Below, piece by piece: positions 1 through 64,000 of a stretch of DNA of 64,000 nt. Under the pieces are notes generated by a model, which was not told where the DNA came from, did not search any database, and saw only the letters and a program-made list of their open reading frames with translations. The position numbers were made by a program, and so were the translations under genes. Numbering within the stretch: position 1 is the stretch's first letter; each line of letters begins with the position of its first letter. Origin of the DNA: an uncultured Actinomycetes bacterium (GTDB taxonomy: Bacteria; Actinomycetota; UBA4738; HRBIN12). The stretch covers positions 508,905-572,904 of the forward strand of contig CAWBOB010000007.1 of assembly GCA_963790335.1 (NCBI GenBank), written 5' to 3'.

Positions 1-641
1 TCGCGAAGGCGTATCCGACGCGCGTCGTCGTCTCCCCCGACGACCGGGGCATGTACGACGCGATCAACCGAGGTCTCTCCATGGTGCAGGGATCGATCGT
101 CGGATACCTCAACGCCGACGACGAGCTCACGCACGGCGCGCTCGTCGCGGTCGCGCGCGCCTTCCGACGTCACCCCGACGCGTTGTGGCTCATGGGCCGT
201 CGCGAGTACGTCGACGGGGCGGGCGCGCTGCTCGCCCCGCTGCAACCGGTCGCGTTCTCGCTCGCCGAGTACGTGAGCATGGGGTGGTCGCACGTGCCGC
301 AGGAGTGCACATGGCTCCGCCGCGAGCTGTTCGACCGGGTGGGCCCCTTCGACATCAGGTTCCGCAACACGGGTGACTACGACATGTTCGCCCGGTGTCG
401 GGCGGTCGCCCCGCCGCTGATCATCTCCGACACGTTGGGGCGGTTCCGATTGCACGGTGACCAGCTCTCGTACAGTCCGGAGGTCATGGCCAGGGAGAGC
501 GCGATGGTTCGGGACAAGAACGGGGGCGCGGACCGTTGGACGTGGCTCCGCGGGCGGTTCCTGAGCCTCCGCGTGAACGCCCGGAACCCGCGGTTCCTGC
601 TCGCCAAGAAGACGGGCAGGATCTCGTTCGTCGCGAAGTGA
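1..641 (+). CDS. Glycosyltransferase family 2, C-terminal part (gene starts upstream of window)
   Basis: Frame 3 is open from base 3. Translation ...AKAYPTRVVVSPDDRGMYDAINRGLS...YLNADDEL...GDYDMFARC is typical of a GT2 C-terminal region. Stop TGA 639-641. Confidence 0.6.
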   Translation, partial: AKAYPTRVVVSPDDRGMYDAINRGLSMVQGSIVGYLNADDELTHGALVAVARAFRRHPDALWLMGRREYVDGAGALLAPLQPVAFSLAEYVSMGWSHVPQECTWLRRELFDRVGPFDIRFRNTGDYDMFARCRAVAPPLIISDTLGRFRLHGDQLSYSPEVMARESAMVRDKNGGADRWTWLRGRFLSLRVNARNPRFLLAKKTGRISFVAK

Positions 642-1766
642 CCACCGGCGTGGGGGCGGAGGGAGCGCCCGTCCAACCGATCTTCCTGCTCTCGATGCCT
701 CGCTCGGGCTCGACGCTCGCCCAGCGGGTGCTGGCAGCCCACCCCGAGGTTTCGACGGCGGCCGAGCCCTGGTTGCTGCTCCCCCATGCGTACGCGCTGC
801 GCCGGTACGGCATCGCCGCCGAGTACACGCAACCGGTCGCCGCGCGCGCGATCCGCGAATTCGTCGAGGGACTCCCGGGTGGCGAGCAGGACTACTGGGA
901 GGCGCTGCGCGGGTTCGCCCTCGAGCTCTACGGGAAGGCGGCGGACCCCGGGGCCCGGTTCTTCCTGGACAAGACGCCCCGGTACCACTTCATCATGCCG
1001 GAGCTGCTGCGCATGTTCCCCGACGCGAAGGTGATCTTCCTCTGGAGGAACCCGCTCGCGGTGGTCGCGTCGATCTGCGAGACCTGGACACGCGGTCGAT
1101 GGACGGTCGACCGATGGCGGGCAGACCTCGACGGCATCGTCGATCTCGTCGACGCCTACCGCGAGCTCGGCGACGAGGCGAAGGCGGTGAACTTCGAGTC
1201 GCTCGTCACCGACCCCTCGACCGAATGGCCGGCGTTGTTCGCATGGGTGGGGCTTGCGTTCGACCCCGATCTGCTCACGTCGTTCGCCGGCGTGCGCATG
1301 CAGGGATCGATGGGCGATCCGACCGGGGTCGAGGCGTACCGCCGCGCTGAGCACCGAGCCGCTCGACAAGTGGAAGCGTCAGCTCGGCAGTCCTTGGCGC
1401 AAGCGCTGGTGCCGCGCGTGGCTCGACCGGATCGGCGCCGAACGGCTCGCCGTGATGGGCTACGACCTCGACGAGCTCGTGCGCGACCTGGAATCGCTGC
1501 CCTCGCGGCCACGCCTCGTCGTATCCGACGCGATCAACGGGGGCTACTGGGCCTGGGCGCAGCGACGCAAGCGCGCGGCGTTCAGGCGGATGGCGCCGCG
1601 CCTGCGCCGCCAACCGCGTGGATCGGCTCGTATGGATCCGAGGCCGGCTCGGGTTGCACCTCCGGTCGATCGGTCGAGCGGGACGTCGGAGCCCCGAGCG
1701 ACATCGCGATCGCGTACAGACCGAACACCACCGCCGACCTCGACGCCCCCGACAGCACCGGGTTGA
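638..1766 (+). CDS. Sulfotransferase family protein; apparent frameshift near 1345, 3' end uncertain
   Basis: GTG at 638 overlaps the stop of the upstream gene. PRSGSTL P-loop-like sulfotransferase motif. The C-terminal part (STEPLDKWKRQLGSPW...LAVMGYDLDELVRDLE) continues in another frame from about 1345. Confidence 0.5.
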
Positions 1767-2937
1767 ACGCCATCGCCACGAGGAACGCGTTGAGCCCGAC
1801 CAGGATCGCCCGCAGCAACGCCGCCCGTCCATGGTCGCCCGCACGTCGGAAGCGGTGGATCCGTTGGATCAACGTCGCCTCGGTGATCCCGATCCACCAG
1901 AGCAGCAGTCCGATGCCGAGCAGGCCACCGAGCGCGAGGAAGAGCACGAAGTCGTTGTGGTACGGCAAGGCCTTGCCATCGCGGGACCGTTCGGCCACGG
2001 CATCGCCCGAGAAGACGCTGCCCACGAGGGGCGATTCCTCGAAGCGGTCGAAGCCCGCAGACCACAGGTCCAGGCGGCTCGCGTTGGCGTTCGCCTTGTT
2101 GACGAGGTCGAAGTACTCGTTGGAGGCGCGCACGCCGGCCTCCAGGTTCGACAGGGCGAACACCGCGAACGCGACCAGCGAGCTCGCGATCACGATCGAT
2201 CGCAGCGGGGTCGCTCGACCCGTCGTGAGGTAGAGGGTGAACGCCATGGTCATCAGCGCTAGCACCATCGTCGCCGATGGATAGGTCACGAACACCACCA
2301 CCGTGAGGAGCAGCTCGACGATGAGCCGTCGGCGCTGACCGGCCGCAGCGGCAGCGCCGATGCCGAGGGCGAGGAAGGCGACGCTCGCGTTGCGGTACTG
2401 CTGGTACTCCGAGAAGGGAAGCACGCCCGTGTTCACCAAGGCGTTCATGGTGATGTAGACGAGTCCGATGTTCGAGAGCCATCGATGGATGCGGCCGACC
2501 TCCCGCTCCGTTGGCTCGCGCACGGCGAACAGGGCGAGCAGCCCGAGCGACATCGGAAGGAACACCGGCCGCGCGGTCTCCGTGTTGCCGAGCATCGTGG
2601 AACCCACGAGCGCTCCACCGAGCCCCAACGCGAACATCACGGCGAGGACGAGCTCGGATACGCTCGGGCGGCGCACCAGGAACGACGGCGACTGCAGCCT
2701 CACGAGCGCGACCACCGAGATCGGCACGAGCAGGACCAGGTACCGGATCGGTCCTCCCGCCTCCGCGTTGGGCCTGAACGCCGCGAGCCCGCGGTCGAGC
2801 ACGTTGAACACGTCGACGACGGTGAGCGAGAGCAGCACCAGGAACGCGCGGGCCAATCGATACGAGTCGGTGGCGGCGGTGATGGGAGCGCGCGCGGCGC
2901 GCGGCGCCTGCACGGAGGCGCTGCGCGGCGAGATCAC
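1582..2937 (-). CDS. O-antigen ligase / Wzy-like polysaccharide polymerase (polytopic membrane protein)
   Basis: 451-aa ORF made almost entirely of hydrophobic helices with a large periplasmic loop (NEYFDLVNKANANASRLDLWSAGFD). This is the Wzy_C/O-antigen ligase pattern. Confidence 0.55.
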   Translation of the reverse strand: MISPRSASVQAPRAARAPITAATDSYRLARAFLVLLSLTVVDVFNVLDRGLAAFRPNAEAGGPIRYLVLLVPISVVALVRLQSPSFLVRRPSVSELVLAVMFALGLGGALVGSTMLGNTETARPVFLPMSLGLLALFAVREPTEREVGRIHRWLSNIGLVYITMNALVNTGVLPFSEYQQYRNASVAFLALGIGAAAAAGQRRRLIVELLLTVVVFVTYPSATMVLALMTMAFTLYLTTGRATPLRSIVIASSLVAFAVFALSNLEAGVRASNEYFDLVNKANANASRLDLWSAGFDRFEESPLVGSVFSGDAVAERSRDGKALPYHNDFVLFLALGGLLGIGLLLWWIGITEATLIQRIHRFRRAGDHGRAALLRAILVGLNAFLVAMAFNPVLSGASRSAVVFGLYAIAMSLGAPTSRSTDRPEVQPEPASDPYEPIHAVGGAGAAPSA

Positions 2938-2946
2938 CCGCCGACC

Positions 2947-4689
2947 CTAGCCCGAGGCGGGCTTGCGCGACGAGAAGTCGCGCGCGTCGTCGGCGACCTC
3001 CGCCTTCGAGCGGCCACCGTTCGTAGCGACCGGTGCACCGAAGGGTGGAGGAGGCACGGGGCGCGTGCGTGAGCCCGACGCCGATCCGGAGCGGCTCTTG
3101 GCGGGCCGTGCCCGCTCGTCGGCTTCGGGTCCGTAGTACTGGTCGTAGCTCGCGTATCCCAGGCTCGACCGCTGGATCGACGTGATGTTGTTGTACACGC
3201 CTCCGGCGATGTCGGCACCGGCCGTGCGCAGCTGGCGGACCGCGTCCTCGAGCGCGGTGCGGTTCGAGATGGCGGGGTCGTGCACGAACAGCACGATGTC
3301 GGCGACCTCGGCGAGGATCGAGGCGTCGGCCACGGGAAGGGTCGGCGGCGCATCGCAGACGATGATGTCGGCCAGCCCCCGCATGTCGTCGAAGACCGAC
3401 GAGGCCTGCGGGCCGGCGAGCAACGCGACCGGGTCGTGCGGCACCTGCCCGCTGCGCACGATCGACAGGTTCGGTACCTCGGTGCCCATGACCAGCTCGT
3501 CGATCGGCGTCGTGCCCTGCAGTGCCTCGCGCAGTCCCGGCCCCTGCTGCACGCCGAGGAAGCGCTCCGCGCGCGGCCGACGGAGGTCGGCGTCGATCAG
3601 CAACGTCTTGATGCCGGTCTCGGCCAGCACCACCGCGAGGTTCGCCGTGGTCGCGCTCTTGCCTTCACCGGGAAGCGCGCTCGTCACGACCACGATGCCA
3701 ACGGGCCGTTGTGAACGCAGGAAGCGCACGTTGGTCGCGAGCGTGCGATAGGCCTCCGACGCCGGTCCGCCCGGATGATCGCGGGAGACGAGCTCCGCGC
3801 GCTCACGGCTGGACCATCCCTCGACGGCCGGGATCACGCCCATGACGGGTGCGCCGATGTAGTCGGCAAGCTCGTCGCGGCCGCCGACCCGGTTCGCCCT
3901 GATGCCGAGCAGGATCGCGATACCGGAACCGATGATGCAGCCGACGACGAACCCGAAGATCGAGGCCACCGCGAGGCCCGGCCCCGACGGCTTGGACGGC
4001 ACGACCGCGGACTGCAGGATGTCGCCTCCGGAAGAACCGCCTTCGCTGGCTCGGATCTGCACCTTTCGGGCCCGGAGATCCGAGATCTCCTGACTGATGC
4101 CGAACTGCTCCGCCTCGAGCCTCGCTCGCTCCTCGGAGGTCGATGCGCTGTCGAGCGCTACCTGCGCGTCGGCGAATTGCTGGTTCAGTTCGGTGATCGC
4201 CGCGTCGAGGGGGACCAACGCATCCACGACCGCTGCACTGACCTTCGCACGGCGATCCTCGAGATAGGCGTCGGCGAACGCATTCGCGATCGTCGCCGCC
4301 GTGTCAGGATCGCCCGCCGAGTATCCGATGAACATCACGAACGAGTCACGGGCCGGCTCCACCGTGACGAGCTTGACGATCTGTTCCGGCGTGGCCGACA
4401 ACCCCAAGCTGGTATCGACCGCCCGAGCGACGCCGATCGAGCGAACGATCTCGGCTTCGGTTGCCATGTCGGGCTCGAGTCCGTTCCCGCTGCTGCTGCT
4501 GTTGATGGTCTGGTTCACGAGGGACGTGACCACGACCTTGGCCTGGGCGTAGTAGGTCGGGGGGCGCAGGGCGACGTAGGCGCCGGCGATCGCCGCCACG
4601 ATGGTGCCCATGGCGACGACGGTCCACATGCGCGCCCTGACCATCTGCCAGTAGTCGCGAAGGTCGAGGATCCTGGTGGAATCGGACAC
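2947..4689 (-). CDS. Polysaccharide co-polymerase / BY-family tyrosine autokinase (Wzz/Wzc-like)
   Basis: Wzz N-terminus DLRDYWQMVRARMWTVV plus TM helix, then a P-loop ATPase (TSALPGEGKSATTANLA, DADLRRP). C-terminal Tyr cluster GYASYDQYYG. GTG start at 4689 has GGGAG 8 nt upstream. The long N-terminal ORF extension is noise. Confidence 0.7.
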   Translation of the reverse strand: MSDSTRILDLRDYWQMVRARMWTVVAMGTIVAAIAGAYVALRPPTYYAQAKVVVTSLVNQTINSSSSGNGLEPDMATEAEIVRSIGVARAVDTSLGLSATPEQIVKLVTVEPARDSFVMFIGYSAGDPDTAATIANAFADAYLEDRRAKVSAAVVDALVPLDAAITELNQQFADAQVALDSASTSEERARLEAEQFGISQEISDLRARKVQIRASEGGSSGGDILQSAVVPSKPSGPGLAVASIFGFVVGCIIGSGIAILLGIRANRVGGRDELADYIGAPVMGVIPAVEGWSSRERAELVSRDHPGGPASEAYRTLATNVRFLRSQRPVGIVVVTSALPGEGKSATTANLAVVLAETGIKTLLIDADLRRPRAERFLGVQQGPGLREALQGTTPIDELVMGTEVPNLSIVRSGQVPHDPVALLAGPQASSVFDDMRGLADIIVCDAPPTLPVADASILAEVADIVLFVHDPAISNRTALEDAVRQLRTAGADIAGGVYNNITSIQRSSLGYASYDQYYGPEADERARPAKSRSGSASGSRTRPVPPPPFGAPVATNGGRSKAEVADDARDFSSRKPASG

Positions 4690-5001
4690 GTGTCGATGCT
4701 CCCTGCTCAGTACGGCCCGCGAGACCGAACCGCCGGCCGGAGGGGATCCCGTGATGGGTTGTCCGCACGCATGATACCGGAGGCCTTCTGCCCACGCCTC
4801 CATGCTTCGCCCTATTTCCGCGGGAATGCCACATGTCACACGTTCTAGTGCCAACGACGGGCTTCTCCCCTGCGTTGGTCGCGACTCGGTGTCCCCTTGT
4901 TGACCCTGGTTCTGGCGCTGTGTACCGTCCGACGAACGGGCGCACCCCCCACCCGGCGTCGTGCCGGGACGAGCCCCCGACCACCTGGAGGTTCCGTCAA
5001 C

Positions 5002-5673
5002 ATGGCCACACCCCCCGACACCATGTCCGAAACGGCGGCACGCGAGGAGACCACGCTGAAGAGCGACGTCTGCGAGCTCTACCTGATCCGCCACGGCACG
5101 ACGACGTTGAACGTGCAGAACCGCTACCGCGGCCGTCGTGACGTTCCGCTCGACGCGCAGGGCTGGGCCGATGCGGTCGAGGCTGCCCGCGCCCTCTCGT
5201 CGACGGGGCTCGCCGCCGTGTATGCAGGGCCGCTTCGCCGCACGATCAACACCGCCCAGGTGGTCGCCGACGAGTGCCGCATCCCCGACGTTCGCATCCT
5301 TCACGGGCTCGTGAACCTCGACTACGGCGAGTGGGAGGGCATGACGGCCGAGGAAGCCGCGATGTTCGACCCGGAGACCTTCCAGCAGTACAAGCAGGCG
5401 CCCGAGAAGGCCGTGTGCCCCAACGGTGAGCGCCTGACCGACGCGCAGGGACGCATGATCGAGGCGATCTCGCTCATCGGTGAGCGTCACGCGGGCGAGC
5501 GGGTCGCTGCGGTGACGCACGCGGTGATGATCCGCCTGGTGGCAGCGAAGCTGCTCGACCTTCCCGGCGACCGCTGGCGCATCCCGGTCGGGCGCGGCTC
5601 ACTCACCCGGTTCGAGGTACAGAACGGCGAGATCCGCCTCGTGGGCATGCCCACCGGCGACGACGTCGACTGA
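5002..5673 (+). CDS. Histidine phosphatase family protein (phosphoglycerate mutase-like)
   Basis: LIRHGTT catalytic motif near the N-terminus. GGAGG lies 9 nt upstream of ATG 5002. Confidence 0.65.
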   Translation: MATPPDTMSETAAREETTLKSDVCELYLIRHGTTTLNVQNRYRGRRDVPLDAQGWADAVEAARALSSTGLAAVYAGPLRRTINTAQVVADECRIPDVRILHGLVNLDYGEWEGMTAEEAAMFDPETFQQYKQAPEKAVCPNGERLTDAQGRMIEAISLIGERHAGERVAAVTHAVMIRLVAAKLLDLPGDRWRIPVGRGSLTRFEVQNGEIRLVGMPTGDDVD

Positions 5674-5833
5674 CGCCGGTCTCGCGGCTGCATCCTGCGA
5701 CCTTCCGGTCTTACGCCCTTCGCTCCCGCGAAGGAGCCGTTCGGTCGATGTGACACTGGCCTTGCGCGGCATAGCCTTCTTTCGACGTACCCCGATGTGG
5801 TCCCCCGGACCCCCGACAGGAGGAACTTCCCCG

Positions 5834-7045
5834 ATGATCCGACGCATCACACGCCTGGGGCGCCTCGGCCTCGTGCTCGCCCTCGCGCTGGCATCGGTCG
5901 CCGGATCGGCGACGCAGGCCTCCGCCGCGTTCAGCAACACGCCCGACACGACCTGGATGACCAACGGCGTCGTCTACGCGATCGCCCAGGGTGGCGGACG
6001 GATCTACGTGGGCGGCAAGTTCCGCTCGCTCCGGCGGTGTCCGACCGGCGTGACGTGCACGGGTGGCACGATCGCGACGAACGTGGGAGCGCTCGACGCG
6101 GCGACCGGCGTGGGCATCAAGACCTTCAAGGTCACCGTGGGTGGCGACGGCGCGACCGTCTACGCCCTGGCCGTCGCGAACGGCAAGCTCTACATCGCCG
6201 GGCAGTTCACCTCCATCAACGGCGAGCCTCGCATGAACCTGGCGGCGGTCGACGCCGTCACCGGCGTGCTCGACCCTACCTTCGCGCCGCAGGTCGGCAC
6301 CGCGACCGACTACGTGCGCGGCATGGTCGCGCACGACGGCATGATCTACATCGGAGGGAACTTCGGAACGGTTGGGGCGGCGGTGCGTCAGCACCTCGCA
6401 GCCTTCAACCCGAACGGCAGCCTGAACGGCGCGTGGCGCCCCCGCACCAGCGGCGTGGCCCGGGCATTCGCTCCGACATGCACCGGCGATCAGATCGTGA
6501 TCGGCGGGTCGTTCACGAGAGGCGCGGGCACCGGCACGGCGATCCAGGACCGCAAAACCCTGATGATCGTCGACGCAGCGACCGGAGCCCTCGACCCGTG
6601 GACCCCCGACAACGCCGCGATCCCCAACGGCGTCACCGCCTACGACCTCGCGGGCACCTGCGACGCACTCTTCGTGGGTTACGGCGGGTCGAACGCGATC
6701 TACCGATTCGACCTCACCGACGACTTCGGTGACATCCAGTGGGATCTGAAGACCGGCGGCAACGTGCAGACGGTGGCCCTCTACGGCACGCAGCGCGTGA
6801 TGTTCGGCGGGCACTTCGCGAACACACCGATCGCACCGAACACCACGACCAAGGTCAAGCGCGTGCGCTTCGCGACCGCGGACTTCGGCGGCAACGCCTT
6901 CAACGACTGGACGCCCGAGTTCTCCGGCAAGTTCTTCGGGCCGTGGGACATCCTCGTCGACGGCAACCGCGTCTGGGTCGGTGGCGCGTTCACCGACGTG
7001 TCGGGCAGCGCCCAGTTCATGCTCGCCCGCTTCAGCGACATCTGA
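5834..7045 (+). CDS. Secreted beta-propeller repeat protein (SBBP/delta-60-like repeats)
   Basis: Signal peptide MIRRITRLGRLGLVLALALASVAGSATQASA. Six or more repeats of the VYALAV..GKLYIAGqFtsvnG type (YVGGKF, YIAGQF, YIGGNF, VIGGSF, VGGAF). GGAGG RBS. Confidence 0.6.
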   Translation: MIRRITRLGRLGLVLALALASVAGSATQASAAFSNTPDTTWMTNGVVYAIAQGGGRIYVGGKFRSLRRCPTGVTCTGGTIATNVGALDAATGVGIKTFKVTVGGDGATVYALAVANGKLYIAGQFTSINGEPRMNLAAVDAVTGVLDPTFAPQVGTATDYVRGMVAHDGMIYIGGNFGTVGAAVRQHLAAFNPNGSLNGAWRPRTSGVARAFAPTCTGDQIVIGGSFTRGAGTGTAIQDRKTLMIVDAATGALDPWTPDNAAIPNGVTAYDLAGTCDALFVGYGGSNAIYRFDLTDDFGDIQWDLKTGGNVQTVALYGTQRVMFGGHFANTPIAPNTTTKVKRVRFATADFGGNAFNDWTPEFSGKFFGPWDILVDGNRVWVGGAFTDVSGSAQFMLARFSDI

Positions 7046-7092
7046 CGGCCGGGGTCCTGGAACGACCCTGATCGGTCGCGGAGGATAGCTCC

Positions 7093-8388
7093 ATGGTGAC
7101 GTTGGGCGGCCTCGAGCTCGCGAGGTTGCTCCTCGCCCTCACCCTGCTGTTGGTCGCGGCCCACGCGCTCGGCTATCTGGCCCACCGCTTCGGTCAGCCG
7201 CGGGTCATCGGCGAGATCCTCGGCGGCTTGCTGCTCGGCCCGACCCTGTTCGGCGCGCTCGCACCCGGTCTACACGCTCAGGTGTTCCCGCTCGAGGGGG
7301 CCGTGCCGCTCGTGCTCGACGCGATGTACCAGCTCGGCCTCTTGCTCTTGATGTTCAGCGCGGGCGCGGAGATCCGCTCCGCCTTCCGGCCCGACGAGCG
7401 CCGCACCGTGGCGGCGGTCACCGTGACGGGCATGGTGGCACCCTTCGTCGTCGGCCTCGGCTTCGTCGCCTTGCTGCCCGAGGGCGCGCACATCGGACCC
7501 GCGGGCAACCGCAGCGCCTTCATCCTGGTCTTCGCCCTCGCGATCGCCGTCACGAGCATCCCCGTGATCTCGCGCATCATGTTCGACCTCGGCATCCTCG
7601 AGACCGCGTTCGCGCGCATCGTGCTCGCCGTCGCGGTCATCGAGGACGTCGTGATCTACGTCCTGCTCGCGATCGCGCTCGGGCTGGTGGCCGGAACGTC
7701 GGGCGACGCGGTCGGGCTTCCGGGCCTGATCGGGCTCGCCCCCGGTTCCGCCGGATCGATCGCGTTCCACGTGTTCGCCACCGTGGGCTTCCTCGGCCTC
7801 GCGCTCTGGCTCGGTCCGCCCGTCTATCGAGCGGTGCTGCGGTTCCGGTTCAACGTGGTGAAGCGAGGAAGCGCGATCGCCTTCCAGATCGTGTTCATGC
7901 TCGTCATCACGATGCTCGCCGTGTCGCTCGACGTGGTGCCGCTGTTCGGGGCGTTCGTCGCCGGCATCGTCGTCGGCTCGGCCGAAGGCACCGACGGCGC
8001 CGAACAGGCGCGTGAGACGATCCGAACCTTCTCGTTCGCCTTCTTCATCCCCGTCTATTTCGCGATCGTGGGGCTGCGGCTCGACCTGTTGTCGGGGTTC
8101 GAGCCGCTCTTCTTCCTGTTGTTCCTCGCCGTGGCGTGCGCAGCCAAGTACGCGAGCGTGTGGATCGGGGCTCGCTGGTCGGGGGAGACACCCGCCGGGG
8201 CCCGCAATCTGAGCGTGGCCCTGAACGCCCGGGGAGGACCGGGCATCGTGCTCGCCTCGGTGGCGTACGACGCCGGCATCGTCGATCAGGGCTTCTACGC
8301 GGTGCTGGTCATGCTGGCGATCGTGACGTCGCTGCTCGCCGGAAGTTGGCTCGGCCGCGTCGTGCGAGCGGGAAGCCCGCTCCGCTGA
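7093..8388 (+). CDS. Cation:proton antiporter (CPA2 / Na+/H+ exchanger family)
   Basis: 431 aa with 11-13 TM helices. The N-terminus LGYLAHRFGQPRVIGEILGGLLLGP is a Kef/NhaP-type signature. Confidence 0.7.
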   Translation: MVTLGGLELARLLLALTLLLVAAHALGYLAHRFGQPRVIGEILGGLLLGPTLFGALAPGLHAQVFPLEGAVPLVLDAMYQLGLLLLMFSAGAEIRSAFRPDERRTVAAVTVTGMVAPFVVGLGFVALLPEGAHIGPAGNRSAFILVFALAIAVTSIPVISRIMFDLGILETAFARIVLAVAVIEDVVIYVLLAIALGLVAGTSGDAVGLPGLIGLAPGSAGSIAFHVFATVGFLGLALWLGPPVYRAVLRFRFNVVKRGSAIAFQIVFMLVITMLAVSLDVVPLFGAFVAGIVVGSAEGTDGAEQARETIRTFSFAFFIPVYFAIVGLRLDLLSGFEPLFFLLFLAVACAAKYASVWIGARWSGETPAGARNLSVALNARGGPGIVLASVAYDAGIVDQGFYAVLVMLAIVTSLLAGSWLGRVVRAGSPLR

Positions 8389-8406
8389 GGCCTCGAGGTG
8401 TGACCC

Positions 8407-9318
8407 TCAGCACCGTCCCGATGTGCTGTCGACCACGCGGCCGTCGGGTCGGATGAAGCTCGCGACCCATCCGGATCCCCACAGCGAGAGCTCGACCACC
8501 CCGAACCCGCCCTTGCGCACGAGCGAGTTCTCGAGCGGATCCTCGAATCCGTAGGAGCTGGGATTGCCGCCCGTGCCGGCCACGATCTCCACGATGCCGT
8601 CGGGCGTCGGGTTGCCGTCGGCGTCCTGGGGCCCGAAGCGCTCGTAGTTGTGCTCGTGTCCGTTCAGCACGATCTCGGCTCCCGCGTCGTCGAGCAGGCG
8701 CCAGATGGGGGCCAGATCCTCATGGGACCCGTGGGTCTCGCCCGACGAGAACCGCGGCTGGTGCCAGAAGGCACCGATGCACTCCTGCTCACGTGACGCC
8801 AGCTCTTCGGCCAGCCACTCGTACTGCGGCGACCCCTCGTCGCATCCACCGTTCTCGTCGCACGTTCCATCGAGCGCGTAGAGCTGCCAGTCGCCCAGCG
8901 TGAACGTGTACCAGTGCGCGGTGAGATCGAAGTAGTCGAGGAAGCCTCGCGCACCTTCCGTGTGCCATTCGTGGTTGCCTGCCACCGCGAAGGTGATCGA
9001 CGAGAACCGCCCCCACGACCGGTCGTAGCTTTTCGTGTACTCCTCGAGGGTGCCGTCCTGGTACTGGTTGTCGCCGAGCGCGAGCACCGCGTCCGGCGCG
9101 AGCCGGTCGACGAGCTCCGCCGTGCCCGCGCATGAATCGGGCGACGGGGTGCAGATGTCGCCGGCCGCGACCACGGTCGTCGCGCCGGGTGGCACCGACG
9201 CCGAGGCGCCGGTCCGACCCGGGGTCACCGGATCACCCGTCAGGTTGAGCACGATCACGCCGGCGATCACGACGAGGGCAGCGACCGCGAGCACGATGAG
9301 CACCGCACGATTGCGCAT
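8407..9318 (-). CDS. Calcineurin-like metallophosphoesterase (purple-acid-phosphatase-like), secreted/anchored
   Basis: Motifs GDICT, GDNQY, GNHEW, GHEHNYERF. N-terminal TM/signal. ATG 9318 with AGGAGA RBS. Confidence 0.7.
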   Translation of the reverse strand: MRNRAVLIVLAVAALVVIAGVIVLNLTGDPVTPGRTGASASVPPGATTVVAAGDICTPSPDSCAGTAELVDRLAPDAVLALGDNQYQDGTLEEYTKSYDRSWGRFSSITFAVAGNHEWHTEGARGFLDYFDLTAHWYTFTLGDWQLYALDGTCDENGGCDEGSPQYEWLAEELASREQECIGAFWHQPRFSSGETHGSHEDLAPIWRLLDDAGAEIVLNGHEHNYERFGPQDADGNPTPDGIVEIVAGTGGNPSSYGFEDPLENSLVRKGGFGVVELSLWGSGWVASFIRPDGRVVDSTSGRC

Positions 9319-9565
9319 CGATCGATCTCCTGAGGGTCTCGGCCCGGGCGGCCGACCCGTCACACGATGCTACGCCCGTTACCCCGCGTCGGAGCATCGT
9401 CCCTCGTGCTCGGCCAGGTACCCTCAATGGCCACGACGTCGATCCGAGGAGTGATGCCCCATCAGCCCGCAGCGTCTGTTCGTTCGCATCGCGACCAGCC
9501 TCACGGTCGCGTTCACGTCGCTCACGATCGTCACGCCCCCCGCGGCAGCACGCGCCCCCGTCATC

Positions 9566-10345
9566 GTGGCGGCGGGCGACATCGCGTGCGCGGGTGAGCC
9601 CTGCGCGACGCAGCGAGCCACCGCTCGATTGGTGCGCCGCATGCATCCGCGCGCAGTGCTAACGCTCGGCGACCACCAGTACCCCGACGGCGCCTACAAC
9701 GATTTCTTGTCGTCGTACCACCCGACGTGGGGCCGGCTCCGAGGCCGGACGTTCCCGACGCCCGGCAACCACGACTACTACACACAGGGCGCGGGCGGGT
9801 ACTTCCGGTACTTCGGACGGCGAGCCCACCAGAACGCCGGCGGCACGTACTCGTTCAACCTCGGGGCGTGGCACCTGGTCTCCATCAACAGCGCCGCGGG
9901 CAGGCCGTCGTCGGAGCTCGTCGCGCGGATCCGGAAGAATCTAGCGCGCGACCGTCATCGGTGCGAGATCGCGTACTGGCACCATGCGAGGTTCTCGTCG
10001 GGCAACGAGCACGGCTCCGATGAACGCATGGACGACGTGTGGCGAGCGCTCTACCACGCGGGGGTCGACGTCGTGCTGACCGGGCACGAGCACAACTACG
10101 AGCGCTTCGCACGGCTCAACGCGACCGGGCACCCCGACGCCCGCGGCATCCGCAACTTCGTCGTGGGCACCGGCGGGATCCCCGACCTGTACGGCTTCAG
10201 GTCGGCCATCACCGGCTCCCAGAAGCGCATCGGCAACCGTCATGGGGTGCTGCGCGTGCGGCTGCGTGCCCGCGCCTACCTCTGGAAGTTCGTGGCGGTC
10301 GGTGGAGCGGTGCTCGATCGAGGCCGCACCCGCTGCCACGCCTGA
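9566..10345 (+). CDS. Calcineurin-like metallophosphoesterase paralog; N-terminus probably longer
   Basis: AAGDIACAG, GDHQY, GNHDY, GHEHNYERF. A signal-peptide-like extension is in frame (RLFVRIATSLTVAFTSLTIVTPPAAARA). The ATG at 9454 after GAGGAG is in another frame, which suggests an indel near 9480. Confidence 0.6.
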   Translation: MAAGDIACAGEPCATQRATARLVRRMHPRAVLTLGDHQYPDGAYNDFLSSYHPTWGRLRGRTFPTPGNHDYYTQGAGGYFRYFGRRAHQNAGGTYSFNLGAWHLVSINSAAGRPSSELVARIRKNLARDRHRCEIAYWHHARFSSGNEHGSDERMDDVWRALYHAGVDVVLTGHEHNYERFARLNATGHPDARGIRNFVVGTGGIPDLYGFRSAITGSQKRIGNRHGVLRVRLRARAYLWKFVAVGGAVLDRGRTRCHA

Positions 10346-10382
10346 TCTCCCGAGCCGGCAGCCTTGATGGTTGCCCCTAGGA

Positions 10383-10470
10383 GAATCCGGGGTGTATCGT
10401 CGCTCGACGGGCCGAACGAACTAGGCCCTTCCGTAGCCTGTGATGATGCTTTAGGCTTCCCCCGGATTCC
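10383..10470 (+). promoter_or_regulatory. 10-bp perfect inverted repeat (GAATCCGGGG ... CCCCGGATTC) bracketing a 66-nt low-GC segment in the 5' leader of the LamG-FN3-phosphoesterase gene
   Basis: Read directly from the sequence. The interior tgtgatgatgctttagg is far below window GC. Ends 16 nt before the start codon. Confidence 0.35.
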
Positions 10471-10485
10471 ATACGAGGAGGGCAA

Positions 10486-12318
10486 ATGCCACGCCGTTCC
10501 CCCCCGGCGGCGAGACTGCTCGTCGTCTCGCTCATCCTGACCGTCGCGGTCTTCGTTCCGGCGAATTCCGCCTCCGCCGTCACCCTGTTCACCGACACCT
10601 TCGAGAGCGGCAACCTGTCGGCATGGACCAACACCGGCTCGTTCACGAATCAGCAGGCGATCACCCATGCCGGCGCGTGGGCGGGCCGGGCAACCGCCTC
10701 AGGCGGTCCGGCGTTCGCGAGCAAGACGATCTCGGGCCAGAACGACGTCTATCTCCGCTCGTTCGTGCACGTCGTGAGCCACGCCGGTACGAACCAGCTC
10801 TTGCGCATGGGCTCGTCGACGGGAAGCGGCAGCACGATCTCGCTCATCCTCCTCCAGTCCAACCAGCTGCAGGTGAAGAACCACGTATTGGGCGGGGAGA
10901 ACCGGAACACCGGGGTCACCCTCACCCCAGGCACCTGGGTGGATCTCCAGCTCCACCTCCACATCGGCGGGGCCAACGGTGCGGCAGAGCTCTGGGTCAA
11001 CGGCGTGCCGGCGGGTGGCCTTGCAGGAGCGTGGAACTTCGGCACCACCCCGATCGATAGCGTCGTGCTCGGAGCACAGGCGGGAACGACCCCTGCCATG
11101 GACGTGGTCTACGACGACGTCGAAGCGGCGACCACGTTCATCGGCGGTGGTGGCGGCGACCCCGAGATCCCCCTGACCCCGACCGGCCTGCGGACGACGT
11201 CGGTCGCGCATAACCGGGTAGACCTCACGTGGAACGCCTCGACCGGCGCGACGGGGTACACCGTGTACCGCAACGGCACCCCGATCGGATCCCCCGGAAG
11301 CACCAGCTTCTCCGACGGCACGGTCCTGCCCCAGACGACCTACCAGTACAGCGTCGACGCCTTCAACATCTCTGGCAACTCCGATCCGAGCGACTCCGAT
11401 CACCGTGACGACGCCGGCGGCGCCCACTGGCGGTGGCAACGTAGTCATGGCCGCTGGCGATATCGCGTGCGACCCTGCGAGCAGTTCGTTCAGGGCCGGT
11501 AACGGCACTTCCAGCCAGTGCCGCGCCAAGTACACCGCCCCCTTGCTGGCCGGCGCCGACCGGGTGCTCGCGCTCGGGGACGAGCAGTACGAGTGCGGAG
11601 GCGCCACCGCGTTCGCGCAGAGCTATGACAAGTCTTGGGGGGCGTTCAAGTCCAAGACCTACCCTGCAGTGGGAGACGAGGAGTACGCCACGAGTGGGAC
11701 CGGTTGTGGAGCCTCGGGAGCGGACGGCTACTTCGGCTACTTCGGAGCCGTCGCCAATGGGCCCGAGCGGCTATTACAGCTATGACTTCGGAGGGTGGCA
11801 CTTCGTCGTCCTCAACTCCGAGTGCAATGCGCCCGGTGTCGGCGGCTGTTCGGAGGGCTCGCCCCAGAACAACTGGTTGGAGGCAGATCTTGCGGCGAAC
11901 AGCGAGGTCTGCACGCTCGCCTATTGGCACCGGCCCGCCTTCTTCTCGAAGGTGAACGGCAATCGCACGGCGGGCGCCGCCTCGGCAGTGAGGCCATTCT
12001 GGGATGACCTTCAGTTTGCCGGTGCTGAGATCGTTCTTACCGGACACTCTCACTGGTACGAGCGGTTCCGGCCCCAGAATTCCGCCGGCCAGAACGTCTC
12101 GAACGGCATCGTCGAGTGGGTCGTCGGCACGGGCGGCAAGAGCCACAACACGAACGCGCTGGCGGCGCCCGGCTTCACGCCACGTGAACAGCGTCACGGC
12201 CAACGCATCGACGTTCGGCGTGCTGAAGCTCACGTTGAACCCGACGGGATACGCGTGGCAGTACCTGATCGAGGGAAGCAGCAGCTACAACGACAGCGGC
12301 ACCGCGAGCTGCCACTGA
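10486..12318 (+). CDS. Secreted LamG/lectin-like + fibronectin type III + metallophosphoesterase fusion; three apparent frameshifts (about 11395, 11752, 12178)
   Basis: Signal peptide, then a jelly-roll-like domain, then FN3 (LTPTGLRTTSVAHNRVDLTWNASTGATGYTVYRNG). The phosphoesterase follows in shifted frames (MAAGDIACD, GDEQY, GHSHWYERF, FGVLKLTL...SGTASCH). Stop at 12318. Confidence 0.55.
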
Positions 12319-12340
12319 CCGACCGCAGCGAGGGCCGTGC

Positions 12341-13163
12341 TCAGCGAGCGACGGCTGCCGCGCGCGCGTAGGCGTTCTCGGCCGCACGTCGGGCGCGCGC
12401 GAGCCGGTCGCTCTCGTACCGCGCACTCAGTGCCTGCTTGGCGCGCTCGCGTGCCGCCGAGGGCCGCTGCACCCGGTGCTCGGGCACTTCGGGAGCCGGT
12501 GTGGCGATCCGCACGATCCTTCGTCGCGTGCCGGTACTCGTCCCAGCTGAGCCGACCGGCCAGGAACTCCCCCAGCAGGTGCTGCCATGCGGGGCGGCGG
12601 GCACGTTCCTCGATGATCTCGAAGACCGCCTCGACGTTGTCGGCCGAGTCGTCGAACCGGGCGAAGGAAGTTCCGAACCGCTCGTTCAACCGGTCGATCG
12701 ACCCGCCCACGTCGGTCGTGACGGTCTCGAAGGTCACCACGACCATCGAACCGAGCGAGGGCTCGACCCGCTCGTAGAACTCGGCGTAGGAACGCAGCCA
12801 CTGCGAGATCGGCACGGTGGGCTCGCGGATCGCTGCGGAGAGCACCGTGTCGCGCGGGGGTCTGATCGGCATCATCGTCGGAAGTCCCGCCCGGGTCGCC
12901 GCAAGCAGCTGCGCCGGCGCATGCAGGTGGTGGGCGAGCCGCACATGATCGTTCTGCGCGAGCTGGAACGCGATCACGGCGAAGGTCGAGGCCGACCTCG
13001 TGAACCCGTCGATCACGACCTGCGTGTCGGGCCCGACCGTGCTCTGCGGCTGTCGCCGCCGCATGAGCGGAAGGTAGACGGCGGGGTAGCGAGCCATGAA
13101 GCGGCGCGCGACGTGACGCGACGTGCCCGCGGCGGTCCAGGTCCGCGCAGGGCTCGCTTCCAT
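12341..13163 (-). CDS. Hypothetical protein; apparent frameshift near 12525
   Basis: The long ORF 12285..13163 switches to the 12341..12604 frame, which has a plausible C-terminus (ERAKQALSARYESDRLARARRAAENAYARAAAVAR). No recognisable family. Start uncertain (13163 or 13097). Confidence 0.35.
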
Positions 13164-13257
13164 GGGTGCAATCTACCCGGCGAATCGGCCCCGTCGTATC
13201 GAGGCGTGCCGTGTGTCTACACTGACGGCTTCCCGACGGCACCCAGGAGGTAGCAGC

Positions 13258-13767
13258 ATGCCGACAGCCACGTTCGTGACGAATCAGGGCTCGTTCAGCG
13301 TCACGCTCATGCCCGACCACGCACCGAAGACCGTGCAGAACTTCGTGGACCTCGCGACCGGAAACCGGTCATGGACAGACCCTCGAGACGGTCAAGCCAA
13401 GAGCGAGGCGCTGTATCCGGGCACGATCTTCCATCGGGTGATCGACGGCTTCATGATCCAGGGCGGCGACCCCGCAGGGACCGGCATGGGCGGACCGGGT
13501 TACACGTTCGAGGACGAGGTGCCGGCCGACGGACCGGCGTTCGACCGACCCGGACTGCTGGCCATGGCCAACGCCGGGCCGGGCACGAACGGCAGTCAGT
13601 TCTTCGTGACGGTGGCGCCCTCGGACTGGCTCACCGGCCGACACACGATCTTCGGCGAGGTCAGCGACGGGTACGACGTGGTCGAGCGCATCTCGAAGGT
13701 GCCGACCGGCGCGCAGGACCGTCCGGCCGATGACGTCGTGATCGAGCGTATCGACGTCGAGGAGTGA
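13258..13767 (+). CDS. ppiB: Peptidyl-prolyl cis-trans isomerase, cyclophilin type
   Basis: HRVIDGFMIQGGDP, MANAGPGTNGSQFF and HTIFGEV motifs. Perfect GGAGG RBS 8 nt upstream. Confidence 0.85.
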   Translation: MPTATFVTNQGSFSVTLMPDHAPKTVQNFVDLATGNRSWTDPRDGQAKSEALYPGTIFHRVIDGFMIQGGDPAGTGMGGPGYTFEDEVPADGPAFDRPGLLAMANAGPGTNGSQFFVTVAPSDWLTGRHTIFGEVSDGYDVVERISKVPTGAQDRPADDVVIERIDVEE

Positions 13768-13802
13768 CCCGGACGTTCGCGGTGCCATCTCGACGTGCAC
13801 CG

Positions 13803-14396
13803 TCAGCCGGATCGCTCGAGCCGATAGATCAGATGACCCCAGCCGGCGCGCACGGTGCCGCGCCAGATGTCGAACCCGAGCTTCTCGGCCACGCGGCGTG
13901 ACGGCGTGTTCTCGGGTCTGATCAGCGAGATCAGGAACGGCGTCGCGAGCGTGGCGAACGCCGCGTCGCGGCATGCCGCGCCGGCTTCGGTCGCGATGCC
14001 CCGCCGCTGACGCGAGGCCAGCACGTGCCACCCGAGTTCCACGAACGACTCGCCGTCGGCTTCCTGCACCGTGGGACCGCAGTCACCGATGACCTCGCCG
14101 GTCACTCGGTCCTCGATCGCGAGCAGCCCGAACCCGTCGCGTGCGTACCGCTCGACCTGGCGATCGATCCAGGCGAGCGTGCCCTGGCGGTCGAACGGCG
14201 CCGGGTAGTACCGCATCGACCGCGGGTCGCCGAGCACGGCGAGCATGGCCTCGACGTCGGAGCGGTCGTCGTGGAAGGGCCGCAGGCGGAGGCGGCGGGT
14301 CTCGATCGGGGTCACGATGTGCACGAGCAGCGAGGCTACCCGGGCAGGCCTCCATCGCGGCATACTGCGGCTCGGGGCCGCGGACCGACGGCCCAT
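13803..14396 (-). CDS. GNAT family N-acetyltransferase (RimJ/RimL-like)
   Basis: IETRRLRLRPF N-terminal motif and acetyl-CoA-binding region QRRGIATEAGAA. Start ambiguous (14396, 14363 or GTG 14324). Confidence 0.6.
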   Translation of the reverse strand: MGRRSAAPSRSMPRWRPARVASLLVHIVTPIETRRLRLRPFHDDRSDVEAMLAVLGDPRSMRYYPAPFDRQGTLAWIDRQVERYARDGFGLLAIEDRVTGEVIGDCGPTVQEADGESFVELGWHVLASRQRRGIATEAGAACRDAAFATLATPFLISLIRPENTPSRRVAEKLGFDIWRGTVRAGWGHLIYRLERSG

Positions 14397-14428
14397 GTCG
14401 CTCGACGCTCAACGAGGGAGGCACCGTC

Positions 14429-15415
14429 ATGACCGACCGCCCGAACGTGCTCGTCACCCGCCCGATCATGGACGTGCCGCTCGCGCGGTTGCAGGAACGC
14501 TGCGACGTCACGGTGCACGAGAACGACTTCGGCATCCCCCGCGACGAGCTGCTGAAGGTCGTCGCCGGTCGCGACGCGATCGTGACCATGCTCACGGAGA
14601 AGGTCGACGCCGAGTTCCTCGAGGCAGCCGGGCCGCAGCTCGCGATCGTCGCGAACCACGCCGTCGGGTTCGACAACGTCGACGTCGACGCGTGCACCGC
14701 CGCCGGCGTGCTCGCGACGAACACGCCCGATGTGCTCACCGAGACGACCGCCGACACGGCGTTCGCGCTGTTGATGGCTGGGGCACGCCGGGTCGGCGAG
14801 GGCGAGCGGTTCCTGCGCGCGGGCACGCCGTGGATCTGGGGTCCGCTGATGATGCTCGGTCAGGACGTGCATCACAAGACGATCGGCATCGTCGGCTTCG
14901 GACGCATCGGCCAGGCCGTCGCGCGTCGAGCGAAGGGCTTCGGCATGCGCGTGGTCTACGCCGATGCGATCCAGCTTCCTGCCGAGGTGGAAGCCGAGAC
15001 CGGTGCGGAGCGGCTCGAGCTCTCTGACCTGCTCGGGCAGGCCGACTTCGTCTCGATCCACACGAACCTCACGCCCGAGACGCGCCACCTGTTCGACGCC
15101 GACGCGTTCCGCGCGATGAAGCCCACTGCCGTCGTCGTGAACACCTCCCGCGGACCGGTGATCGACGAGTCGGCCCTCGCCGACGCGCTGGAGACCGGTG
15201 AGATCTTCGCGGCCGGCCTCGATGTCTTCGAACGTGAGCCCGAGGTGGAAGCCCGCCTGCTCAAGCTCGAGAACGCCGTCGTGATCCCGCACCTCGGCAG
15301 CGCCACGGTCGACACGCGCAACGCCATGGGCGAGGTGGTCGTCGACAACGTCTTCGCGGCCATCGACGGGACCCGCCCGCCGACCCTGCTGAACCCCGAC
15401 GCATTCTCGGGGTGA
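14429..15415 (+). CDS. hprA: D-isomer-specific 2-hydroxyacid dehydrogenase (glyoxylate/hydroxypyruvate reductase)
   Basis: NAD-binding GIVGFGRIGQAVARRA and a catalytic His near the C-terminus. GGGAGG RBS. First gene of the serine-cycle block. Confidence 0.75.
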   Translation: MTDRPNVLVTRPIMDVPLARLQERCDVTVHENDFGIPRDELLKVVAGRDAIVTMLTEKVDAEFLEAAGPQLAIVANHAVGFDNVDVDACTAAGVLATNTPDVLTETTADTAFALLMAGARRVGEGERFLRAGTPWIWGPLMMLGQDVHHKTIGIVGFGRIGQAVARRAKGFGMRVVYADAIQLPAEVEAETGAERLELSDLLGQADFVSIHTNLTPETRHLFDADAFRAMKPTAVVVNTSRGPVIDESALADALETGEIFAAGLDVFEREPEVEARLLKLENAVVIPHLGSATVDTRNAMGEVVVDNVFAAIDGTRPPTLLNPDAFSG

Positions 15416-15419
15416 TCCC

Positions 15420-18023
15420 GTGACGAGCCGCTCGGGCTCGGGCCGGCGAGACCCACGTGGCCGGGGACCCCGCTCGAGGGCGCTCCGCGGTGACGTGCGC
15501 CTGCTGACCACGATGCTCGGCGACGCGATCGCCGAGAGCGGCGGCGCCGATCTACTCGCCGAGGTCGAGGCCCTGCGCACGGCGACCATCGCCTACCGCG
15601 GACACCCCACGCGTGCGCGCCTGCAGCGAGTCACCGAGCTCGTCGACGGCCTCGACCTGCGGCGGGCCGAGGACGTGATCAGGGCGTTCACGTGCTACTT
15701 CCAACTCGTCAACCTCGCGGAGGAACGCCATCGGGTGCGGACCCTCCGGCGCCGCGCGAGGTCGGGAACGCCGGTGAAGGACTCGATCGCAGCGCTCGAC
15801 CACGTCGAGGTCGACGATCTGCGCATCCGGCCTGTGCTGACTGCTCACCCGACCGAGGCGAAGCGGCGCGCCGTCGTCGAGCACCTCTGGCGCATCGGCA
15901 CCCTCGTCGAGCAGCTCGAGGATCTGCCGCTCGGGGCGTCGGAGGAGCAGGAGGTGCGCCGGCGTCTGCGCGAGGAGATCGCCGGTCTGTGGCGCACCGA
16001 TCCGATCAGACCTCATCGTCCCGAGCCGCTCGACGAGGTACGCGCGGTGCTCGCGTTGTTCGATCAGACGATCTTCACGACGCTCCCCGCCGTCATGCGC
16101 GAGATGGACCGCCGCCTCGATCCCGACAGGGTCGGCACCAGGCCGCCCGGGTTCGAGACCTTCCTGCGCTGGGGCACCTGGGTGGGCGGCGACCGCGACG
16201 GGAACCCGGGGGTCACGGCCGAGGTCACCCGCGCCGCGATGTCGATCCAGTCCGACCACGTGCTGCGCGGGTTGGAGGCCGCATCGCGCAGGATCGCCCG
16301 CACGTTGTCGGTCTCCGATCGCGACGTGCCTCCGACGAGGTCGCTGCGCCGAGCGCTCTCGCGGACCGCAGACGAGTTGCCGCGGGTCGCGGCCGAGCTC
16401 GAGCGCAAGCTGTCCGACGCACCGCACCGGCGCATGTTGGGGCTCGCCGCCCACCGGCTCGCCGCCACCCGGGAGGGGACGCCCGGCGGCTATGGCTCTC
16501 CGTCGGAGCTGGTGGGTGACATCGACGTGCTGCAGGGGTCGCTCGACCGAGGGGGCGCTCCGCGTCTGGCCTACGGTGAGCTCCAACATCTCCGATGGCA
16601 GGTGGAAGCCTTCGGTTTCCACCTGGCCTCGATGGAGGTGCGGCAGCACTCGAGCGTGCTCGCGGCCGCCCTCTCGGAGATCACCGGCGACGGTCGTGCC
16701 GGGGTGAAGCCCTCGCCCCAGGCGCGGGAGGTCGTGGCGACCTTCCGCGCGATCGCCGAGATCCAGCAGCGGTTCGGAACCGAGGCGTGTGATCACGTCG
16801 TGGTGAGCTTCACCCGCTCCGCCGACGATCTCGCCGGGGTGGTCCGGCTGGCTCGCCTCGCCGTTCCCGAGGAACCGCCCGAGGTCGTGCCGGTCCCGTT
16901 GCTGGAATCTCGCCGAGACCTCGCCGCCGCCACGGGCATCCTCGACGAGTGGCTCGCGATGCCCGAGGGTCGCCGGTTGCTGCGGCGCCGCGAGGGCGAG
17001 CTCGAGGTCATGGTGGGCTACTCCGATTCCGCGAAGGAAGCCGGCATGCTCGCCGCGAACCTCGAGCTCTACCGTGCGCAGCGGGAGATGGCCACCTGGG
17101 CCGGGAACCGCGGTGTGCGGCTCACGATCTTCCACGGGCGCGGCGGGGCCCTGGGGCGTGGCGGAGGCCCCGCCAGTGATGCCATCACCGCGCAGCCGCC
17201 GGGCTCGGTCGCGGGCAGGCTCAAGGTCACCGAACAGGGTGAGGTGGCGTTCGCCCGGTACGGCAACCCGGCCCTCGCCCGCCGGCACCTGGAGCAGATC
17301 ACGAACGCGGTCGTCCGGGCGTCGACGGCAACCGCGACCGGCGACCCGGCCGACCGGTTCGCCGGGGAGATCGAGCAGCTGTCGACGGCGTCACGCGAGC
17401 ACTACGAGGCGCTCGTGCACGACCCAGGCTTCGTCGAGCTCTTCCGGCACGTCACGCCCATCGCGCAGATCGGCACGCTCCCGATCGCCTCGCGTCCGAC
17501 CTCCCGTGGCATCGGTGACGCGACGGCGCTCGAGGACCTCCGCGCGATCCCGTGGGTCTTCGCCTGGGGGCAGAGCCGCGTCAACCTCACCGGTTGGTAC
17601 GGACTGGGTGCCGGGCTCGCGGCGGTCGCCGACCGGCGCGGCGGCCTGACGACGCTCCGCGCGATGGCGCGCGAGTGGCCCTTCTTCTCCACGCTCCTCG
17701 ACAACGCCGAGCTCTCCCTCGCGAAGGCCGACCCGGCGATCGCCCGCCGCTACCTCGCCCGGGGGAAGCGGCCCGACCTCAGCGCGAGGATCCTCGACGA
17801 GATGTCCCGCACGACCGAGCTCGTGCTCTCGGTGAGCGGGCACGACCGGCTGCTCGACGGACGCCCCGACCTGCAACGAGCCATCGAGTACCGCAACCCT
17901 TACGTCGATGCGCTGTCGTTCCTGCAGATCCGCTTCCTCGACGAGCGCCCGGGGGCGCGCACCGAGCGGTTGATCCAGGCATCGATCTCCGGTGTCGCGG
18001 CGGGCCTGCAGAACACCGGATGA
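15420..18023 (+). CDS. ppc: Phosphoenolpyruvate carboxylase
   Basis: Hallmark motifs LTAHPTE, VMVGYSDSAKEAG and FHGRGGALGRGGGP. 867 aa. GTG start 5 nt after the hprA stop. Confidence 0.9.
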   Translation: MTSRSGSGRRDPRGRGPRSRALRGDVRLLTTMLGDAIAESGGADLLAEVEALRTATIAYRGHPTRARLQRVTELVDGLDLRRAEDVIRAFTCYFQLVNLAEERHRVRTLRRRARSGTPVKDSIAALDHVEVDDLRIRPVLTAHPTEAKRRAVVEHLWRIGTLVEQLEDLPLGASEEQEVRRRLREEIAGLWRTDPIRPHRPEPLDEVRAVLALFDQTIFTTLPAVMREMDRRLDPDRVGTRPPGFETFLRWGTWVGGDRDGNPGVTAEVTRAAMSIQSDHVLRGLEAASRRIARTLSVSDRDVPPTRSLRRALSRTADELPRVAAELERKLSDAPHRRMLGLAAHRLAATREGTPGGYGSPSELVGDIDVLQGSLDRGGAPRLAYGELQHLRWQVEAFGFHLASMEVRQHSSVLAAALSEITGDGRAGVKPSPQAREVVATFRAIAEIQQRFGTEACDHVVVSFTRSADDLAGVVRLARLAVPEEPPEVVPVPLLESRRDLAAATGILDEWLAMPEGRRLLRRREGELEVMVGYSDSAKEAGMLAANLELYRAQREMATWAGNRGVRLTIFHGRGGALGRGGGPASDAITAQPPGSVAGRLKVTEQGEVAFARYGNPALARRHLEQITNAVVRASTATATGDPADRFAGEIEQLSTASREHYEALVHDPGFVELFRHVTPIAQIGTLPIASRPTSRGIGDATALEDLRAIPWVFAWGQSRVNLTGWYGLGAGLAAVADRRGGLTTLRAMAREWPFFSTLLDNAELSLAKADPAIARRYLARGKRPDLSARILDEMSRTTELVLSVSGHDRLLDGRPDLQRAIEYRNPYVDALSFLQIRFLDERPGARTERLIQASISGVAAGLQNTG

Positions 18024-18087
18024 GCTGTCGTCGCCGGCCTCCCCGGCTATCGGCGGTGGGCGCTTCCGTGCCATACTCGGCGCTTCC

Positions 18088-18132
18088 TTGAACCCGTGTT
18101 CAAGTGAGGAGCGGCCCGCGGCAGCCCGCGGG
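18088..18132 (+). promoter_or_regulatory. Palindrome TTGAACccgtGTTCAA, then a 7-bp hairpin (CCCGCGG cagc CCGCGGG), directly upstream of the sga SD
   Basis: In the 123-bp gap between ppc and sga. Candidate regulator site and/or processing/attenuation hairpin. Confidence 0.3.
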
Positions 18133-18146
18133 AGGGAGGAAGCATC

Positions 18147-19286
18147 ATGAGCGACGCGACCTTGCCGGTGCTCGAGCCAGGTGACCGGCTGCTCTGCGGC
18201 CCCGGCCCGTCGAACGTGCATCCAGCGGTGCTCGACGCGATGCGTTTGCCGATGAACGGTCACCTCGACCCGGACTTCTGGGACATCCTCGTCGACCTGG
18301 TCAGCGGGCTGCGGGCGCTCTGGCGCCGCCCCGAGGGCGGGCTCACGATCGCGCTGAGCTCGTCGGGTACGAGCGCGATGGAAGCCGGATTCATGAACCT
18401 GATCGACCCCGGCGAAACGGTGATCAGCTGCCACTGGGGATTCTTCGGCTCGAGGCTGAACGACTTCGCCCATCGGGTGGGCGCCAACGTGGTCGAGCTC
18501 ACGACCGAGCTCGGGCAGATCGTGAGCGTCGATCGCATCATGCAGACGCTCGCGGCGAATCCCGGCACGAAGATCGTGAGCGTCGTGCACGCCGAGACCT
18601 CGACCGGCGCGGAGTTCCCGCTACAGGAGCTCGCCGAGGCGATGCGCGCGAGCGGCTCCGAGGCGCTGCTGTATGCCGACTGCGTCACCTCGCTCGGCGG
18701 CCAGCAGGTCGAGGCCGAGGCCTGGGGCATCGACTACGGCTACTCCTGCTCGCAGAAATCGCTGGGATGCCCGCCGGGGATCGCGCCGGTGACGGTCAGC
18801 GAGCGCGCGGTCGGCGCGATGTCGCGCCACCAGGGACCCGTGCCCTACTACTACGACTTCGAGGAGCTCTCCAAGTACTGGATCGACCGCCCCATCACCT
18901 ACCACCACACGATGCCGATCCTGCAGTACTACGCGCTGTACACCGGCATCGCGCTCGCCCTCGAGGAGGGGCTCGAGTCCCGATGGGAGCGCAACGCCGA
19001 CGCCGGGCGCTACTTCCAGGACGAGATCCGGGCACGTGGCTTCGAGCTGCTCGCCGACGCCGGCCACCAGCTCGTGGAGCTCACGGCGATCAAGGTGCCC
19101 GAGGGCGTGGACGGCAAGGAGATCCAGACGCGCATCCTGCGCGAGCACGGCATCGAGGTCGGCGGCGGACTCGGTCCGAAGGCGCCACCTATCTGGCGCG
19201 TCGGGCTCATGGGCGTCAACGCCAACCGCGAGACCGCCGATCGCGTGCTCGCGGCGTTCGACGCGGTGCTGCCGCGCTCGTCCTGA
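18147..19286 (+). CDS. sgaA: Serine-glyoxylate / alanine-glyoxylate aminotransferase (class V, PLP-dependent)
   Basis: Class-V aminotransferase fold with SCSQKSLGCPPG PLP-lysine region. GGAGGGAGG RBS. Confidence 0.75.
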   Translation: MSDATLPVLEPGDRLLCGPGPSNVHPAVLDAMRLPMNGHLDPDFWDILVDLVSGLRALWRRPEGGLTIALSSSGTSAMEAGFMNLIDPGETVISCHWGFFGSRLNDFAHRVGANVVELTTELGQIVSVDRIMQTLAANPGTKIVSVVHAETSTGAEFPLQELAEAMRASGSEALLYADCVTSLGGQQVEAEAWGIDYGYSCSQKSLGCPPGIAPVTVSERAVGAMSRHQGPVPYYYDFEELSKYWIDRPITYHHTMPILQYYALYTGIALALEEGLESRWERNADAGRYFQDEIRARGFELLADAGHQLVELTAIKVPEGVDGKEIQTRILREHGIEVGGGLGPKAPPIWRVGLMGVNANRETADRVLAAFDAVLPRSS

Positions 19287-19293
19287 GCTCCGC

Positions 19294-20256
19294 ATGATCA
19301 AGGCCAGGCTGCACCGCAGTGAGCTCGCCGTGCCGGGCACGAACCTGCGCGCCATGTCGAAGGCGCCCTCGCTCGGCGCCGACGTCGTCTTCCTCGATCT
19401 CGAGGATGCCGTGGCTCCCGACGACAAGGAGCAGGCGCGCGCGAACGTGATCGAGGCGCTCGGTGCCCACGATTGGTCGGGGTGTGCGATCAGCGTCCGC
19501 GTGAACGGCCTCGATACGCACTGGTGCTACCGCGACGTCGTCGACGTGGTCGAGGCGCGCGGCGAGGTGCTCGACACGGTGCTCGTGCCCAAGGTCGGCT
19601 CGCCGTCGGACGTCGAGTTCATCGCGACCCTGCTCGACCAGATCGAGCAGCGCAACGGCTGGGAGCCGGGAAGGATCGGCATCCACATCCTGATCGAGAC
19701 GGCCGCCGGCATGGCGAACGTCGAGGCGATCTCGCGGGCGCGGCCCGACCGGCTCGAGGCCATGGTGTTCGGGGTGGCCGACTACGCGGCGAGCGTGCAG
19801 GCGCGCACGACGAACATCGGCGGCGCGAACCCCGACTACTCCGTGCTCACCGATCCCGCCGACGACGGCTCGCGGGCGACGCACTGGGGCGACCAGTGGC
19901 ACTTCGGCATCTCGCGCATGGTGGCGGCGTGCCGGGCGCAGGGCCTCCGACCGATCGATGGGCCGTTCGGCGAGTTCGCCGACGCGGACGGGTTCCGTAG
20001 CGCAGCACGCCGGGCCGCGGCGCTCGGGTGCGAGGGCAAATGGGCGATCCACCCGTCGCAGGTCGACCTCGCGAACGAGGTCTTCACGCCGGCCGAGGCC
20101 GAGGTGGATCGGGCCGAGCGCATCCTGCAGGCGATGGAAGAAGGCGCGAAGCAGGGCAAGGGGGCCGTCTCGCTCGACGGCCGTCTGATCGATGCAGCCT
20201 CGATCCGCATGGCCGAGAACCTGATGCGCAAGGTCGAGCAGATGCGCGCCCGCTGA
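19294..20256 (+). CDS. mcl: Malyl-CoA lyase (HpcH/HpaI / CitE-like aldolase family)
   Basis: CitE-like beta-subunit family (VPGTNLRAMSKA...DLEDAVAPDDK...ILIETAAGMANVEAI). About 320 aa. Sits between sga and mtkA. Confidence 0.65.
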   Translation: MIKARLHRSELAVPGTNLRAMSKAPSLGADVVFLDLEDAVAPDDKEQARANVIEALGAHDWSGCAISVRVNGLDTHWCYRDVVDVVEARGEVLDTVLVPKVGSPSDVEFIATLLDQIEQRNGWEPGRIGIHILIETAAGMANVEAISRARPDRLEAMVFGVADYAASVQARTTNIGGANPDYSVLTDPADDGSRATHWGDQWHFGISRMVAACRAQGLRPIDGPFGEFADADGFRSAARRAAALGCEGKWAIHPSQVDLANEVFTPAEAEVDRAERILQAMEEGAKQGKGAVSLDGRLIDAASIRMAENLMRKVEQMRAR

Positions 20257-20325
20257 CGGACACGCATCCCGAGAGGAACCGAGCCCGCCGACGGGCTCGC
20301 GCGACGAGGGAGAACGAGGGTCGAG

Positions 20326-21495
20326 ATGAACATCCACGAGTACCAGGCCAAGGCGCTGCTCCGGCGGTACCGGGTCACCACGCCGCGCGGCGAGGTCGTC
20401 TACACCTCGAAGGCCGCAGCACGCGTCGCCGAGGAGCTCGGCGGCCAGCGATGGGTCGTCAAGGCGCAGATCCACGCGGGCGGGCGCGGCAAGGCGGGGG
20501 GCGTGAAGATCGGTAATTCCCCCTCCAAGATCGCCGAGATCGCCGACCAGATGCTCGGGTCCACGCTCGTCACGGCGCAGACCGGTCCGGGCGGACAACG
20601 GGTGAGCCGCGTGCTCGTCGAACGCGCGTCGCGCATCGAGCGCGAGTTCTACCTCTCGATGGTGGTCGACCGTGACGCTCAGCGCATCGTGGTCGTCGCG
20701 AGCGCCGAGGGGGGCGTCGACATCGAGGAGGTCGCGGCGTCGACACCCGAGGCGATCCACACGGAGTACATCGACCCGGGCGTCGGTCTCGTCGACTTCC
20801 AGTGCCGCAAGGTCGCCACCGCCATCGGCCTCGGCAAGAAGACGACCTCGTTCACGCGGCTGCTCAAGCGCATGTACCGCCTCTTCCGCGATCTCGACTG
20901 CCTGATGCTCGAGGTGAACCCGTTCATCGAGACCGAGGACGGCGAGCTCGTCGCCCTCGACGCCAAGATGAGCTTCGACGACAACGCGCTGTTCCGCCAG
21001 GGCGACGTGGTCGAGCTGCGAGATTTCGACGAGGAAGACCCGAAGGAGGTCGAGGCCACCGGCCACGGCCTCAACTACATCGCGCTCGACGGCAGCGTCG
21101 GCTGCATCGTGAACGGCGCCGGCCTCGCGATGGGCACGATGGACGCGATCGCGCATCACGGCGGGCGGCCGGCGAACTTCCTCGACGTGGGGGGCGGTGC
21201 GAGCCCAGAGAAGATCGCGAACGCGTTCCGCATCGTGCTGAAGGACCCCAACGTTCGGGCGATACTCGTGAACATCTTCGCCGGCATCAACCGCTGCGAC
21301 TGGATCGCGCAGGGCGTGGTGCAAGCCACCCGGGATCAAGAGATCGGGGTGCCGGTCGTCGTGCGACTCGCAGGCACGAACGTCGAGGAAGGCCGCACGA
21401 TCCTCGAGGAGAGCGGGCTCGAGCTGATCCAGGCTGTGGATCTCGACGACGCGGCGGCGAAGGCCGTGCTGGCGGCAGAGGGGGTGCCGGCATGA
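20326..21495 (+). CDS. mtkA: Malate--CoA ligase (malate thiokinase) beta subunit / SucC-like ATP-grasp
   Basis: MNIHEYQAKALL N-terminus typical of SucC/MtkA and an ATP-grasp domain. Context (mcl upstream, alpha subunit downstream with ATGA overlap) favours malate thiokinase over TCA succinyl-CoA synthetase. Confidence 0.65.
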   Translation: MNIHEYQAKALLRRYRVTTPRGEVVYTSKAAARVAEELGGQRWVVKAQIHAGGRGKAGGVKIGNSPSKIAEIADQMLGSTLVTAQTGPGGQRVSRVLVERASRIEREFYLSMVVDRDAQRIVVVASAEGGVDIEEVAASTPEAIHTEYIDPGVGLVDFQCRKVATAIGLGKKTTSFTRLLKRMYRLFRDLDCLMLEVNPFIETEDGELVALDAKMSFDDNALFRQGDVVELRDFDEEDPKEVEATGHGLNYIALDGSVGCIVNGAGLAMGTMDAIAHHGGRPANFLDVGGGASPEKIANAFRIVLKDPNVRAILVNIFAGINRCDWIAQGVVQATRDQEIGVPVVVRLAGTNVEEGRTILEESGLELIQAVDLDDAAAKAVLAAEGVPA

Positions 21496-22394
21496 GCGTC
21501 TTCGTCGACCGGGATTCGAAGGTCATCATCCAGGGGTTCACCGGCCAGCACGCGACCTTCCACGCCGAGGAGGCGATGGCCACCGGCACCACGATCGTCG
21601 GCGGCGTGACGCCCGGCAAGGGGGGGACGACCCACCTCGGCCTGCCGGTGTTCAACAGCGTGGCCGAGGCCGTCGAGGAAACCGGCGCCGATGTGAGCGG
21701 CATCTTCGTACCGCCCGCCGTCGCGACCGATTCCCTGCTCGAGGCGGTCGACGCTGGGGTCGGCGTCGCGGTGATCATCGCCGACGGCGTGCCCGTGCAG
21801 GACATGGTGCGCACGAAGCGCTACCTGGCCGGGCGCTCGACCCGCATCATCGGCCCGAACTCCCCCGGCATCATCACGCCGGGTGCGTGCAAGGTCGGCA
21901 TCATGCCGAGCCACATCTACTCGAAGGGCCGGATCGGCGTCGTCTCGCGATCCGGCACGCTGAACTACGAAGCCGTGTCGCAGATGACGGCGCTCGGGCT
22001 CGGACAGTCGACATGTGTGGGTATCGGCGGCGACCCCGTGAACGGCACCGACTTCAAGACCGTCCTGCAGGCGTTCGAGGGCGACGACGACACCGACGTG
22101 GTGGTGATGATCGGCGAGATCGGTGGTCAGCAGGAGGTCGAGGCCGCATCGTGGGCAGCCCAGTACATGTCGAAACCGCTCGTGGCGTTCATCGCGGGCG
22201 TATCGGCGCCCCGCGGCCGTCGCATGGGACACGCCGGAGCGGTCATCGCGGGCGAGTCCGACACCGCGACGGCCAAGCTCGACGCGATCGAGGCATTGGG
22301 TCACCGGGTGGTGCGCAACCCCGCCGACATCGGCGACACGGTGCTGCGCGCCGTCAAGGAATCCGGGGACCACACGGGCACCGGCGCCTCGTAG
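21492..22394 (+). CDS. mtkB: Malate--CoA ligase alpha subunit / SucD-like CoA-binding
   Basis: SucD family motifs ([24 protein letters not shown]) and a phospho-His region (GHAGAVIAG). Confidence 0.65.
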
Positions 22395-22531
22395 GTCCGC
22401 GCCATCCGCTCGTGTGATCGGCCATCGACGGCCCACGGATGCATGTTGACAAGGCGGCGTTGCGTGGAAGAGAGTCGCCACTCCGGGGAGAGGGCAGGTC
22501 CGGTTCGGTTGCTTGCAGGGGGAGGAAGAAC

Positions 22532-24202
22532 GTGAGGAAGCTCGCCGCCCTTGCCGTCGCAGCATGCTGCTGCCTGACGCTGCTCTCACCGGCAGCAGGA
22601 GCCACTGGCGAGGCCAGCTCCGGCGGTGCCGACGCTTCACTGCGCGCGGGCGGTGCCACCGTTCCCACCTTGCGCTGGCGTCAGTGCCGCAAGGCCAAGC
22701 GCTTCGAGTGCACGAAAGCCTGGGTGCCGCTCGACTACGACGAGCCCGGGGGCCCAACGATCAGGCTCCGCCTCACCCGGCTGCCCGCGAGCGTGCCGGC
22801 CCGCCGGATCGGTTCGATCTTCCTCAACCCGGGCGGGCCGGGTGGTTCTGGCGTCGGCTTCGTGCAAGGGGTTGGGAGGTTCCTCTACTCCGACGCGGTG
22901 CGGGCTCGGTTCGACCTCGTGGGGTTCGACCCGCGCGGCATCGCGTCGAGCACGCCGATCCGGTGCTTCGATACGACACAGGACGCCATCGACGTGTTGA
23001 ACATCGCGCCGTTCCCCTTCCCTGTGTCTCGCGCTCAGGAGAAGCTGTGGATCAGGTCCGATCGCGCATACGCCGCCGCGTGCGCCGATCGCGCCGGACC
23101 GATCATCGATCACATGTCGACCGCGAACGTCGCTCGCGACCTGGACCTGCTCCGCCGGGCGGTCGGCGACGAGGCTCTGACGTTCGCCGGCTACTCGTAC
23201 GGCTCCTACATCGGCTCGACGTACGCGAACATGTTCCCCGACGAGGTGCGCGCCGTGATCATCGACGGCGTCATCGATCCGATCTCATGGTCGACCGGCC
23301 ATGGGAACGAGGCCGAGACGCTCCCCGTCGATGCACGCCTGCGGAGCGCGCAGGGTGCGTACGACACGCTGCTCGCGTTCTTCTCCGCGTGCGACGCCGG
23401 CGGCAGCAACTGCGCCTTCTCCGACGGCAACCCGAAGCGACGCTTCGCACGCATGGCGAGGTCCATCCGGCACCATCCCCTCGACGTCCCAGACGGAGAG
23501 GGCGGCACGTTCCCGTTCACCTACGCCGATCTCGTGGGGATCACGCTGGGCGCCATGTACGACCCGGGGTCGTGGCCCGACCTCGCTGAATTCCTGCACC
23601 AGATCCGCAGCTTCGTGTACCCGCGGCGTGCCGCTGCGGCGCTCCACTCCCTGCGGGAGCGGCTCGGCATCCTCGGGCAGAAGCCGTATCAGCAGATCAT
23701 CGAGGGGTTCGCGGGCGTCATCTGCTCGGATTCCGACAACCCCGATCGCATAGGAGCATGGTCCGAGGCGGCGAGGGCTGCGGACCGTGCCCACCCGTAC
23801 TTCGGCCGGCCGTGGGGCTGGTTGAGCAGCATCTGCGAACCGTGGCCGGGCGCCGACCGGGACCGTTACATGGGACCGTTCGACCGACCGACCGCGAACA
23901 CCGTGCTCGTCATCGGCAACGTGAACGACCCTGCAACCAGGTACCAGGATGCGGTCCGCACGGCGGCGATCATGGCGAACGCACGACTGCTCACCCTCGA
24001 CGGGTCGGGTCATACGTCGCTGTTCACGTCTCGCTGCATCGATCGCCGCGTCAACACGTACCTGCTGACCGGCCGGGTTCCGCCCGTCGGCACGGTGTGT
24101 GCGCCCGACGAGGTGCCGTTCGCGCGGCCGCCCCAGCGACGCTCGACGGACGTGTCGGCAACGCCGTTCCTGCTTCCGCCGATGGTGCGACGAACGCTCT
24201 GA
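22532..24202 (+). CDS. Secreted alpha/beta-hydrolase peptidase, S33 tripeptidyl-aminopeptidase-like
   Basis: Signal peptide, then GYSYGSYIG nucleophile elbow. Length and Cys pattern are typical of Streptomyces Tap/SlpD-like proteases. GGGGGAGG RBS before GTG 22532. Confidence 0.65.
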   Translation: MRKLAALAVAACCCLTLLSPAAGATGEASSGGADASLRAGGATVPTLRWRQCRKAKRFECTKAWVPLDYDEPGGPTIRLRLTRLPASVPARRIGSIFLNPGGPGGSGVGFVQGVGRFLYSDAVRARFDLVGFDPRGIASSTPIRCFDTTQDAIDVLNIAPFPFPVSRAQEKLWIRSDRAYAAACADRAGPIIDHMSTANVARDLDLLRRAVGDEALTFAGYSYGSYIGSTYANMFPDEVRAVIIDGVIDPISWSTGHGNEAETLPVDARLRSAQGAYDTLLAFFSACDAGGSNCAFSDGNPKRRFARMARSIRHHPLDVPDGEGGTFPFTYADLVGITLGAMYDPGSWPDLAEFLHQIRSFVYPRRAAAALHSLRERLGILGQKPYQQIIEGFAGVICSDSDNPDRIGAWSEAARAADRAHPYFGRPWGWLSSICEPWPGADRDRYMGPFDRPTANTVLVIGNVNDPATRYQDAVRTAAIMANARLLTLDGSGHTSLFTSRCIDRRVNTYLLTGRVPPVGTVCAPDEVPFARPPQRRSTDVSATPFLLPPMVRRTL

Positions 24203-24206
24203 ACCG

Positions 24207-24626
24207 TCAGATCGCCCGCATGCGGTTGTTGCGGGGGTTGTGCTCGACCTCGGCGAGCCCGAGCGCTTCGAGCACCGGCGGCACGTAGTTCGCGAACCGG
24301 CCGCGCAGACCCTTCTTCAGGCCGTACCAGCCGCCGACGGGGTTCGACGGTTCACGAGCCCATGCTTCGACGGTGCCGTCCTTGGCAGGCTTCTGCTCGT
24401 CGGCGCTTCCGAGGGGCACCCAGTCACCCCGCTCGGCCAGCATGCCGTGCAGATCGTCGATCGCTCGCAGGTGGTACCGCAGCTCGGTCGAGCCGACGGT
24501 GCACACGAGAGCCGGCGGATCCGCGTCGGCATCCCGGTACATCTGGAATTCGCCCTGCAGGCTCGGTGTCTGCAGGGTCCACGGATCGTCGGGCGTTCCA
24601 CTTCCTCGGACGGTGGCCTCGCTCAT
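24207..24626 (-). CDS. Conserved hypothetical protein
   Basis: ORF of about 139 aa from ATG 24626 (MSEATVRGSGTPDDPWTLQTP...). No recognisable catalytic motif. Confidence 0.4.
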   Translation of the reverse strand: MSEATVRGSGTPDDPWTLQTPSLQGEFQMYRDADADPPALVCTVGSTELRYHLRAIDDLHGMLAERGDWVPLGSADEQKPAKDGTVEAWAREPSNPVGGWYGLKKGLRGRFANYVPPVLEALGLAEVEHNPRNNRMRAI

Positions 24627-24769
24627 CGCGGCATCGTAACCATCTCGTTCCCGAGGGTCACAGCGAGCAGGCTTCGCGGCACTCGGGTTCCAGACGGGGA
24701 TCACGCCCGCTCAGGTCGTACGGACCCGCGGTCGATGGTCATACGTTGGACGACCAACGGAGATCCACG

Positions 24770-26869
24770 ATGATCGACACCCCTTCGGCCGGCTCAGACG
24801 AGCTCGCTGGACCGACGCACGACGTCGCGGCCGAAGTCGCGTTGCTGCTCGCCGCACCCGAGGCGCTGCTCGGCGTTCGCGACGGGGTGATCGCTGCCTC
24901 GAACCGCCGGGCAGACGCGATGGCCGGCCGATCCCTCGCAGGCCGCCCGCTCGACGAGGTCGTGCCGACATGGCAGCCGCTCGTCGGAACGAGCGTGGCA
25001 TCGCTCACCCGCGACGGCATGGAGCCCCTGCCGGTCTCGATCACCGTCGAACCGGCCGGCGACGACGGACTGGTCGTGTGCCTCCTCCGCGACGTGGGGC
25101 AGGCCGACGAGGCGGAGGTGGCTCGCAAGGAGGCGGAAGCGCGATACCAGACCCTGGTCGAGCAGATCCCCGCCGTGGTCTACATCGATGTCGAGGGGCG
25201 TGGAACGACCTACGTGAGCCCTCAGGTCGAGCGCATCCTGGGCGTCTCGCCCGAGGTCTACTGCCAGGACGGCACCGACACCTGGTCCGAGCTGCTGCAC
25301 CCAGACGACCGTGAGCGCATCGCGCGCGAGTACGAGGCGTTCGTGGCCGGTGAGGGCGGCGACCTCTCCGACTACCGCATGTGCACTCCCGATGGCCGCG
25401 TCGTCTGGATCCGTGACCGCGCGGTGACCGTGCGCGACGAGCACGGCCGCGTGCTGCTCGAGCACGGCGTCATGTTCGACATCACCGAGATCAAGGAGGC
25501 AGAGGCCGAGATCGCCCACCTCGCCTATCACGACCAGCTCACGGGACTCGCGAACCGCACGCTGTTCGAGGAGACGCTCGGCCTCGCGATCCACCGCGCC
25601 GCCCGCAACGATCACGCGGTCGCGGTGCTCTTCCTCGACCTCGACAACTTCAAGCTCGTGAACGACTCGCTGGGCCACCATGCGGGCGACCGACTGCTCG
25701 CGGAGCTCGCCGAGCGTCTCCGCACCTGCTCCCGCGAGACCGACATGGTGGCCCGCCAGGGTGGTGACGAGTTCCTGATGCTGCTCGCCGACCTCGAGCG
25801 CGGCACCGACGAGACGACCGGCGTCGAGCTCGAGGAACAGGGCGCCACGATGGTGGCCGACCGCATCGCCCGGCTGCTCGAGACGCCGTTCGATCTGGGT
25901 GGCACCGAGTTCTTCGCGCGCGGCTCGATCGGCATCAGCCTCTACCCTCGCGACGCCGTCGACGGTCAGACCCTGCTGAAGAACGCCGACTCGGCGATGT
26001 ACCGGGCCAAGCGCTTCGAGCCCGGCGGTCACGTCTTCTACGCGGGCACCGGCGGCGATGCGATGGCCAGGCTGTCGTTCGCGACGCGGCTGCGCCGAGC
26101 CGTGGAGCACGAGGACTGGGTGCTGCACTACCAGCCGATCGTGGATCTGTCCGACGGGCGCATGGTCGGCGCCGAGGCACTGGTGCGCTGGCAGGACGCC
26201 GCCGGCGGCATCGTCGCGCCCGGCGAGTTCATCCCGGTCGCCGAGGAGCTGGGGCTGATCGAGGCCATCGGGGAATGGGTGCTGGAGGCCATGGCCCACC
26301 GGCAGCGCGCGTGGACCGACGAGGGCCTCGGACTCACCGTGTCGTTCAACCTCTCGCCACGGCAGCTCTGGGCACCCCACCTCGCCGAGAAGGTGTTGTC
26401 GACCCTGCACAGCGCCGGCGTCGCGCCACAGTCGGTCGAAGTCGAGATCACGGAATCGATCGCGATGGCCGATCCCGACCGTACCCAGAAGATCCTGGCC
26501 GAGCTGCGCGCCTGGGGCGTGCGCCTCGCGCTCGACGACTTCGGCACCGGCTACTCGTCGCTCGCCCGGCTGAAGCACATGCCGGTCGACGTGCTGAAGA
26601 TCGACCGGGAGTTCGTGCGCAACGTGGACCGCGACGTGCGGCTGGCGGGCATGGTGCGGGCGATGATCCAGGTGGCGCAGTCCCTCGACATGGTGCCGCT
26701 CGCCGAGGGCGTCGAGACCGAGGGCGAGTACGTGTTCCTGCGCTCGAACGGGTGCCGGCTCGCACAGGGGTTCTGGTTCTCCCACCCTGTCCCCGCCGAC
26801 GAGATCCCCGATCTCGCCGCGCGACGATCGCTGATCCCCGGGCGCGAGGAGACCGCTCCCCCGCGCTGA
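24770..26869 (+). CDS. PAS-GGDEF-EAL signalling protein (diguanylate cyclase/phosphodiesterase)
   Basis: PAS region, degenerate GGDEF (ARQGGDEFLML) and EAL-domain signatures (EALVRWQ, DDFGTGYSSL, KIDREFV). GGAG RBS. Confidence 0.8.
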   Translation: MIDTPSAGSDELAGPTHDVAAEVALLLAAPEALLGVRDGVIAASNRRADAMAGRSLAGRPLDEVVPTWQPLVGTSVASLTRDGMEPLPVSITVEPAGDDGLVVCLLRDVGQADEAEVARKEAEARYQTLVEQIPAVVYIDVEGRGTTYVSPQVERILGVSPEVYCQDGTDTWSELLHPDDRERIAREYEAFVAGEGGDLSDYRMCTPDGRVVWIRDRAVTVRDEHGRVLLEHGVMFDITEIKEAEAEIAHLAYHDQLTGLANRTLFEETLGLAIHRAARNDHAVAVLFLDLDNFKLVNDSLGHHAGDRLLAELAERLRTCSRETDMVARQGGDEFLMLLADLERGTDETTGVELEEQGATMVADRIARLLETPFDLGGTEFFARGSIGISLYPRDAVDGQTLLKNADSAMYRAKRFEPGGHVFYAGTGGDAMARLSFATRLRRAVEHEDWVLHYQPIVDLSDGRMVGAEALVRWQDAAGGIVAPGEFIPVAEELGLIEAIGEWVLEAMAHRQRAWTDEGLGLTVSFNLSPRQLWAPHLAEKVLSTLHSAGVAPQSVEVEITESIAMADPDRTQKILAELRAWGVRLALDDFGTGYSSLARLKHMPVDVLKIDREFVRNVDRDVRLAGMVRAMIQVAQSLDMVPLAEGVETEGEYVFLRSNGCRLAQGFWFSHPVPADEIPDLAARRSLIPGREETAPPR

Positions 26870-26900
26870 ACCCGAGCCCCTTCGCGGTACCGTGACCCGC

Positions 26901-27974
26901 ATGGCGACGGCATCGACCACGATCTCGGTGCAAGGACGTGACATCAAGGTCACGAGCCCCGACAAGGTCTACTTCCCCGGCGCCGCCGGCGGCCCGGTCA
27001 CGAAGCTCGAGGTCGTGGAGTACTGGGTGGCCGTCGCCGACGCCGCACTCGAGGGGTGCCGCGATCGCCCGGCGATCCTGCACCGCTTCCCCGGTGGGGT
27101 GACCGGCGAGGACACCGAGCCCTTCTATCAGAAGCGCATCCCCAAGGGTGCGCCCGACTGGGTTCGCACGGCGACCGTGAAGTTCCCGAGCGGGCGCGAG
27201 GCCTCGATGCCCGTGATGCACGACGAGGCCGCCTTGGTCTGGGCCGCGACGCTCGGCTGCCTCGAGTGCAACCCGTGGCCGGTTCGAGCCGACGACGTCG
27301 ACCACCCCGACGAACTGCGCATCGACCTGGACCCGACCCCCGGCGTGCCGTGGGACGACGTTCGCAGGGTCGCGCTCATGGCGCGCGACGTGCTGCTCGA
27401 GCACGGGCTGAGCGGCTTCCCGAAGACGAGCGGCAAACGAGGGCTGCACATCAACGCTCGTGTCGAGCGCGAGCACGGCTTCACGAACACGCGTCGTGCG
27501 GCGCTCGCGTTCGCGCGCGAGATCGAGCGCCGCATGCCCGGCGTCGCCACGACCGCGTGGTGGAAGGAGGAGCGCACCGGCGTCTTCCTCGACTACAACC
27601 AGAACGCCCGCGATCGCACGGTCGCGAGCGCCTACTCGATCCGACCGATGCCCGACGCGCGTGTGTCGACCCCGCTCGACTGGGGCGAGGTCGCCGATGT
27701 CGAGCCCGAGCGGTTCACGCTGCGCACCGTGCCCGACCGGCTCCGGGAGATCGGCGACCCCGGCGCCGGCATCGACGACCACCCCGGCACGCTCGGCTCC
27801 CTGCTGGAGCTGGCCGAGCGTGACGCGGCCGGCGGCCTCGGGGACGCGCCGTGGCCGCCGCACTTCCCGAAGGGCGACGACGAACCGGTGCGCGTGAACC
27901 CCTCCCGCGCCAAGAAGGTCGCGGAATGGGAGGCGATGAAACAAGAACGGAAGGGCTCGCCCAGAGGCCGCTGA
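26901..27974 (+). CDS. ligD: NHEJ DNA polymerase/primase, LigD polymerase domain (stand-alone)
   Basis: Typical LigD-Pol N-terminus VTSPDKVYFP...TKLEVVEYW, and KTSGKRGLHI. Confidence 0.75.
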   Translation: MATASTTISVQGRDIKVTSPDKVYFPGAAGGPVTKLEVVEYWVAVADAALEGCRDRPAILHRFPGGVTGEDTEPFYQKRIPKGAPDWVRTATVKFPSGREASMPVMHDEAALVWAATLGCLECNPWPVRADDVDHPDELRIDLDPTPGVPWDDVRRVALMARDVLLEHGLSGFPKTSGKRGLHINARVEREHGFTNTRRAALAFAREIERRMPGVATTAWWKEERTGVFLDYNQNARDRTVASAYSIRPMPDARVSTPLDWGEVADVEPERFTLRTVPDRLREIGDPGAGIDDHPGTLGSLLELAERDAAGGLGDAPWPPHFPKGDDEPVRVNPSRAKKVAEWEAMKQERKGSPRGR

Positions 27975-28051
27975 CCTGGTTTGCCGGTCCGATCGACGGG
28001 TAACGGTCCGGTCACCCGGCGCATCCGGCGCCGCCGACGGGAGGGGAAGCG

Positions 28052-28492
28052 ATGGACGCGCTGAAGCTGCTGAAGCACGACCACGACGAGGTCAAGAAGA
28101 TGCTCGCCGATCTCGAGGACACCACCGAGCGCGCCGAGAAGACCCGCACCGAGGGACTCGCGACGCTGAAGCACGAGCTCGAGATCCACGAGACGATCGA
28201 GGAGGAGATCTTCTACCCGGCGCTCAAGGAGCACCCGAAGACGAAGGACCTCGCTCTCGAGGGGTACGAGGAGCACCACGTCGTCGACACGATCATGGGC
28301 GAGCTCGAAGGCGTGGAGCCGAGTGACGAGACCTGGATGGCCAAGTTCTCGGTCATGAAGGAGAACCTCGAACACCACATCTCCGAGGAAGAGGACGAGA
28401 TGTTCCCGAAGGTCGAGCAGGTCTTCGACGACGAGGAGCTCGAGGATCTCGGGAACCGCATGCTCGAGCGCAAGGAAGCGCTGCAGGCGTAG
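28052..28492 (+). CDS. Hemerythrin HHE cation-binding domain protein
   Basis: His/Glu-rich helices (LKHDHDEVKK, HETIEEEIF, EEHHVVD, EHHISEEEDEMF) are typical of the hemerythrin-like family. Confidence 0.65.
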   Translation: MDALKLLKHDHDEVKKMLADLEDTTERAEKTRTEGLATLKHELEIHETIEEEIFYPALKEHPKTKDLALEGYEEHHVVDTIMGELEGVEPSDETWMAKFSVMKENLEHHISEEEDEMFPKVEQVFDDEELEDLGNRMLERKEALQA

Positions 28493-28522
28493 CCGCGTGG
28501 TTTCGCGCTAGTCTGAGTTGGA

Positions 28523-29605
28523 CTACTCAGGATCGTCGGCGTCGGGCCACGCCGGTGGCTCGACGCCGAGCTGCTCGAACCCCACGCTCAGTGGATCTCG
28601 GTCGTCGCGCCAGCGCACGAACGTGGCGGCGTGTCGGAACCGCCCGTACTGCATGCGGTCGATCGTGACCTCCGCCACGAGCACCGGCTCGATGGTGACC
28701 CACTCGAGGTCCTTCCCGGCCGTCCACCGGCTGGGGCCGCCGGGCGCGCGTCCGCCCTCGAAGCTCGCGCCGCCCTCGAGCTGCCGGAGCTCTTCCAGCA
28801 TCGCCCGGCGTTCGGCGGCCTTGAACGACGAGGTGTGCCCAACGTAGTGGAGCGTGCCCGCGTCGTCGTAGAGGCCGAGCAACAGGGCGCCGATGCCGTC
28901 GCGGGTCTTCGACAGCCGGTAGCCCCCGATCACGACGTCGAGGGTGCGCCGGTGCTTCACCTTCACCCATCCTCGCTCGCCGGGCAGGTACGGCTGGTCG
29001 TCGCGCTTGGCGAGCACGCCGTCCTGTCCGAGCCCGTCTTCGTCGGCGAACCAGGCTCCCATGACCCCGGCGTCGGGGGTCCAGGGTGCGACGAGCACGA
29101 CCGGAGCCGGTGGCATCGAGGGCAGGTCGCCGGGCGCCTGCGGCCAGCGCATCGTCGCGGCCAGGGCCGCGAGCCGCTCTCGGCGTTCGACCAAGGCGAG
29201 CGGAACCAGGTCGTCGCCGGCGTCGCGCAGCAGATCGAAGACGACGAGCGTCGCCGGGATCTCCCCGGCGAGCTTGCGCACCCGCGACTCCGCCGGATGC
29301 AACCGGAGCTGCAGCTCGTCGAAGTCCATCGAGCCGTCGGCGACGCGCACGATCTCGCCGTCGGCGACGAACGACGCGTCACCGCCCGAGTGCTCGAGCG
29401 CCTCGATCAACTCCGGGAAGTAGCGCCCGAGCGGACGTCCGTCCCGGCTCGCCAACCGACCCACGCCGTCTGCATCGACCGCCGCGATCGTGCGGAAGCC
29501 ATCCCACTTCGGCTCATAGGTCCACCCGGCACCCGTGGGCGGATCGGGTTGCAGCTTGGCGAGCATCGGCGCCGGAAGATCGCCGGCGATCGTGCGCTTG
29601 GGCAT
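28523..29605 (-). CDS. ATP-dependent DNA ligase (LigD ligase domain / LigC-like) with OB fold
   Basis: Adenylation motifs (YEPKWDGFR with catalytic Lys, FDLL, VLAKRDDQPY...KVK). Confidence 0.75.
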   Translation of the reverse strand: MPKRTIAGDLPAPMLAKLQPDPPTGAGWTYEPKWDGFRTIAAVDADGVGRLASRDGRPLGRYFPELIEALEHSGGDASFVADGEIVRVADGSMDFDELQLRLHPAESRVRKLAGEIPATLVVFDLLRDAGDDLVPLALVERRERLAALAATMRWPQAPGDLPSMPPAPVVLVAPWTPDAGVMGAWFADEDGLGQDGVLAKRDDQPYLPGERGWVKVKHRRTLDVVIGGYRLSKTRDGIGALLLGLYDDAGTLHYVGHTSSFKAAERRAMLEELRQLEGGASFEGGRAPGGPSRWTAGKDLEWVTIEPVLVAEVTIDRMQYGRFRHAATFVRWRDDRDPLSVGFEQLGVEPPAWPDADDPE

Positions 29606-29614
29606 GGCCCGACC

Positions 29615-30265
29615 CTACCCGACCACCTTGATGTTGAAGACGCCGCTCCCCCGCGCGGCCATCAGTCGCAACCAGAGCGGCAGGAACATCTCTGCGCCGC
29701 GCGCGGTCGACAGGTCTCCGAGGTCGATGATGTCGTCGGTCGGCCAACCGATCTCGCCGAGCAACGCAGACACGGCTGCCTTCGCGTCGGTGTCGTCACC
29801 GCTCATGAACACGTTGTGCGCGCCTTGCAGCTGCGACGGACGAACCATCACGTCGGCGTTCATCGTATTCAACGACTTCACGACCCGCATCTGAGGGAAG
29901 GCTCGCTGGATCGTCTCCGCGAGGCTGTCGGAGTCCTTGATCGAGAGCGTGGGCGGGAACCCCTTCGAGAGGTCGAGCGGGTTGGCGATGTCGATCAGCA
30001 CCTTGCCGTCGAGATCGCGGCCATCCGCCGAGCCGATCGCCTCGACCGACGCGGCTCCGCTCGTCGCGTTCACCAACAGCTCACCGAAGGCGGCCACGTC
30101 GGCGAACGTTCCGTGGGAGGCCGCTTCGCCCGCTTGGTTCGCCCACGAGGTCGCAGCGTCATTGTCGGCCGTGCGCGAGCCCAGGCGCACCTGGTGACCG
30201 AGCTCGATGAACCTGCTGCCGAGCGTGCGGCCCACCCCGCCGGTGCCGAAGATGCCGATCCTCAT
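29615..30265 (-). CDS. NADPH-dependent F420 reductase-like (NADP oxidoreductase, coenzyme F420-dependent family)
   Basis: MRIGIFGTGGVGRTLG Rossmann N-terminus. GGGGAGG RBS. The long N-terminal ORF extension is spurious. Confidence 0.6.
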   Translation of the reverse strand: MRIGIFGTGGVGRTLGSRFIELGHQVRLGSRTADNDAATSWANQAGEAASHGTFADVAAFGELLVNATSGAASVEAIGSADGRDLDGKVLIDIANPLDLSKGFPPTLSIKDSDSLAETIQRAFPQMRVVKSLNTMNADVMVRPSQLQGAHNVFMSGDDTDAKAAVSALLGEIGWPTDDIIDLGDLSTARGAEMFLPLWLRLMAARGSGVFNIKVVG

Positions 30266-30314
30266 GTCGCCTCCCCTGCTCTGGTTCTGACCCGACGTGG
30301 AACGCGAAGCGGCC

Positions 30315-31553
30315 TCACATGCTTCCCGAGCTCGGTCGATCGTGAGCGCGCGAGACCAGCAGGAAGGTTTCCATCTCCTGCTTCCCCTTGATGGCCACGA
30401 TGCCCCGCGGCTCACACACGAAGGCATCTCGGACGAGCTCGCACGTCGCGGCGGTGATCTGGATCGCACCCGGAACGCCGCTCGACTCCATGCGGCTCGC
30501 GGTGTTCACGGTGTCGCCCCACAGGTCGTAGGAGAACGTGCGGGTGCCGATCACGCCGGCGGTCACCGGTCCGGAGTTGATGCCGATCCGGAACGCGAGG
30601 CGGCTGCCGTCGACGGGGTTCGCGGCCTCGTGGTCCCTGATGCGCAGCGCGAGCTCGGCGATCGCATGGGCGTGATCCGGTCGCGGACGCGGCACGCCCC
30701 CCGCGGCCATGTACGCGTCACCCACCGTCTTGATCTTCACGAGGCCGAGCGCCTGGACGAACGCGTCGAAGCACGAGAACACGTCGTCGAGCAGCTCGAC
30801 CAGCTGGGCCGGTGAGAGCTGCGCGGACATCGGCGTGAAGTCGACCACGTCGGCGAACAGCACCGACGCTTCGGCGAGATCGTCGGCGATCGTACCGGTG
30901 CCCGCCTTGAGCCGAGGCACGATCTCGTCGGGCAGGATCGCGTGCAGCAGATCGTCGGAGCGCCGTTGGTACAGATCGCGCTGGCGCACGAAGTAGGCCA
31001 TCACGGCGAGCACGAGGATCGCGGTCGCCACGAGGTTGAACGCCGCATCGGTGGCCGGATCTGACAGCTCGTAGATCGGGTCGACCCAGTCGGGGATCAC
31101 GACCGCGTAGATCACCGACACGGCGAAAGCGACGGTCCACACGATCGCCCCTCGCAGGCCGATCGCGATCAGCGCGGCGAGCCCGATGGCCAACCCGAAG
31201 ATGGTGACGAGGCCCGAGGGGAACAGCCCGCCGAACATCGCCGTCTCGACGGCCTGGGTGATGAAGATCAACGCGAACATGGCGTTGACGAGGGCCGCGA
31301 ACCGAAGAGGCCAGACCTTCATGAGGAGAAGGAACGGCAACGTCAGCGCCACCGAGATCAGGTTCATCACGCTGACGACCGTGTAGCCGGCGGCGAAGTC
31401 CATCACGGACTGCGGAATCGTGAACAGCGTCGCGATGACGAACGCGATGAGGAACACCCGCCGCCCGCTCCGTCTCGTCTCGGGCTCGCCGGCATACTCG
31501 CCGATCGAGAGCACGGGCTCGAGGATGCGATGCCACCGTGCTCGATCAGCCAT
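30315..31553 (-). CDS. Membrane-anchored class III adenylate/guanylate cyclase
   Basis: Six predicted N-terminal TM helices, then a CHD domain (VLFADVVDFTPMS, KIKTVGDAYMAAGG, GINSGPVTAGVIG, YDLWGDTVNTASRMES). Start chosen at ATG 31553. Confidence 0.7.
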   Translation of the reverse strand: MADRARWHRILEPVLSIGEYAGEPETRRSGRRVFLIAFVIATLFTIPQSVMDFAAGYTVVSVMNLISVALTLPFLLLMKVWPLRFAALVNAMFALIFITQAVETAMFGGLFPSGLVTIFGLAIGLAALIAIGLRGAIVWTVAFAVSVIYAVVIPDWVDPIYELSDPATDAAFNLVATAILVLAVMAYFVRQRDLYQRRSDDLLHAILPDEIVPRLKAGTGTIADDLAEASVLFADVVDFTPMSAQLSPAQLVELLDDVFSCFDAFVQALGLVKIKTVGDAYMAAGGVPRPRPDHAHAIAELALRIRDHEAANPVDGSRLAFRIGINSGPVTAGVIGTRTFSYDLWGDTVNTASRMESSGVPGAIQITAATCELVRDAFVCEPRGIVAIKGKQEMETFLLVSRAHDRPSSGSM

Positions 31554-31643
31554 CGTGCGCCGGACCCTACCCGGGATCGAGCTTCGCGAGGAGGCCCCAA
31601 TCGCGAGGGCTACGATGTGTCCCATCAGGGATCTCGGGACGGC

Positions 31644-34424
31644 ATGAGCACGACAGCAAGCGGAACCGTCGGGCGAAAGCGTGAGCTGTCCGCGATCGCG
31701 CGCTACGTGGAACAGCTCCCCGAGAATCCCCGGGATCTCCTCTTCGAGGGAGAGGCGGGGATCGGGAAGACGACCATCTGGCGCGCCGGGACGGAAGCGG
31801 CGATCGGCGCCGGCTACCGCGTGCTGGCGTCGAGGCCGGGAGAGCATGACAAGGCGCTGACGTACTCGGCGATCGGCGACCTGATCGGGGACGTGTTCGA
31901 GGAAGCGCTCGCCGACGCCCCTGATCCGCAGCGTCGCGCCCTGGAGGTTGCGCTGCTGCGGAGACCATCCACCGAGCGCGGACCGGACCGGCGCGTGATC
32001 GCGCTCGGCGTGCGGGAGGCGATCCGAACCCTGTGCGCGGCGCGTCCCGTCGTGCTCGCCGTTGACGATGCCCAATGGCTCGATCCGTCGTCGGCGCGGG
32101 TGCTCGCCTTCGCTCTCCGCCGCCTGTCCGGGCATCCCGTTGCCGTGCTCGCCACGATCCGCCCAGACGTCGGCGCAGATCTCATGGAGCTGATATCGAC
32201 GCTCAGAGATCGCAACCTCGTCCGGATCGAGGTCGGCCCACTGGACGTCGAGCACGTCGGTTCGATGCTACGGGAGCGGTTCGGTCGAACGATGACACCT
32301 CCCCTCGTGAGACGGCTCCACGAGAGCGCGCGTGGGAACCCGTTCTTCTCCCTCGAGATCGCCCGAGCGATGCACCACGCCGAGCCTTCCGCAGGTCGGC
32401 CACTGCCGATCCCCGACGATGCCCGCGAGGTCCTCCGAACGAGGATCGAAGGTCTGTCGACGAGCGCACGAGATGTCGCGCTCGTCGTGTCCGCGATGGC
32501 GCGCCCGACGGTCGGTGCCATCCGTTCGGCCGCGGTAGATCCGTCGCACGCCGACGCGGCCATCGCGGAAGCGGAGGAAGCCGGTCTGATGAGGGTCGAC
32601 GGAGCCGACGTGTCCTTCGTGCACCCGCTGGTCGGGTCGGCGGTGTACTGGTTGGCCCCGCGACGCACGAGGGAGTCGGCTCATGCTCGGTTGGCCCAGG
32701 TCGCCGTCGACATCGAGGAACGCGCACGGCACGTCGCGTTGAGCGGGACCGGTCCCGATCCCGACGCGGCCTCCCTCGTCGAGGGCGCGGCAGACGTGGC
32801 GCGCGGGCGAGGGGCGCCACACGCCGCCGCGGACCTCCTGGAGCTCTCCGCAGAACTCACCCCACCTGGCGACGTGGAAGGGCTCTGTGGTCGTCGTCGA
32901 CTCGCGGCGCTCAACCGGTTCGACGCCGGAGATGTCGAGGGAGCTCGGTCGAGGTTGCAGGCGCTCATCGACACCACGCCCTCGAGAGCGCAACGAGCCC
33001 TCACGATGGTGGAGCTCGCGGTGAGGGCCTACAACGACGTGGATCGGGTGCACGATCTCCTGCATTCCGCACTGCCGGACGTGGGCGAGACGTTCCACAC
33101 CCTCGTCTTCGCGAACCTCGCGTGGGTCGCCATCTTCCGATTCGATCCTGCCGCAGCGGTCGAACACGCACGTGACGCGGTCGACGTCGCGGGCGGAGCA
33201 TCCGAGCAGACGTCACTCCGAGTGGCGCTCGGAGCGCTCGGCCACGCCGTGGCATTGCTCGGTCGAGACGCTGAGCCAACGATGCGGCGTGCCACCGCGA
33301 TCACCGAGGACGTGTCCCCCGGCGAGGCCGCACATCCCGCGAGCATCCGCGGGCAACAGCTGCTCTGGCATGGACGGGTCGATGAGGCTCGACGACTCGT
33401 CAAGGAGGCGGACTCCGCGTACACCGAGGCGGGGCTCGAACTCATGCGCTACGACTCACTGCCGATCCTCAGCGAGATCGAGGCCACTGCCGGAGACTGG
33501 CACGATGCCGCGATCCATGCCGATGAGGGGTACGACATCATCGTCGATGCGGGTCTACACGAGATCCGCGACCAGGTGCTCTACCCGAGAGCGCGCGTTG
33601 CTGCCCTCGTGGGCAGGGTCGACGACGCCAGACGGGACGCGAACGAGGGACTCTCCCTGGCCACCACGCACGGGAACAGATGGGCAGAGGTCCAGCACCG
33701 GAGCGTACTGGGGTTCGTCGCCATGTCGACCGGCGACCCCGCCGAGGCCGAGCGTATGCTTGCTCCCGCGGAACGTCTCATGTCCGCGAGCGGTATCGCC
33801 GAGCCCGGCGCGTTCCCGTTCATCCCCGATCTCGCAGAAGCTCTCGTGGAGCTCGGTCGGCTCGATCGAGCGAAACAGGTGGTGGATCGACTCCACGAGC
33901 AGGGACTGGCCCTCGATCGCGCCCTCGCCCTCGCGACATCGGCGAGATGCCGTGCGTTGATCGCGGCGGGGTTGGGTGATCAGCCCAGCGCGTTGCTCGA
34001 GCTCGAGCGGGCTTTCGCCGAACATGAGCGCGTTGCGATCCCGTTCGAATCGGCACGCACTCGACTGATCAACGGACAGATCCTCCGGCGGATGAAGAGG
34101 AAGCGGGAAGCCAGGGAGTCACTCGAGGATGCGCGGTCCCAGTTCCGGGGGCTCGGGGCACGACTGTGGGAAACCCGGGCCGATGCAGCGCTGGCGCGGA
34201 TCGGAGGCCGTTCAGCCTCACCGACCGAGCTGTCCGAGACCGAACGTCGGATCGCAGACGTCGTGTCGCTCGGCCTCACCAACAAGGAAGCTGCCGACCG
34301 TCTCTTCATGAGCGTGAAGACGGTGGAGTCGAACCTGCGCCGCGTCTATCGGAAGCTCGGTGTGAGATCACGCACGGAGCTCGCCCGGCGGCACCGCCCC
34401 TCGCACCCCGACGATCAAACGTAG
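31644..34424 (+). CDS. Large ATP-binding LuxR-family transcriptional regulator (LAL / MalT-like)
   Basis: N-terminal P-loop GEAGIGKTT and a long TPR-like middle. C-terminal LuxR HTH (LSETERRIADVVSLGLTNKEAADRLFMSVKTVESNLRRVYRKLGV). Confidence 0.8.
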   Translation: MSTTASGTVGRKRELSAIARYVEQLPENPRDLLFEGEAGIGKTTIWRAGTEAAIGAGYRVLASRPGEHDKALTYSAIGDLIGDVFEEALADAPDPQRRALEVALLRRPSTERGPDRRVIALGVREAIRTLCAARPVVLAVDDAQWLDPSSARVLAFALRRLSGHPVAVLATIRPDVGADLMELISTLRDRNLVRIEVGPLDVEHVGSMLRERFGRTMTPPLVRRLHESARGNPFFSLEIARAMHHAEPSAGRPLPIPDDAREVLRTRIEGLSTSARDVALVVSAMARPTVGAIRSAAVDPSHADAAIAEAEEAGLMRVDGADVSFVHPLVGSAVYWLAPRRTRESAHARLAQVAVDIEERARHVALSGTGPDPDAASLVEGAADVARGRGAPHAAADLLELSAELTPPGDVEGLCGRRRLAALNRFDAGDVEGARSRLQALIDTTPSRAQRALTMVELAVRAYNDVDRVHDLLHSALPDVGETFHTLVFANLAWVAIFRFDPAAAVEHARDAVDVAGGASEQTSLRVALGALGHAVALLGRDAEPTMRRATAITEDVSPGEAAHPASIRGQQLLWHGRVDEARRLVKEADSAYTEAGLELMRYDSLPILSEIEATAGDWHDAAIHADEGYDIIVDAGLHEIRDQVLYPRARVAALVGRVDDARRDANEGLSLATTHGNRWAEVQHRSVLGFVAMSTGDPAEAERMLAPAERLMSASGIAEPGAFPFIPDLAEALVELGRLDRAKQVVDRLHEQGLALDRALALATSARCRALIAAGLGDQPSALLELERAFAEHERVAIPFESARTRLINGQILRRMKRKREARESLEDARSQFRGLGARLWETRADAALARIGGRSASPTELSETERRIADVVSLGLTNKEAADRLFMSVKTVESNLRRVYRKLGVRSRTELARRHRPSHPDDQT

Positions 34425-34490
34425 GGATTCCATCGTTTCCTCTACCCCCGCCTCGACCCTAGCCTCGAGCGGTCATGAGGAGGTGACAGC

Positions 34491-35268
34491 GATGAGCATG
34501 CATGGATCGATCATTCATGGGAAAGGCGCGGCCGTGCTCGCCGTGTTCCTCATGGCATCCTGCACGAGCGGGAGTTCTGACCCTGCTCCCACAGGCACCG
34601 GCCCCACGGATCCGACGGCATCGGACGTTCGCGTTCTCAACGACTGCCCTGCATTGCCGTGCCAGGGACTGCTCGAGCCGGGGGATTACCGCTGGGAGTA
34701 CCGCTCGACGCCCAACGAACCGGCGATCGCGTTCACGGTCACATCGCCGGGATGGACCTGGTACTACTCCGGCGGCTTCCGGATCGTCGCCGATCACTCC
34801 CCCACCATCGAGGGCCTGTACATCGCCGACGGGATCTACTTCTTGCATGATCCGGCGATCGCTTCACAGGACTGCGAGGAATCCGTTCTCCCCGGCGTCG
34901 GTCGGTCCGTGGACGAGCTCGTTGGGTGGCTCGAGGCCGCTCCTGGACTCGCGGTGACCGAACCGTCGCCCGTGAAGGTCGGCGGACTCGACGGCATGCG
35001 GCTCGACATCCGGATCGATCCGGCATGGAAACGAACATGTTCCTTCAGCGAGAAGATGCCTGTGGTGCAGCTGATCTTCAGCGGAGCGAAGCTCGGCGGG
35101 TATCTCTGGGCGATCGTGCCCGGCCAGTCGATGCGCTGGTACATCCTCGGCTCGGATGACGGCACCCTCATCGTGGCTCTCGAGGACGATCCAGGCGGCC
35201 TGCCGCACGGCGAGCTCCTTCGGACCGGAAGCGAGATCGTGGAGTCGCTGGAGTTCTCGCCGGCTTGA
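34491..35268 (+). CDS. Lipoprotein, hypothetical
   Basis: Lipobox LMASC after a signal peptide. GAGGAGG lies 8 nt before ATG 34491. Confidence 0.5.
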
Positions 35269-35302
35269 CGGCCGGTCGATGCATCGGGGGACGGTCGAGC
35301 GG

Positions 35303-36132
35303 ATGAGATCGCAGGGGGCGACGGTGCGTGCCTGGCGGATCTCGTTCGTTGGAGCGACGATCACCGCGCTGGCGGCGTGCTCATCGCCTCCGGTCGACAG
35401 CCCAAACCCCTCGTCGACTCCGTTGCCGACGGTCGTCTCCGGATCATTCGGCGTCGGTGATGGACACACGCTCCATCTGGAATGCAGCGGGGAGGGCTCG
35501 CCAACGGTGATCCTGGAAGCCGGCGACGAGACCGGCGTCGAACAGTGGTCACAGGTCATGCCCGAGGTAGCCGAGATCACGCGCACGTGCGCGTACGACC
35601 GAGCCGGCGTTCACCTGAGCGATCCTGCGACCGGCTGCCGAGGACTGCGCGATCTCACCGGCGACCTCGAACGGTTGCTGGCCGCAGCGGATGTTCCCGG
35701 TTCCTATGTCTTGGTGGCGTCTTCCGGTGGTGGCTACATCGCCTCCGGATTCGCCGCGGACCGTCGCGACGAGATCGCGGGCATGGTGTTCCTCGACGTC
35801 GGTGGGCCGTTCCCGAACCCACCGGCGGATCTCGTCGACGTCCTGAGGTGCGATGCCCCGACCAACATCGAGCGGCGTGACTACCTTCGAGTCGAGCACC
35901 AGGGATGGGATGCGCGCACCGAGATCGGTGACATCCCCGTCACCGTGATCTCGGTCGACTACGGCCCCGATGCCTCACTCGAGGTGGAGAGGACAACGTC
36001 GATGTCCAACAGGGGTGGCTGGTCCTCAGCCCGCAAGCGAAACAAGTCGTCGTGCACATCGGTCACGACATCGCGAACGAGGATCCACAGCTCGTGATCG
36101 ACGAGATCGCGAGCGTGCTCGGCGCGAGCTGA
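35303..36132 (+). CDS. Alpha/beta hydrolase lipoprotein; apparent frameshift near 35985
   Basis: Signal peptide with lipobox LAACS. HLECSGEGSPTVILEAGDETG and nucleophile region YVLVASSGGGYIASGF. The C-terminus continues in another frame (...QGWLVLSPQAKQVVVHIGHDIANEDPQLVIDEIASVLGAS*). Confidence 0.5.
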
Positions 36133-36166
36133 TGGGACACGCCGAACGTGTTCGCGCGAGCGCGAG

Positions 36167-38002
<1,836 letters not shown>

Positions 38003-38043
38003 GACCGGAGCCTACCCGCGCGCCTTCAACCTCACGCCGGCAG

Positions 38044-39273
38044 TCACGACCAGAGCGTCGCGATCGGGGCGGCGACGATCCCCTCCGAGAGCGAGTACGT
38101 GCTCGGTCCGGTATGGAGCACGACTCCGGCGAGGAAGCGCTTCCCCATCTGCTCCCTCAGCCACACGAGGTGCCGTGCGGCATCGACCCGAGGCGACGCG
38201 CTCGCCTTGACCTCGATCCCGACGATCCCCCCGCCCGCAAGCTCACCGATCACGTCGATCTCGTGTCGACCCTGCTCGGTTCGCAGATGGAACAGGCGGG
38301 GCCGCGAGGGAGAGCCTTCCACCTCTACGCGAAGGTGCATGACGACGAATGCGTCGAGGAGCCGCCCCATGAGATCTCCGTCACGCAGCACGCCGGCAAC
38401 GTCCACACGAAGCACGCCGGCGAACAGTCCCGGGTCGGCGAGGTACCGCTTCGAGCCCTTGACGATGCGCTTCAGGCGGTTCGTCGACCATGGCGGGAGG
38501 CTGTGCACCACGTGGAGCTTGCTGAGGAGCCGCTCGTACGCCTGTGCCGTCTTCCTGTTGAGGCCGGTTGCTTCCAACAGCGTCGCCTCTTCGACGACAC
38601 CGCTCGACGTCACCGCGTACGCCTCCAGGTATCGCCGGAGCCGGTCCGGGTCCCGACCGGCCTCGACCAGATCCGCATCCCTGGTCACCATCTGATCGAT
38701 GTATCCCTCCATCCATGCTCGCGTCGAATCGTCGGACATGGAGAGGGCAGGTTCGGGGAAGCCGCTCCGCAACGCCAGTTCCACGTAGCCACGAAGATCG
38801 GGTGCGTCGGACGGCGATGCGATCTCCGCGCGCACCGCGAGCCTGTCCAGCAAGCCCGGCGCATCGGGATGGCCCTGTCGCTCGGCGACGGTCATACCGA
38901 GCATCGGCAGGCGAACGAGCCGTCCGGTCGCCGGCCACTGCGCCGTGGTCAGATCAGTGTGTGCCGAGCCCGTGAGGATGAACCTTCCCGGGCGAGGATC
39001 GTCGTCGATGGCGCGCTTGACAGCCCCCAGGCAGCTCGGAACGACCTGCCACTCGTCGAGCATCACCGGTTCGGGAAGATCTCGGAGCGCGGCATCCGGA
39101 TCGGCCTCGACGGCAGCGGCCTCCGCAGGGCGATCGAGACGAACGAGGGTGCCCGCGTACTTGGCTGCCGTCGTCGTCTTCCCCACCGCCCGCGGACCGA
39201 CGATCATGACTCCGGGCAGCTCGCCTAGCAGGCGCCGAAGGCTCGTCTCGATCACACGCTCGCGATACCGCAC
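38044..39273 (-). CDS. AAA+ ATPase with DUF4143 (ATP-binding protein)
   Basis: P-loop VGPRAVGKTT, Walker B LDEWQ and a DUF4143-like C-terminus. Confidence 0.65.
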   Translation of the reverse strand: MRYRERVIETSLRRLLGELPGVMIVGPRAVGKTTTAAKYAGTLVRLDRPAEAAAVEADPDAALRDLPEPVMLDEWQVVPSCLGAVKRAIDDDPRPGRFILTGSAHTDLTTAQWPATGRLVRLPMLGMTVAERQGHPDAPGLLDRLAVRAEIASPSDAPDLRGYVELALRSGFPEPALSMSDDSTRAWMEGYIDQMVTRDADLVEAGRDPDRLRRYLEAYAVTSSGVVEEATLLEATGLNRKTAQAYERLLSKLHVVHSLPPWSTNRLKRIVKGSKRYLADPGLFAGVLRVDVAGVLRDGDLMGRLLDAFVVMHLRVEVEGSPSRPRLFHLRTEQGRHEIDVIGELAGGGIVGIEVKASASPRVDAARHLVWLREQMGKRFLAGVVLHTGPSTYSLSEGIVAAPIATLWS

Positions 39274-39283
39274 ACCTAACGGT

Positions 39284-39349
39284 ACTACTCTCCCGCAGGT
39301 TGTGATACCTATTTCCCGCAGTGGGTATTACCACTTTCCCGCATCAGGG
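39284..39349. promoter_or_regulatory. Three direct repeats TACnnnTTTCCCGCA in a low-GC divergent intergenic region; candidate operator array
   Basis: tactactcTCCCGCAgg, tacctatTTCCCGCAgtgg and taccacTTTCCCGCAtcagg, spaced about 22 bp apart, between the DUF4143 ATPase (-) and osmC (+). Confidence 0.4.
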
Positions 39350-39491
39350 ATCTCGGGATGCGTTGCGGATGTCGCCTCGCGTGGGCGCGACGGGGGGGGT
39401 GTGGCCCGTGAGTGTCCGACTCTGTGAGAGTACGGCGACCGCCATAGACTGCCCCGAAAGGTCGAAGCCGAACCGGGAGGAAGGTCACCAC

Positions 39492-39995
39492 ATGGACGAT
39501 ATCCGAGGGGCGATCGAGGGTGCGGTGCAGTACCTGACGGAGCATCCTGAAGAAGCCCGGTACACCGACTCCCCCGCCACCGCCGTGCTGGGCGATGGTC
39601 TGCGGGTCGAGGTGCACGGACCGGGCGCCGAGCGGCTCGTGACCGACATGCCGTCGGGCATCGGAGGCCGCGATGAGGAACCGTCACCTGGTTGGTACTT
39701 CAGAGCGGCGACCGCCTCGTGCGTCGCGACGACGGTCGCGATGCAGGCGGCGCGCGAAGGTATCTCACTCACCAGCCTCGAGGTCGTGGTCGATAGCGAG
39801 TCGGACGACCGGGGCATCCTGGGCATGGACGAGGCGGTGCCAGCAGGGCCCCTCAGCACGCGGATCCGGGTCAGCGCACGAACCGAGAGGCGTGAAGATC
39901 ACGTGCGGGACGTGGTCGAACGAGGAGCCGCCCGGTGTCCCGTCTGCGATGCGACAAAGCGCGCCGTCGAGGTCTCGCTGGAGATCGAGGTCTGA
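39492..39995 (+). CDS. OsmC/Ohr family peroxiredoxin-like protein
   Basis: OsmC-type fold with the conserved Cys pair (ATASCVATT ... GAARCPVCD). GGGAGGAAGG RBS. Confidence 0.65.
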   Translation: MDDIRGAIEGAVQYLTEHPEEARYTDSPATAVLGDGLRVEVHGPGAERLVTDMPSGIGGRDEEPSPGWYFRAATASCVATTVAMQAAREGISLTSLEVVVDSESDDRGILGMDEAVPAGPLSTRIRVSARTERREDHVRDVVERGAARCPVCDATKRAVEVSLEIEV

Positions 39996-40340
39996 CTAGC
40001 CCGCGCCCGACTTGAACCTCGCCCACTCGTCCTGGTAGAGCTGGTCATCGGCGGGCGCGAGCAGCAGCACGGGCTGGAATCCCATCCTCGGTTGGTCGCC
40101 GGTGTGGCTGGGCTCTTCCTCGCTGCCGGTTGTTCGGGGCATGGCTTCAAGCGTCCACCGGCGGTGGGCGAGCTCGCAGCTGACCTCATCACGGGGAGTG
40201 ATCCGGCCATCGACACAAAGAGCTGGCGCCGAACCGACTCGAACGTGGCGAGCCTCCTCGTCTGGCGTACGGACCGGGTGCCAGAGCTTGAACCGCGGTC
40301 GGTTCTCGAGGTCCCGGCCCAGCGTCATGCGACTCCTCAT
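39996..40340. pseudogene. Gene remnants: duplicated 3' end of the potD-like SBP gene (minus strand, 39996-40075) and C-terminal fragment of an FAD-dependent D-amino-acid oxidase/dehydrogenase (plus strand, about 40092-40230)
   Basis: Minus frame ends ...PVLLLAPADDQLYQDEWARFKSGAG, versus SBP ...PVLPLAPADDQLYQDEWARFKAGVS. Plus frame reads GLFLAAGCSGHGFKRPPAVGELAADLITGSDPAIDTKSW, like a DadA/ThiO C-terminus. No upstream body for either. Confidence 0.5.
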
Positions 40341-40942
40341 CAGAAGTCACCTGCAAGGATCGGATAGATCGACACCACGAGCAGAGCAGCCATCGCGACG
40401 TTGAAGACTCGCAGTCGCCAGGGACTCGCCAGGAATCGTCGCATCGCCATTCCGAAGGCGGCCCACACACTGACGCTCGGGATCACGACGAGTCCGAACA
40501 CGACGGCCACCACGAGCACGTTTCGCATGTAGCCATCGCGAGGCGCATAGGCCGTGACCGCGCCGAATACCATCACCCACGCTTTCGGGTTCACCCACTG
40601 GAACGCGGCGGCCCCGACGAAACCGAGCGGGCGCTGGCTCGAGCCGTCAGTGACAGGACCACCCGAGCGAGCGATGCGCCAGGCCAGGTAGAGGAGGAAG
40701 GCCGCACCGACATACCGCAATACATCGGCCAACGCGGGGAGGGCGCGGAACAGCCCGCCGAGGCCGAGGCCTACCGCGGACACCATGACCACCATGCCGA
40801 GGGCGATGCCCAGGATGTGCGGGATGGTACGCACGAACCCGAAGTTGACGCCAGAGGCAAGAACCATGACGTTGTTCGGCCCCGGGGTGATCGCGGAGAC
40901 GAACGCGAAGGTCGTGAATGCGAGCAGGAGCTCAGTCGTCAT
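40340..40942 (-). CDS. LysE/RhtB family amino-acid exporter
   Basis: 200 aa with 6 TM helices and the LysE N-terminal motif (SAITPGPNNVMVLASG). Confidence 0.7.
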   Translation of the reverse strand: MTTELLLAFTTFAFVSAITPGPNNVMVLASGVNFGFVRTIPHILGIALGMVVMVSAVGLGLGGLFRALPALADVLRYVGAAFLLYLAWRIARSGGPVTDGSSQRPLGFVGAAAFQWVNPKAWVMVFGAVTAYAPRDGYMRNVLVVAVVFGLVVIPSVSVWAAFGMAMRRFLASPWRLRVFNVAMAALLVVSIYPILAGDF

Positions 40943-41014
40943 CGGCAGTCGACTCGAACGAGCGGAAGATGCGTAGCGAACCCCGAGCCAAAGCTCGGGT
41001 GGTCCCACCCTCCG

Positions 41015-42283
41015 TCAGCTCACGCCGGCCTTGAACCTCGCCCACTCGTCCTGGTAGAGCTGGTCATCTGCGGGCGCGAGCGGTAGCACGGGCTGGCCCT
41101 GCGCGAAGTCCTCCTCGGCCACCAGCGTGTTCTCCAGGTTCGGCGGGATGTAGCCGGCGTCGAGGAACTCCTGCACGGTCCACGCCCGACGAGGGGCGGC
41201 TGGAACCCCTCGTAGCCGAAGTTCGTCAGGCGCGACCTCCTTGTCCAACAGGAAGTTGATGAACAGGTGCGCGAGTACCGGGCTCTCGGCCGCGCTGTTG
41301 ATCACGATCGTGTCGTTGGCGACCTCCCAGCCGCCCTCGGGCGGGTAGTAGTAGCCGAGCACATCGACCTCGGTGCCCTTCGGCAGGTACCACTGCGCGT
41401 AGTTCATGTTCCCCGACCACGAGTAGCGCACGTGGCTCGTGCCCTCGGCGAGCTTCTGGTAGTCGCCGGGGCCGATCTCGACGTTCACGAGGTCGATCAT
41501 CTCGAGCAGTGAGTCGACGGCTGCCGCGAGCTCGGCCTGGTCGGTGGAGTTGAAATCGGTCCCCCGTTGCGGAGCAGCGCCATGCCGATCGTCTCGCGGT
41601 ATTCGTCGAGCACACCGACCTTGCCCGCGTACTTCGTGTCCCAGAAGATGTCGAACGGCATGTCGTAGGTCGACGGGTCGTCGACGAAGTCGCGGCGGTA
41701 CCCGATGCCGGTCTTCCACGTGAGGTAGGGCATCGTGTACTGCGGCCCTGCGTCGTACCAGGGGTCCTGGAAGTTCGGCCAGATGTTCTGCAGGTTCGTC
41801 ATGTACGTGTGGTTCCAGGGCTGCACGCGCTTGGCGGCGACGAGCTTGCCGACGTTCTCGATCGTCGGGAAGAACAGGTCCCACTGCGATCGTGTCGTTC
41901 TGGACCTTGTTCATGGCCTCGGCCATGCCGGCGAACTGCGTGAACTCGATCTCGACGCCGAACTCCGCCTCGAACTGCTTGATGACCTTCTTGTAGATGT
42001 AGTCGTTCCAGTTGTAGACGCGGAGCGGACCAGCTTCCTGCGTGAGGCCATCGTCGATCGCGGGGATCTCCTCGTAGAGGGGCAGGGTCACCGGGCTCTC
42101 GGGTGAGCCGAGCGGGATGCCGCCCTCGGCGGTCGTCGGGTCGGGTCCCGATCCGGCGTCGGTCGAGCTGTCGCGGCACGCCGCCAGCACGGCGCTCATC
42201 GAGGGAAGCGCGATGCCGGCGGCAGCCGCACGCTTGAGGAACTCACGCCGGGTACGGGCCGGTCGCTCGTTCGGATGCGCCAC
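41015..42283 (-). CDS. potD: ABC transporter substrate-binding protein, spermidine/putrescine (PotD/PotF-like), TAT lipoprotein; two apparent frameshifts (about 41570, about 41880)
   Basis: TAT motif TRREFLKRAAAAG plus lipobox. N- and C-terminal parts are in one frame and the middle (ORF 41497..41826) in another. One indel sits in a C5/G5 run. Confidence 0.55.
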   Translation of the reverse strand: MAHPNERPARTRREFLKRAAAAGIALPSMSAVLAACRDSSTDAGSGPDPTTAEGGIPLGSPESPVTLPLYEEIPAIDDGLTQEAGPLRVYNWNDYIYKKVIKQFEAEFGVEIEFTQFAGMAEAMNKVQNDTIAVGPVLPDDRERRQARRRQARAALEPHVHDEPAEHLAELPGPLVRRRAAVHDALPHVEDRHRVPPRLRRRPVDLRHAVRHLLGHEVRGQGRCARRIPRDDRHGAAPQRGTDFNSTDQAELAAAVDSLLEMIDLVNVEIGPGDYQKLAEGTSHVRYSWSGNMNYAQWYLPKGTEVDVLGYYYPPEGGWEVANDTIVINSAAESPVLAHLFINFLLDKEVAPDELRLRGVPAAPRRAWTVQEFLDAGYIPPNLENTLVAEEDFAQGQPVLPLAPADDQLYQDEWARFKAGVS

Positions 42284-42434
42284 TGAAGAACCCCCTTGGT
42301 GTGCACGGACAGTCATGCGGGGTCTACCGGCGCAGCGCAAGGCTGTCAAGGCAAGGGCGGAACACGAACCTTGACCGGTGGTCGTCGGGCGGTGGCTCTG
42401 CACGCGCGGGTTCGCAAGTGCTAGCGTCCGCGCG

Positions 42435-43388
42435 ATGGCTCGGTGGCGCAGATCGACGCCGGAGAACTCGCTCACCATGCTGTATCCGCGCGGGTTCTGG
42501 AAGTGGGCCGCGACACCCGGGGTGCTCTGGCTGGTCCTGCTGTTCGTGGTGCCGTTCTACGCCATCGTCTCGATGGCCGGCGGCACGCTGAACCCGCAGA
42601 CGGGCCTCGCGGTGCCACAGTGGAACCCTTCCTACTGGGATCGCGCGTCGTTCGGCTACGTCTTCGAGCAGCTGCTGTCGCCCGAGGGCGTCTACCGCGT
42701 CGTGTTCCTGCGAACGCTGCGCTACGTCTTCACCGCGGTCGTGCTCTGTGTGGTGATCGGCTACCCGGTCGCCTACCACGTGTCGCGCCTGCGTGGGCGC
42801 ACGAGGGGCATCGTGCTCGGGCTGCTGGTGCTGCCGTTCTGGATCAGCTACCTGATGCGCATGCTCGCGTGGGTGGGGCTGCTCAACGAGGAGGGTCTCG
42901 TCAACCGTGTGCTCACCGGCATCGGCGTGCTGCAGGACCCCTATCCCTGGCTCGAAGGCAAGGCCGTCACGGTGATCCTCGGCCTCGCCTACGGATACGT
43001 GCCCTTCCTGATCCTGCCGCTGTTCGCCGCGCTCGACCGGCTGCAGACCAGCTACCTCGAGGCCGCCTGGGATCTCGGCGCGAGCTCGTTCAGCACCTTC
43101 CGGCGGGTCACCCTTCCGCTGTCGAAGAACGGCATCCTCGCCGGGGTCGCGATCATCATGCTGCCGATGTTCGGCGACTTCTACACCGCTTACCTGCTCT
43201 CGAACGGCCGATCGAGCACGGCGATGATCGGCAACTCGATCCAGTCGCTGCTGCTGGAGACGACCTTCGGATACGCGCAGGCCCGCGGCGCGGCTCTCGT
43301 CACCGTGCTCGCGCTGTTCGTCTCGGTGCTCACGCTCTACTACATCGTCTCGACGGCTCGATCGACGCGAGAGGCGGCTCGGGCGTGA
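42435..43388 (+). CDS. potB: ABC transporter permease (PotB-like)
   Basis: Six TM helices and the EAA-like loop (LEAAWDLGASSFSTFRRVTLPLS). Confidence 0.7.
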   Translation: MARWRRSTPENSLTMLYPRGFWKWAATPGVLWLVLLFVVPFYAIVSMAGGTLNPQTGLAVPQWNPSYWDRASFGYVFEQLLSPEGVYRVVFLRTLRYVFTAVVLCVVIGYPVAYHVSRLRGRTRGIVLGLLVLPFWISYLMRMLAWVGLLNEEGLVNRVLTGIGVLQDPYPWLEGKAVTVILGLAYGYVPFLILPLFAALDRLQTSYLEAAWDLGASSFSTFRRVTLPLSKNGILAGVAIIMLPMFGDFYTAYLLSNGRSSTAMIGNSIQSLLLETTFGYAQARGAALVTVLALFVSVLTLYYIVSTARSTREAARA

Positions 43389-43401
43389 CGGTGATGCTTC
43401 G

Positions 43402-44280
43402 GTGAGCGTCGTCGGCAACCTGCTCGCGAACCCGTGGCGCAAGCATCGGTTCCTCGCCCTCTATACGTGGGTCTACCTCGCGTGGGCGATCGTTCCCGTC
43501 GTGATCGCGATCGGATTCTCGTTCAATGCAGGGCGATCCCGGAGCGTCTGGCAGGGCTTCTCCCTGGAATGGTGGATCCACAACCCCGACCTCTCGGTGC
43601 TGCACGACCCGACGCTCACCTCGGCGATCCGCCAGAGCCTCGTGCTCGCGGTCGCGACCATGGGCATCGCCACCCCGATCGGTGTCGCGCTCGCGCTCGG
43701 GCTCGCGCGATGGCGGGGACGGGGATCGGGCTCGGCTAACTTCCTCATGCTGCTGCCGCTCGTCACGCCCGAGATCGTGCTCGCGACCGGCATCTTCTTC
43801 ACCCTCGTCTACCTGTATCCGTTCCCTGACCCGGGCACCGTGGGACAGATCTTCGGTCACGTGACGTGGTCGATCCCCTACGTCGTCGTGGTGCTTCGCG
43901 GGCGCATCTTCAGCGTCGGCGCCGATCTCGAGGAAGCGGCCATGGACCTCGGGGCGACGCCGATCGACGCCCTGCGCCGCGTGCTGCTGCCCGCGCTCAC
44001 GCCCGCGGTCTTCGCGGCCTTCACGATCGTGTTCGCGCTGTCGATCGACGACTTCGTCACGAGCCAGTTCCTCTCGACCGACCTCAAGACACAGACCGTG
44101 CCGATGCTGATCTACAGCTCGGGACGCACGGCCCCGAACCCCGCGCTGAACGCGACCGCCACGCTCATGCTCGTGATCTCACTCGCCGCGATCGGCGTCG
44201 GCCTCGGCGGCATGCGCGTGCTCTCGAAGCGCCAGGGCGTGCAGGCCGAGAGCTCCGACGTGGCGAACATCCGCCTGTAG
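43402..44280 (+). CDS. potC: ABC transporter permease (PotC-like)
   Basis: Six TM helices and the EAA loop (LEEAAMDLGATPIDALRRVLLP). GTG start. Confidence 0.7.
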   Translation: MSVVGNLLANPWRKHRFLALYTWVYLAWAIVPVVIAIGFSFNAGRSRSVWQGFSLEWWIHNPDLSVLHDPTLTSAIRQSLVLAVATMGIATPIGVALALGLARWRGRGSGSANFLMLLPLVTPEIVLATGIFFTLVYLYPFPDPGTVGQIFGHVTWSIPYVVVVLRGRIFSVGADLEEAAMDLGATPIDALRRVLLPALTPAVFAAFTIVFALSIDDFVTSQFLSTDLKTQTVPMLIYSSGRTAPNPALNATATLMLVISLAAIGVGLGGMRVLSKRQGVQAESSDVANIRL

Positions 44281-44289
44281 GTTGGCCCG

Positions 44290-45120
44290 GTGTGTGCGTC
44301 GAACATCGCGGACGTGCTGCGGGTCGATCCGTCGGGCTCGGGCCTGGCCGGCATCGAGCCCCGCTCGACTCCTGGCGTCGCGAACCGGGAGGCCGCCGAG
44401 GTCGCGATGCCCGAGCTCGCGGACCGTCTCGACGAGCTGCAGGAGCGCCTGTGGGTCGAAGCAGAGCGGTCGCTGCTCGTCGTGCTGCAAGGCATGGATA
44501 CGAGCGGCAAGGGGGGCACGATCCGCCACGTCTTCTCGGCGATGCACCCCGCCGGCGTCGAGGTGGCCTCGTTCAAGCGACCGACCGACGAGGAGCTCGC
44601 GCACCACTTCCTCTGGCGCATCGAGCGGCGCCTGCCCGTGCCCGGCGAGGTGGTGGTGTTCGACCGTTCGCACTACGAGGACGTGCTCATCGCGCGCGTG
44701 CGCTCGCTCGTGCCCGAGCAGATCTGGCGGGCGCGGTACGCCGAGATCGTTGAGTTCGAACGCCGCGTGGCGGCTGCCGGCACGACGATCGTGAAGTGCA
44801 TGCTGCACATCTCCTACGACGAGCAGCGCGAGCGACTGCTCGCCCGTCTCGACGACCCGTCGAAGCGCTGGAAGTTCAACGAGGGCGACCTCGAGGAGCG
44901 CGCCCGCTGGAGTGACTACATGGCCGCGTACGCCGACGCGATCCGGGAATGCTCGACCGACGACGCTCCCTGGTACGTGATCCCCGCCGACCGCAAGTGG
45001 TACCGGAACTGGGCGATCTCGTCGCTGCTGGTGGCGACGCTCGAACGCATGGATCCGCGACTGCCGGTGCCCGATCTCGATATGGACGCGCTCAAGGCGC
45101 GCCTCGAACCGCCCGGCTGA
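44290..45120 (+). CDS. ppk2: Polyphosphate kinase 2 family (polyphosphate:nucleotide phosphotransferase)
   Basis: PPK2 motifs (LQGMDTSGKGGTIRHV Walker A, VVFDRSHYEDV, WYVIPADRKWYRNWAIS). Confidence 0.8.
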   Translation: MCASNIADVLRVDPSGSGLAGIEPRSTPGVANREAAEVAMPELADRLDELQERLWVEAERSLLVVLQGMDTSGKGGTIRHVFSAMHPAGVEVASFKRPTDEELAHHFLWRIERRLPVPGEVVVFDRSHYEDVLIARVRSLVPEQIWRARYAEIVEFERRVAAAGTTIVKCMLHISYDEQRERLLARLDDPSKRWKFNEGDLEERARWSDYMAAYADAIRECSTDDAPWYVIPADRKWYRNWAISSLLVATLERMDPRLPVPDLDMDALKARLEPPG

Positions 45121-45170
45121 TGCTCGTCGGCGCTCCGCCCGTTCCGCATCTGCACCCGTAGCATGGGGTG

Positions 45171-45849
45171 ATGCCCGAGCGACCTCGCCGACGCGTGGCG
45201 CCCTGACCACCTCGAACGCGTTGGCGCCCTGACCACCCTCGCGATCGTCGCTGCCGCGTGCTCCGGTGGTGCGGACCCTGTCGGTGTCTCGCCGGTCAGC
45301 GATCCGCCGACGGTGACCGCGAGTGGCGTGCCGTCGGGCGATGGATCCGCTGTTTCGGGACCGACGCCCGACGTGCTGCGGTTCTCCGCTCCCCGGCTCG
45401 ACGGCGGCACCGTGCGAGGTGAGGACTACTCGGGCAGCGACGTCGCCTTCTGGTTCTGGGCTCCGTGGTGAACGACGTGCCAGGGGGCGGCCCCTGACGT
45501 CGCGCAGGTTGCGCGAGCCTACGGCAGCGACGTCGAGTTCATCGGCGTGCCCGGCAACGACTCCACCGAGAACATGCGGGCGTTCGTCGACGAGTACGGC
45601 CTGCGGTTCCAACAGGCGGTGACCGAGGACGGCTCGCTGTGGGCGCGGTTCGGCGTTGCCTACCAGCCGGCCTGGGTCTTCGTCGACGACTCGGGTGAGA
45701 CCACGGTCGTGCCCTACGAGCTCGGCAGGGACGACCTCGAGGCGACGCTCGACGAGCTCATCGAGCAGTTGACGCGCCGGCCGATCGCCCGCGTCATCGG
45801 CCGGTCGCGCGCCACGCATCGAGGAGCGCTCGCTCTCGCTCGGCGCTGA
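45171..45849 (+). CDS. TlpA/ResA-like thiol-disulfide oxidoreductase lipoprotein; in-frame TGA at the first Cys of CxxC (candidate selenocysteine or pseudogene). The 5' end is disrupted by a 25-bp tandem duplication.
   Basis: Frame 1 reads FSAPRLDGGTVRGEDYSGSDVAFWFWAPW-TGA-TTCQGAAPDV...FIGV. This is the exact thioredoxin-fold WAPWCxxC context, with TGA at 45469-45471. The ATG 45171 signal peptide (MPERPRRRV...) is in another frame because of the duplication at 45190-45240. Confidence 0.45.
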
Positions 45850-46790
45850 GCCCCGCCTGCATCGGTTCCTGCTCTCGGTCCCGATCCCACGCGAGCGTGT
45901 CGCGCACGGTCTCGGCCGGCGGCCGGCACTCGAGGCCGGCCCCGAACGCGCGGCTCGGGTCGAACGCGTGGAATCCCGGTGCCTCCGGCCACCACAGCGG
46001 GAACGCCTCGTGCGGGTCGTCGCCGGCTTCCTCACCGGCGAAGGCCTCGACGATGAACGCCTCGTCGACCCACACGACGTCGGTCGACGCACCGGCCGCA
46101 GCGGCGGCCTCGCCGATGACCTCTCCCAGGGTCATCGTGGGCGCACGGTCCACGACACCGTAGACGCCGGGCGTCGCGTGCTCGGCCAGCGAGAGCACGA
46201 ACGCCGCGAGGTCACGGGCGTCGACCCACTGCAGCCCGTAGTCGGAGGGCGCGGGGGCGATCATCTCGCCGCCGGCGGCGCCCCGTCGCACCCAGGAGGT
46301 GAACCGGTCGGTCGGATCGTTCGGTCCCACGATGAACCCCGGCCTGATCACGCAGGCGCGGTCACCGAAGACCTGGATCACCTCGCGCTCGCACGCCACC
46401 TTGAGCGGTCCGTAGGTCTCGTCGGTGACGTCCTCGGTGTCGGGGAACGGCGGCTCGAAGATCGGGGAATCCTCGTTCGCGCCCGGCGGCAGATCCTCGG
46501 GGTGCGCCGACAGCGACGAGATGAACCCGTACCAGCCGCTGTCCGCCAGCAACCCGGCCGAAGCCCGCACGGCCCTGCGGCACGTAGCCGCACGTGTCGA
46601 CGACCGCGTCGAACCGGCGTCCGGCGAGCGCGTCGACGCCCTGGTCGCGATCGCCGATGACGTGCTCGGCCTCGGGCATGAGATCGGTCGGCGTGCGGTG
46701 GAACAGGGTGACCTCATGTCCTCGCTCGAGCGCGAGCTCCGACAGGGCCCGGCCCGAGAACCGGGCCCCGCCGATGACCAGCAGCCTCAC
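45794..46790 (-). CDS. NAD-dependent epimerase/dehydratase family protein; apparent frameshift near 46580
   Basis: N-terminus VRLLVIGGARFSG...TCGYVPQ, then it continues in the frame of ORF 45794..46717. GTG start 31 nt after the fba stop. Confidence 0.5.
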
Positions 46791-46821
46791 GGACGGCCCC
46801 GTGCCGCTCGCGGCCGCGCGA

Positions 46822-47844
46822 TCACGCTGCCGATGACTCCAGCTCGGCCCGGTACTCACCACTCGTGGCGAGCCCGTTCATGCGCGCCCGGTGCGTGAGG
46901 GCATCCTGTGCAGCCTTGACGTTGGCATCGTCTCCGCGCCATGCGGCGAGCGACGGCGCCTGCAGGGCCCGGCCGTAGGAGAAGCTCAGCCGCCACGCAA
47001 GGCCGCTTCCGCCGATGCGGTTCATCTCGTTGAGCCGGCTCGTGGCGTGCTCGTCGCTCATGCCGCCCGACAGGAACACGACGCCTGGGACCTCGGCAGG
47101 AACGTTCGCCGTGAGGCATCGGATCGTGGCTTCGGCGACCGTGGCGTCGTCGTCCTGCGTGGCGGACCCCGTGCCCGGCACGATCATGTTGACCTTGAGC
47201 AGCGAGCCGGGCAGATCGACCCTGGCCTCAGCCATCGAGCGGTACAGGGAGTCGAGCGTGCGCCCGGTCGCGTCCTCGCACGCGGCGATGTCGTGGTCGC
47301 CGTCCATGAGGATCTCGGGCTCCACGATCGGCACGACCTCGGCTTCCTGGCACAGGGCGGCATACCGAGCCATCGCGTGGGCGTTGGCATCGATCGCTGC
47401 ATCGGTGGGGAGCCCATCGCCGATCATGATCGTGGCGCGCCACTTGGCGAATCGGGCACCGAGCCCCACGTACTCAGCGAGTCGCTCCCGCAATCCGTCG
47501 AGCCCTTCGGTGACGGTCTCGCCGGGGAAGAACGCGAGCGGCTTCGCGCCGGCGTCGACCTTGATGCCGGGGATCACGCCCGCTTCCTGCAGGACCTGCA
47601 CGAAGGTGCGGCCGTCGTCGGCCGACTGACGGATCGTCTCGTCGAACAGGATCGCGCCGCTGATGTGGTCGCCGACCCCGGGGGTCGTGAACAGCAGCTG
47701 GCGGTACCGGCGTCTGGCGTCCTCGGTCGAGTCGACCCCGATCGTGTCGAAGCGCTTCGCGATGGTGCCGCTGGACTCGTCGGCCGCGAGGATGCCCTTG
47801 CCGGGCGCCACGAGCGCCAGCGCCGTGTCGTGCGTCGATGTCAT
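46822..47844 (-). CDS. fba: Fructose-bisphosphate aldolase, class I
   Basis: Class-I aldolase signatures (GKGILAADES, IPGIKVD, Schiff-base Lys region LLKVNMIVPG). 340 aa. Confidence 0.85.
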   Translation of the reverse strand: MTSTHDTALALVAPGKGILAADESSGTIAKRFDTIGVDSTEDARRRYRQLLFTTPGVGDHISGAILFDETIRQSADDGRTFVQVLQEAGVIPGIKVDAGAKPLAFFPGETVTEGLDGLRERLAEYVGLGARFAKWRATIMIGDGLPTDAAIDANAHAMARYAALCQEAEVVPIVEPEILMDGDHDIAACEDATGRTLDSLYRSMAEARVDLPGSLLKVNMIVPGTGSATQDDDATVAEATIRCLTANVPAEVPGVVFLSGGMSDEHATSRLNEMNRIGGSGLAWRLSFSYGRALQAPSLAAWRGDDANVKAAQDALTHRARMNGLATSGEYRAELESSAA

Positions 47845-47932
47845 GTGCCTTCCGGTTCCGGGGGATGGAACCGCTCCCGCCCGCAGCCTATCGCCACGGC
47901 GGGGCGTCGGCGGCGGCTTTCAAGGGTGCGGT

Positions 47933-47959
47933 GACGCATACCGATAGGAGGGTATGCGC
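47933..47959 (+). promoter_or_regulatory. 8-bp perfect hairpin (CGCATACC/GGTATGCG) enclosing the SD and start codon of the L,D-transpeptidase gene
   Basis: The loop GATAGGAG carries the AGGAG Shine-Dalgarno. ATG 47954 lies in the 3' arm. Confidence 0.35.
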
Positions 47960-48799
47960 AGCCCCTCTACCCTCCGCGCGTCGTGGGTGGCGACGGTCGT
48001 CGCGAGCGTGCTCGCGCTCGCACCCCCGGTCGCGACCGGCCTCACCGGATCGACGGCGGACCCCACTCCGGTCGCGAGCGGGATCGCGTCGTCGGAGCGC
48101 TCGTTCGGTGACGGAGCAGACGCAACCCCAGCCGAGGCTTCAGGAGCGACGCGGCCCGGGGCGCCGGCTCCGAGCCCACCGAAGCCGGCGCAGCCCACGG
48201 GCCACCTGCTCGTGCGTGTGCCGCGTGACATGGCCGTGCGCGCGCATCCCAGCGCCGGCGCGTCGGTGGTCGGCACGATGCCGAGTGGCTCGAAGTACTA
48301 CGACGTGCCCGTCACCGCCTGGATCGAGGAGGTCTCCCCCGATGGGCGTTGGGGACGCGTCGAGATCCCCTACGTCTGGCCCCGCCGCCACGGATGGATC
48401 CCGCTGCGGGACCTGGCCCAAAGGACCACCGGCGTGCAGGTGCGCGTGGATCTCTCCGAGCATCGCATCACCGTCGCGAGGTTCGGGCAGGCGGTGTTCG
48501 GCATGCCGGCCGCGACCGGCGCGGCGGTCTCGCCCACACCGCCGGGTGAGTACTTCGTGACCGACCGCATCGCGTTCTCGGGAGGCTCGCTCGGCACCTT
48601 CGCGTTCGGCATCTCGGGCATCCAGCCGAACCTGCCGCCGGGGTGGAACGGAGGCAACCAGCTGGCGATCCACGGTACGAACGATCCGTCGTCGATCGGA
48701 CGCTCGACGAGCGCCGGTTGCCTGCGCGTGAGCGAGCGCTCGCTCGAGCGGCTGGAGCCGCTGCTCTCGCTGGGCACGCCCGTGCTCGTCGTCCGATGA
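47954..48799 (+). CDS. L,D-transpeptidase (YkuD domain) with N-terminal Pro/Ala-rich linker and SH3-like region
   Basis: Signal peptide. YkuD catalytic region ...HGTNDPSSIGRSTSAGCLRVSERSLERL. Confidence 0.75.
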   Translation: MRSPSTLRASWVATVVASVLALAPPVATGLTGSTADPTPVASGIASSERSFGDGADATPAEASGATRPGAPAPSPPKPAQPTGHLLVRVPRDMAVRAHPSAGASVVGTMPSGSKYYDVPVTAWIEEVSPDGRWGRVEIPYVWPRRHGWIPLRDLAQRTTGVQVRVDLSEHRITVARFGQAVFGMPAATGAAVSPTPPGEYFVTDRIAFSGGSLGTFAFGISGIQPNLPPGWNGGNQLAIHGTNDPSSIGRSTSAGCLRVSERSLERLEPLLSLGTPVLVVR

Positions 48800-48850
48800 C
48801 CGGACCGTCGGCCGTCGGGTTCCGGCGCGTTCTGTGTAGTCTGGCTTGGA

Positions 48851-49408
48851 CTAGTCGCGGGCGCGCTCGGCGACGAACGCCCTGAGCTGCGGAAGGTGCG
48901 CCTCGGCGTGCCGGAACGGCCCGCCCGGGCCGCCCAACAGGTTCCCGAGACGCACACCCGCGGCCGTGCGGCCGCGTGGAGTGCCCGGACGCTTCCACCG
49001 TGCGTCGCCGAGTGCGTCGAGCCTCGCGACCAGCCGCTCGTGCGTGGCCTCGGCTCGACGCCGCTGATCGGACGCGCGCCGTGACGATTTGGCGTTCACG
49101 GCGTCGCCGTTGAGCGCCGATGTGCTGGTGGACCAGATCACCGCGTCGATGGCGGGGCCGTGACCGGCTTCCCAAGCATCGAGGGCTTCCAGCGCGTACT
49201 CCTGCCAACTCTCCAGGTGGCCGAGCAGATCCTTGGGCGACCACTCGCCGCCTCCGAGCCCGCGCGTCGTGCGCGCCCGGGGAGGAAGCCGGTCGTACAA
49301 CGAGAACACCTCGGCCATGCCTTCGCGGAGGATGCGGATCGCGCGGCGTCTCGTCGGCACGGCGTGCCCGCGGCCGGACCCGCCGTTCGAGGTCTGATCG
49401 GTGGCCAT
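48851..49408 (-). CDS. ClbS/DfsB-family (DUF1706) four-helix-bundle protein
   Basis: WSPKDLLGHLESWQEYALEALDAW resembles the ClbS/DfsB signature. Start uncertain (49408 or 49318). Confidence 0.45.
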   Translation of the reverse strand: MATDQTSNGGSGRGHAVPTRRRAIRILREGMAEVFSLYDRLPPRARTTRGLGGGEWSPKDLLGHLESWQEYALEALDAWEAGHGPAIDAVIWSTSTSALNGDAVNAKSSRRASDQRRRAEATHERLVARLDALGDARWKRPGTPRGRTAAGVRLGNLLGGPGGPFRHAEAHLPQLRAFVAERARD

Positions 49409-49420
49409 GTCACGTCGAGC

Positions 49421-50386
49421 CTAGAGGCCGTCGTCAGAGGCGGCGAGCCACCAGCGTGCGGCGAGCAGCTCGACCACGAGCGTCTCGCAGAGCAGCGCCA
49501 CCAACGGGTCGTCGTCGTGGCGGTACCGCACCGTGAGCGCGGCGCCCTCGACGTCGCCGCCGACCGCGACCACCGTCGCCCGACGCTCGAGCATCCACTC
49601 CATGATCGCCGTGTCGAAGCGCGAGCCCGCGAAGAGCACCGCCCGATAGTCGAGCGGCTTCGTGAGGTAGACATCGACGTGCAGCCAGTCGCCCGACTCG
49701 CACGCGTCGGCCACGCGACGCGGGCCCTCCCGCAGCATGAGCGCCGCCTGCTCCGCCGAGGCGAAACGCTCGGCGGGCGCGATCGTGAACACCGGACCCT
49801 CGCCGAGGGCCTGCGCCACCGCGGGCAGCCAGCGGTCGCGGCGCGCCAGCAGGTCATCGCTCGCATCGGCCGCGCGGCGTACGGCGAGCGGCACCTCCGA
49901 TGCGGCGTCGCCGGAGATCGCTGTCTCGAGCGCCAGGAGCAGCGCAAGGGTGTGGTGGAACGAACGGCAGGCGACGCCACCTTCCTCGTCGGCGGCGAGC
50001 ATCGAGACCACCGAGTCGGCAGCTCGCTCGATGGCCGAGCCGGACCGGTTCGTGAGGGCGACGGTCGAGCTCACACCTCGGTGGCGCGCGAGCGCCTCGA
50101 TCGTCTCTGGCGTCTCGCCGCTCGCCGAGACGCCCACTGCGAGCAAGCCGGCAGCCGGAGGTGTGCCGGCGGTCAGCGAGGCGAGCTCCGCGACCGCGTC
50201 GACGCCACGGGCGCGCATCCTCGTCGCGACGGCGCCCGCGGCGTACCGAGACGAGCCCATGCCGATCATCACGACGCTCATCGCGGCGGCGTTCGGCCAG
50301 GGCTCGCGCTCGTCGAGCGAGTCGGCGAGGGCACGCAACGTTTCCGGCGTGCGCTCCAGGTCGCGAACGAACGCAGCGGGGTCCAT
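49421..50386 (-). CDS. SIS-domain phosphosugar isomerase/aminotransferase-like protein
   Basis: SIS signature (IGMGSSRYAAG, VGVSASGETPETIEA). The ATG 50386 overlaps the stop of the upstream kinase (ATGA). Confidence 0.6.
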   Translation of the reverse strand: MDPAAFVRDLERTPETLRALADSLDEREPWPNAAAMSVVMIGMGSSRYAAGAVATRMRARGVDAVAELASLTAGTPPAAGLLAVGVSASGETPETIEALARHRGVSSTVALTNRSGSAIERAADSVVSMLAADEEGGVACRSFHHTLALLLALETAISGDAASEVPLAVRRAADASDDLLARRDRWLPAVAQALGEGPVFTIAPAERFASAEQAALMLREGPRRVADACESGDWLHVDVYLTKPLDYRAVLFAGSRFDTAIMEWMLERRATVVAVGGDVEGAALTVRYRHDDDPLVALLCETLVVELLAARWWLAASDDGL

Positions 50387-51727
50387 CAGGCTTCCAGAGG
50401 GACCAGGGCCTGCATCGCGAGGTCGGGCACGTACGTCCACGACGGCAGGAAGCGCGCCGCGTAGACGTACTCGTGGCACTCCTGCGCGATCTCCAGCGGG
50501 CGCAGCAGGCGTTCGTCGTAGAGCCGGCGGTGCCCGCGCGCATCGAGCTCGCGCACGTAGGCCCGCAGGAACGCCGCCCGCGACGCACCGATCCACGCGT
50601 CGATCGCGGCGTCACGTCCCGGTTTGCGCCTCGTCGCGATGCGTCCGAGGTGGTCGATCGACCGCACGAACGCCGCGACGTCGCGCACCGGCGTGTCGAG
50701 CGCTCCGTGCTCGCCGGGCGAGGACAGCGGGTTGCCGTCGAAGTCGGTGATCGCGAAGCCGTCTCGCCACTCGAGCACCTGTCCCACGTGGAAGTCGCCA
50801 TGGATCCGCATCACGACCGGACCCGCATCCCCGGCCCGGGTCTCGCCGAGGCGGTCGAGCTCGGCGCGGATCGCGGGCTCGCGCGCGGCGAGCCGCGCTC
50901 CCTCGGCCCCCCCGGTGAGCGCGAGCGCCTGGTCGGCCACGGCGTGGGCGGCGGCCCGCCACGACCCGACGACCCCGGCGTCGGCCGTCGCGGTCGGCGC
51001 CGGTGCGAGCTCTGTCGCCGAGGCCAGCGCCGCGTGCATGTGGGCGGCCAGCGCACCGAGCACCGCAGCGGGCTCAGACATGATCTCGTCCTCGCTCACC
51101 GGCCCCCCCTCGCCGTCGAGCCGGGTGAGCAGCCGGTGCAGGTACCAGTCCCATCCGTCGCGCGCCTCGGGCAGATAGGTCGATGCCGTCGCCAGCACCC
51201 ATCGACGGTCGTCGTCGTCGCGCCAGTGCACGGAGCCCAGCGGGGCCGGGATCGACGTGAACCCGGCGGCCGAGAGGCGGGCGGGCAGGCCCGCGTCGGC
51301 GGTTGCGGCACCGCCGGTCCTCGGGTAGAGCTTCACGACGACCCCCTCCCCCACCACTACGGACTCGTTCGACTGATCGACGTCGATCGCGTGTTCGCCG
51401 CCCCCGGCCGGCACCCGCCCGGCGCGCTCCATCGGCTCGAACGAGAATCGGCCGTCGGCGCCACCGGCAGCCAGCCGTGAGAGCAGGCGCTCGAACGCCC
51501 CATCGCCCGGCTCGGCTCGACGCAGGTCGCCATCGGAGCCCACCACCACCGGTGCCACCAACAGCCCCTGCGCGATCGACGACGACCAGGAGGAGCAGCC
51601 CGTCGCCGAGCTCGAGCGAGTCGCGCACCTCGACCCGGCCCGTTGCCTCGGGGGCCGAGGCGGACCGGCGCGGAGGCAACAGCGCCGTGGCGTCGAGCGC
51701 CTCCACGCGCCGGGCCGGACCGCCCAC
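50386..51727 (-). CDS. Maltokinase/GlcN-kinase-like sugar kinase (aminoglycoside-phosphotransferase fold); apparent frameshift near 51560
   Basis: C-terminal kinase core (RIHGDFHVGQVL, DGFAITDFDGNP). N-terminal cap domain in the frame of ORF 51074..51727. GTG 51727 is 3 nt after the GT1 stop. Confidence 0.55.
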
Positions 51728-51730
51728 CGC

Positions 51731-53038
51731 CTATCCCGAGACCGGCTCGCCCGTGATCGCCACCTGCTCGATCAGGTCGGCGCCGCGCACACGGCCCGGG
51801 TCGGCCTGGATGCGCTCGGCGTTGCGCCGCATGCGAGCCCGCAGGTCGTCGTCGGCGAGCAGCCGATCGACCGTGCCGATCAGCTCGTCGTCGCTCCAGT
51901 CGTAGGTTGGCAGCCGCTCGCCGAACCCCGTCTCCCGCAGGCGCTGGGCGTTGTCGTACTGGTCCCAGAACAAGGGCAGGCCGATCATCGGCAGCCCGAA
52001 ATGGAAGCCCTCGCACACCGTGTTGTTGCCGCCGTGCGTGATGAGCAGATCGCACTGCGGAAGGATCGACGGCTGCGGCAGGAACTGCCCGCCGTACATG
52101 TTCGAGCCGAGCGTCATCTGTTCGTGGAGCGGACCCATCGAGACGATGGTTCGGTGCTCGGTCTTCGCCAGTGCGTCGATGAGCCGCTGCATCAAGCCGA
52201 CGTCCATGCACCCGAGCGATCCGAGCGACAGGTAGACCACCTTGCCGTCGCCCGGCACGTGCTCGTCCACGTCGAAGGCTTCCTCGTTGGTGCGCACCGT
52301 CGAGTTGAGGCGATGCCAGCTCGGGTCGAGCGGCACCGAGCGCGGGTAGTCGGCGACCTCGGGGAACAGGTACATGTTGAGCCACGGCGAGTGCGTGTTG
52401 AACTCGTCGGGCGGGCACGCCGCCACCCCCACCGACTCGCGGAACCCGTTGTGCTCGGCCAGCAGCTCCTCGTGCTGGCGGTGGTACTCGTCGGCGAACG
52501 CCTGCCACTGGCTGCGGTCGTCGATCGGCAGACCCGAGAGCACCGGGGGAAGGTCGGGGTCGCGCATCTCCAGCGGGTTCGCCGACACGAACCGCACCCA
52601 CGGGCACCCAGCCAGCTCGATCGCCGCGTAGCCCGTCACGTTGTCGGTGCACACGACGTCGGGCCGCACGTCGGCCCAGATCTCCATGAGCCGGTCGTGC
52701 GAGTAGCGCTCGCCGGCCACGAGCGCCTCCCAGATCGGCTTCGTGACCGTCTCGATCTGCTCGATCGTGGGCTTTCGGAACTCGGGCGCCGTGACCCTGA
52801 TGAACTCCGCCCACGGGTCGGCGGTCGGGTCGGCGTTCTCCTCGGGGGGGGCCATGCGCATCATGCGTTCCTCGAACCCGCGCTTCGTCAGCTCGCCCTC
52901 GAACGACTCGTCGACCACGAACACGATGCGGTGGCCGCGCTCGGCCAGCACGTTCGCGATCGCAACGCAGTTGTTGGTGGGCCCCCACGCGCCGGGCTCC
53001 GGGAAGAAGGCGATCGTCTTGGCGTCGGTCTTCGTCAT
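51731..53038 (-). CDS. Glycosyltransferase family 1 (UDP-glycosyltransferase/MGT-like)
   Basis: GT-B fold with a UDP-sugar binding C-terminus (HGGNNTVCEGFHFGLPMIGLPLFWDQYDNAQR). Confidence 0.7.
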   Translation of the reverse strand: MTKTDAKTIAFFPEPGAWGPTNNCVAIANVLAERGHRIVFVVDESFEGELTKRGFEERMMRMAPPEENADPTADPWAEFIRVTAPEFRKPTIEQIETVTKPIWEALVAGERYSHDRLMEIWADVRPDVVCTDNVTGYAAIELAGCPWVRFVSANPLEMRDPDLPPVLSGLPIDDRSQWQAFADEYHRQHEELLAEHNGFRESVGVAACPPDEFNTHSPWLNMYLFPEVADYPRSVPLDPSWHRLNSTVRTNEEAFDVDEHVPGDGKVVYLSLGSLGCMDVGLMQRLIDALAKTEHRTIVSMGPLHEQMTLGSNMYGGQFLPQPSILPQCDLLITHGGNNTVCEGFHFGLPMIGLPLFWDQYDNAQRLRETGFGERLPTYDWSDDELIGTVDRLLADDDLRARMRRNAERIQADPGRVRGADLIEQVAITGEPVSG

Positions 53039-53134
53039 GCCTCTCGCTCCTTTCGGCGGCGCCGGGACTATGCCACAGCCGGCGTCGTAGGATGGCGCAA
53101 CCTCGACCCCTCGACTCCTGCAGGAGGATCGCCA

Positions 53135-54698
53135 GTGTCTGGTTCCACTCGACGTCGCCCGCTCGTCTCACTCGCGTCGACGACCCTTGCGCTGTGCCTG
53201 TCGATGCAGCTGATCGCATCGCTCGGCGCCCCCGTCGCTGCCGAGCCCGCCCGGCGCGGACTCGCCCCCGCGACGCCGGAGCTCATCGACCGTGCCGTGC
53301 GCCGCGGCGTGATCTCCGAGGCGCGTGGGGCGCTCTTCCTCACGTGGGCGCTCTCGGAACCCGCGCGTCTCCCCGAGGCGTACGTGAGCGGCACCCCGTG
53401 GTCGGGCACGCTGCCCCTGCTGCGGTTGCGCGAGCGCCTGGCCACGCTGGGGCACGCACCGGCCGCCGTGGCCGCGCGCGCGGCGCTGCGCGGACAGTCC
53501 TTCGCATGCCCCGGCACGCGCGGACGGCTCCCGCATCGGCGGGTCACCGAGCACTTCCTCATCCAGTACAAGGCTTCGGCGCTCCGGGGCCTCGCCATCC
53601 GCAAGTACGCGGGCGCGCTGGAGTCATCGTGGAGAACCGAGATCACCAGGTTCGGCTGGGCCAGGCCTCCCCGCGATCCGGTGAGCTACCCGGCCGGCGG
53701 GCGCTACCCAGTGCGTATCGAGGACCTCGGCACCGGGCTATACGGATACGTGGCCAGCACGCGGTTCGCCGGCAACAATCCCGCGACCTCATGGAACGAC
53801 CGCGACGCGCTCGCGAGCTGCATGGTGCTCAACCGCAACTTCGGTCCGTTCCCCGGAAGCCCGCTCGACGCCCTGCGCGCCACATCGGCGCACGAGTTCA
53901 ACCATGCGATCCAGTTCGGCTACGGTGCGCTCACCGGCTACGGCAAGGTGACCGGCCTCTTGGTCGAGGGGCTCGCGACCGAGATGGAGGACGAGGTCTT
54001 CGACACCTCCAACGACAGCACAACTACCTGTGGCCGGACTTCCTCCTGCCGATGGGCTACTACCAGAAGCAGCCGTACCCGTACTGGGTCGTGTTCCGCG
54101 CCATGGTCGAGCGCTACGGCGAGGGCCGTCGCAACGGAGCGGAAGCCATCTACCAGGTCGTCTGGGAACAGATCAGCAAAGGGGCGAGCACGAACCTCGC
54201 GGCCCTCGCCAAGGGGTTCAGGGTCAAGAACACCACGCTGCCGACCGCCTACCACAACGCATCGATCGCCTTGCGGTTCCTGGTGAACTGCGCCACGACC
54301 TGCGATGCCTACTGCCTCGAGGAAGGCCCCAGCTACGTGGCCGCTGCCGGTGGAAACCGGAATCACGCCAGCGTGGGCGCCGTAGCTGCCACGCTCTCAC
54401 GGCAGATCGCGAACGACTACGCGCTCAACTGGATCGGTCTCCCGGTCGGCGCGCCGTTCACCCTCACCGTGACCCACGACGGCGGCGCCGGCGTACTCAA
54501 AGTCAGCATGGCATGCCGCACCGGCAAGACGCGTCACGGTCACCCCCGTCGGCACCGCGACGTCGACAGCCGACGCGAACGCCACCGGTCGACCCGAGCA
54601 CGTGCGACGCGGCGACCGCCGTGATCTCGAACGTGAAGCAGACCTCGCCCACCCCGAACTCGATCACGAGGACCGACTACACGATCTCGACCGCGTAA
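53135..54698 (+). CDS. Secreted HExxH zinc metalloprotease-like protein; two apparent frameshifts (about 54010, about 54535)
   Basis: Signal peptide after GTG (GGAGGA RBS). HEFNH motif. Body continues in ORF 53092..54624 and the tail in the frame ending at 54698. Confidence 0.45.
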
Positions 54699-54738
54699 CA
54701 CCGGGGCGGATCAGTCCGGTCGCGTCAGGCCCGCCTGA

Positions 54739-55696
54739 TCAGGCCTGGCCGATGGGGTCGCTCGAGATGTCGCCGCGCACGGGCCCGAGCGACTCGCCGA
54801 GCTTCGCGGCGACGCGATCGATGCGCGCGAGGTAGGCGTAGATCTCGTCGCGCAGCTCCTTGGCCCGGTCGTTGAGGCCCTGCAGGTCGGCGAGCTTCCA
54901 GTGCTTGTCGAGGATCGGCCGCACCACCTGGTCGTGATGGATCCGCAGGTTGTAGATGCCCACCTGCGCCATGGCCTTGGCCTTCTCGCGGAACCCGGCG
55001 ATGCCCACGCCCGGCATGGCGAAGTTCGTGATCTGGCGATGCATCGCCTCGACCATGGCGCTGGGGTCGAGCTCGATCGCGCCCATCGCCATGTCGCGGT
55101 AGAAGACGTAGTGCAGGTTCTCGTCGGTCGCGACGCGGGAGCAGAGCTTCTCGGCGGTCTCGTCGTCGGTGATGGCTCCGGTGTTGCGGTGTGAGATACG
55201 GGTCGCCAGCTCCTGGATGGTCGTGAACACGATGCCGTCGAGCGGCCCCTGCTCGCTGAAGGCCGGGTACCAGCCCGCCCATCGCCTGGTCCATGCGGCC
55301 GCGCTCGAGGATCACGGGGTCGACGCCGCGGGTCACGGTGAGGTAGTCACGGATCACGATCGCGTGGCGGCCTTCCTCGGCGGTCCAGCGCCGCACCCAC
55401 TCGCCCCAGGCTTCCTTGTCGCCGAAGGTGCGCCAGAGCGCCAGGTGGTAGTAGGGAAGGTTGTCCTCGGTGAGCAGGTTCACCTCGAGCGCCGTCTGGG
55501 CCACGTCGGGCAGGCGCGAGTCCGAGGCTTCCCACGGCTCCTTGACGAAGTTGCGGCCCTCTTCGTACGGAACGTAGTCGTGCGGCATCCACTCGGTGGT
55601 GGTGGCGACGTGGCGATCGAGCGCCGTTCCCACCTGGGGCATCAGCTCGTGCAGGATCGCTTCGTTCGAGAGCTGCTCGCCGCGGGGTGGGGTCAT
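54739..55696 (-). CDS. desA: Acyl-ACP desaturase (soluble di-iron stearoyl-ACP desaturase family, DesA-like); apparent frameshift near 55240
   Basis: Di-iron ligand motifs (EDNLPYYHLALWR, WTAEEGRHAIVIRDYL, DENLHYVFYRDMA). GAGGAG RBS before ATG 55696. Confidence 0.6.
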
Positions 55697-55922
55697 GTGC
55701 TCGCTCCTCATCGTTCCGGTCGCCCGACTGTGGTGCATCGGTTCGGAACCGGAACCTCTGCAAGGGCGCTGCCACCATGACCGCTCTGCCCCGAGGGAGT
55801 AGCGGATCGCCCTCAAGGGTACAGCGTGGGGACCGCGAGCGTGCGCATGCCCCGCGACGGCGTGCATCCGAGCGGGTTCGGAGCGCGAAGAAGGTGTCGC
55901 ACATCACGGATGGGAGCACACG

Positions 55923-57254
55923 GTGCGGATCGCGATCGTCGGAAGCGGCATCTCGGGACTCGGCGCGGCGTGGGCGCTCTCCCGTCAGCAGCACCACGTG
56001 GTCCTCTACGAACGCGAGGACCAGGCAGGCGGACACGCGAACACCCACGAGGTCGAGGATCGCGGGCGCATCGTGCCGGTCGACACCGGCTTCATCGTCT
56101 ACAACGAGCGGAACTATCCGAACCTGGTGCGGTTGTTCGAAGCCCTCGGGGTCGCGACCGAGCCGAGCGACATGTCCTTCTCGGTCTCCGTCGCCCGGGG
56201 CGCCTTCGAGTACCGGGCTCGCACGCTCGGCCTCGCGGCCCAGCCCTCGAACCTGGCGCGTCCCTCCTACCTGCGCATGGTGCGCGAGATCGTGCGGTTC
56301 AGCCGCGACGCCAAGGCGCTCGTGGGCGCGCCCACGACCGAGACGACCGGGGACTGGCTCGAGCGCACCGGGTACTCACCGGCGTTCCGTCACGACTTCC
56401 TGCTGCCCATGGTGGCGTGCATCTGGTCATCGAGCCTGCACGAGATGCTCGCGATGCCGGTGCGCACGATGGCGGCGTTCCTCGACAACCATGGGCTGCT
56501 CGACCTCGGAGACCGCCCGCAGTGGCGCACGGTCACCGGTGGAAGCCGCGAGTACGTCCGCCGGATCGTGGCGGGCATCGACGAGGTGCGGACCGGGGCG
56601 CCGGTGGTCTCGATCACGCGGGAAGGATCCGACGGCGTGCTGGTGCGAGATGCGACCGGACGCGTCGAGCGGTTCGACCACCTGGTGCTCGCGACCCACG
56701 CCGATACCGCGCTCGAGATCCTGGGCGGCGACGCCACGCGCGACGAGCGCCGGCTGCTCTCGTGCTTCCGGTACCAGCGCAACGTCGCCGTGCTGCACCG
56801 TGATCCTGCGTTCATGCCGAAGCGGCGGCGGGCGTGGTCGAGCTGGAACTACCTCGCCCCCGAGCGGGTGCGATCCGCGAGCGGCGGCGATGGCGGCGTG
56901 TCACTCACCTACTGGATGAACCTGTTGCAGAACCTCGACACCGAGCGGCCGGTGCTCGTGACGCTGAACCCGTTCGATGAACCGCGCGATAGCACCGGCT
57001 CGTTCGTCTATCACCATCCGCAGTACGACCGAGCCGCGGTCGAGGCGCAGGCGGAGCTGTCCTCGCTGCAGGGCACGAGGCGCACCTGGTTCTGCGGAAG
57101 CTACTTCGGACATGGATTCCACGAGGACGGGCTCCGGTCGGGGCTGGCCGTCGCGGCGGCGCTCGGCGCCCCGCCCCCATGGGCGCCTGATCACGACACG
57201 GTCGCCCGGCCCGATGCGACCGGCATCCCGGCGCTCACGGGCACACGACCATGA
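55923..57254 (+). CDS. FAD/NAD(P)-binding amine-oxidase-like oxidoreductase (CrtI/COQ-like; the oxidoreductase of the CFA-synthase-associated operon)
   Basis: Dinucleotide-binding N-terminus MRIAIVGSGISGLGAAWAL. 443 aa. Confidence 0.65.
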   Translation: MRIAIVGSGISGLGAAWALSRQQHHVVLYEREDQAGGHANTHEVEDRGRIVPVDTGFIVYNERNYPNLVRLFEALGVATEPSDMSFSVSVARGAFEYRARTLGLAAQPSNLARPSYLRMVREIVRFSRDAKALVGAPTTETTGDWLERTGYSPAFRHDFLLPMVACIWSSSLHEMLAMPVRTMAAFLDNHGLLDLGDRPQWRTVTGGSREYVRRIVAGIDEVRTGAPVVSITREGSDGVLVRDATGRVERFDHLVLATHADTALEILGGDATRDERRLLSCFRYQRNVAVLHRDPAFMPKRRRAWSSWNYLAPERVRSASGGDGGVSLTYWMNLLQNLDTERPVLVTLNPFDEPRDSTGSFVYHHPQYDRAAVEAQAELSSLQGTRRTWFCGSYFGHGFHEDGLRSGLAVAAALGAPPPWAPDHDTVARPDATGIPALTGTRP

Positions 57255-58054
57255 ACAGCGGCCTCTTCGTCGGCACCGTGATGCACGAGCGATCGTTCCC
57301 CCGACGGCATCGGCTCTCGTACCGGGTCTGGTACCTGCTCGTCGACCTCGACGAGCTGCCGGAGCTCGACCGCCGTGTGACGGGGTTCGGACACAATCGC
57401 CCGGCGCCGGTGAGCGTGCACGACGCCGACCACGGCGCGCGCGACGGCTCGCCCCTTCGCCCCTGGATCGATGCACGGCTCGCCGAGGCCGGCGTCGACC
57501 TCGAGGGCGGCGCGGTGCGGTTGCTCACGTTCCCGCGCATCTTCGGCTACGTGTTCAACCCGATCTCGGTCTGGTTCTGCCACGGACCCGATGACGACCT
57601 GCGTGCGATCCTCTACGAGGTCTCGAACACGTTCGGTGAATGGCACGACTACCTGGTGCCGGTCGCCCCCGGCGACGTGACCGGCAACGGCCGCGCGCGC
57701 AGCCTGCGAACCGTCTTCGACAAGCAGCTCTACGTCTCGCCCTTCATCGACATGGCCGCGAGCTACGACTTCACGACCCGCGTGCCCGACGAGCGGGTCT
57801 CGGTCGTGGTGCGGGAGACCGCGGCCGGCGGGCGGGTGCTGGTGGCGACGCTGGGTGCCACCCGCCGGCCGCTCACCGGGCGCGGGCTCGCATCGGTGCT
57901 CGCTCGGTACCCGCTGCTGACCCTGAAGGTGATCGGCGGCATCCACTGGGAAGCGGCGAAGCTGCGGCTCAAGGGCGCTCCCTACCGCCGGCGGGGGGCG
58001 CCGCCTGCCTCGACGATGACCGTCGTCGACCATCGGGATAGGGTCGGCACATGA
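57251..58054 (+). CDS. DUF1365 family protein
   Basis: N-terminus MNSGLFVGTVMHERSFPRRHRLSYRVWYLLVDLDEL is typical of DUF1365. The start overlaps the upstream stop (ATGA). Confidence 0.65.
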   Translation: MNSGLFVGTVMHERSFPRRHRLSYRVWYLLVDLDELPELDRRVTGFGHNRPAPVSVHDADHGARDGSPLRPWIDARLAEAGVDLEGGAVRLLTFPRIFGYVFNPISVWFCHGPDDDLRAILYEVSNTFGEWHDYLVPVAPGDVTGNGRARSLRTVFDKQLYVSPFIDMAASYDFTTRVPDERVSVVVRETAAGGRVLVATLGATRRPLTGRGLASVLARYPLLTLKVIGGIHWEAAKLRLKGAPYRRRGAPPASTMTVVDHRDRVGT

Positions 58055-59241
58055 ACGGGCTGGCCGGGGCCGCCGAGCGACGCATCCTCGAGATCGTGGG
58101 GAGCCGTGTGCGCGCAGGGCGGGCATCGATCACGCTTCCCGACGGCACCCACCGCACGTTCGAAGGGCACCACCCTGGCCCCGCTGCACACGTGACGCTG
58201 CACCGCTGGCGGCCGCTTCGGCTGGTGACGACGACGGGCGCGATCGGACTCGCCGACGCGTACGTACGCGGCGACTACGACGTCGACGACCTCGAGGCGT
58301 TCCTGGAGCTCTGCGCCCTGCACCTGGAGCCCGCCTTCCACGAGCCGGTGCCGGGCTGGCTGCATGCGCTGGGCCGGACCGCATGGAAGCTGCTCGGCGA
58401 CCCCGCGCGCCCGCGTGGCCCCCTCACCGACATCGTGCAGCACTACGACCTCGGCAACGAGTTCTACGGAGCGTGGCTCGACGAGACGATGACCTACTCC
58501 TCGGCGGTGTTCGCACGCGACGACATGACGCTCGCCGAGGCGCAGCGCGAGAAGTATCGGCGGCTCGCAGCCACGACAGGCGTGCAGCCGGGCGAGCGGG
58601 TGCTCGAGATCGGGTCGGGCTGGGGCGCGTTCGCGGTCTACCTCGCGACGGAGCTCGACTGCCACGTCACGACGGTCACGATCTCGAAGGAACAGCACGA
58701 GTACGTCGAGAAGCTCGTCGTCGAGCACGGACTGGTGGATCGTGTGGAGGCCCGCCTGCAGGACTTCCGTCTGGTCGACGGTACCTACGACCGCATCGTG
58801 TCGATCGAGATGATGGAGTCGGTGCCCCAGCGGCTCTGGCGGCCCTTCTTCCGACAGCTGCGTGACCGGGTGCAGGCGCACGGCTCGATCGGACTCCAGC
58901 TGATCGTCGTCGCCGACCATCACTGGCGCGACTCCGACGAGCATCCCGACTTCGTGCGGCGCTACATCTTCCCTGGCGGGCAGGTGCCCTCGCCGTCGGT
59001 GCTGCACGATCTCGCGTCGGAACATGGCTTCGTCTGGCGTGAGGACCGCGGCTTCGGCGCCTCGTACACGCGCACCCTCGCCGGATGGCTCGAGGCGTTC
59101 GACGCCGCGTGGCCGAGCATCGAGCGGATGGGCTTCGACGAACGGTTCCGGCGCATGTGGCGCTACTACCTCGCCTACTGCGGAGCGGGATTCGCGAGCG
59201 GACGCACCGACGTTCGCCAGATCGTGCTCGACCCCGTCTGA
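58051..59241 (+). CDS. cfa: Cyclopropane-fatty-acyl-phospholipid synthase family SAM-dependent methyltransferase
   Basis: SAM-binding VLEIGSGWGAFAVYLA. C-terminal signature ...YLAYCGAGFASGRTDVRQIVL. The start overlaps the DUF1365 stop. Confidence 0.8.
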   Translation: MNGLAGAAERRILEIVGSRVRAGRASITLPDGTHRTFEGHHPGPAAHVTLHRWRPLRLVTTTGAIGLADAYVRGDYDVDDLEAFLELCALHLEPAFHEPVPGWLHALGRTAWKLLGDPARPRGPLTDIVQHYDLGNEFYGAWLDETMTYSSAVFARDDMTLAEAQREKYRRLAATTGVQPGERVLEIGSGWGAFAVYLATELDCHVTTVTISKEQHEYVEKLVVEHGLVDRVEARLQDFRLVDGTYDRIVSIEMMESVPQRLWRPFFRQLRDRVQAHGSIGLQLIVVADHHWRDSDEHPDFVRRYIFPGGQVPSPSVLHDLASEHGFVWREDRGFGASYTRTLAGWLEAFDAAWPSIERMGFDERFRRMWRYYLAYCGAGFASGRTDVRQIVLDPV

Positions 59242-59378
59242 GGAGCCTGGCGCGCGCCGACCCTTGTCGGAACGCACCCTCACGCCGAGCGGGGGTTGAC
59301 ACGTCCGCGGTCGGCGGTGAAAGCTCGTGGTCAGCACGGTGGCCCCCCGAGCGAACCGTGCCCGAGGGGAAAGGATCG

Positions 59379-60041
59379 ATGATGAGCGATCGTGGATCGT
59401 CGTTGCATCAGGACGCACGCACGAAGAGCCGCGGCAGGATCGCGGTCGCCATACTGCCGGTCGTCCTGCTCGTCGGGCTCTTGGCCAGCACCGGTCCAGT
59501 GGCTGCCGGCGAAGGCGAGGAGCCGCCGGGTGACTCCGACAGCGGAGTGTTCGGCCCAGGTGAGTCGCTGACGACGGTGCGCGGCAGCGCCTCGAATCCA
59601 GTCAACCGCGACGACCCCTTCGCGATCGAGCTGACGAACGTCAGCGACGGGGTTCTGGTCGGAACCATCGAGGAGGATGAGTGTGACGGCTCGCAGCCCG
59701 AACCCCTCTGCAGCCAGCCGAGACTCGGGGGTAAGGCGGGAGACTTCCAGTTCACGCCGTTCGTTCCGCCGTCGGAGACCGCAGAGGTGTACGGCGGCGA
59801 GGGTCCGGCCGAGCCGGTCGTGATCGCGAAGCTCTTCTACAACAAGAACCTCGTCCGCCGAGCCGACGGGCTGAGGATCCTCTACGAGAAGATCTTCGGA
59901 GGACCGGTGGTTCGCCTGCCGAACTGTGATGACGACGGCGATGGTCCGACCACCGAGTGCTACAGCGCGAGGAAGCTCGGCAGTGGCGACCAGGTCATCC
60001 GCATACCGCTGCAGTTCGACCCGAGGTTCACGCGCGGCTGA
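59379..60041 (+). CDS. Secreted hypothetical protein (Cys-containing, acidic)
   Basis: Signal peptide/TM (RIAVAILPVVLLVGLLASTGPVAAG). GGGGAAAGGA RBS. Confidence 0.45.
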   Translation: MMSDRGSSLHQDARTKSRGRIAVAILPVVLLVGLLASTGPVAAGEGEEPPGDSDSGVFGPGESLTTVRGSASNPVNRDDPFAIELTNVSDGVLVGTIEEDECDGSQPEPLCSQPRLGGKAGDFQFTPFVPPSETAEVYGGEGPAEPVVIAKLFYNKNLVRRADGLRILYEKIFGGPVVRLPNCDDDGDGPTTECYSARKLGSGDQVIRIPLQFDPRFTRG

Positions 60042-60058
60042 ACGTCTCGGATCGCGGG

Positions 60059-60142
60059 TGCCCGGGGTGGGGGTCGAACCCACACGCCCTTTCGGGCCGG
60101 CGCTTTTAAGGCGCCTCCGTCTACCGATTCCGGCACCCGGGC
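60059..60142 (-). tRNA. tRNA-Leu (anticodon TAA)
   Basis: Reverse complement GCCCGGGTGCCGGAATCGGTAGACGGAGGCGCCTTAAAAGCGCC...GGGTTCGACCCCCACCCCGGGCA. 7-bp acceptor stem, long variable arm, anticodon loop CTTAAAA and T-loop GGTTCGA. Confidence 0.85.
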
Positions 60143-60202
60143 CGCGATCGATGGTAGCGGTCGGGCGGCCGGCCTCGCAGCGGTGGCTCGTACCATCGGT
60201 GC

Positions 60203-61198
60203 ATGCGAGATCTGCGCACCCTTCCGAAGGCAGAGCTGCACGTGCACCTCGAAGGGGCGATGCGCATCCCGACCGTGCTCGAGCTCGCCGATCGCAACGG
60301 CGTATCGCCACCCGCAGGGCTCCACAGCGAGCAGTGGCGCTTCGACGGTTTCCTCGACTTCATCGATCAGTACATCGCGCTCTGCGGCCTCATGACCGAG
60401 CTCGACGACTTCCGGCGACTCGGTGTCGAGGTCACGCAGGACCTCGCCGCCAACGGCGTGCGGTACGCCGAGGCGGTGTTCACGCCGGCGGCGCATGCTG
60501 CGGCGTTCGGTGACGACTGGACGTCGCCGATCGAGGCGCTGCTCGACGGCCTCGCGGCGGGCGAACGCGAGCACGGCACCATCGTTCGCGTCACGCCCGA
60601 CGTGGTGCGCGATCTCGGTCTCGCGGCGGCGGAGCGGACGCTCGAGGTCGCTCTGAAGTTCGCCGGCGCCGGCGTGGTCGGGCTGAACTGCGCCGGGAGC
60701 GAACGCAGCGACATCACCCCGTTCGCCGACGTCTTCCGCAGGGCCAAGGATGCAGGGCTCCGATCGGTGCCACACGCCGGCGAGTGGGCCGGACCCGAGA
60801 ACGTGTGGCAGACGCTCGAGCACTTCCTGCCCGACCGCATCGGGCACGGCGTGCGCTCGATCGACGATGCCCGGCTGGTGGAACGCCTCGCCGCCGACGC
60901 GATCCCGCTCGAGGTCTCCCCCGTCTCCAACGTCGCGACCGGCGTCTACCCGTCGCTCGAGGCCCACCCGTTCCTGCGTCTGCGCGAGGCAGGCGTGATC
61001 GTCACGCTGAACTCCGACGACCCGCCGATGTTCGGAGCGTGGCTCACCGACGTCTACGAGGCGGCCCGTTCGGCCTGGCACCTGTCCGACGAGGAACTCG
61101 CCGAGCTGGCCCGTCAGAGCGTGCGGTCGTCGTTCGCCGGTGAGGGAACGAAGGCCGCGATCACTCGCGACATCGATACCTGGCTCATTACGGCCTGA
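60203..61198 (+). CDS. add: Adenosine deaminase
   Basis: LPKAELHVHLEGA zinc-binding N-terminus, SLNSDDPPMFG-type C-terminal motif (VTLNSDDPPMFGA). 331 aa. Confidence 0.85.
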   Translation: MRDLRTLPKAELHVHLEGAMRIPTVLELADRNGVSPPAGLHSEQWRFDGFLDFIDQYIALCGLMTELDDFRRLGVEVTQDLAANGVRYAEAVFTPAAHAAAFGDDWTSPIEALLDGLAAGEREHGTIVRVTPDVVRDLGLAAAERTLEVALKFAGAGVVGLNCAGSERSDITPFADVFRRAKDAGLRSVPHAGEWAGPENVWQTLEHFLPDRIGHGVRSIDDARLVERLAADAIPLEVSPVSNVATGVYPSLEAHPFLRLREAGVIVTLNSDDPPMFGAWLTDVYEAARSAWHLSDEELAELARQSVRSSFAGEGTKAAITRDIDTWLITA

Positions 61199-61279
61199 CC
61201 CGCGACCCAACCGCTTGGGTGCTTGCATCGAGCACATGGTCCCGTAGCCTCGCGCCTGGGCCTGCAGACACCCTCAGGC

Positions 61280-62629
61280 ATGCCGATAACCGCCGCAGAG
61301 ACCATGACGACGTTCCTGACCGACCTCGACCTGCATCCGCTCGACGGGCTCGCGGTGCGCATCCGCGATCGCTCGGCGACCACGGCCGTGATCGGGCTGG
61401 GCTACGTCGGGCTGCCGCTGCTCGTCGGCATGCACGGAGCCGGATTCCGGGTGATCGGTGTCGACGCCGACCGGCGCAAGATCGACGGGCTGCGATCACG
61501 CCGGTCGCACATCGGCGACCTCTCGGACTCCGCGATCGGGGCGCTGGATCGAGCGACCTTCGACGCCGACCCCGGTGTGCTCGCCGAAGCCGACGTGATC
61601 GTGCTCTGCCTGCCGACCCCGCTCACCGACGGTGCCCCCGACCTCTCCATGGTGCTCGAGGCGGCCGAAAGCGTCGCGCGGCACCTGCGGCCCGGCATGC
61701 TCGTGGTGCTCGAGTCCACCACGTACCCCGGCACCACCGAGGAGTTCCTTCGGCCGATCCTGGAGCGGACCGGCCTGCGCGCCGGGCTGGACTTCGCCCT
61801 CGCCTACAGCCCCGAACGCATCGATCCCGGCAACCGCGACCACGGGCTCGCCACCACCCCGAAGATCGTGGCGGGACTCACCGCCCGGTGCCGCGACCTC
61901 GCGTTCTCGTTCTACTCGGCATTCGTGCAGACCGTCGTGACGACGTCGTCGCCGCGGGAGGCCGAGATGGCCAAGCTCATCGAGAACACCTACCGCCAGG
62001 TGAACATCGCGCTCGTCAACGAGCTGGCGGTGCTCGCCCGCGACCTGGGGGTCGACATCTGGGAGGCGCTCCGCGCCGCGGCGACGAAGCCCTTCGGCTA
62101 CCAGCCGTTCTGGCCCGGCCCCGGCGTGGGCGGGCATTGCATCGCGATCGACCCCACCTACCTGTCCTGGCGAGCGGGCCAGCAGCTCGGCCACCGCGTC
62201 GAGTTCATCGAGCACGCGAACGAGGTCAACAACCGCATGCCCGACTACGTGGTCACGCGCATCGGCGAAGCCCTGAACGACGCCGGAAAGCCGATCAACG
62301 GCTCGAAGGTGCTCGCGGTGGGGGTGGCGTTCAAAGCGGGCGTCGACGATCTGCGCGGGTCACCCTCGCTCATGGTGCTCGAGCGGCTCGCCCGCCGCGG
62401 AGCCGTGGTTGCCTACCACGACCCGCTCGTCCCCGTGTGCACGATCGAGGGCGAGGAACACCGCTCGGTGCCGCTCGACGCTTCCACCGTCGGGAACCAC
62501 GACATCGTCGTGCTGCTCACCCCGCACCGGGGCCTCGACGTGCACGCCCTCGTGAGCTCGGCCGCCATGGTGTTCGACGCGCGCGGGGTCACCGTGGGGA
62601 TCGACGCCCCCCACGTCGTGCGGCTCTGA
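61280..62629 (+). CDS. Nucleotide-sugar dehydrogenase (UDP-glucose/GDP-mannose dehydrogenase family; UDP-GlcNAc 6-dehydrogenase-like)
   Basis: N-terminal Rossmann VIGLGYVGLPL, central catalytic region, C-terminal UDP-binding domain. Start ambiguous (61280 or 61304). Confidence 0.75.
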   Translation: MPITAAETMTTFLTDLDLHPLDGLAVRIRDRSATTAVIGLGYVGLPLLVGMHGAGFRVIGVDADRRKIDGLRSRRSHIGDLSDSAIGALDRATFDADPGVLAEADVIVLCLPTPLTDGAPDLSMVLEAAESVARHLRPGMLVVLESTTYPGTTEEFLRPILERTGLRAGLDFALAYSPERIDPGNRDHGLATTPKIVAGLTARCRDLAFSFYSAFVQTVVTTSSPREAEMAKLIENTYRQVNIALVNELAVLARDLGVDIWEALRAAATKPFGYQPFWPGPGVGGHCIAIDPTYLSWRAGQQLGHRVEFIEHANEVNNRMPDYVVTRIGEALNDAGKPINGSKVLAVGVAFKAGVDDLRGSPSLMVLERLARRGAVVAYHDPLVPVCTIEGEEHRSVPLDASTVGNHDIVVLLTPHRGLDVHALVSSAAMVFDARGVTVGIDAPHVVRL

Positions 62630-62657
62630 CCGTTCGGCGCCGGAGGGCCGCGGGAAC

Positions 62658-63521
62658 CTACGCCGGGCGCTCTTCGACCGTGACGGATTCGATGTAGACA
62701 GCCTCGGTCGGCACGCTCTGCTCGCCGGGGATACCCGGGTTCTCGGTGCCCTGGATCGTGCCGATCCGCTCGACGACATCGAGCCCCTTCGTCACCTCAC
62801 CGAAGATCGTGAACTCGCCCGCCGCTCCCCCCGGGTCGAGTTGCGGAGTGGGCGCGAGCGTCACGAAGAATTGGCTGCCGTTCGTGCCCGGCCCGCTGTT
62901 CGCGAATGCCACCAGGCCCGCCGTGTCGAACGTCTGCTGCGGCGACGTCTCGATCTCGTACTGATACCCGGGCCCACCCGAACCGTCGCCGACCGGGTCC
63001 CCTCCCTGGATCACGAACCCCTTGACGATGCGGTGGAAGGTGAGCCCGTCGTAGAAGCCCTTCCGAGCGAGGAAGTCGAAGCTGTTCACGGCGACCGGCG
63101 CGATGTCGGGCCGCAGCTCGATCGTGAAGTCACCGCACGATGTCTCGACCGTCGCGAGGTAGGTCGCTTCCGCGTCGATCGTCATCGGTGGCGGGCCGTT
63201 GAACTGCGCTGTCGGCTCGGCGGCTCCCTTCGGCGCGGTGGCGCCGCAGGCGACCTCTGCGGGCGGCTCCACCGCCCGGAGCACCGTGCCCGAACGGGTG
63301 CCAGGGGCTCCGGTCGGTTCGGCCGAGGCGCTCGTGCTCGCCCTGGCGTCGCCGTCGTCGTCGCCGGTGAGGATCGTGTATCCGGCGACCAGCAACCCGA
63401 GCCCCACGATGCCGCCCACCACACCCACGGTGAGGTCGCGGCGGCGCTTGGCGGCTTTCCGCTCGGCCTGACGGCGCGCCGCCAACTTCGCGAGCTGCTT
63501 GTCCCTCGTGCGACTGGGCAT
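62658..63521 (-). CDS. ppiA: Membrane-anchored cyclophilin-type peptidyl-prolyl isomerase
   Basis: Lys/Arg-rich N-terminus plus TM, Ala/Pro linker, then a cyclophilin domain (FHRIVKGFVIQGGDP, FANSGPGTNGSQFFV). Confidence 0.8.
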   Translation of the reverse strand: MPSRTRDKQLAKLAARRQAERKAAKRRRDLTVGVVGGIVGLGLLVAGYTILTGDDDGDARASTSASAEPTGAPGTRSGTVLRAVEPPAEVACGATAPKGAAEPTAQFNGPPPMTIDAEATYLATVETSCGDFTIELRPDIAPVAVNSFDFLARKGFYDGLTFHRIVKGFVIQGGDPVGDGSGGPGYQYEIETSPQQTFDTAGLVAFANSGPGTNGSQFFVTLAPTPQLDPGGAAGEFTIFGEVTKGLDVVERIGTIQGTENPGIPGEQSVPTEAVYIESVTVEERPA

Positions 63522-63534
63522 GTGGCCGCAGAGG

Positions 63535-64000
63535 TTACCGGGCGAGCATCTCCAGGACCAAGCCGTCGAGGATGTCGGTCTCGCTCACGAGCACCTGGTC
63601 GACGTCGAACCGGCGCATCGTGGCAGCGAGGATGGACGCACCGGCCACGATCACGTCGCCACGGCCGGGCGCCATGACCGCAAGCCCCGCCCGCTCGGCG
63701 TTCGTCATCACCGCGAGATCGTCGCGAACGCGAACCGCCTGCTCGCGCGTGAGCCACGTGCGGTGGATCAGGTCGGGGTCGTAGCGTTCCAGCCCGAGCG
63801 CGATCGCCTGCAACGTGGTCGCCGTGCCTGCGACCGCGACGAAGGTGCGGGCCGTGCCGAGGGGCACCGATGTCGCGACCTCGTCGAGCACGGCCCCGAC
63901 GTCCGCCTCGAGGGCTTCCAGCTCGTCGACGGCCGGGGGATCGTGATGCAGATGACGCTCCGTCATGCGCACGCTTCCCATGCGCGTCGAGATGGCCCGA
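63535..64000 (-). CDS. ppx: Ppx/GppA family phosphatase (C-terminal part of the N-domain; gene continues past the window end)
   Basis: The ORF is open to the window edge. VAVAGTATTL...SETDILDGLVLEMLAR matches the Ppx/GppA actin-like domain. Confidence 0.6.
   Translation of the reverse strand, partial: RAISTRMGSVRMTERHLHHDPPAVDELEALEADVGAVLDEVATSVPLGTARTFVAVAGTATTLQAIALGLERYDPDLIHRTWLTREQAVRVRDDLAVMTNAERAGLAVMAPGRGDVIVAGASILAATMRRFDVDQVLVSETDILDGLVLEMLAR

Follow-up and report, generated by a model that had tools for sequence, protein, structure and literature searches.

A putative serine-cycle gene block in an uncultured soil lineage of Actinomycetes

Results

[quoted passage not shown]

We describe a block of six genes from an uncultured Actinomycetes genome that, on balance, we read as the core of a serine cycle for C1 assimilation in an uncultured soil lineage. 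The block lies in a 64-kb stretch of DNA (the window, that is, the whole stretch analysed) and comprises an sga-like and an hpr-like gene together with ppc, mtkAB and mcl (Table 1). We are confident that it harbours a genuine module of the serine-cycle type, made up of malyl-CoA lyase (Mcl) and malate thiokinase (Mtk), while C1 assimilation as the physiological role of this module is plausible and falls slightly short of probable. Judged by gene content, a functioning serine cycle in the host is implied.

The six consecutive plus-strand ORFs (14429-22394) are intact and have a high third-position GC content, and Pfam and NCBIfam both assign all six products (E-values from 1e-22 to 1e-234) to the families given in a preliminary description of this DNA, which had also proposed an actinobacterial-type host, the genome indeed belonging to the Actinomycetota. 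On its upstream side the block borders a divergent GNAT gene and on its downstream side a gene for an unrelated alpha/beta hydrolase, and a good match to a Shine-Dalgarno sequence (GGGAGG) precedes the ATG of the hpr-like gene. Along the block, the first four intergenic gaps measure 4, 123, 7 and 69 nt, and the last two genes overlap by 4 nt (ATGA). The earlier remark that the genes are spaced for an operon holds only in part: the 123-nt gap between ppc and sga contains a promoter-like box and an operator-like palindrome, so that at least two transcription units, rather than one operon, are likely. Specifically, the region upstream of sga carries a box (GGCTATCGGCGG, 18045-18056), a -10-like element (CATACT, 18072-18077) and a palindrome (TTGAACCCGTGTTCAA, 18088-18103) of the form TTGAAC-N4-GTTCAA, and all three are conserved among 10 aligned actinobacterial loci irrespective of whether the upstream gene is ppc, hpr, gnat or ppi. 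The palindrome is unique in the 64 kb, even when two mismatches are allowed, and is found again at the equivalent position in loci L001, L005, L006, L007, L009 and L012. These elements indicate a putative promoter and operator in front of sga.

Table 1. Features of the gene block, with positions in the window.
Feature	Position	Strand	Details
hpr-like, D-2-hydroxyacid dehydrogenase, GRHPR/GhrB type	14429..15415	+	328 aa; Pfam 2-Hacid_dh_C
ppc, phosphoenolpyruvate carboxylase, predicted native actinobacterial type	15420..18023	+	867 aa; Pfam PEPcase
conserved putative cis-regulatory region upstream of sga	18045..18103	+	alignment of 10 actinobacterial loci
sga position, class-V aminotransferase, alanine/serine:glyoxylate (AGXT) type	18147..19286	+	379 aa; Pfam Aminotran_5
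mcl, predicted malyl-CoA/beta-methylmalyl-CoA lyase, HpcH/CitE family	19294..20256	+	320 aa; PDB matches, catalytic residues
mtkA, predicted malate thiokinase (malate-CoA ligase) beta subunit, SucC-like	20326..21495	+	389 aa; NJ tree, Mtk loop
mtkB, predicted malate thiokinase alpha subunit, SucD-like	21492..22394	+	300 aa; start overlaps mtkA stop (ATGA)

The lyase and the two-subunit ligase resemble Mcl and MtkAB

Identity, catalytic residues and synteny predict that the mcl product is a true malyl-CoA lyase. It matches M. extorquens Mcl (PDB 5UGR) with 434 bits (66.9% identity) and R. sphaeroides Mcl1 (4L9Y) with 306 bits (50.3% identity), whereas the CitE, RipC and CLYBL entries of the PDB reach at most 125 bits, a score 3-4 times weaker than that for Mcl. 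It belongs to the Mcl/Mcl1 clade, and CitE, RipC, CLYBL and malate synthase are all more distant from it in sequence than characterised Mcl. All seven catalytic and metal-binding residues are present (D35, E37, D38, R69, E135, D163 and D300, aligned with D42, E44, D45, R76, E141, D168 and D299 of MCLR), and with them the catalytic Arg, the Glu/Asp ligands of Mg2+, the water-binding Glu-Asp pair and the lid-domain Asp, a position at which malyl-CoA thioesterases have a Glu.

The ligase is predicted from sequence, phylogeny and conserved synteny to be the malate thiokinase MtkAB and not SucCD. In neighbour-joining (NJ) trees, which are distance-based and have limited taxon sampling (363 columns for the beta and 274 for the alpha subunit), MtkA fell inside a clade of mcl-linked ligases with a bootstrap of 95% and with all sampled SucC outside, and MtkB fell inside the mcl-linked clade with 75.5%. 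In both trees this clade takes in Methylobacterium MtkAB and the Methylococcaceae type, to which the M. capsulatus malate thiokinase ('SucCD-2') belongs, the most active one in assays and the nearest assayed relative. MtkA shares 55-58% identity with PGAP-named Mtk, as against 38-43% with the SucC of Streptomyces, Nonomuraea, Arthrobacter and Rhodococcus; the latter form a deep clade of their own, and membership in the housekeeping SucCD was rejected because the ligase does not group with the SucCD of the host phylum. MtkB is 71-74% identical to the copies of Methylococcaceae, Nitrotoga and Ectothiorhodospiraceae that likewise follow mcl-mtkA, and the mcl-mtkA-mtkB adjacency is shared by the window and dozens of loci from Actinomycetota, Gamma- and Alphaproteobacteria.

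Residues that distinguish the two enzymes, defined from proteobacterial sequences only, point the same way: MtkA has the Mtk residue at all three columns (A319, N322 and W326, within the Mtk-only loop FAGINRCDW, where SucC has FGGI[MVT]xCD[VLMAE]) and MtkB at three of four alpha-subunit positions. According to the SCS literature, this loop would line the organic-acid site. Glu196 of MtkA (Glu197 of the E. coli beta subunit) and the phosphohistidine loop GHAGA (His247) and Glu209 of MtkB are present as well. Against the NCBIfam malate-CoA ligase beta model (NF010647) MtkA scores 563 bits, just under the cut-off of 604, and against the SucC model 547.5 bits, over its lower cut-off of 370; both the SucC and the SucD model exceed their cut-offs on the ligase, and close relatives have their beta subunit annotated by PGAP as 'ADP-forming succinate--CoA ligase'. 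NF010647 appears to have been trained on alphaproteobacterial Mtk, and the score below its cut-off weakens formal HMM-based naming, leaving the phylogenetic placement unaffected. Thus, the Mcl and MtkAB assignments that the preliminary description had drawn from family and context are borne out, and neither phylogeny nor scores placed the ligase among SucCD or the lyase among CitE, an outcome that would have argued for a neighbourhood of the TCA cycle.

Host-type and probably recruited partners of the module

The aminotransferase encoded at the sga position is, by its sequence, of the AGXT type, glyoxylate aminotransferase-like and outside the Sga orthologue group. It matches Nostoc alanine-glyoxylate aminotransferase with 322 bits and human AGXT with 229, but plant SGAT (6PK1) with only 111, and it is 28-33% identical to the cluster-encoded Sga of Methylobacterium and Aminobacter; the PLP-binding lysine (K204; K209 in the human enzyme) and aspartate are both retained. 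Orthology to the methylotroph Sga (the group of Methylobacterium, Hyphomicrobium and plant AGT1) was rejected on grounds of the low identity and the weak plant SGAT match. The earlier label, serine-glyoxylate aminotransferase, is to this extent not supported, identity to methylotroph Sga being about 30% and the amino donor a prediction. According to the molecule names of the PDB matches, AGXT enzymes use serine and/or alanine as donor, and serine is the likely donor here. In nearly all actinobacterial loci this gene lies directly 5' of mcl.

The hpr-like product (Pfam 2-Hacid_dh_C, 4e-59) has a GFGRIG loop and the Arg/Glu/His triad. In NCBIfam it is matched best by the glyoxylate reductase model (357 bits, under the cut-off of 455), and among PDB entries it scores 305-324 bits with the Pyrococcus glyoxylate reductases, 216 with human GRHPR and 215 with the serine-pathway D-glycerate dehydrogenase of Hyphomicrobium (1GDH), identity being 44% to the Hpr of the Aminobacter serine cluster and about 30% to Methylobacterium HprA. 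Ppc (Pfam PEPcase, 1e-234) contains the motifs TAHPT, VMVGYSDS, FHGRGGALGRGG and a C-terminal QNTG, and is 52.8% identical to the chromosomal Ppc of Nonomuraea versus about 35% to all proteobacterial and serine-cluster Ppc compared. The enzyme is predicted to be of the native actinobacterial (host) type, which makes the block a mosaic, and it may simply be the housekeeping copy.

Chance does not explain the arrangement, since the neighbourhood of eight genes (ppi, gnat, hpr, ppc, sga, mcl, mtkA and mtkB) was found in four uncultured Actinomycetes MAGs independent of one another. Among uncultured Actinomycetes the whole block is conserved in at least four MAGs and the core sga-mcl-mtkAB in at least nine, and in every relative the core has this ppi gene as its neighbour. 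At its position in the block, ppc is present in the window, L001, L004, L005 and L007 and missing in L002, L003 and L014. Outside the Actinomycetota, Mcl and MtkAB are nearest to gammaproteobacterial versions. This pattern is consistent with stepwise growth, in which the core sga-mcl-mtkAB would have been joined, in the sub-lineage of the window, by hpr and then by a host-type ppc, and the recruitment of hpr and ppc beside the core points to selection for flux in the forward sense, which yields glyoxylate and acetyl-CoA from PEP. At least nine loci from Thermoleophilia, Gaiellales or Solirubrobacterales carry mcl and sga beside a bona fide phosphoribulokinase gene (PRK) and a CbbR-like LysR regulator gene; none of either kind was found in the fetched flanks of loci from the window's own clade.

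Comparison with known serine-cycle clusters

The order sga-mcl-mtkAB is that of published type I/II serine-cycle clusters. The Aminobacter cluster, whose genes are methylamine-induced and needed for the serine cycle, shares this core arrangement, in which the aminotransferase gene is followed by those for the lyase and the beta and alpha thiokinase subunits and hpr and ppc are optional extras, and its Mcl (58% identity) and MtkA and MtkB (56-57%) fall into the same clades as those of the window. However, hpr and ppc lie downstream there and upstream in the window, a SecR response regulator takes the place of the TTGAAC-N4-GTTCAA element, and the window, from another phylum (Actinomycetota), has an AGXT-type aminotransferase (31% identity), an actinobacterial-type Ppc (32% identity) and no nearby gck or glyA. 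The QscR-regulated type V cluster of Methylobacterium/Methylocystis (sga-hpr-mtdA-fch-mtkAB-ppc-mcl) encodes the same six enzyme functions in one contiguous stretch, with identities to the window of 66-67% for Mcl, 56-57% for MtkA and 51-55% for MtkB, whereas the window has another gene order, no mtdA/fch and no evident LysR regulator, its aminotransferase and reductase are non-orthologous to Sga and HprA (about 30% identity) and its Ppc is of a different type (33-36%).

Outside the Actinomycetota, the sequences nearest to those of the window (Mcl 68-75%, MtkA 63-67%, MtkB 71-75% identity) come from Methylococcaceae, Nitrotoga and Ectothiorhodospiraceae, in which an identically ordered mcl-mtkA-mtkB triad stands alone at its locus, unlike in the window, which adds the aminotransferase, reductase and Ppc. 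Methylococcus is without Ppc, so the serine pathway is partial there. SucCD and the CitE/citrate-lyase-beta-like lyases have folds, Pfam families and catalytic His/Glu or Arg/Asp/Mg residues in common with the window proteins, but form clades separate from those of its ligase and lyase.

These comparisons revise the setting in which the block had been placed. The Methylobacterium genes, previously given as split across two clusters, occupy one stretch of ~10 kb in the fetched loci and are given as one cluster type in the literature (PMC13199381), and single clusters, thought to be unusual, are common in Alphaproteobacteria. Nor is the enzyme set complete as had been stated, since glyA and the glycerate kinase gene, which also rank as methylotrophy-specific serine-cycle genes (PMC2680597), were not found in the whole window.

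Discussion

[quoted passage not shown] The AGXT-type aminotransferase would then turn glyoxylate into glycine; its donor is probably serine, which would yield hydroxypyruvate, to be reduced to glycerate by the GRHPR-type dehydrogenase. Enzymes encoded elsewhere (glycerate kinase, enolase and serine hydroxymethyltransferase) would close the cycle by joining a C1 unit from methylene-tetrahydrofolate to glycine, such that one C1 unit and one CO2 would give acetyl-CoA. The direction of flux, co-regulation and the amino donor are inferred here, and most of all the methylotrophic or methyl-group origin of the C1 unit. Within the 64-kb window there are no genes for glyA, glycerate kinase (gck), mtdA/fch/folD, ftfL or methanol and methylamine oxidation, and none for isocitrate lyase (Icl) or the ethylmalonyl-CoA pathway, which regenerate glyoxylate. 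The lack of glyA, glycerate kinase and C1 genes in the window weighs against a C1-assimilating serine cycle, as do the non-orthologous aminotransferase, the possibly housekeeping Ppc and the MtkA score under the NF010647 cut-off.

Alternatively, the block might serve glyoxylate, glycolate or 2-phosphoglycolate handling in place of C1 assimilation, which we consider unlikely. The aminotransferase and reductase would then form a photorespiration-like branch leading from glyoxylate via glycine/serine and hydroxypyruvate to glycerate, with Mcl and Mtk supplying glyoxylate as amino acceptor; or else Mcl and Mtk would run in reverse, from glyoxylate and acetyl-CoA via malyl-CoA to malate and ATP, thereby replacing malate synthase while conserving energy. 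Several observations fit such a function, most of which also count against a C1 role: AGXT-type and GRHPR-type families serve glyoxylate detoxification and photorespiration, the top scores of the dehydrogenase are with glyoxylate reductases, the mcl-sga pair adjoins phosphoribulokinase in the thermoleophilian loci, and the nearest proteobacterial mcl-mtkAB belong to autotrophs that use the CBB cycle (Nitrotoga, Ectothiorhodospiraceae) and to methanotrophs without a full serine cycle, such as Methylococcus, where glyoxylate is tied to phosphoglycolate. Yet the flanks fetched for the window's own clade are devoid of PRK and CbbR-like genes, and a reverse direction is at odds both with the recruited ppc, which would feed malate formation irreversibly and be pointless for reversed Mcl and Mtk, and with Mtk itself, which spends ATP in the forward direction, its characterised physiological role.

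The location of ppc within the block and the lack of C1 genes nearby would also suit a carbon-conserving synthesis of acetyl-CoA from C3 and CO2, which would be a natural equivalent of the engineered malyl-CoA-glycerate (MCG) pathway or reverse glyoxylate shunt, of which Ppc, Mtk and Mcl are exactly the first half. Here, PEP and CO2 would give acetyl-CoA and glyoxylate, and glyoxylate would be turned back into PEP via glycine, serine, hydroxypyruvate and glycerate with no external C1 substrate. We know of no natural example and deem this improbable: recycling two glyoxylate via glycine cleavage loses one CO2 and with it much of the advantage. Such a route differs from the serine cycle only in its C1 source and is indistinguishable from it by sequence. 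Finally, an anaplerotic or TCA-cycle neighbourhood, with housekeeping Ppc and SucCD beside a CitE-like lyase of unrelated function, could account for the host-type Ppc, the SucC and SucD model scores and the PGAP names, but is very improbable and is already contradicted by a ligase that lies outside every sampled SucC/SucD clade, far from actinobacterial SucCD, and has the Mtk-specific loop, by a lyase far closer to characterised Mcl than to CitE types, and by an mcl-mtkAB linkage conserved in three phyla or classes.

Returning to the serine cycle, the literature yielded no published serine cycle or serine-cycle cluster in Actinomycetota; known actinobacterial methylotrophs and a recently isolated mycobacterial methanotroph, whose genome is reported to be without serine-pathway genes, acquire carbon by RuMP or CBB routes. 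It is a tentative proposal, less than probable in our estimation, that a widespread uncultured soil Actinomycetes lineage assimilates C1 units (methanol, methylamines, formate, methyl/methoxy groups) via a serine cycle, assembled from an acquired proteobacterial-type sga-mcl-mtkAB and its own hpr and ppc. If true, this would be the first user of the serine cycle in the Gram-positive Actinomycetota. The proposed stepwise assembly from core to hpr to host ppc offers a clean case of an operon that grows as genes are recruited to it. The module is masked by automated annotation: as close thiokinase homologues are labelled succinate-CoA ligase, surveys of metagenomes for C1 assimilation probably report too few cases, and the loop FAGINRCDW provides a simple marker to separate Mtk from SucC. 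A genuine, conserved module with intact active sites in soil-abundant uncultured Actinomycetes would enlarge the group of soil organisms that may build biomass from C1 compounds or glyoxylate.

Organization of the block and of the surrounding window

Codon-position GC resolved six intact co-directional genes in the window (G+C ~69%), all of which were assigned to families by Pfam and NCBIfam and whose coordinates are exactly those of the preliminary description (see table). The intergenic gaps from hpr to mtkA are, in order, 4, 123, 7 and 69 nt, and mtkA and mtkB overlap by 4 nt (ATGA). The block is bordered by a divergent GNAT gene on its 5' side and by an unrelated alpha/beta hydrolase gene on its 3' side. 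Only 32 nt separate the GNAT and hpr starts, so that either the hpr promoter must extend into the GNAT coding sequence or one transcript of the pair must be leaderless.

Features of the window, with the basis for each
Feature	Position	Strand	Basis
Interval between GNAT start and hpr start	14397-14428		
hpr-like	14429-15415	+	codon-position GC; family by Pfam/NCBIfam
ppc	15420-18023	+	codon-position GC; family by Pfam/NCBIfam
GGCTATCGCCGG-like box	18045-18056		ten-locus alignment
-10-like motif	18072-18077		ten-locus alignment
Palindrome TTGAACCCGTGTTCAA	18088-18103		ten-locus alignment
Class-V aminotransferase (sga position)	18147-19286	+	codon-position GC; Pfam/NCBIfam
HpcH/CitE-family lyase (mcl)	19294-20256	+	codon-position GC; Pfam/NCBIfam
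SucC-like (mtkA)	20326-21495	+	codon-position GC; Pfam/NCBIfam
SucD-like (mtkB)	21492-22394	+	codon-position GC; Pfam/NCBIfam
LigD primase-polymerase domain	26892-27974	+	
Hemerythrin-like, PA2171 persister family	28004-28492	+	
ATP-dependent DNA ligase	28523-29614	-	
Acyl-ACP desaturase	54739-55800	-	PF03405
ASdes sRNA	55308-55375	+	Rfam, 53 bits

The remaining genes of the window are ordinary chromosomal ones (polysaccharide genes, TypA, split NHEJ genes, class I aldolase, PPK2 and others). The NHEJ functions lie in separate genes (26892-29614), with the hemerythrin-like gene between the two. The acyl-ACP desaturase gene is split over two reading frames near 55311-55330, reflecting either an assembly-error frameshift or a pseudogene, and the sole match in the window at the Rfam gathering score, the ASdes sRNA, lies antisense to it exactly at the frame break.

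The lyase and the two-subunit ligase are of the Mcl and MtkAB types

When all solved structures were searched with the lyase, the malyl-CoA/beta-methylmalyl-CoA lyase of M. extorquens ranked first, at 434 bits and 66.9% identity. Mcl1 of R. sphaeroides followed at 306 bits and the MCL of Chloroflexus at 198, whereas CitE, RipC and CLYBL reached at most 125 bits. All seven catalytic or metal-binding residues named in the structural paper are kept, among them the lid aspartate, at which position malyl-CoA thioesterases have a glutamate. These scores and residues bear out the proposed assignment as Mcl and predict a real malyl-CoA lyase. An ethylmalonyl-CoA pathway context for this enzyme is ruled out at the level of the window, which lacks ccr, ecm, mch and mcd-like genes.

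For the beta subunit of the ligase NCBIfam was ambiguous, giving 563 bits for Mtk-beta (cut-off 604, not reached) versus 547 for SucC. Identity is highest to malate-CoA ligases so named by PGAP (55-58%), lower to SucC of proteobacteria (50-54%) and lowest to SucC of actinobacteria (38-43%). In neighbour-joining trees the window ligase falls within a clade of all mcl-linked ligases (bootstrap 95% for beta, 75.5% for alpha), which comprises those of Methylobacterium, Methylocystis, Paracoccus, Sinorhizobium, Aminobacter, Methylococcaceae, Nitrotoga and actinobacterial MAGs and leaves every SucCD outside. At discriminating columns chosen from proteobacterial sequences alone, the beta signature NIF-A-GI-N-RCD-W is found in 18/18 Mtk and the alternative version NIF-G-GI-[MVT]-x-CD-[VLMAE] in 10/10 SucC; the window ligase carries Mtk-type residues at all three beta positions and at three of the four alpha positions, and its phosphohistidine loop and catalytic glutamates are intact. 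The Mtk-specific beta loop presumably lines the succinate site of SCS. The sister group of the window ligase includes mcl-linked ligases of Methylococcaceae (63-65% and 71-72% identity). These are presumably orthologues of an M. capsulatus enzyme that was first annotated as SucCD-2 and whose high malate thiokinase activity has been demonstrated by experiment (PMC5964204). Since tree placement, signature and identities all put the ligase with Mtk, the outcome that the preliminary description had named as fatal to its reading, namely a ligase within SucCD and a lyase within CitE, was not found, and its provisional naming of the ligase holds: the enzyme is, as judged from sequence, a malate thiokinase and not SucCD.

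The block is a mosaic

The aminotransferase scored 322 bits against cyanobacterial alanine-glyoxylate aminotransferase, 229 against human AGXT and 111 against plant SGAT, and it retains the PLP lysine, which identifies it as an AGXT-type glyoxylate aminotransferase at the sga position. An Sga orthologue is ruled out there by an identity of only ~30% to Sga of the Methylobacterium or Aminobacter clusters. The dehydrogenase is a GRHPR/GhrB-type glyoxylate/hydroxypyruvate reductase in which the catalytic triad is present, with 44% identity to Hpr of Aminobacter-type clusters. Ppc contains all motifs and is of the host's own type, being 52.8% identical to the chromosomal Ppc of Nonomuraea and ~35% to all others. 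With a non-orthologous aminotransferase, this type of dehydrogenase and a host-type Ppc, the block is therefore a mosaic.

A conserved element precedes sga

Alignment of ten loci revealed a conserved element 5' of sga, whatever the preceding gene, consisting of a GGCTATCGCCGG-like box, a -10-like C/TATACT motif and, in 8/10 loci, the palindrome TTGAAC-N4-GTTCAA. This palindrome (TTGAACCCGTGTTCAA in the window) occurs as a single copy in 64 kb and recurs in relatives only at the equivalent spot, which argues that sga-mcl-mtkAB has its own ancestral, putative promoter and operator and that hpr-ppc may be a separate or added unit. The palindrome core GAAC-N4-GTTC appears to resemble the Gram-positive/actinobacterial LexA (SOS) box. 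Neither riboswitches (glycine, THF, ZTP) nor other RNA elements were detected in or around the block (Rfam, gathering score or E<=1). Between 13700 and 22700, a sigma-70 consensus scan found no promoter-like site, and predicted terminators were no more numerous than in shuffles. The folding of the 123-nt gap is not unusual (z = -1.2), and a structured leader was therefore rejected. Regulation of the SecR/QscR type was likewise discarded, with no response regulator or LysR gene adjoining the block in the window.

Distribution and assembly of the module

The closest relatives are uncultured 'Actinomycetes/Actinomycetota' MAGs, for the most part from soil, and no cultured organism was among the top matches for MtkA or the marker TypA. 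PGAP names close homologues of the window MtkA (P0003, P0005, P0018, P0037 and others) 'ADP-forming succinate--CoA ligase subunit beta', and JGI leaves the choice open with 'succinyl-CoA synthetase beta subunit/malate-CoA ligase subunit beta'; the module would thus escape surveys that rely on such names.

Among the fetched comparison loci (L numbers), the full ppi-gnat-hpr-ppc-sga-mcl-mtkAB arrangement of the window is found in L001, L004, L005 and L007, while L002 is without ppc, L003 and L014 are without hpr and ppc, and L012 is without sga; the constant core across loci is sga-mcl-mtkAB. Flanks outside the module differ between relatives and are functionally unrelated (MFS, CLC channel, PhyH, spermine synthase-like), and no regulator, gck, glyA or mdh was present in them. 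We read this pattern as a core module that would have come first, with hpr recruited next and ppc of the host last. At the level of sequence, no other argument for the forward direction (PEP via malate to glyoxylate and acetyl-CoA) is as good as this recruitment.

For the window aminotransferase, identity is 85% to the L002 protein and 79% to that of L004, but drops to 65-69% for L001, L005 and L007. Mcl, MtkAB and Hpr, in contrast, have their nearest counterparts in L001, and the palindrome is common to the window, L001, L005 and L007 and absent from L002 and L004. These conflicting affinities suggest that the sga allele may have been exchanged within the lineage. L008, a contig of 5.6 kb that was binned with Planctomycetaceae, has mcl-mtkAB genes 80-86% identical to those of the window and is probably a mis-binned actinobacterial contig. 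At L050 (11093-13200), a divergent two-subunit ligase directly 3' of mcl has only 31% identity to MtkA and 38% to MtkB of the window. It clusters with a SucCD-like pair from a Rhodococcus plasmid, outside the Mtk and SucCD clades, and may represent a third type of Mcl-associated CoA ligase.

Function of the block

The best-supported reading of the block is a serine-cycle core, in which the reactions would proceed from Ppc through malate dehydrogenase, MtkAB, Mcl and the glyoxylate aminotransferase to hydroxypyruvate reductase, with serine hydroxymethyltransferase, glycerate kinase, enolase and malate dehydrogenase presumably encoded elsewhere. Genes for C1 oxidation are absent from the 64-kb window, as are glyA, glycerate kinase, mtdA/fch/folD and ftfL. 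The enzyme identities are shown by sequence comparison; flux direction, amino donor and C1 source are what we infer.

The main rival, glyoxylate or phosphoglycolate handling, draws on Thermoleophilia-type loci (L034, L037-L042, L045, L050 and L051, from Thermoleophilia, Gaiellales and Solirubrobacterales MAGs), where mcl and an AGXT-type aminotransferase adjoin a CbbR-like LysR regulator and a true phosphoribulokinase, whose NCBIfam score of 337 bits exceeds the cut-off of 236. In some of these (L034, L038 and L039) a family-III CoA-transferase replaces the absent mtkAB, and L034 has glyA and hpr too, which suggests that the module has a variant linked to CBB and based on a CoA-transferase; the proteobacterial triads closest to the window are also found in CBB autotrophs. 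However, the window's own clade shows none of these links in the fetched flanks, and a reverse direction would be hard to square with the recruited ppc. The phylogeny leads us to reject the TCA/anaplerotic null.

The serine-cycle interpretation of the preliminary description was partly borne out, being right about the enzyme identities but wrong in its argument from rarity: the literature, with five alphaproteobacterial serine-cycle cluster types on record (PMC13199381), and the fetched loci contradict both the claim that Methylobacterium splits these genes over two clusters and the claim that a single contiguous block is unusual. What is unusual is the host, and not the single-block layout; our literature searches for serine-cycle genes in Actinomycetota, Actinobacteriota and Thermoleophilia found no relevant report. 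The window block is also more complete than that of Methylococcus, which has mcl and mtk without Ppc. It represents a serine-cycle-type cluster in a new phylum, a mosaic that carries a cis-element of its own and an aminotransferase that is no Sga orthologue.

Follow-up and report, generated by a model that had tools for sequence, protein, structure and literature searches.

The locus considered here raises the question of whether a redoxin gene with a TGA at its catalytic site encodes a selenoprotein or is a gene in decay. Within the window (the whole 64,000-nt stretch of DNA that was analysed), frame 1 read from 45172 gives ...DVAFWFWAPW-TGA-TTCQGAAPDV..., with the TGA directly after WAPW at 45469-45471, as an earlier note on this DNA had described. 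That note left two readings side by side, a genuine selenoprotein whose start had been mis-placed and a decaying gene, hit by a duplication and a nonsense mutation. With Cys put at the TGA, the window protein scores above the Pfam cut-offs for AhpC-TSA (4.8e-13, 49.6 bits, cut-off 26), Redoxin (34.4 bits, cut-off 26.6), Thioredoxin and Thioredoxin_8, and it keeps 64/64 of the residues shared without exception by the 21 closest orthologues. Further in-frame TGAs flanked by coding signal were looked for across the window, and none made a convincing second selenoprotein. The redoxin frame is made up of the following parts:

45265-45468, plus strand: linker followed by the N-terminal portion of the thioredoxin fold, reaching WAPW (from translation and alignments)
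45469-45471, plus strand: in-frame TGA, the putative selenocysteine (Sec) codon, at the position of the N-terminal Cys of CxxC (TGA also in all relatives of at least 38% identity)
45478-45480, plus strand: TGC, the resolving Cys of the UxxC motif (invariant in alignments)
45472-45768, plus strand: the 99 codons that follow the putative Sec and make up the C-terminal portion of the thioredoxin fold, colinear with orthologues (from alignment)

Comparison with relatives indicates that this TGA very probably encodes selenocysteine, because a TGA stands at the active-site Cys position in 48/48 relatives, above two conserved RNA hairpins. These relatives, of 38-79% identity, carry the TGA at the same codon with the coding sequence intact on both sides; they comprise 37 loci in the genomes of 36 actinobacterial species, together with 11 contigs from metagenomes, and the window brings the TGA forms to 49. 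The genome scan took one genome per species and used peptide patterns from which the TGA codon itself was excluded, and all 37 loci that it returned, from 36 metagenome-assembled genomes (MAGs) of Actinomycetota, had TGA at the exact codon. The JGI metagenomes supplied ten more TGA forms besides the contig L001. The stretch after the TGA is 99 codons long in the closest orthologues (L002-L015) and 98-105 codons in complete genes across the family; the complete genes of the genome scan run to 98-103 codons past the TGA and end ...LDxLIxx-stop, and two genes are cut by the contig end. Several of the TGA-carrying MAGs are labelled Acidimicrobiales, Egibacteraceae or Euzebyales.

Beyond these relatives the codon changes to cysteine. 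TGC or TGT was read at the TGA position in the DNA of 28/28 more distant homologues, and alignment placed Cys there in 22/23 more distant database proteins. The UGA thus aligns with the redox-active first Cys of CxxC in homologues, and the orthologue comparison that had been proposed to separate Cys from Sec at this position gave a clear division by distance. The nonsense mutation suggested earlier is refuted by the TGA shared among relatives, the Cys of distant homologues and the RNA hairpins specific to TGA forms.

The UGA might instead specify a residue other than Sec: the code could be reassigned, with TGA read as Trp or Gly, or the hairpins could stimulate near-cognate read-through. The closest database protein, P0001 (61% identity), shows W at this codon while its DNA, L001, has TGA, since the JGI gene caller translated the TGA as Trp; Sec insertion is, moreover, itself read from sequence here. 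On the other hand, TGA is the normal stop codon here, ending 22/30 ORFs of the window and 27/35 complete redoxin genes of the genome scan, and the code-4 reading of L001 requires a second TGA to be read through in a spurious N-terminal extension. Furthermore, the recoded codon corresponds to the redox-active Cys of homologues, a hallmark of Cys/Sec pairs, and we regard decoding as another amino acid as very unlikely.

The RNA downstream of the TGA bears on the same question. The hairpin first noted at 45474-45501, GACGU-gc-CAGGGG-gcgg-CCCCUG-ACGUC, is present and its upper stem is a conserved structure, while its lower stem (45474-45478 with 45497-45501) is not conserved. A second hairpin adjoins it, and the span of the first-noted hairpin (45474-45501) overlaps that of the second (45500-45516). 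The two conserved elements, called hairpin 1 and hairpin 2 below, are:

45481-45496, plus strand: hairpin 1, CAGGGG-GCGG-CCCCUG, the upper stem of the hairpin noted earlier (from covariation between clades and stability tests)
45500-45516, plus strand: hairpin 2, UCGCGC-AGGUU-GCGCGA, almost invariant across the family (from the RNAalifold consensus)

Hairpin 1 keeps its structure while its sequence varies, its stem covarying by clade as CAGGAG/CUCCUG, CAGGC/GCCUG, CGGGC/GCCCG, CCGGG/CCCGG and CGGC/GCCG. A test with fixed columns found 66% of its cells paired, a low figure explained by a shift of 1-3 nt in the position of the hairpin in the NR and RHD clades; hairpin 1 was assessed instead by folding each sequence against a null of synonymous recodings, in place of the pair count in a fixed register. 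By this measure it was more stable than its recodings (median z -2.0; p <= 0.05 in 22/39 sequences), as was hairpin 2 (median z -2.2; p <= 0.05 in 29/39 sequences). In hairpin 2, 99.1% of cells are paired, and double changes that keep the pair were seen from G-C to U.G (L024) and from G-C to U-A (L051). Its motif, CGCGCRGGUNGCGCG, occurs once per locus in 34/38 loci, at the hairpin 2 site only.

Among the sequences compared, both hairpins are specific to TGA forms. The median minimum free energy (MFE) of hairpin 1 was -12.2 for the TGA forms versus -5.4 kcal/mol for the Cys forms, and that of hairpin 2 was -10.9 versus -5.2. The hairpin 2 motif was found in 8/10 metagenome TGA forms versus 0/28 Cys forms, and Cys forms with a near-identical peptide (APDVAKVARAN) use different codons and have no hairpin 2. 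With one mismatch allowed, the motif has two other matches in the window, at 4154-4168 and 19129-19143 on the minus strand, and no in-frame TGA lies upstream of either; about two such matches are expected there by chance.

Bacterial SECIS elements are constrained to an apical loop of 3-9 nt, a stem of 4-16 bp and a distance of 16-37 nt from the UGA, with a G at one of the first two loop positions and then G or U (PMC13188914). Hairpin 2 falls within the bSECIS stem-loop class so delimited, its 6-bp stem closing the loop AGGUU, which begins 34 nt after the UGA (PMC13188914), and it is the best fit to the bacterial SECIS consensus as published. Under the minimal rules hairpin 1 is a marginal case, its spacing being 15-17 nt. 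The suggestion that the first-noted hairpin could act as a SECIS-like element is thus upheld in part: it is conserved and compatible with the minimal bacterial rules, its lower stem is not kept among relatives, and hairpin 2 fits better.

Folding the window sequence alone gave a weaker signal, the 81-nt region 45460-45540 showing no significant gain in stability over dinucleotide shuffles (z = -0.98), so the structural support comes from comparison among sequences. A search of 45300-45700 against Rfam at a permissive threshold returned no SECIS match and only a chance CRISPR-DR at E = 9.8. Bacterial SECIS elements are usually missed by the Rfam SECIS models. Searches for the Sec machinery were likewise negative in the DNA covered, which included about 728 kb of related loci: ARAGORN found no tRNA-Sec in the 64-kb window and 47 loci, and tblastn found no selA- or selD-like sequence in the window or 88 loci, a weak negative given that the E. 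coli SelA and SelD queries were approximate. An 88-nt 'tRNA-Arg' in L009 was dismissed, lying inside coding sequence. Sec machinery has been reported in one lineage of Acidimicrobiia, Actinomarina (bioRxiv 10.64898/2026.04.03.716425).

The non-significant fold of the window alone and the lack of Sec machinery within the window would suit a simple pseudogene, in which a TGC to TGA nonsense mutation, needing a single substitution, struck the catalytic Cys and the hairpin arose by chance from GC-rich coding. Such a reading must contend with the same TGA in relatives of 38-79% identity whose ORFs are conserved on both sides, and with hairpins that are specific to TGA forms and that either covary or are held constant at synonymous sites; we consider it extremely unlikely. 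The selenoprotein reading remains preferred for the TGA itself.

The 5′ end of the gene poses a separate problem. ATG 45171 is the orthologous start, with a conserved CCCGTAGCATGGGGTG motif just before it, and the selenoprotein reading as first put forward keeps its selenocysteine, supported by the conserved TGA, the Cys of distant homologues and the TGA-form hairpins, and loses its mis-placed start. The features of this region are:

45159-45164, plus strand: TAGCAT, a -10-like hexamer 6 nt before the ATG, as is typical of leaderless mRNAs (from alignment)
45171-45206, plus strand: orthologous start ATG (45171-45173) and the 11-codon ORF MPERPRRRVAP, with stop TGA at 45204-45206 (from translation; L005-L007 start HGV-MPERNLRT... 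here)
45190-45240, plus strand: imperfect tandem duplication, copy 1 at 45190-45213 and copy 2 at 45214-45240, giving a net 25-nt insertion and a +1 frame shift (from Tandem Repeats Finder and alignment)
45217-45264, plus strand: signal-peptide hydrophobic core plus lipobox (RVGALTTLAIVAAA-C-S), read in frame 1, with the lipidated Cys codon at 45259-45261 (from orthologue comparison)

The block CCCGTAGCAT-GG---GATG is invariant in 7 aligned sequences, and 34/44 family loci have a TANNNT hexamer 5-7 nt ahead of the in-frame start. Consensus scans for sigma-70 promoters and terminators over 45000-45950 found nothing, and because of the sigma-70 result TAGCAT is put forward as a putative promoter element only. 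The ATG lies in another frame than the redoxin, reading MPERPRRRVAP-stop, and frame 1 has no ATG, GTG or TTG before 45313. As assembled, the gene cannot make a lipoprotein, the ATG frame stopping after 11 codons; the export signal and lipobox are encoded in the window (RVGALTTLAIVAAACS), out of frame with the ATG owing to the 25-nt insertion.

The imperfect tandem duplication of about 25 nt placed earlier at about 45190-45240 is real in the assembled sequence, where Tandem Repeats Finder detected a 26-27 nt imperfect tandem repeat at 45182-45242, although the best phasing is 24 nt plus 27 nt. The two copies differ by three 1-nt homopolymer-length differences (A/AA, T/TT and CC/CCC). Removing the 25-nt insertion restores the signal peptide, as had been claimed, giving MPERPRRRVGALTTLAIVAAACS, which matches the orthologous MPERNLRTIAAIVLLPIAVAACS; an equivalent signal peptide ending in (A/S/G)-C is found in every orthologue with a complete 5′ end. 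Orthologues were to be checked for the duplication, and the insertion proved to be present in the window only, being absent from six aligned orthologues. No same-species contig on which to check the duplication was found, the best relatives being 78% (genomes) and 79% (metagenomes) identical.

A second lesion, additional to those noted earlier, affects the 3′ end, where an extra base within 45763-45769 adds a 26-residue tail:

45763-45772, plus strand: stop-loss site, where one extra base puts the orthologous TGA (45770-45772) out of frame and the ORF runs on to TGA 45847-45849 (ATCGAGCAGTTGAC in the window versus ATCGCG-AGCTGAC in L003)

At least five further 1-nt indels break nearby genes, at about 46576, 54020, 54532, 54586 and 55273, and the genes so broken are intact in 2-11 other genomes. 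From these comparisons we consider that the duplication and the stop-loss base are probably assembly or sequencing errors and not real lesions. The insertion in particular is read as a probable assembly artefact because the coding sequence shows no decay: the TGA is common to relatives and 0/64 invariant residues are changed, which does not fit a decaying pseudogene. Only the indels, possibly artefacts themselves, fit a gene in decay. The decay by duplication proposed earlier has accordingly given way to an artefact as the likelier cause, in view of the other 1-nt frameshifts in the window and the retention of all conserved residues.

It is rather less likely, yet deserves some weight, that the locus is a real and very recent pseudogene of a Sec family, in which the duplication and the stop loss are true mutations and the lipoprotein is no longer made. 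The start frame does end after 11 codons and is followed by no in-frame canonical start before the signal peptide; the insertion is missing from all six aligned orthologues, the second lesion removes the stop codon, and several frameshifted neighbours could mean a decaying genome. However, both hairpins are intact along with the invariant residues, and the 51-nt duplicated stretch holds three extra 1-nt homopolymer differences versus one indel in the remaining ~600 nt, a concentration of errors that neutral decay explains with difficulty. Moreover, frameshifts also occur in neighbours that seem to be housekeeping genes, with conservation in up to 11 genomes, which gives the region the look of an error-prone assembly.

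Alternatively, a real duplication might be bypassed by a programmed +1 frameshift at CCC-UGA-C (45201-45207), yielding MPERPRRRVAP joined to DHLERVGALTTLAIVAAACS... The shift site of prfB is a slippery codon followed by UGA-C, the frame arithmetic works (the ATG frame +1 is the redoxin frame), and the product would keep a charged n-region, a hydrophobic core and the lipobox of a plausible lipoprotein signal peptide. The arrangement, however, occurs in no orthologue, and no upstream Shine-Dalgarno-like stimulator was seen in the window sequence. Since the site exists only through the private insertion, it cannot be an evolved signal, and we rejected the frameshift, to which we assign a negligible probability. 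An assembly or sequencing error thus stands as the preferred account of the 5′ end.

With the probable errors set aside, the gene would be expressed as follows. The mRNA is probably leaderless, with the TANNNT hexamer 5-7 nt upstream of the start codon. The ribosome would meet the UGA at 45469, where the two adjoining hairpins within the coding sequence would serve as the Sec-insertion signal: hairpin 1, of which the structure is kept while the sequence varies, begins 9 nt after the UGA, and in hairpin 2, of almost invariant sequence, the [N]GGU[N] loop begins 34 nt after it. SelB with Sec-tRNA(Sec) would be expected on one of the hairpins, most likely hairpin 2, so that Sec is inserted in competition with release factor 2. 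The product would be exported, lipidated at the lipobox Cys (45259-45261), and would then work beyond the cytoplasmic membrane, catalysing selenol/thiol redox reactions of what we infer to be exported protein substrates, in a redox direction that is likewise conjectural.

In all likelihood, judging from these alignments, the locus is one member of a conserved actinobacterial family whose proteins are extracytoplasmic thiol-disulfide oxidoreductases with a thioredoxin fold, a lipid anchor and a UGA-encoded putative Sec (UxxC). Existing annotation gives little sign of it. At NCBI, the N-terminal halves of the four orthologues checked are 93-102-aa entries named 'hypothetical protein' that end at WAPW, database look-up returned no full-length orthologue protein with X at the TGA codon, and one JGI contig was rescued by the gene caller only via genetic code 4. 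With N-terminal halves filed as short hypotheticals and a code-4 rescue, annotation pipelines miss the redoxin family.

We put forward only tentatively, as an idea that may well prove wrong, that mostly uncultured Actinomycetota keep an unannotated exported selenoprotein, a lipid-anchored Sec-DsbF, with a distinct bipartite class of bacterial SECIS. Such an element would have two members, a structure-only hairpin placed much as in E. coli and, ~30 nt downstream, an invariant hairpin of the form GCGC-[N]GGU[N]-GCGC, and hairpin 2 could then serve as a lineage-specific search motif for more selenoproteins. On the main reading, the TGA that resembles damage is the functional heart of the gene, while the duplication, the lost stop and the neighbouring frameshifts of the window point to assembly quality over biology. 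The Sec/Cys pair is well sampled, with 49 TGA versus 28 Cys forms and solved structures for Cys forms (M. tuberculosis DsbF and DsbE), and a clearly delimited RNA element specific to TGA forms is documented. Together, this sampling and the RNA element make a convenient system for asking how Sec benefits an extracytoplasmic oxidoreductase and which hairpin is recognised by actinobacterial SelB.

Several known systems offer points of comparison. A selenoprotein with a UxxC thioredoxin fold is already a familiar kind. The window family resembles published UxxC redoxin-family selenoproteins in its fold class, in having putative Sec at the N-terminal redox position and in the existence of Cys-containing homologues; its comparison with the published 'Redoxin family protein' (UxxC), e.g. 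HEU0032618.1, is by description. A review covering those selenoproteins makes no mention of Actinobacteria or Actinomycetota, and if the published protein is a different family, the one described here would be a new selenoprotein subfamily. The window protein has weak thioredoxin-fold similarity to NCBIfam NF041054 (WAxxUGC_long; E = 5.6e-5) and NF053656 (redoxin_TUGYCR; E = 5.1e-4), but its scores (22.6 bits with a cut-off at 300 for the first, 20 bits with one at 100 for the second) fall below the curated cut-offs and its motif is WAPW-U-x-x-C, with U-T-T-C, and not UGC or TUGYCR. It is therefore not a member of either family, and no NCBIfam selenoprotein model was reached by the window family.

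DsbF and DsbE are exported actinobacterial thioredoxin-fold thiol-disulfide oxidoreductases. They gave the best matches among solved structures, M. tuberculosis DsbF (Rv1677; PDB 3IOS) at E = 3.8e-32 and DsbE/MPT53 (PDB 1LU4) at E = 1.6e-22, and by sequence the window protein is predicted to be a lipoprotein homologue of M. tuberculosis DsbF with a putative Sec for the first Cys of CPTC. The proteins are colinear over ~120 residues, with LWFWAPWC-P-T-C-QGEAP in DsbF and DsbE and FWFWAPW-U-T-T-C-QGAAP in the window, so that CPTC of DsbF aligns with U-T-T-C and the window has the thioredoxin fold and WxxW-CxxC motif with the first Cys replaced by UGA. DsbF and DsbE have Cys at both CxxC positions and their mRNAs need no recoding signal, whereas the window has UGA at the first position and two conserved hairpins after it. 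Those hairpins recall the bacterial SECIS (bSECISearch consensus, PMC13188914; archetype E. coli fdhF), which is likewise an intra-CDS stem-loop just 3′ of the UGA. Across the family, the stem of hairpin 2 measures 6-7 bp and its [N]GGU[N] loop 3-5 nt, 34 nt after the UGA, and hairpin 1 has a 4-9 bp stem and a mostly G-initial loop 15-17 nt after it, both like the bacterial element. Unlike the archetype, which is one long bulged stem-loop, the arrangement here consists of two adjoining conserved hairpins.

Frame 1 of the redoxin gene (from 45172) reads ...DVAFWFWAPW-TGA-TTCQGAAPDVAQVARAY..., with the TGA at 45469-45471 and no ATG, GTG or TTG upstream of 45313. The in-frame TGA after the WAPW of a redoxin, reported in an earlier note, is present. 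With cysteine put at the TGA codon, the translation passed the Pfam cut-offs for AhpC-TSA, Redoxin, Thioredoxin and Thioredoxin_8. The nearest database protein, P0001 (61% identity), has W at the critical position. The DNA of its metagenome contig (L001, JGI Ga0679442_0157368, 262-1044) has TGA there. The JGI gene call rendered this as Trp (code 4), so that its 260-aa product carries W in place of Sec and begins with a spurious N-terminal extension, which itself crosses a second TGA. For each bacterial species one genome was scanned with two peptide patterns that leave out the TGA codon, DVA[FL]W[FL]WA and F[QP]QAVTED. This returned 37 loci in 36 MAGs, all Actinomycetota (several labelled Acidimicrobiales, Egibacteraceae or Euzebyales), at 38-78% identity. 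TGA occupies exactly the same codon in 37/37, and the complete genes run on for 98-103 codons to a conserved ...LDxLIxx-stop, two others being cut off by a contig end. A metagenome scan added 10 forms with TGA at this codon (TGA forms) and 24 with a cysteine codon (Cys forms). Comparison of relatives, as the note had proposed, gave TGA in all 48 with at least 38% identity (genomes and metagenomes); among the more distant homologues, the 28 with DNA read all have TGC or TGT. Judged by these sequences, the TGA is conserved and is not a lesion; the alternative of a nonsense mutation at the Cys codon fails, as the TGA is common to 48/48 relatives. Reassignment of TGA is ruled out by its use as a stop: of 30 well-supported window ORFs, 22 end in it, as do 27 of the genome scan's 35 complete redoxin genes.

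In NCBI, the N-terminal halves of the four orthologues looked up (L003, L013, L002 and L010; HEX7248463.1, HWC72028.1, MEX1263513.1 and MGH2539726.1) are entered as a 93-102-aa 'hypothetical protein' ending at WAPW, and these four entries carry no selenoprotein annotation of the family. One MAG (JBKJNA01, Acidimicrobiales ant_bin.349) has two TGA-form copies on separate contigs (L026, SSCNRV..., and L035, GSCNRV...), which could be paralogues or strain variants.

Two RNA structures lie downstream of the UGA:
45481-45496, plus strand: hairpin 1, the upper stem of the hairpin proposed earlier, its structure retained across clades
45500-45516, plus strand: hairpin 2, UCGCGC-AGGUU-GCGCGA, the sole consensus helix from RNAalifold

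Folding of the window sequence alone, a check suggested in the note, lent no support, since the region was not significantly more stable than its dinucleotide shuffles (z = -0.98). When 39 sequences are aligned without gaps (UGA in columns 7-9), the nucleotides that follow the UGA prove strikingly conserved, synonymous sites included. Hairpin 2 is paired in 99.1% of cells, and two double changes keep a pair (G-C to U.G in locus L024, G-C to U-A in L051). Its loop, [N]GGU[N], begins 34 nt past the UGA, and the hairpin agrees with the bacterial SECIS rules of PMC13188914 on loop size (3-9 nt), on the loop G (within the first two positions, then G/U) and on spacing (16-37 nt). The stem of hairpin 1 varies by clade (CAGGGG/CCCCUG, CAGGAG/CUCCUG, CAGGC/GCCUG, CGGGC/GCCCG, CCGGG/CCCGG, CGGC/GCCG), a Pro codon alternating CCU/CCC/CCG in step with it; because its register is displaced by 1-3 nt in two clades, a fixed-column count finds only 66% of cells paired. 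The hairpin claimed at 45474-45501 is present in the window. Its upper stem is the conserved part; its lower stem, GACGU/ACGUC, is confined to the window and locus L009 and competes with hairpin 2 over 45500-45501.

Against a null in which the protein was fixed and synonymous codons were resampled, p was at most 0.05 in 22/39 sequences for hairpin 1 (median z -2.0) and in 29/39 for hairpin 2 (median z -2.2). Median MFE was -12.2 kcal/mol in TGA forms versus -5.4 in Cys forms for hairpin 1, and -10.9 versus -5.2 for hairpin 2. Of the 10 new metagenomic TGA forms, 8 have the hairpin 2 motif, versus 0/28 Cys forms; where Cys forms encode the near-identical peptide APDVAKVARAN, they do so with GCC and GCA codons, and the hairpin is absent. 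The motif CGCGCRGGTNGCGCG occurs once per locus, at the hairpin 2 site only, in 34 of 38 loci. No Rfam family matches the hairpin region; bacterial SECIS elements of Actinomarina are likewise reported to lack an Rfam match (bioRxiv 10.64898/2026.04.03.716425). One Cys form, P0010 (L042 744-800, peptide APDVAQVAAEF), has a partial hairpin-2-like element, GGCGCAGGUCGCC (-8.6 kcal/mol), which may be a relic of Sec-to-Cys conversion.

Both ends of the window copy, and genes nearby, are disrupted:
45190-45213, plus strand: copy 1 of a duplication, in the best phasing
45214-45240, plus strand: copy 2
one extra base in 45763-45769, plus strand: stop-loss lesion relative to all orthologues
about 46576: 1-nt insertion frameshifting the minus-strand gene 45794-46862, a single ORF in 11 related loci
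about 54020, 54532, 54586 and 55273: 1-nt indels frameshifting both 53117-54695 (plus) and 54742-55672 (minus)

ATG 45171 lies in a different frame from the redoxin, with a stop after 11 codons. It matches the orthologous start (HGV-MPER... in loci L005-L007), which disposes of a mis-placed start. The imperfect tandem duplication of about 25 nt said to break the 5' end was recovered by Tandem Repeats Finder (26-27-nt repeat, 45182-45242) and as a 25-nt insertion found in the window and in 0/6 aligned orthologues. Between its copies there are three 1-nt differences in homopolymer length (A/AA, T/TT, CC/CCC). Owing to the extra base, the orthologous TGA stop (45770-45772) is no longer in frame, and the ORF as assembled gains 26 residues, to 45849, overlapping the convergent gene 45794-46862, for which there is no Pfam match at 1e-5. 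Genes 53117-54695 and 54742-55672 are intact in loci L002, L004, L009 and L014 (indel sites intact in 2-4 loci), and the four indels there suggest an indel-rich assembly. An old pseudogene is excluded because the window copy keeps 64/64 residues invariant in the 21 orthologues closest to it (0-3 for each of the others, by leave-one-out) and both hairpins are perfect. The duplication and stop-loss are probably an assembly artefact; a very recent real lesion is an unlikely reading, and exact-protein look-ups and the metagenome scan found no same-species contig. Comparably, in L004, from a MAG (MFD05567.bin.1.54) whose label is taken to mean a long-read (Nanopore) assembly, a 1-nt insertion at about 10090 leaves the signal peptide in frame 2 and the redoxin domain in frame 0; an error in the long reads is the probable cause.

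Among solved structures, the best matches are M. tuberculosis DsbF (3IOS, E = 3.8e-32), whose motif LWFWAPWCPTCQGEAP compares with FWFWAPW-U-TTCQGAAP in the window, and DsbE/MPT53 (1LU4, E = 1.6e-22). Where the 5' end of an orthologue is complete, it encodes a lipoprotein-type signal peptide with a final (A/S/G)-C. Window neighbours are ABC-transporter permeases, PPK2, the frameshifted gene of unknown function, a class-I aldolase, a YkuD transpeptidase and TypA/BipA, with no CcdA or DsbD among them. The product is accordingly read as a putative exported, lipid-anchored thiol-disulfide oxidoreductase with selenocysteine as attacking residue, its export, lipidation, redox direction and substrates being those suggested by homology. 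TGA forms have another neighbourhood than Cys forms, with PPK2 upstream; Cys forms P0003 and P0004 (flanks in L039 and L040) have a MurL-like epimerase on one side and a HAD hydrolase on the other, and P0013 (L041 1087-1579) is directly followed by a DsbD_TM (CcdA-like) gene. A TANNNT hexamer stands 5-7 nt 5' of the start codon in 34/44 family loci, a spacing that would be expected of leaderless actinobacterial mRNA:
45159-45164, plus strand: TAGCAT hexamer, followed by ATG 45171, within the conserved motif CCCGTAGCATGGGGTG-ATG (45155-45173)

Neither the window nor 728 kb of related loci yielded a tRNA-Sec, selA or selD, with approximate queries for selA and selD; sel genes need not be linked to their target genes. 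An 88-nt 'tRNA-Arg(acg)' called by ARAGORN in L009 (11857-11944, minus strand), inside apparent protein-coding sequence, is not a tRNA-Sec but a probable false positive. Many mycobacteria are reported to have Sec machinery, as is Actinomarina, one Acidimicrobiia lineage (bioRxiv 10.64898/2026.04.03.716425).

Two features deserve most attention: the clean contrast of Sec and Cys forms, the latter with solved structures, and the putative two-hairpin recoding signal. UxxC thioredoxin-fold selenoproteins are long-established predicted families, including 'thiol:disulfide interchange protein', 'Prx-like thiol:disulfide oxidoreductase', 'thiol-disulfide isomerase-like (cd02966)', 'UGC-containing TlpA family' and 'Redoxin family protein (PF08534, UxxC)' (Table 1, PMC13188914). 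The window gene matches two NCBIfam selenoprotein redoxin models weakly and is not a member of either; it may or may not coincide with the catalogued 'Redoxin family protein'. It is a probable selenoprotein of this UxxC thioredoxin-fold kind and would work as those do.

Follow-up and report, generated by a model that had tools for sequence, protein, structure and literature searches.

We analysed a 64,000-nucleotide stretch from an uncultured Actinomycetes bacterium (hereafter, the window) and found four closely packed genes on its minus strand, set among housekeeping genes of this high-GC actinobacterium. The first (51731–53038) encodes a glycosyltransferase of family GT1 (435 aa, ATG start; Pfam UDPGT, EryCIII-like_C, and Glyco_tran_28_C) and is preceded by a Shine-Dalgarno-like AAAGGAG, read from the sequence 8 nt upstream of the start codon (53047–53053, minus strand); the 120-bp divergent intergenic region upstream of this gene showed no sigma-70-like promoter. 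It is followed by a kinase gene with a maltokinase fold (whole span 50386–51727; frame broken near 51575), a gene for a 321-aa protein with a Pfam SIS domain (49421–50386), and—beyond the three genes recognized in an earlier, sequence-only reading of this DNA—a gene for a 185-aa DinB_2-superfamily protein (48851–49408; Pfam DinB_2). Successive genes are spaced by 3, –1, and 12 nt, the last distance separating the DinB-like gene from the SIS stop codon. The sequence-only reading had described the first three as a translationally coupled operon, and three tightly packed minus-strand ORFs do fill positions 49421–53038, but the details of the coupling had partly been misread. While a GTG at 51727 indeed lies 3 nt past the glycosyltransferase stop codon (TAG, 51733–51731), it is not in the reading frame that encodes the kinase's catalytic region, and the junction of kinase and SIS genes, given as ATGA, reads TGATG, with a single base in common (the A at 50386). 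The locus of the closest relative (L081) likewise has a 1-nt overlap at this junction and matches the window in layout, with the kinase intact.

Both GC3 and translation place a switch of coding frame near position 51575. The 5′ part of the kinase gene (51576–51727, minus strand), encoding N-terminal cap residues VGGPARRVEALDATALLPPRRS...VVVD, was delimited by frame and GC3 analysis, tblastn, and alignment to L081, and starts at GTG 51727, with GTG 51706 as an alternative; the main part (50386–51573, minus strand) has TTG 51561 as its first start codon. In tblastn searches with intact homologs (P0002, P0003, and P0009), residues 1–44 aligned in frame –3 and the remainder in frame –1. L081, which shares 89% DNA identity with the window and encodes an intact 440-aa kinase, shows GTCGA-CGCGCAG opposite the window's GTCGATCGCGCAG, placing one extra base at 51574–51576 (minus strand; GATCGCG vs. 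GA-CGCG). Together, frame analysis, homolog alignment, and L081 show that the window carries a 1-nt insertion in the kinase gene. Only one database entry, P0001 (NCBI, ENA), matches the window kinase identically; it is a 390-aa product that begins past the break, at GTG 51558.

Were this insertion genuine, the kinase and the cassette around it could be a decaying relic, non-functional in this organism: the N-terminal cap, in which an LLPPRR motif is nearly invariant, is cut off by the insertion from the remaining kinase, and there are broken genes nearby as well. However, the glycosyltransferase, SIS, and DinB-like genes are all intact, and similar frame breaks affect three neighboring genes, bringing the total to at least six across four genes and some 14 kb, while GC3 remains high in each fragment; this suggests an assembly prone to indels and makes a consensus error likely. 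We therefore consider a sequence error the most likely origin of the insertion, a real mutation less likely, and the relic unlikely. The broken ORF in the assembly also weighed against the explanation of the locus favored below.

As the core of the glucosamine kinase (GlcNK) family we took a maltokinase-like ePK fold with the P-loop VDQ[TS]NESV, a phosphate-binding Lys, HGDFHVGQ with D-x-H, and DFD. The main part of the window kinase carries VDQSNESV, K77, HGDFHVGQ (D256, H258), and D273-F-D275, as well as a helix alpha12 motif (QECHEYVYAARFLPSW); the HGDFHVGQVL and DFDGNP from which the kinase fold had originally been recognized are thus both present in the translation. The nearest known system is that of Streptacidiphilus jiangxiensis (SjGlcNK; PDB 6HWJ/6HWK/6HWL) and Mycolicibacterium smegmatis (MsGlcNK), described by Manso et al. 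(2019, mBio; PMC6520443); according to that work, both kinases phosphorylate the O6 of glucosamine (GlcN) and are inactive on maltose. A PDB search with the window kinase returned SjGlcNK (6hwj) at 218 bits, with 44.6% identity, compared to 64–73 bits for three maltokinases, and NCBIfam GlcN_kinase (NF041273) was the best model (271.5 bits, E 1e-80), ahead of the TreS-fused maltokinase model (TIGR02457, 150.8 bits); with a query devoid of the frameshifted N-terminus, both scores lie below the respective cutoffs (550 bits for the GlcN_kinase equivalog and 375 bits for TIGR02457). In a neighbor-joining tree rooted on MsMak, a distant outgroup, the window kinase falls inside the GlcNK clade. The proposed membership in the GlcN kinase rather than the maltokinase family is thereby borne out.

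The substrate pocket tells the same story. Eleven of the twelve GlcN-site residues are kept (W195, D300, H302, H348, Q405, E409, Y412, A413, L417, P418, and W420; SjGlcNK numbering), whereas the maltose contacts K426, Y370, and R438 of MtMak are replaced by Q360, H304, and L372, as in SjGlcNK. These data also bear on the view that the locus serves ordinary alpha-glucan metabolism, with the kinase being a maltokinase and treS/glgE located elsewhere. Its fold and catalytic motifs are as in Mak, the likeness to mycobacterial Mak/Pep2 (4O7O, 4U94, and 5JY7) extending from the N-terminal cap through the intermediate subdomain to the C-lobe and the ATP and catalytic motifs, and many homologs are automatically annotated as 'maltokinase'. 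Yet the low scores against solved maltokinases and the TreS_Cterm model, the exchanged maltose contacts, the inactivity of both characterized GlcNK family members on maltose, and the lack of treS, glgE, or glgB among the ORFs of the 64-kb window scanned against Pfam refute this view as far as sequence can show, and we consider it exceedingly improbable.

The sole altered GlcN contact is Arg408 of SjGlcNK, which is His in the window kinase, so that the alpha12 signature Q-x(2)-RE-x(2)-YA-x(3)-LP-x-W deviates at its Arg only. This exchange marks a whole subclade: His occupies the position in 116 of the 123 closest database proteins and at 26 of 80 related genome loci, and the His-type kinases form a single branch nested among Arg-type GlcNKs, including SjGlcNK. 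Searches based on the signature would hence miss a large clade of uncultured soil Actinomycetota. Given the Arg-to-His exchange and the score below the 550-bit cutoff, GlcN specificity of the window kinase is an extrapolation. For the characterized SjGlcNK, the Km for GlcN is 8 mM, suggesting that even this enzyme may have a physiological substrate other than GlcN.

Judged by its sequence, the SIS protein represents a distinct family, distantly related to NagB-II and GlmS. Its NCBIfam matches to glmS and NagB-II were weak (33.5 bits for NagB_SO3506, cutoff 430), and a profile of its family found NagB-II (8eol/3hba), 7kqa, and 3knz as best PDB matches, all at about 59 bits, followed by the GlmS isomerase domain (about 41 bits), the FrlB-like 3eua (26 bits), and 2a3n (24 bits). 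With Shewanella NagB-II (8EOL/3HBA) and the GlmS isomerase domain, both very distant in sequence, it shares a double-SIS architecture, a length of ~320 aa, and the phosphate loop S-x-S-G-[ET]; it has no glutaminase domain and possesses invariant motifs of its own (GGVACRSF, REGPRR, and GDWxHVDVY). Ser46, Ser87, Glu220, and His236 align to the catalytic and phosphate-binding residues Ser52, Ser97, Glu227, and His243 of SdNagBII, which correspond to Ser303, Ser347, Glu488, and His504 of E. coli GlmS (PMC10201695). Within 21 family members, three of these residues are invariant, and conservation of Ser87 reaches at least 90%. Deglycases and deaminases share the catalytic Glu and His, which would therefore not separate the two. 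The weak likeness to characterized deaminases was also counted against the favored explanation.

The glycosyltransferase scored 111 bits with NCBIfam MGT (cutoff 260), and its best PDB matches were the spider-mite enzymes UGT203A2 and UGT202A2 (near full-length alignment, E 9e-56), which were acquired from bacteria. Like TuUGT202A2/TuUGT203A2 and the macrolide glycosyltransferases OleD and OleI, it has a GT-B fold, the UDP-hexose motif, and the Asp of the catalytic dyad. The GT1 donor signature (H-x-G-x-x-[ST]...E...D-Q) is intact (THGGNNT...E...WDQYDNA), and the tabulated donor positions G336, G337, N338, N339, T340, and Q360 are invariant in 56 kinase-linked glycosyltransferases. The His-Asp dyad, in contrast, is incomplete: Asp140 of TuUGT202A2 is kept as Asp132, but the catalytic His25 is replaced by Pro20 (motif PEPGAWGPTNNC), and both Pro20 and Asp132 are invariant across all 56 sequences. 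That no sequence examined from the partner glycosyltransferase family has the canonical catalytic His bears on the role of the trio. The window enzyme belongs to a separate 'GT-A' clade, about 50% identical to the glycosyltransferases beside Arg-type kinases; since both types occur in one genome (L011), it may be a paralog of the published partner.

Across the 80 loci, the SIS gene lies directly downstream of the kinase gene on the same strand at 59, and a homologous glycosyltransferase is found within 8 kb of the kinase at about 60; the association of both with the kinase is more than chance. The linkage of GT1 and an AgaS-type SIS protein to the kinase, pointed out in the sequence-only reading, is therefore present, but had already been reported with the characterization of the kinase (PMC6520443). 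This type of trio has been described in Actinobacteria since 2019, and the trio of the window, as a somewhat divergent further copy, is largely ordinary. It resembles the S. jiangxiensis operon in kinase family, P-loop, catalytic loop, DFD, and sugar site, in the AgaS-type SIS and GT1 partners, and in having SIS right after the kinase; it differs in the His at position 408, the sub-cutoff kinase score, the clade of its glycosyltransferase, the frameshifted kinase ORF, the absence of PGM, UDPGP, and a biosynthetic cluster, and the additional DinB-like gene. The latter, located downstream of SIS or kinase at 21 of the 26 His-type loci and at none of the Arg-type loci, is probably a fourth operon gene in this lineage; a PDB search with its product gave no informative match.

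We consider it likely that this locus represents one more instance of the GT1/GlcNK/SIS cassette conserved among actinobacteria, organized as a four-gene minus-strand operon and working as follows. The kinase would use ATP to phosphorylate glucosamine, or a 2-amino sugar much like it, at O6; the SIS protein would interconvert the 2-amino-sugar 6-phosphate and fructose-6-phosphate, with release of ammonia or an amine; and the glycosyltransferase would bind a UDP-hexose and transfer the sugar to an acceptor, dispensing with the His that normally serves as general base. What we observed directly are the order of the genes, the families to which they belong, and the conservation of catalytic and substrate-contact residues; the substrates, the direction of the reactions, and the glycosyltransferase acceptor we infer. 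A catabolic pair of kinase and deaminase offers no obvious place for a glycosyltransferase, a point again counted against this explanation.

The sequence-only reading had instead suggested a dedicated pathway of amino-sugar activation and transfer, an interpretation shared by Manso et al. (PMC6520443). Here, GlcN would be converted to GlcN-6P, by a mutase to GlcN-1P, and by a uridylyltransferase to UDP-GlcN, from which GT1 would glycosylate a secondary-metabolite aglycone, with SIS supplying or balancing GlcN-6P. The UDP-hexose type of the donor site is in keeping with such a route; so are the putative phosphoglucomutase and UDP-sugar pyrophosphorylase flanking the S. jiangxiensis trio and the several trio copies inside antiSMASH-predicted biosynthetic clusters (PMC6520443), and a work cited in PMC9093745 reports, for Rhodococcus, a UTP pyrophosphorylase specific for GlcN-1P. 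The window, however, did not conform: no mutase or uridylyltransferase adjoins its trio, and neither a mutase, a nucleotidyltransferase, PKS, nor NRPS was found among its ORFs scanned against Pfam. Nor were PKS/NRPS, other biosynthetic cluster genes, or activation enzymes of this kind found among the annotated recurrent neighbor families of the 80 loci, where amine-related genes occur instead, and a SIS enzyme with deaminase-type residues would drain the intermediate. Finally, the trio also occurs in Chloroflexota and in MAGs of streamlined freshwater Nanopelagicales. We thus regard this pathway as improbable.

The recurrent neighbors themselves—annotated as amine importers and amine-degrading enzymes, without PKS/NRPS—bear on the role of the trio and raise a further scenario. 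In several orders (Streptosporangiales, a Micromonospora, Mumia, Nanopelagicales, and, outside the phylum, Rubrivirga), Arg-type trios are accompanied by a PotD-like binding protein (154–169 bits), a PotA-type ATPase, and two permeases, together with a TetR regulator, a DAO-family oxidoreductase, a class-III aminotransferase, and an aminobutyraldehyde dehydrogenase that scored above its cutoff at 630 bits. His-type loci have among their neighbors MttB with a corrinoid protein and a GcvT-like protein, as well as a GNAT protein placed between the glycosyltransferase and the kinase. The cassette might accordingly serve amine or glyco-amine catabolism: the His-less GT1 would glycosylate, or reversibly deglycosylate, an amine-type compound taken up by the PotABCD-like importer, the kinase would phosphorylate the sugar part, SIS as deglycase or deaminase would yield hexose-6-phosphate and the free amine, and the neighboring oxidoreductase, aminotransferase, and aldehyde dehydrogenase would degrade the amine. 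The invariant Pro in place of the catalytic His could be tolerable if the nucleophile needs no deprotonation, and the 8 mM Km of SjGlcNK for free GlcN fits as well. Against this stand a neighbor pattern that is uncorrected for shared ancestry and absent from the window itself, where the sole PotD-like gene is weakly similar, fragmented, and 7 kb off the trio; a SIS profile nearer to GlcN-6P deaminase than to FrlB-type deglycases; and chemistry that leaves the route from an N-glycoside to a GlcN-like kinase substrate without an account. We also know of no sugar-amine pathway of such kind, and view the scenario as a whole, from uptake to amine degradation, as improbable.

With the cassette itself published, the window adds little past one more divergent example, but the comparative work sharpens the question left by the 2019 paper, namely the role of the trio, and could, via assays, shift the cassette from a possible link to antibiotics toward a defined metabolic role. 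Speculatively, and with low confidence, the trio may be a primary-metabolism module for sugar-amine conjugates rather than for secondary-metabolite glycosylation—for instance, a glycosyl-based catabolism of polyamines or other amines with a logic like that of gamma-glutamylation. The His-less GT1 would then act on a nitrogen nucleophile, kinase and SIS would recycle hexose-6-phosphate and free amine, and the His-type clade, to which the window kinase belongs, would represent a form adapted to another amine.

The minus strand of the window (G+C ~69%) carries four closely packed coding regions between 48851 and 53038, all with a high third-position G+C, as is typical of real genes in genomes of this kind. 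They encode a GT1 glycosyltransferase (GT) of 435 aa (51731–53038, its ATG preceded by AAAGGAG), a kinase whose catalytic part lies in the frame ending at 50386, an SIS protein of 321 aa with one Pfam SIS domain (49421–50386), and a DinB_2-family (DinB_2/MDMPI-like) protein of 185 aa (48851–49408), which starts 12 nt past the SIS stop. The GT and kinase genes are separated by 3 nt (TAG gcg GTG), and the kinase and SIS genes overlap by a single base. The tight coupling claimed in the sequence-only reading held for the spacing, but both the frame of the GTG and the overlap had been misread, the latter being TGATG rather than ATGA. A promoter scan returned no promoter-like site, terminator-like sites were no more numerous than in shuffled controls, and neither a riboswitch nor a glmS ribozyme was found in an Rfam scan of 47.5–54.5 kb.

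The linkage of GT1, kinase and SIS genes is real, yet not new: Manso et al. (mBio 2019; PMC6520443) described a tight genomic association of a maltokinase paralogue with genes for a GT1 enzyme and a putative SIS isomerase of the AgaS type, and reported that the kinases of Streptacidiphilus jiangxiensis and M. smegmatis phosphorylate glucosamine (GlcN) at O6 and do not use maltose. The window module is a divergent copy of this known cassette.

For the kinase, in which the previously noted motifs HGDFHVGQVL and DFDGNP were both present, the best NCBIfam model was GlcN_kinase (271.5 bits, E 1e-80, short of the 550 bits set as the strict equivalog cutoff), as against 150.8 bits for the TreS-fused maltokinase model. 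A PDB search gave 218 bits for the S. jiangxiensis glucosamine kinase (SjGlcNK) versus 64–73 for three maltokinases. With residues placed on SjGlcNK numbering, a mapping verified against the published motifs, the window enzyme (44.6% identity) kept W195, D300, H302, H348, Q405, E409, Y412, A413, L417, P418, and W420 (roles as assigned in PMC6520443); the only change among the mapped sugar-site residues was R408 to His, residue 363 of the window protein. This change is not private to the window: His at this position is invariant across an alignment of 31 relatives, and of the 123 database proteins nearest to the window kinase 116 have it, as do 26 of 80 related genome loci (Arg in 44, Asn in one, motif not found in nine). 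In a neighbour-joining tree rooted on the maltokinase MsMak, all compared GlcN-kinase-family enzymes formed one clade, within which the His-type kinases made up one derived subclade surrounded by Arg-type enzymes, with SjGlcNK in another Arg-type branch. The kinase thus does not cluster with true maltokinases, the outcome that the sequence-only reading had named as refuting, and its assignment as a predicted GlcN kinase—one that misses the published signature at one position—stands. A maltokinase acting in alpha-glucan metabolism was ruled out by scores, residues and context; no treS or glgE was found among the window ORFs scanned.

The gene itself is interrupted. The GTG at 51727, formerly taken as the kinase start, is out of frame with the catalytic part, and translation and a sliding GC3 profile place a change of coding frame near 51575. 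Intact homologues of 427–440 aa match one frame over their first ~44 residues and another over the remainder. The closest relative, a Logan contig 89% identical at the DNA level, encodes an intact kinase of 440 aa with SIS next in order and reads GTCGA-CGCGCAG where the window aligns as GTCGATCGCGCAG. Frame switch, homologue alignments and this sequence together show that the window kinase carries a one-base insertion; the sole identical database entry (P0001; NCBI, ENA) has 390 aa and begins past the break. Also split when compared with intact homologues are a metalloprotease-like gene of the secreted HEFNH type (53162–54689, plus strand), an acyl-ACP desaturase gene (54742–55762, minus strand) and a PotD-like binding-protein gene (41126–42166, minus strand), each spanning two or three reading frames. 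The breaks outside the kinase lie near 54017, 54560, 55260 and 41.5–41.9 kb. With the kinase included, coding frames are broken at least six times within ~14 kb. This pattern suggests an assembly prone to indels, judged a more likely cause of the kinase break than specific decay of this gene.

The SIS protein matched the NCBIfam glmS and NagB-II models only weakly. A family profile built from 21 members scored 59 bits against the Shewanella SIS-fold GlcN-6P deaminase (8eol/3hba), tied with 7kqa and 3knz (function unassigned), followed by GlmS isomerase domains at ~41 bits and FrlB-like deglycases at ~25 bits. Window residues Ser46, Ser87, Glu220, and His236 align to Ser52, Ser97, Glu227, and His243 of the deaminase, equivalent to GlmS Ser303, Ser347, Glu488, and His504 (roles according to PMC10201695); across the 21 members three of these do not vary, and conservation of Ser87 is 90% or higher. 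The protein is thus a distant member of the amino-sugar-phosphate isomerase/deaminase group, though one that is catalytically equipped.

By Pfam, the GT is a GT1/UGT-type enzyme with an intact UDP-hexose binding motif. Two spider-mite UGTs are its best PDB matches, with alignments that span almost the full length (E 9e-56 and 4e-51); bacterial macrolide GTs trail far behind. In one spider-mite enzyme, TuUGT202A2, the catalytic base is His25 (PMC10731231), which aligns to Pro20 of the window GT; the dyad Asp is retained as Asp132. All 56 kinase-linked GTs share the Pro-site motif PE-(S/PG)-A-[YWF]-G-P-T-N-[NQ]-C with Pro invariant, and in this family (GTs of loci L001–L079) the invariance extends to the dyad Asp and to E14, a Glu close by. 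In the accessible text of related papers, we found no statement on the invariant Pro (GPTN[NQ]C). The window GT falls into a separate, slowly evolving clade: compared with loci L001–L015, GTs of its type are 81–87% identical across genomes, whereas the accompanying kinases share ~55% and the SIS proteins 57–66%, and it is ~50% identical to GTs adjoining other kinases. One genome (L011) has both types: GT genes of the window type lie beside PotD-like transporter genes, and the common type immediately precedes the kinase gene. This contrast in divergence and the co-occurrence in L011 argue that the window GT may be a paralogue standing in for the usual partner. The window GT also aligns through residues 70–113 and 182–210 of TuUGT202A2, N-domain stretches that the structure paper describes as additions after horizontal transfer (PMC10731231). 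The bacterial lineage that donated the spider-mite UGTs may be close to relatives of the window GT family.

The 80 loci, obtained by scanning species-representative genomes, derive mostly from MAGs of soil Actinomycetota; others belong to Streptosporangiales, a Micromonospora, Mumia, Nanopelagicales and some Chloroflexota, and the labels Planctomycetaceae, Verrucomicrobiia and Rubrivirga/Rubricoccaceae are each represented by one MAG. SIS directly follows the kinase in 59 loci, and a homologous GT lies within 8 kb of it in ~60. The DinB-like gene, whose product yielded no informative relative in a PDB search, is confined to the His-type clade (21 of 26 loci), where it adjoins SIS or kinase even in loci without SIS. 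Some His-type cassettes stand beside genes for MttB and a corrinoid protein (L003, L008, L009, L012, L014, L022, L030–L032), a GcvT-like gene (L011:5378–6592) or a small GNAT acetyltransferase gene located between GT and kinase (L001, L002, L015); such methylamine-type demethylation and acetyltransferase genes are absent from the window. Recurrent neighbours at Arg-type loci are a PotD-like binding protein, a PotA-type ATPase, permeases, a TetR regulator, a DAO-family oxidoreductase, an aminobutyraldehyde dehydrogenase and a class-III aminotransferase.

The reading with the best support couples a UDP-sugar transferase to a kinase and an isomerase/deaminase, a pair that would act on glucosamine or a close analogue. 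The activation and transfer of an amino sugar proposed earlier, taken as transfer to a natural product, is less likely and lacks support here; the annotated neighbour families of the 80 loci include no PKS or NRPS genes. A pathway for sugar-amine conjugates is possible but unproven; the amine-related neighbourhoods of related loci, the GT without a catalytic His and the Km of 8 mM that SjGlcNK has for GlcN (PMC6520443) would allow for it. A literature search turned up no later work on the trio, nor any later paper resolving its pathway, and the Rhodococcus GalU2 and GlcN-1P literature yielded no genomic link to the cassette.

Around the kinase–SIS pair and its GT, the window is a housekeeping region (class I aldolase, L,D-transpeptidase, PPK2, a cyclopropane-fatty-acid cluster, PEP carboxylase and others). 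Polyamine-type ABC genes lie 5–8 kb away and were not counted in the cassette: the binding-protein gene at 41.1–42.2 kb is fragmented with weak similarity, and two permeases (42378–44280) adjoin PPK2. A UDP-glucose/GDP-mannose dehydrogenase family gene (61199–62629, plus strand), ~8 kb from the GT gene and on the opposite strand, could supply a UDP-uronic acid donor, although its position is probably coincidence. An amine-oxidase-like flavoprotein, a DUF1365 protein and a cyclopropane-fatty-acid synthase are encoded in one cluster at 55923–59241 (plus strand), and at 26835–29614 a LigD primase-polymerase gene (plus strand) and an ATP-dependent DNA ligase gene (minus strand), an end-joining pair, flank a small hemerythrin-like gene; both arrangements are ordinary and unrelated to the cassette.
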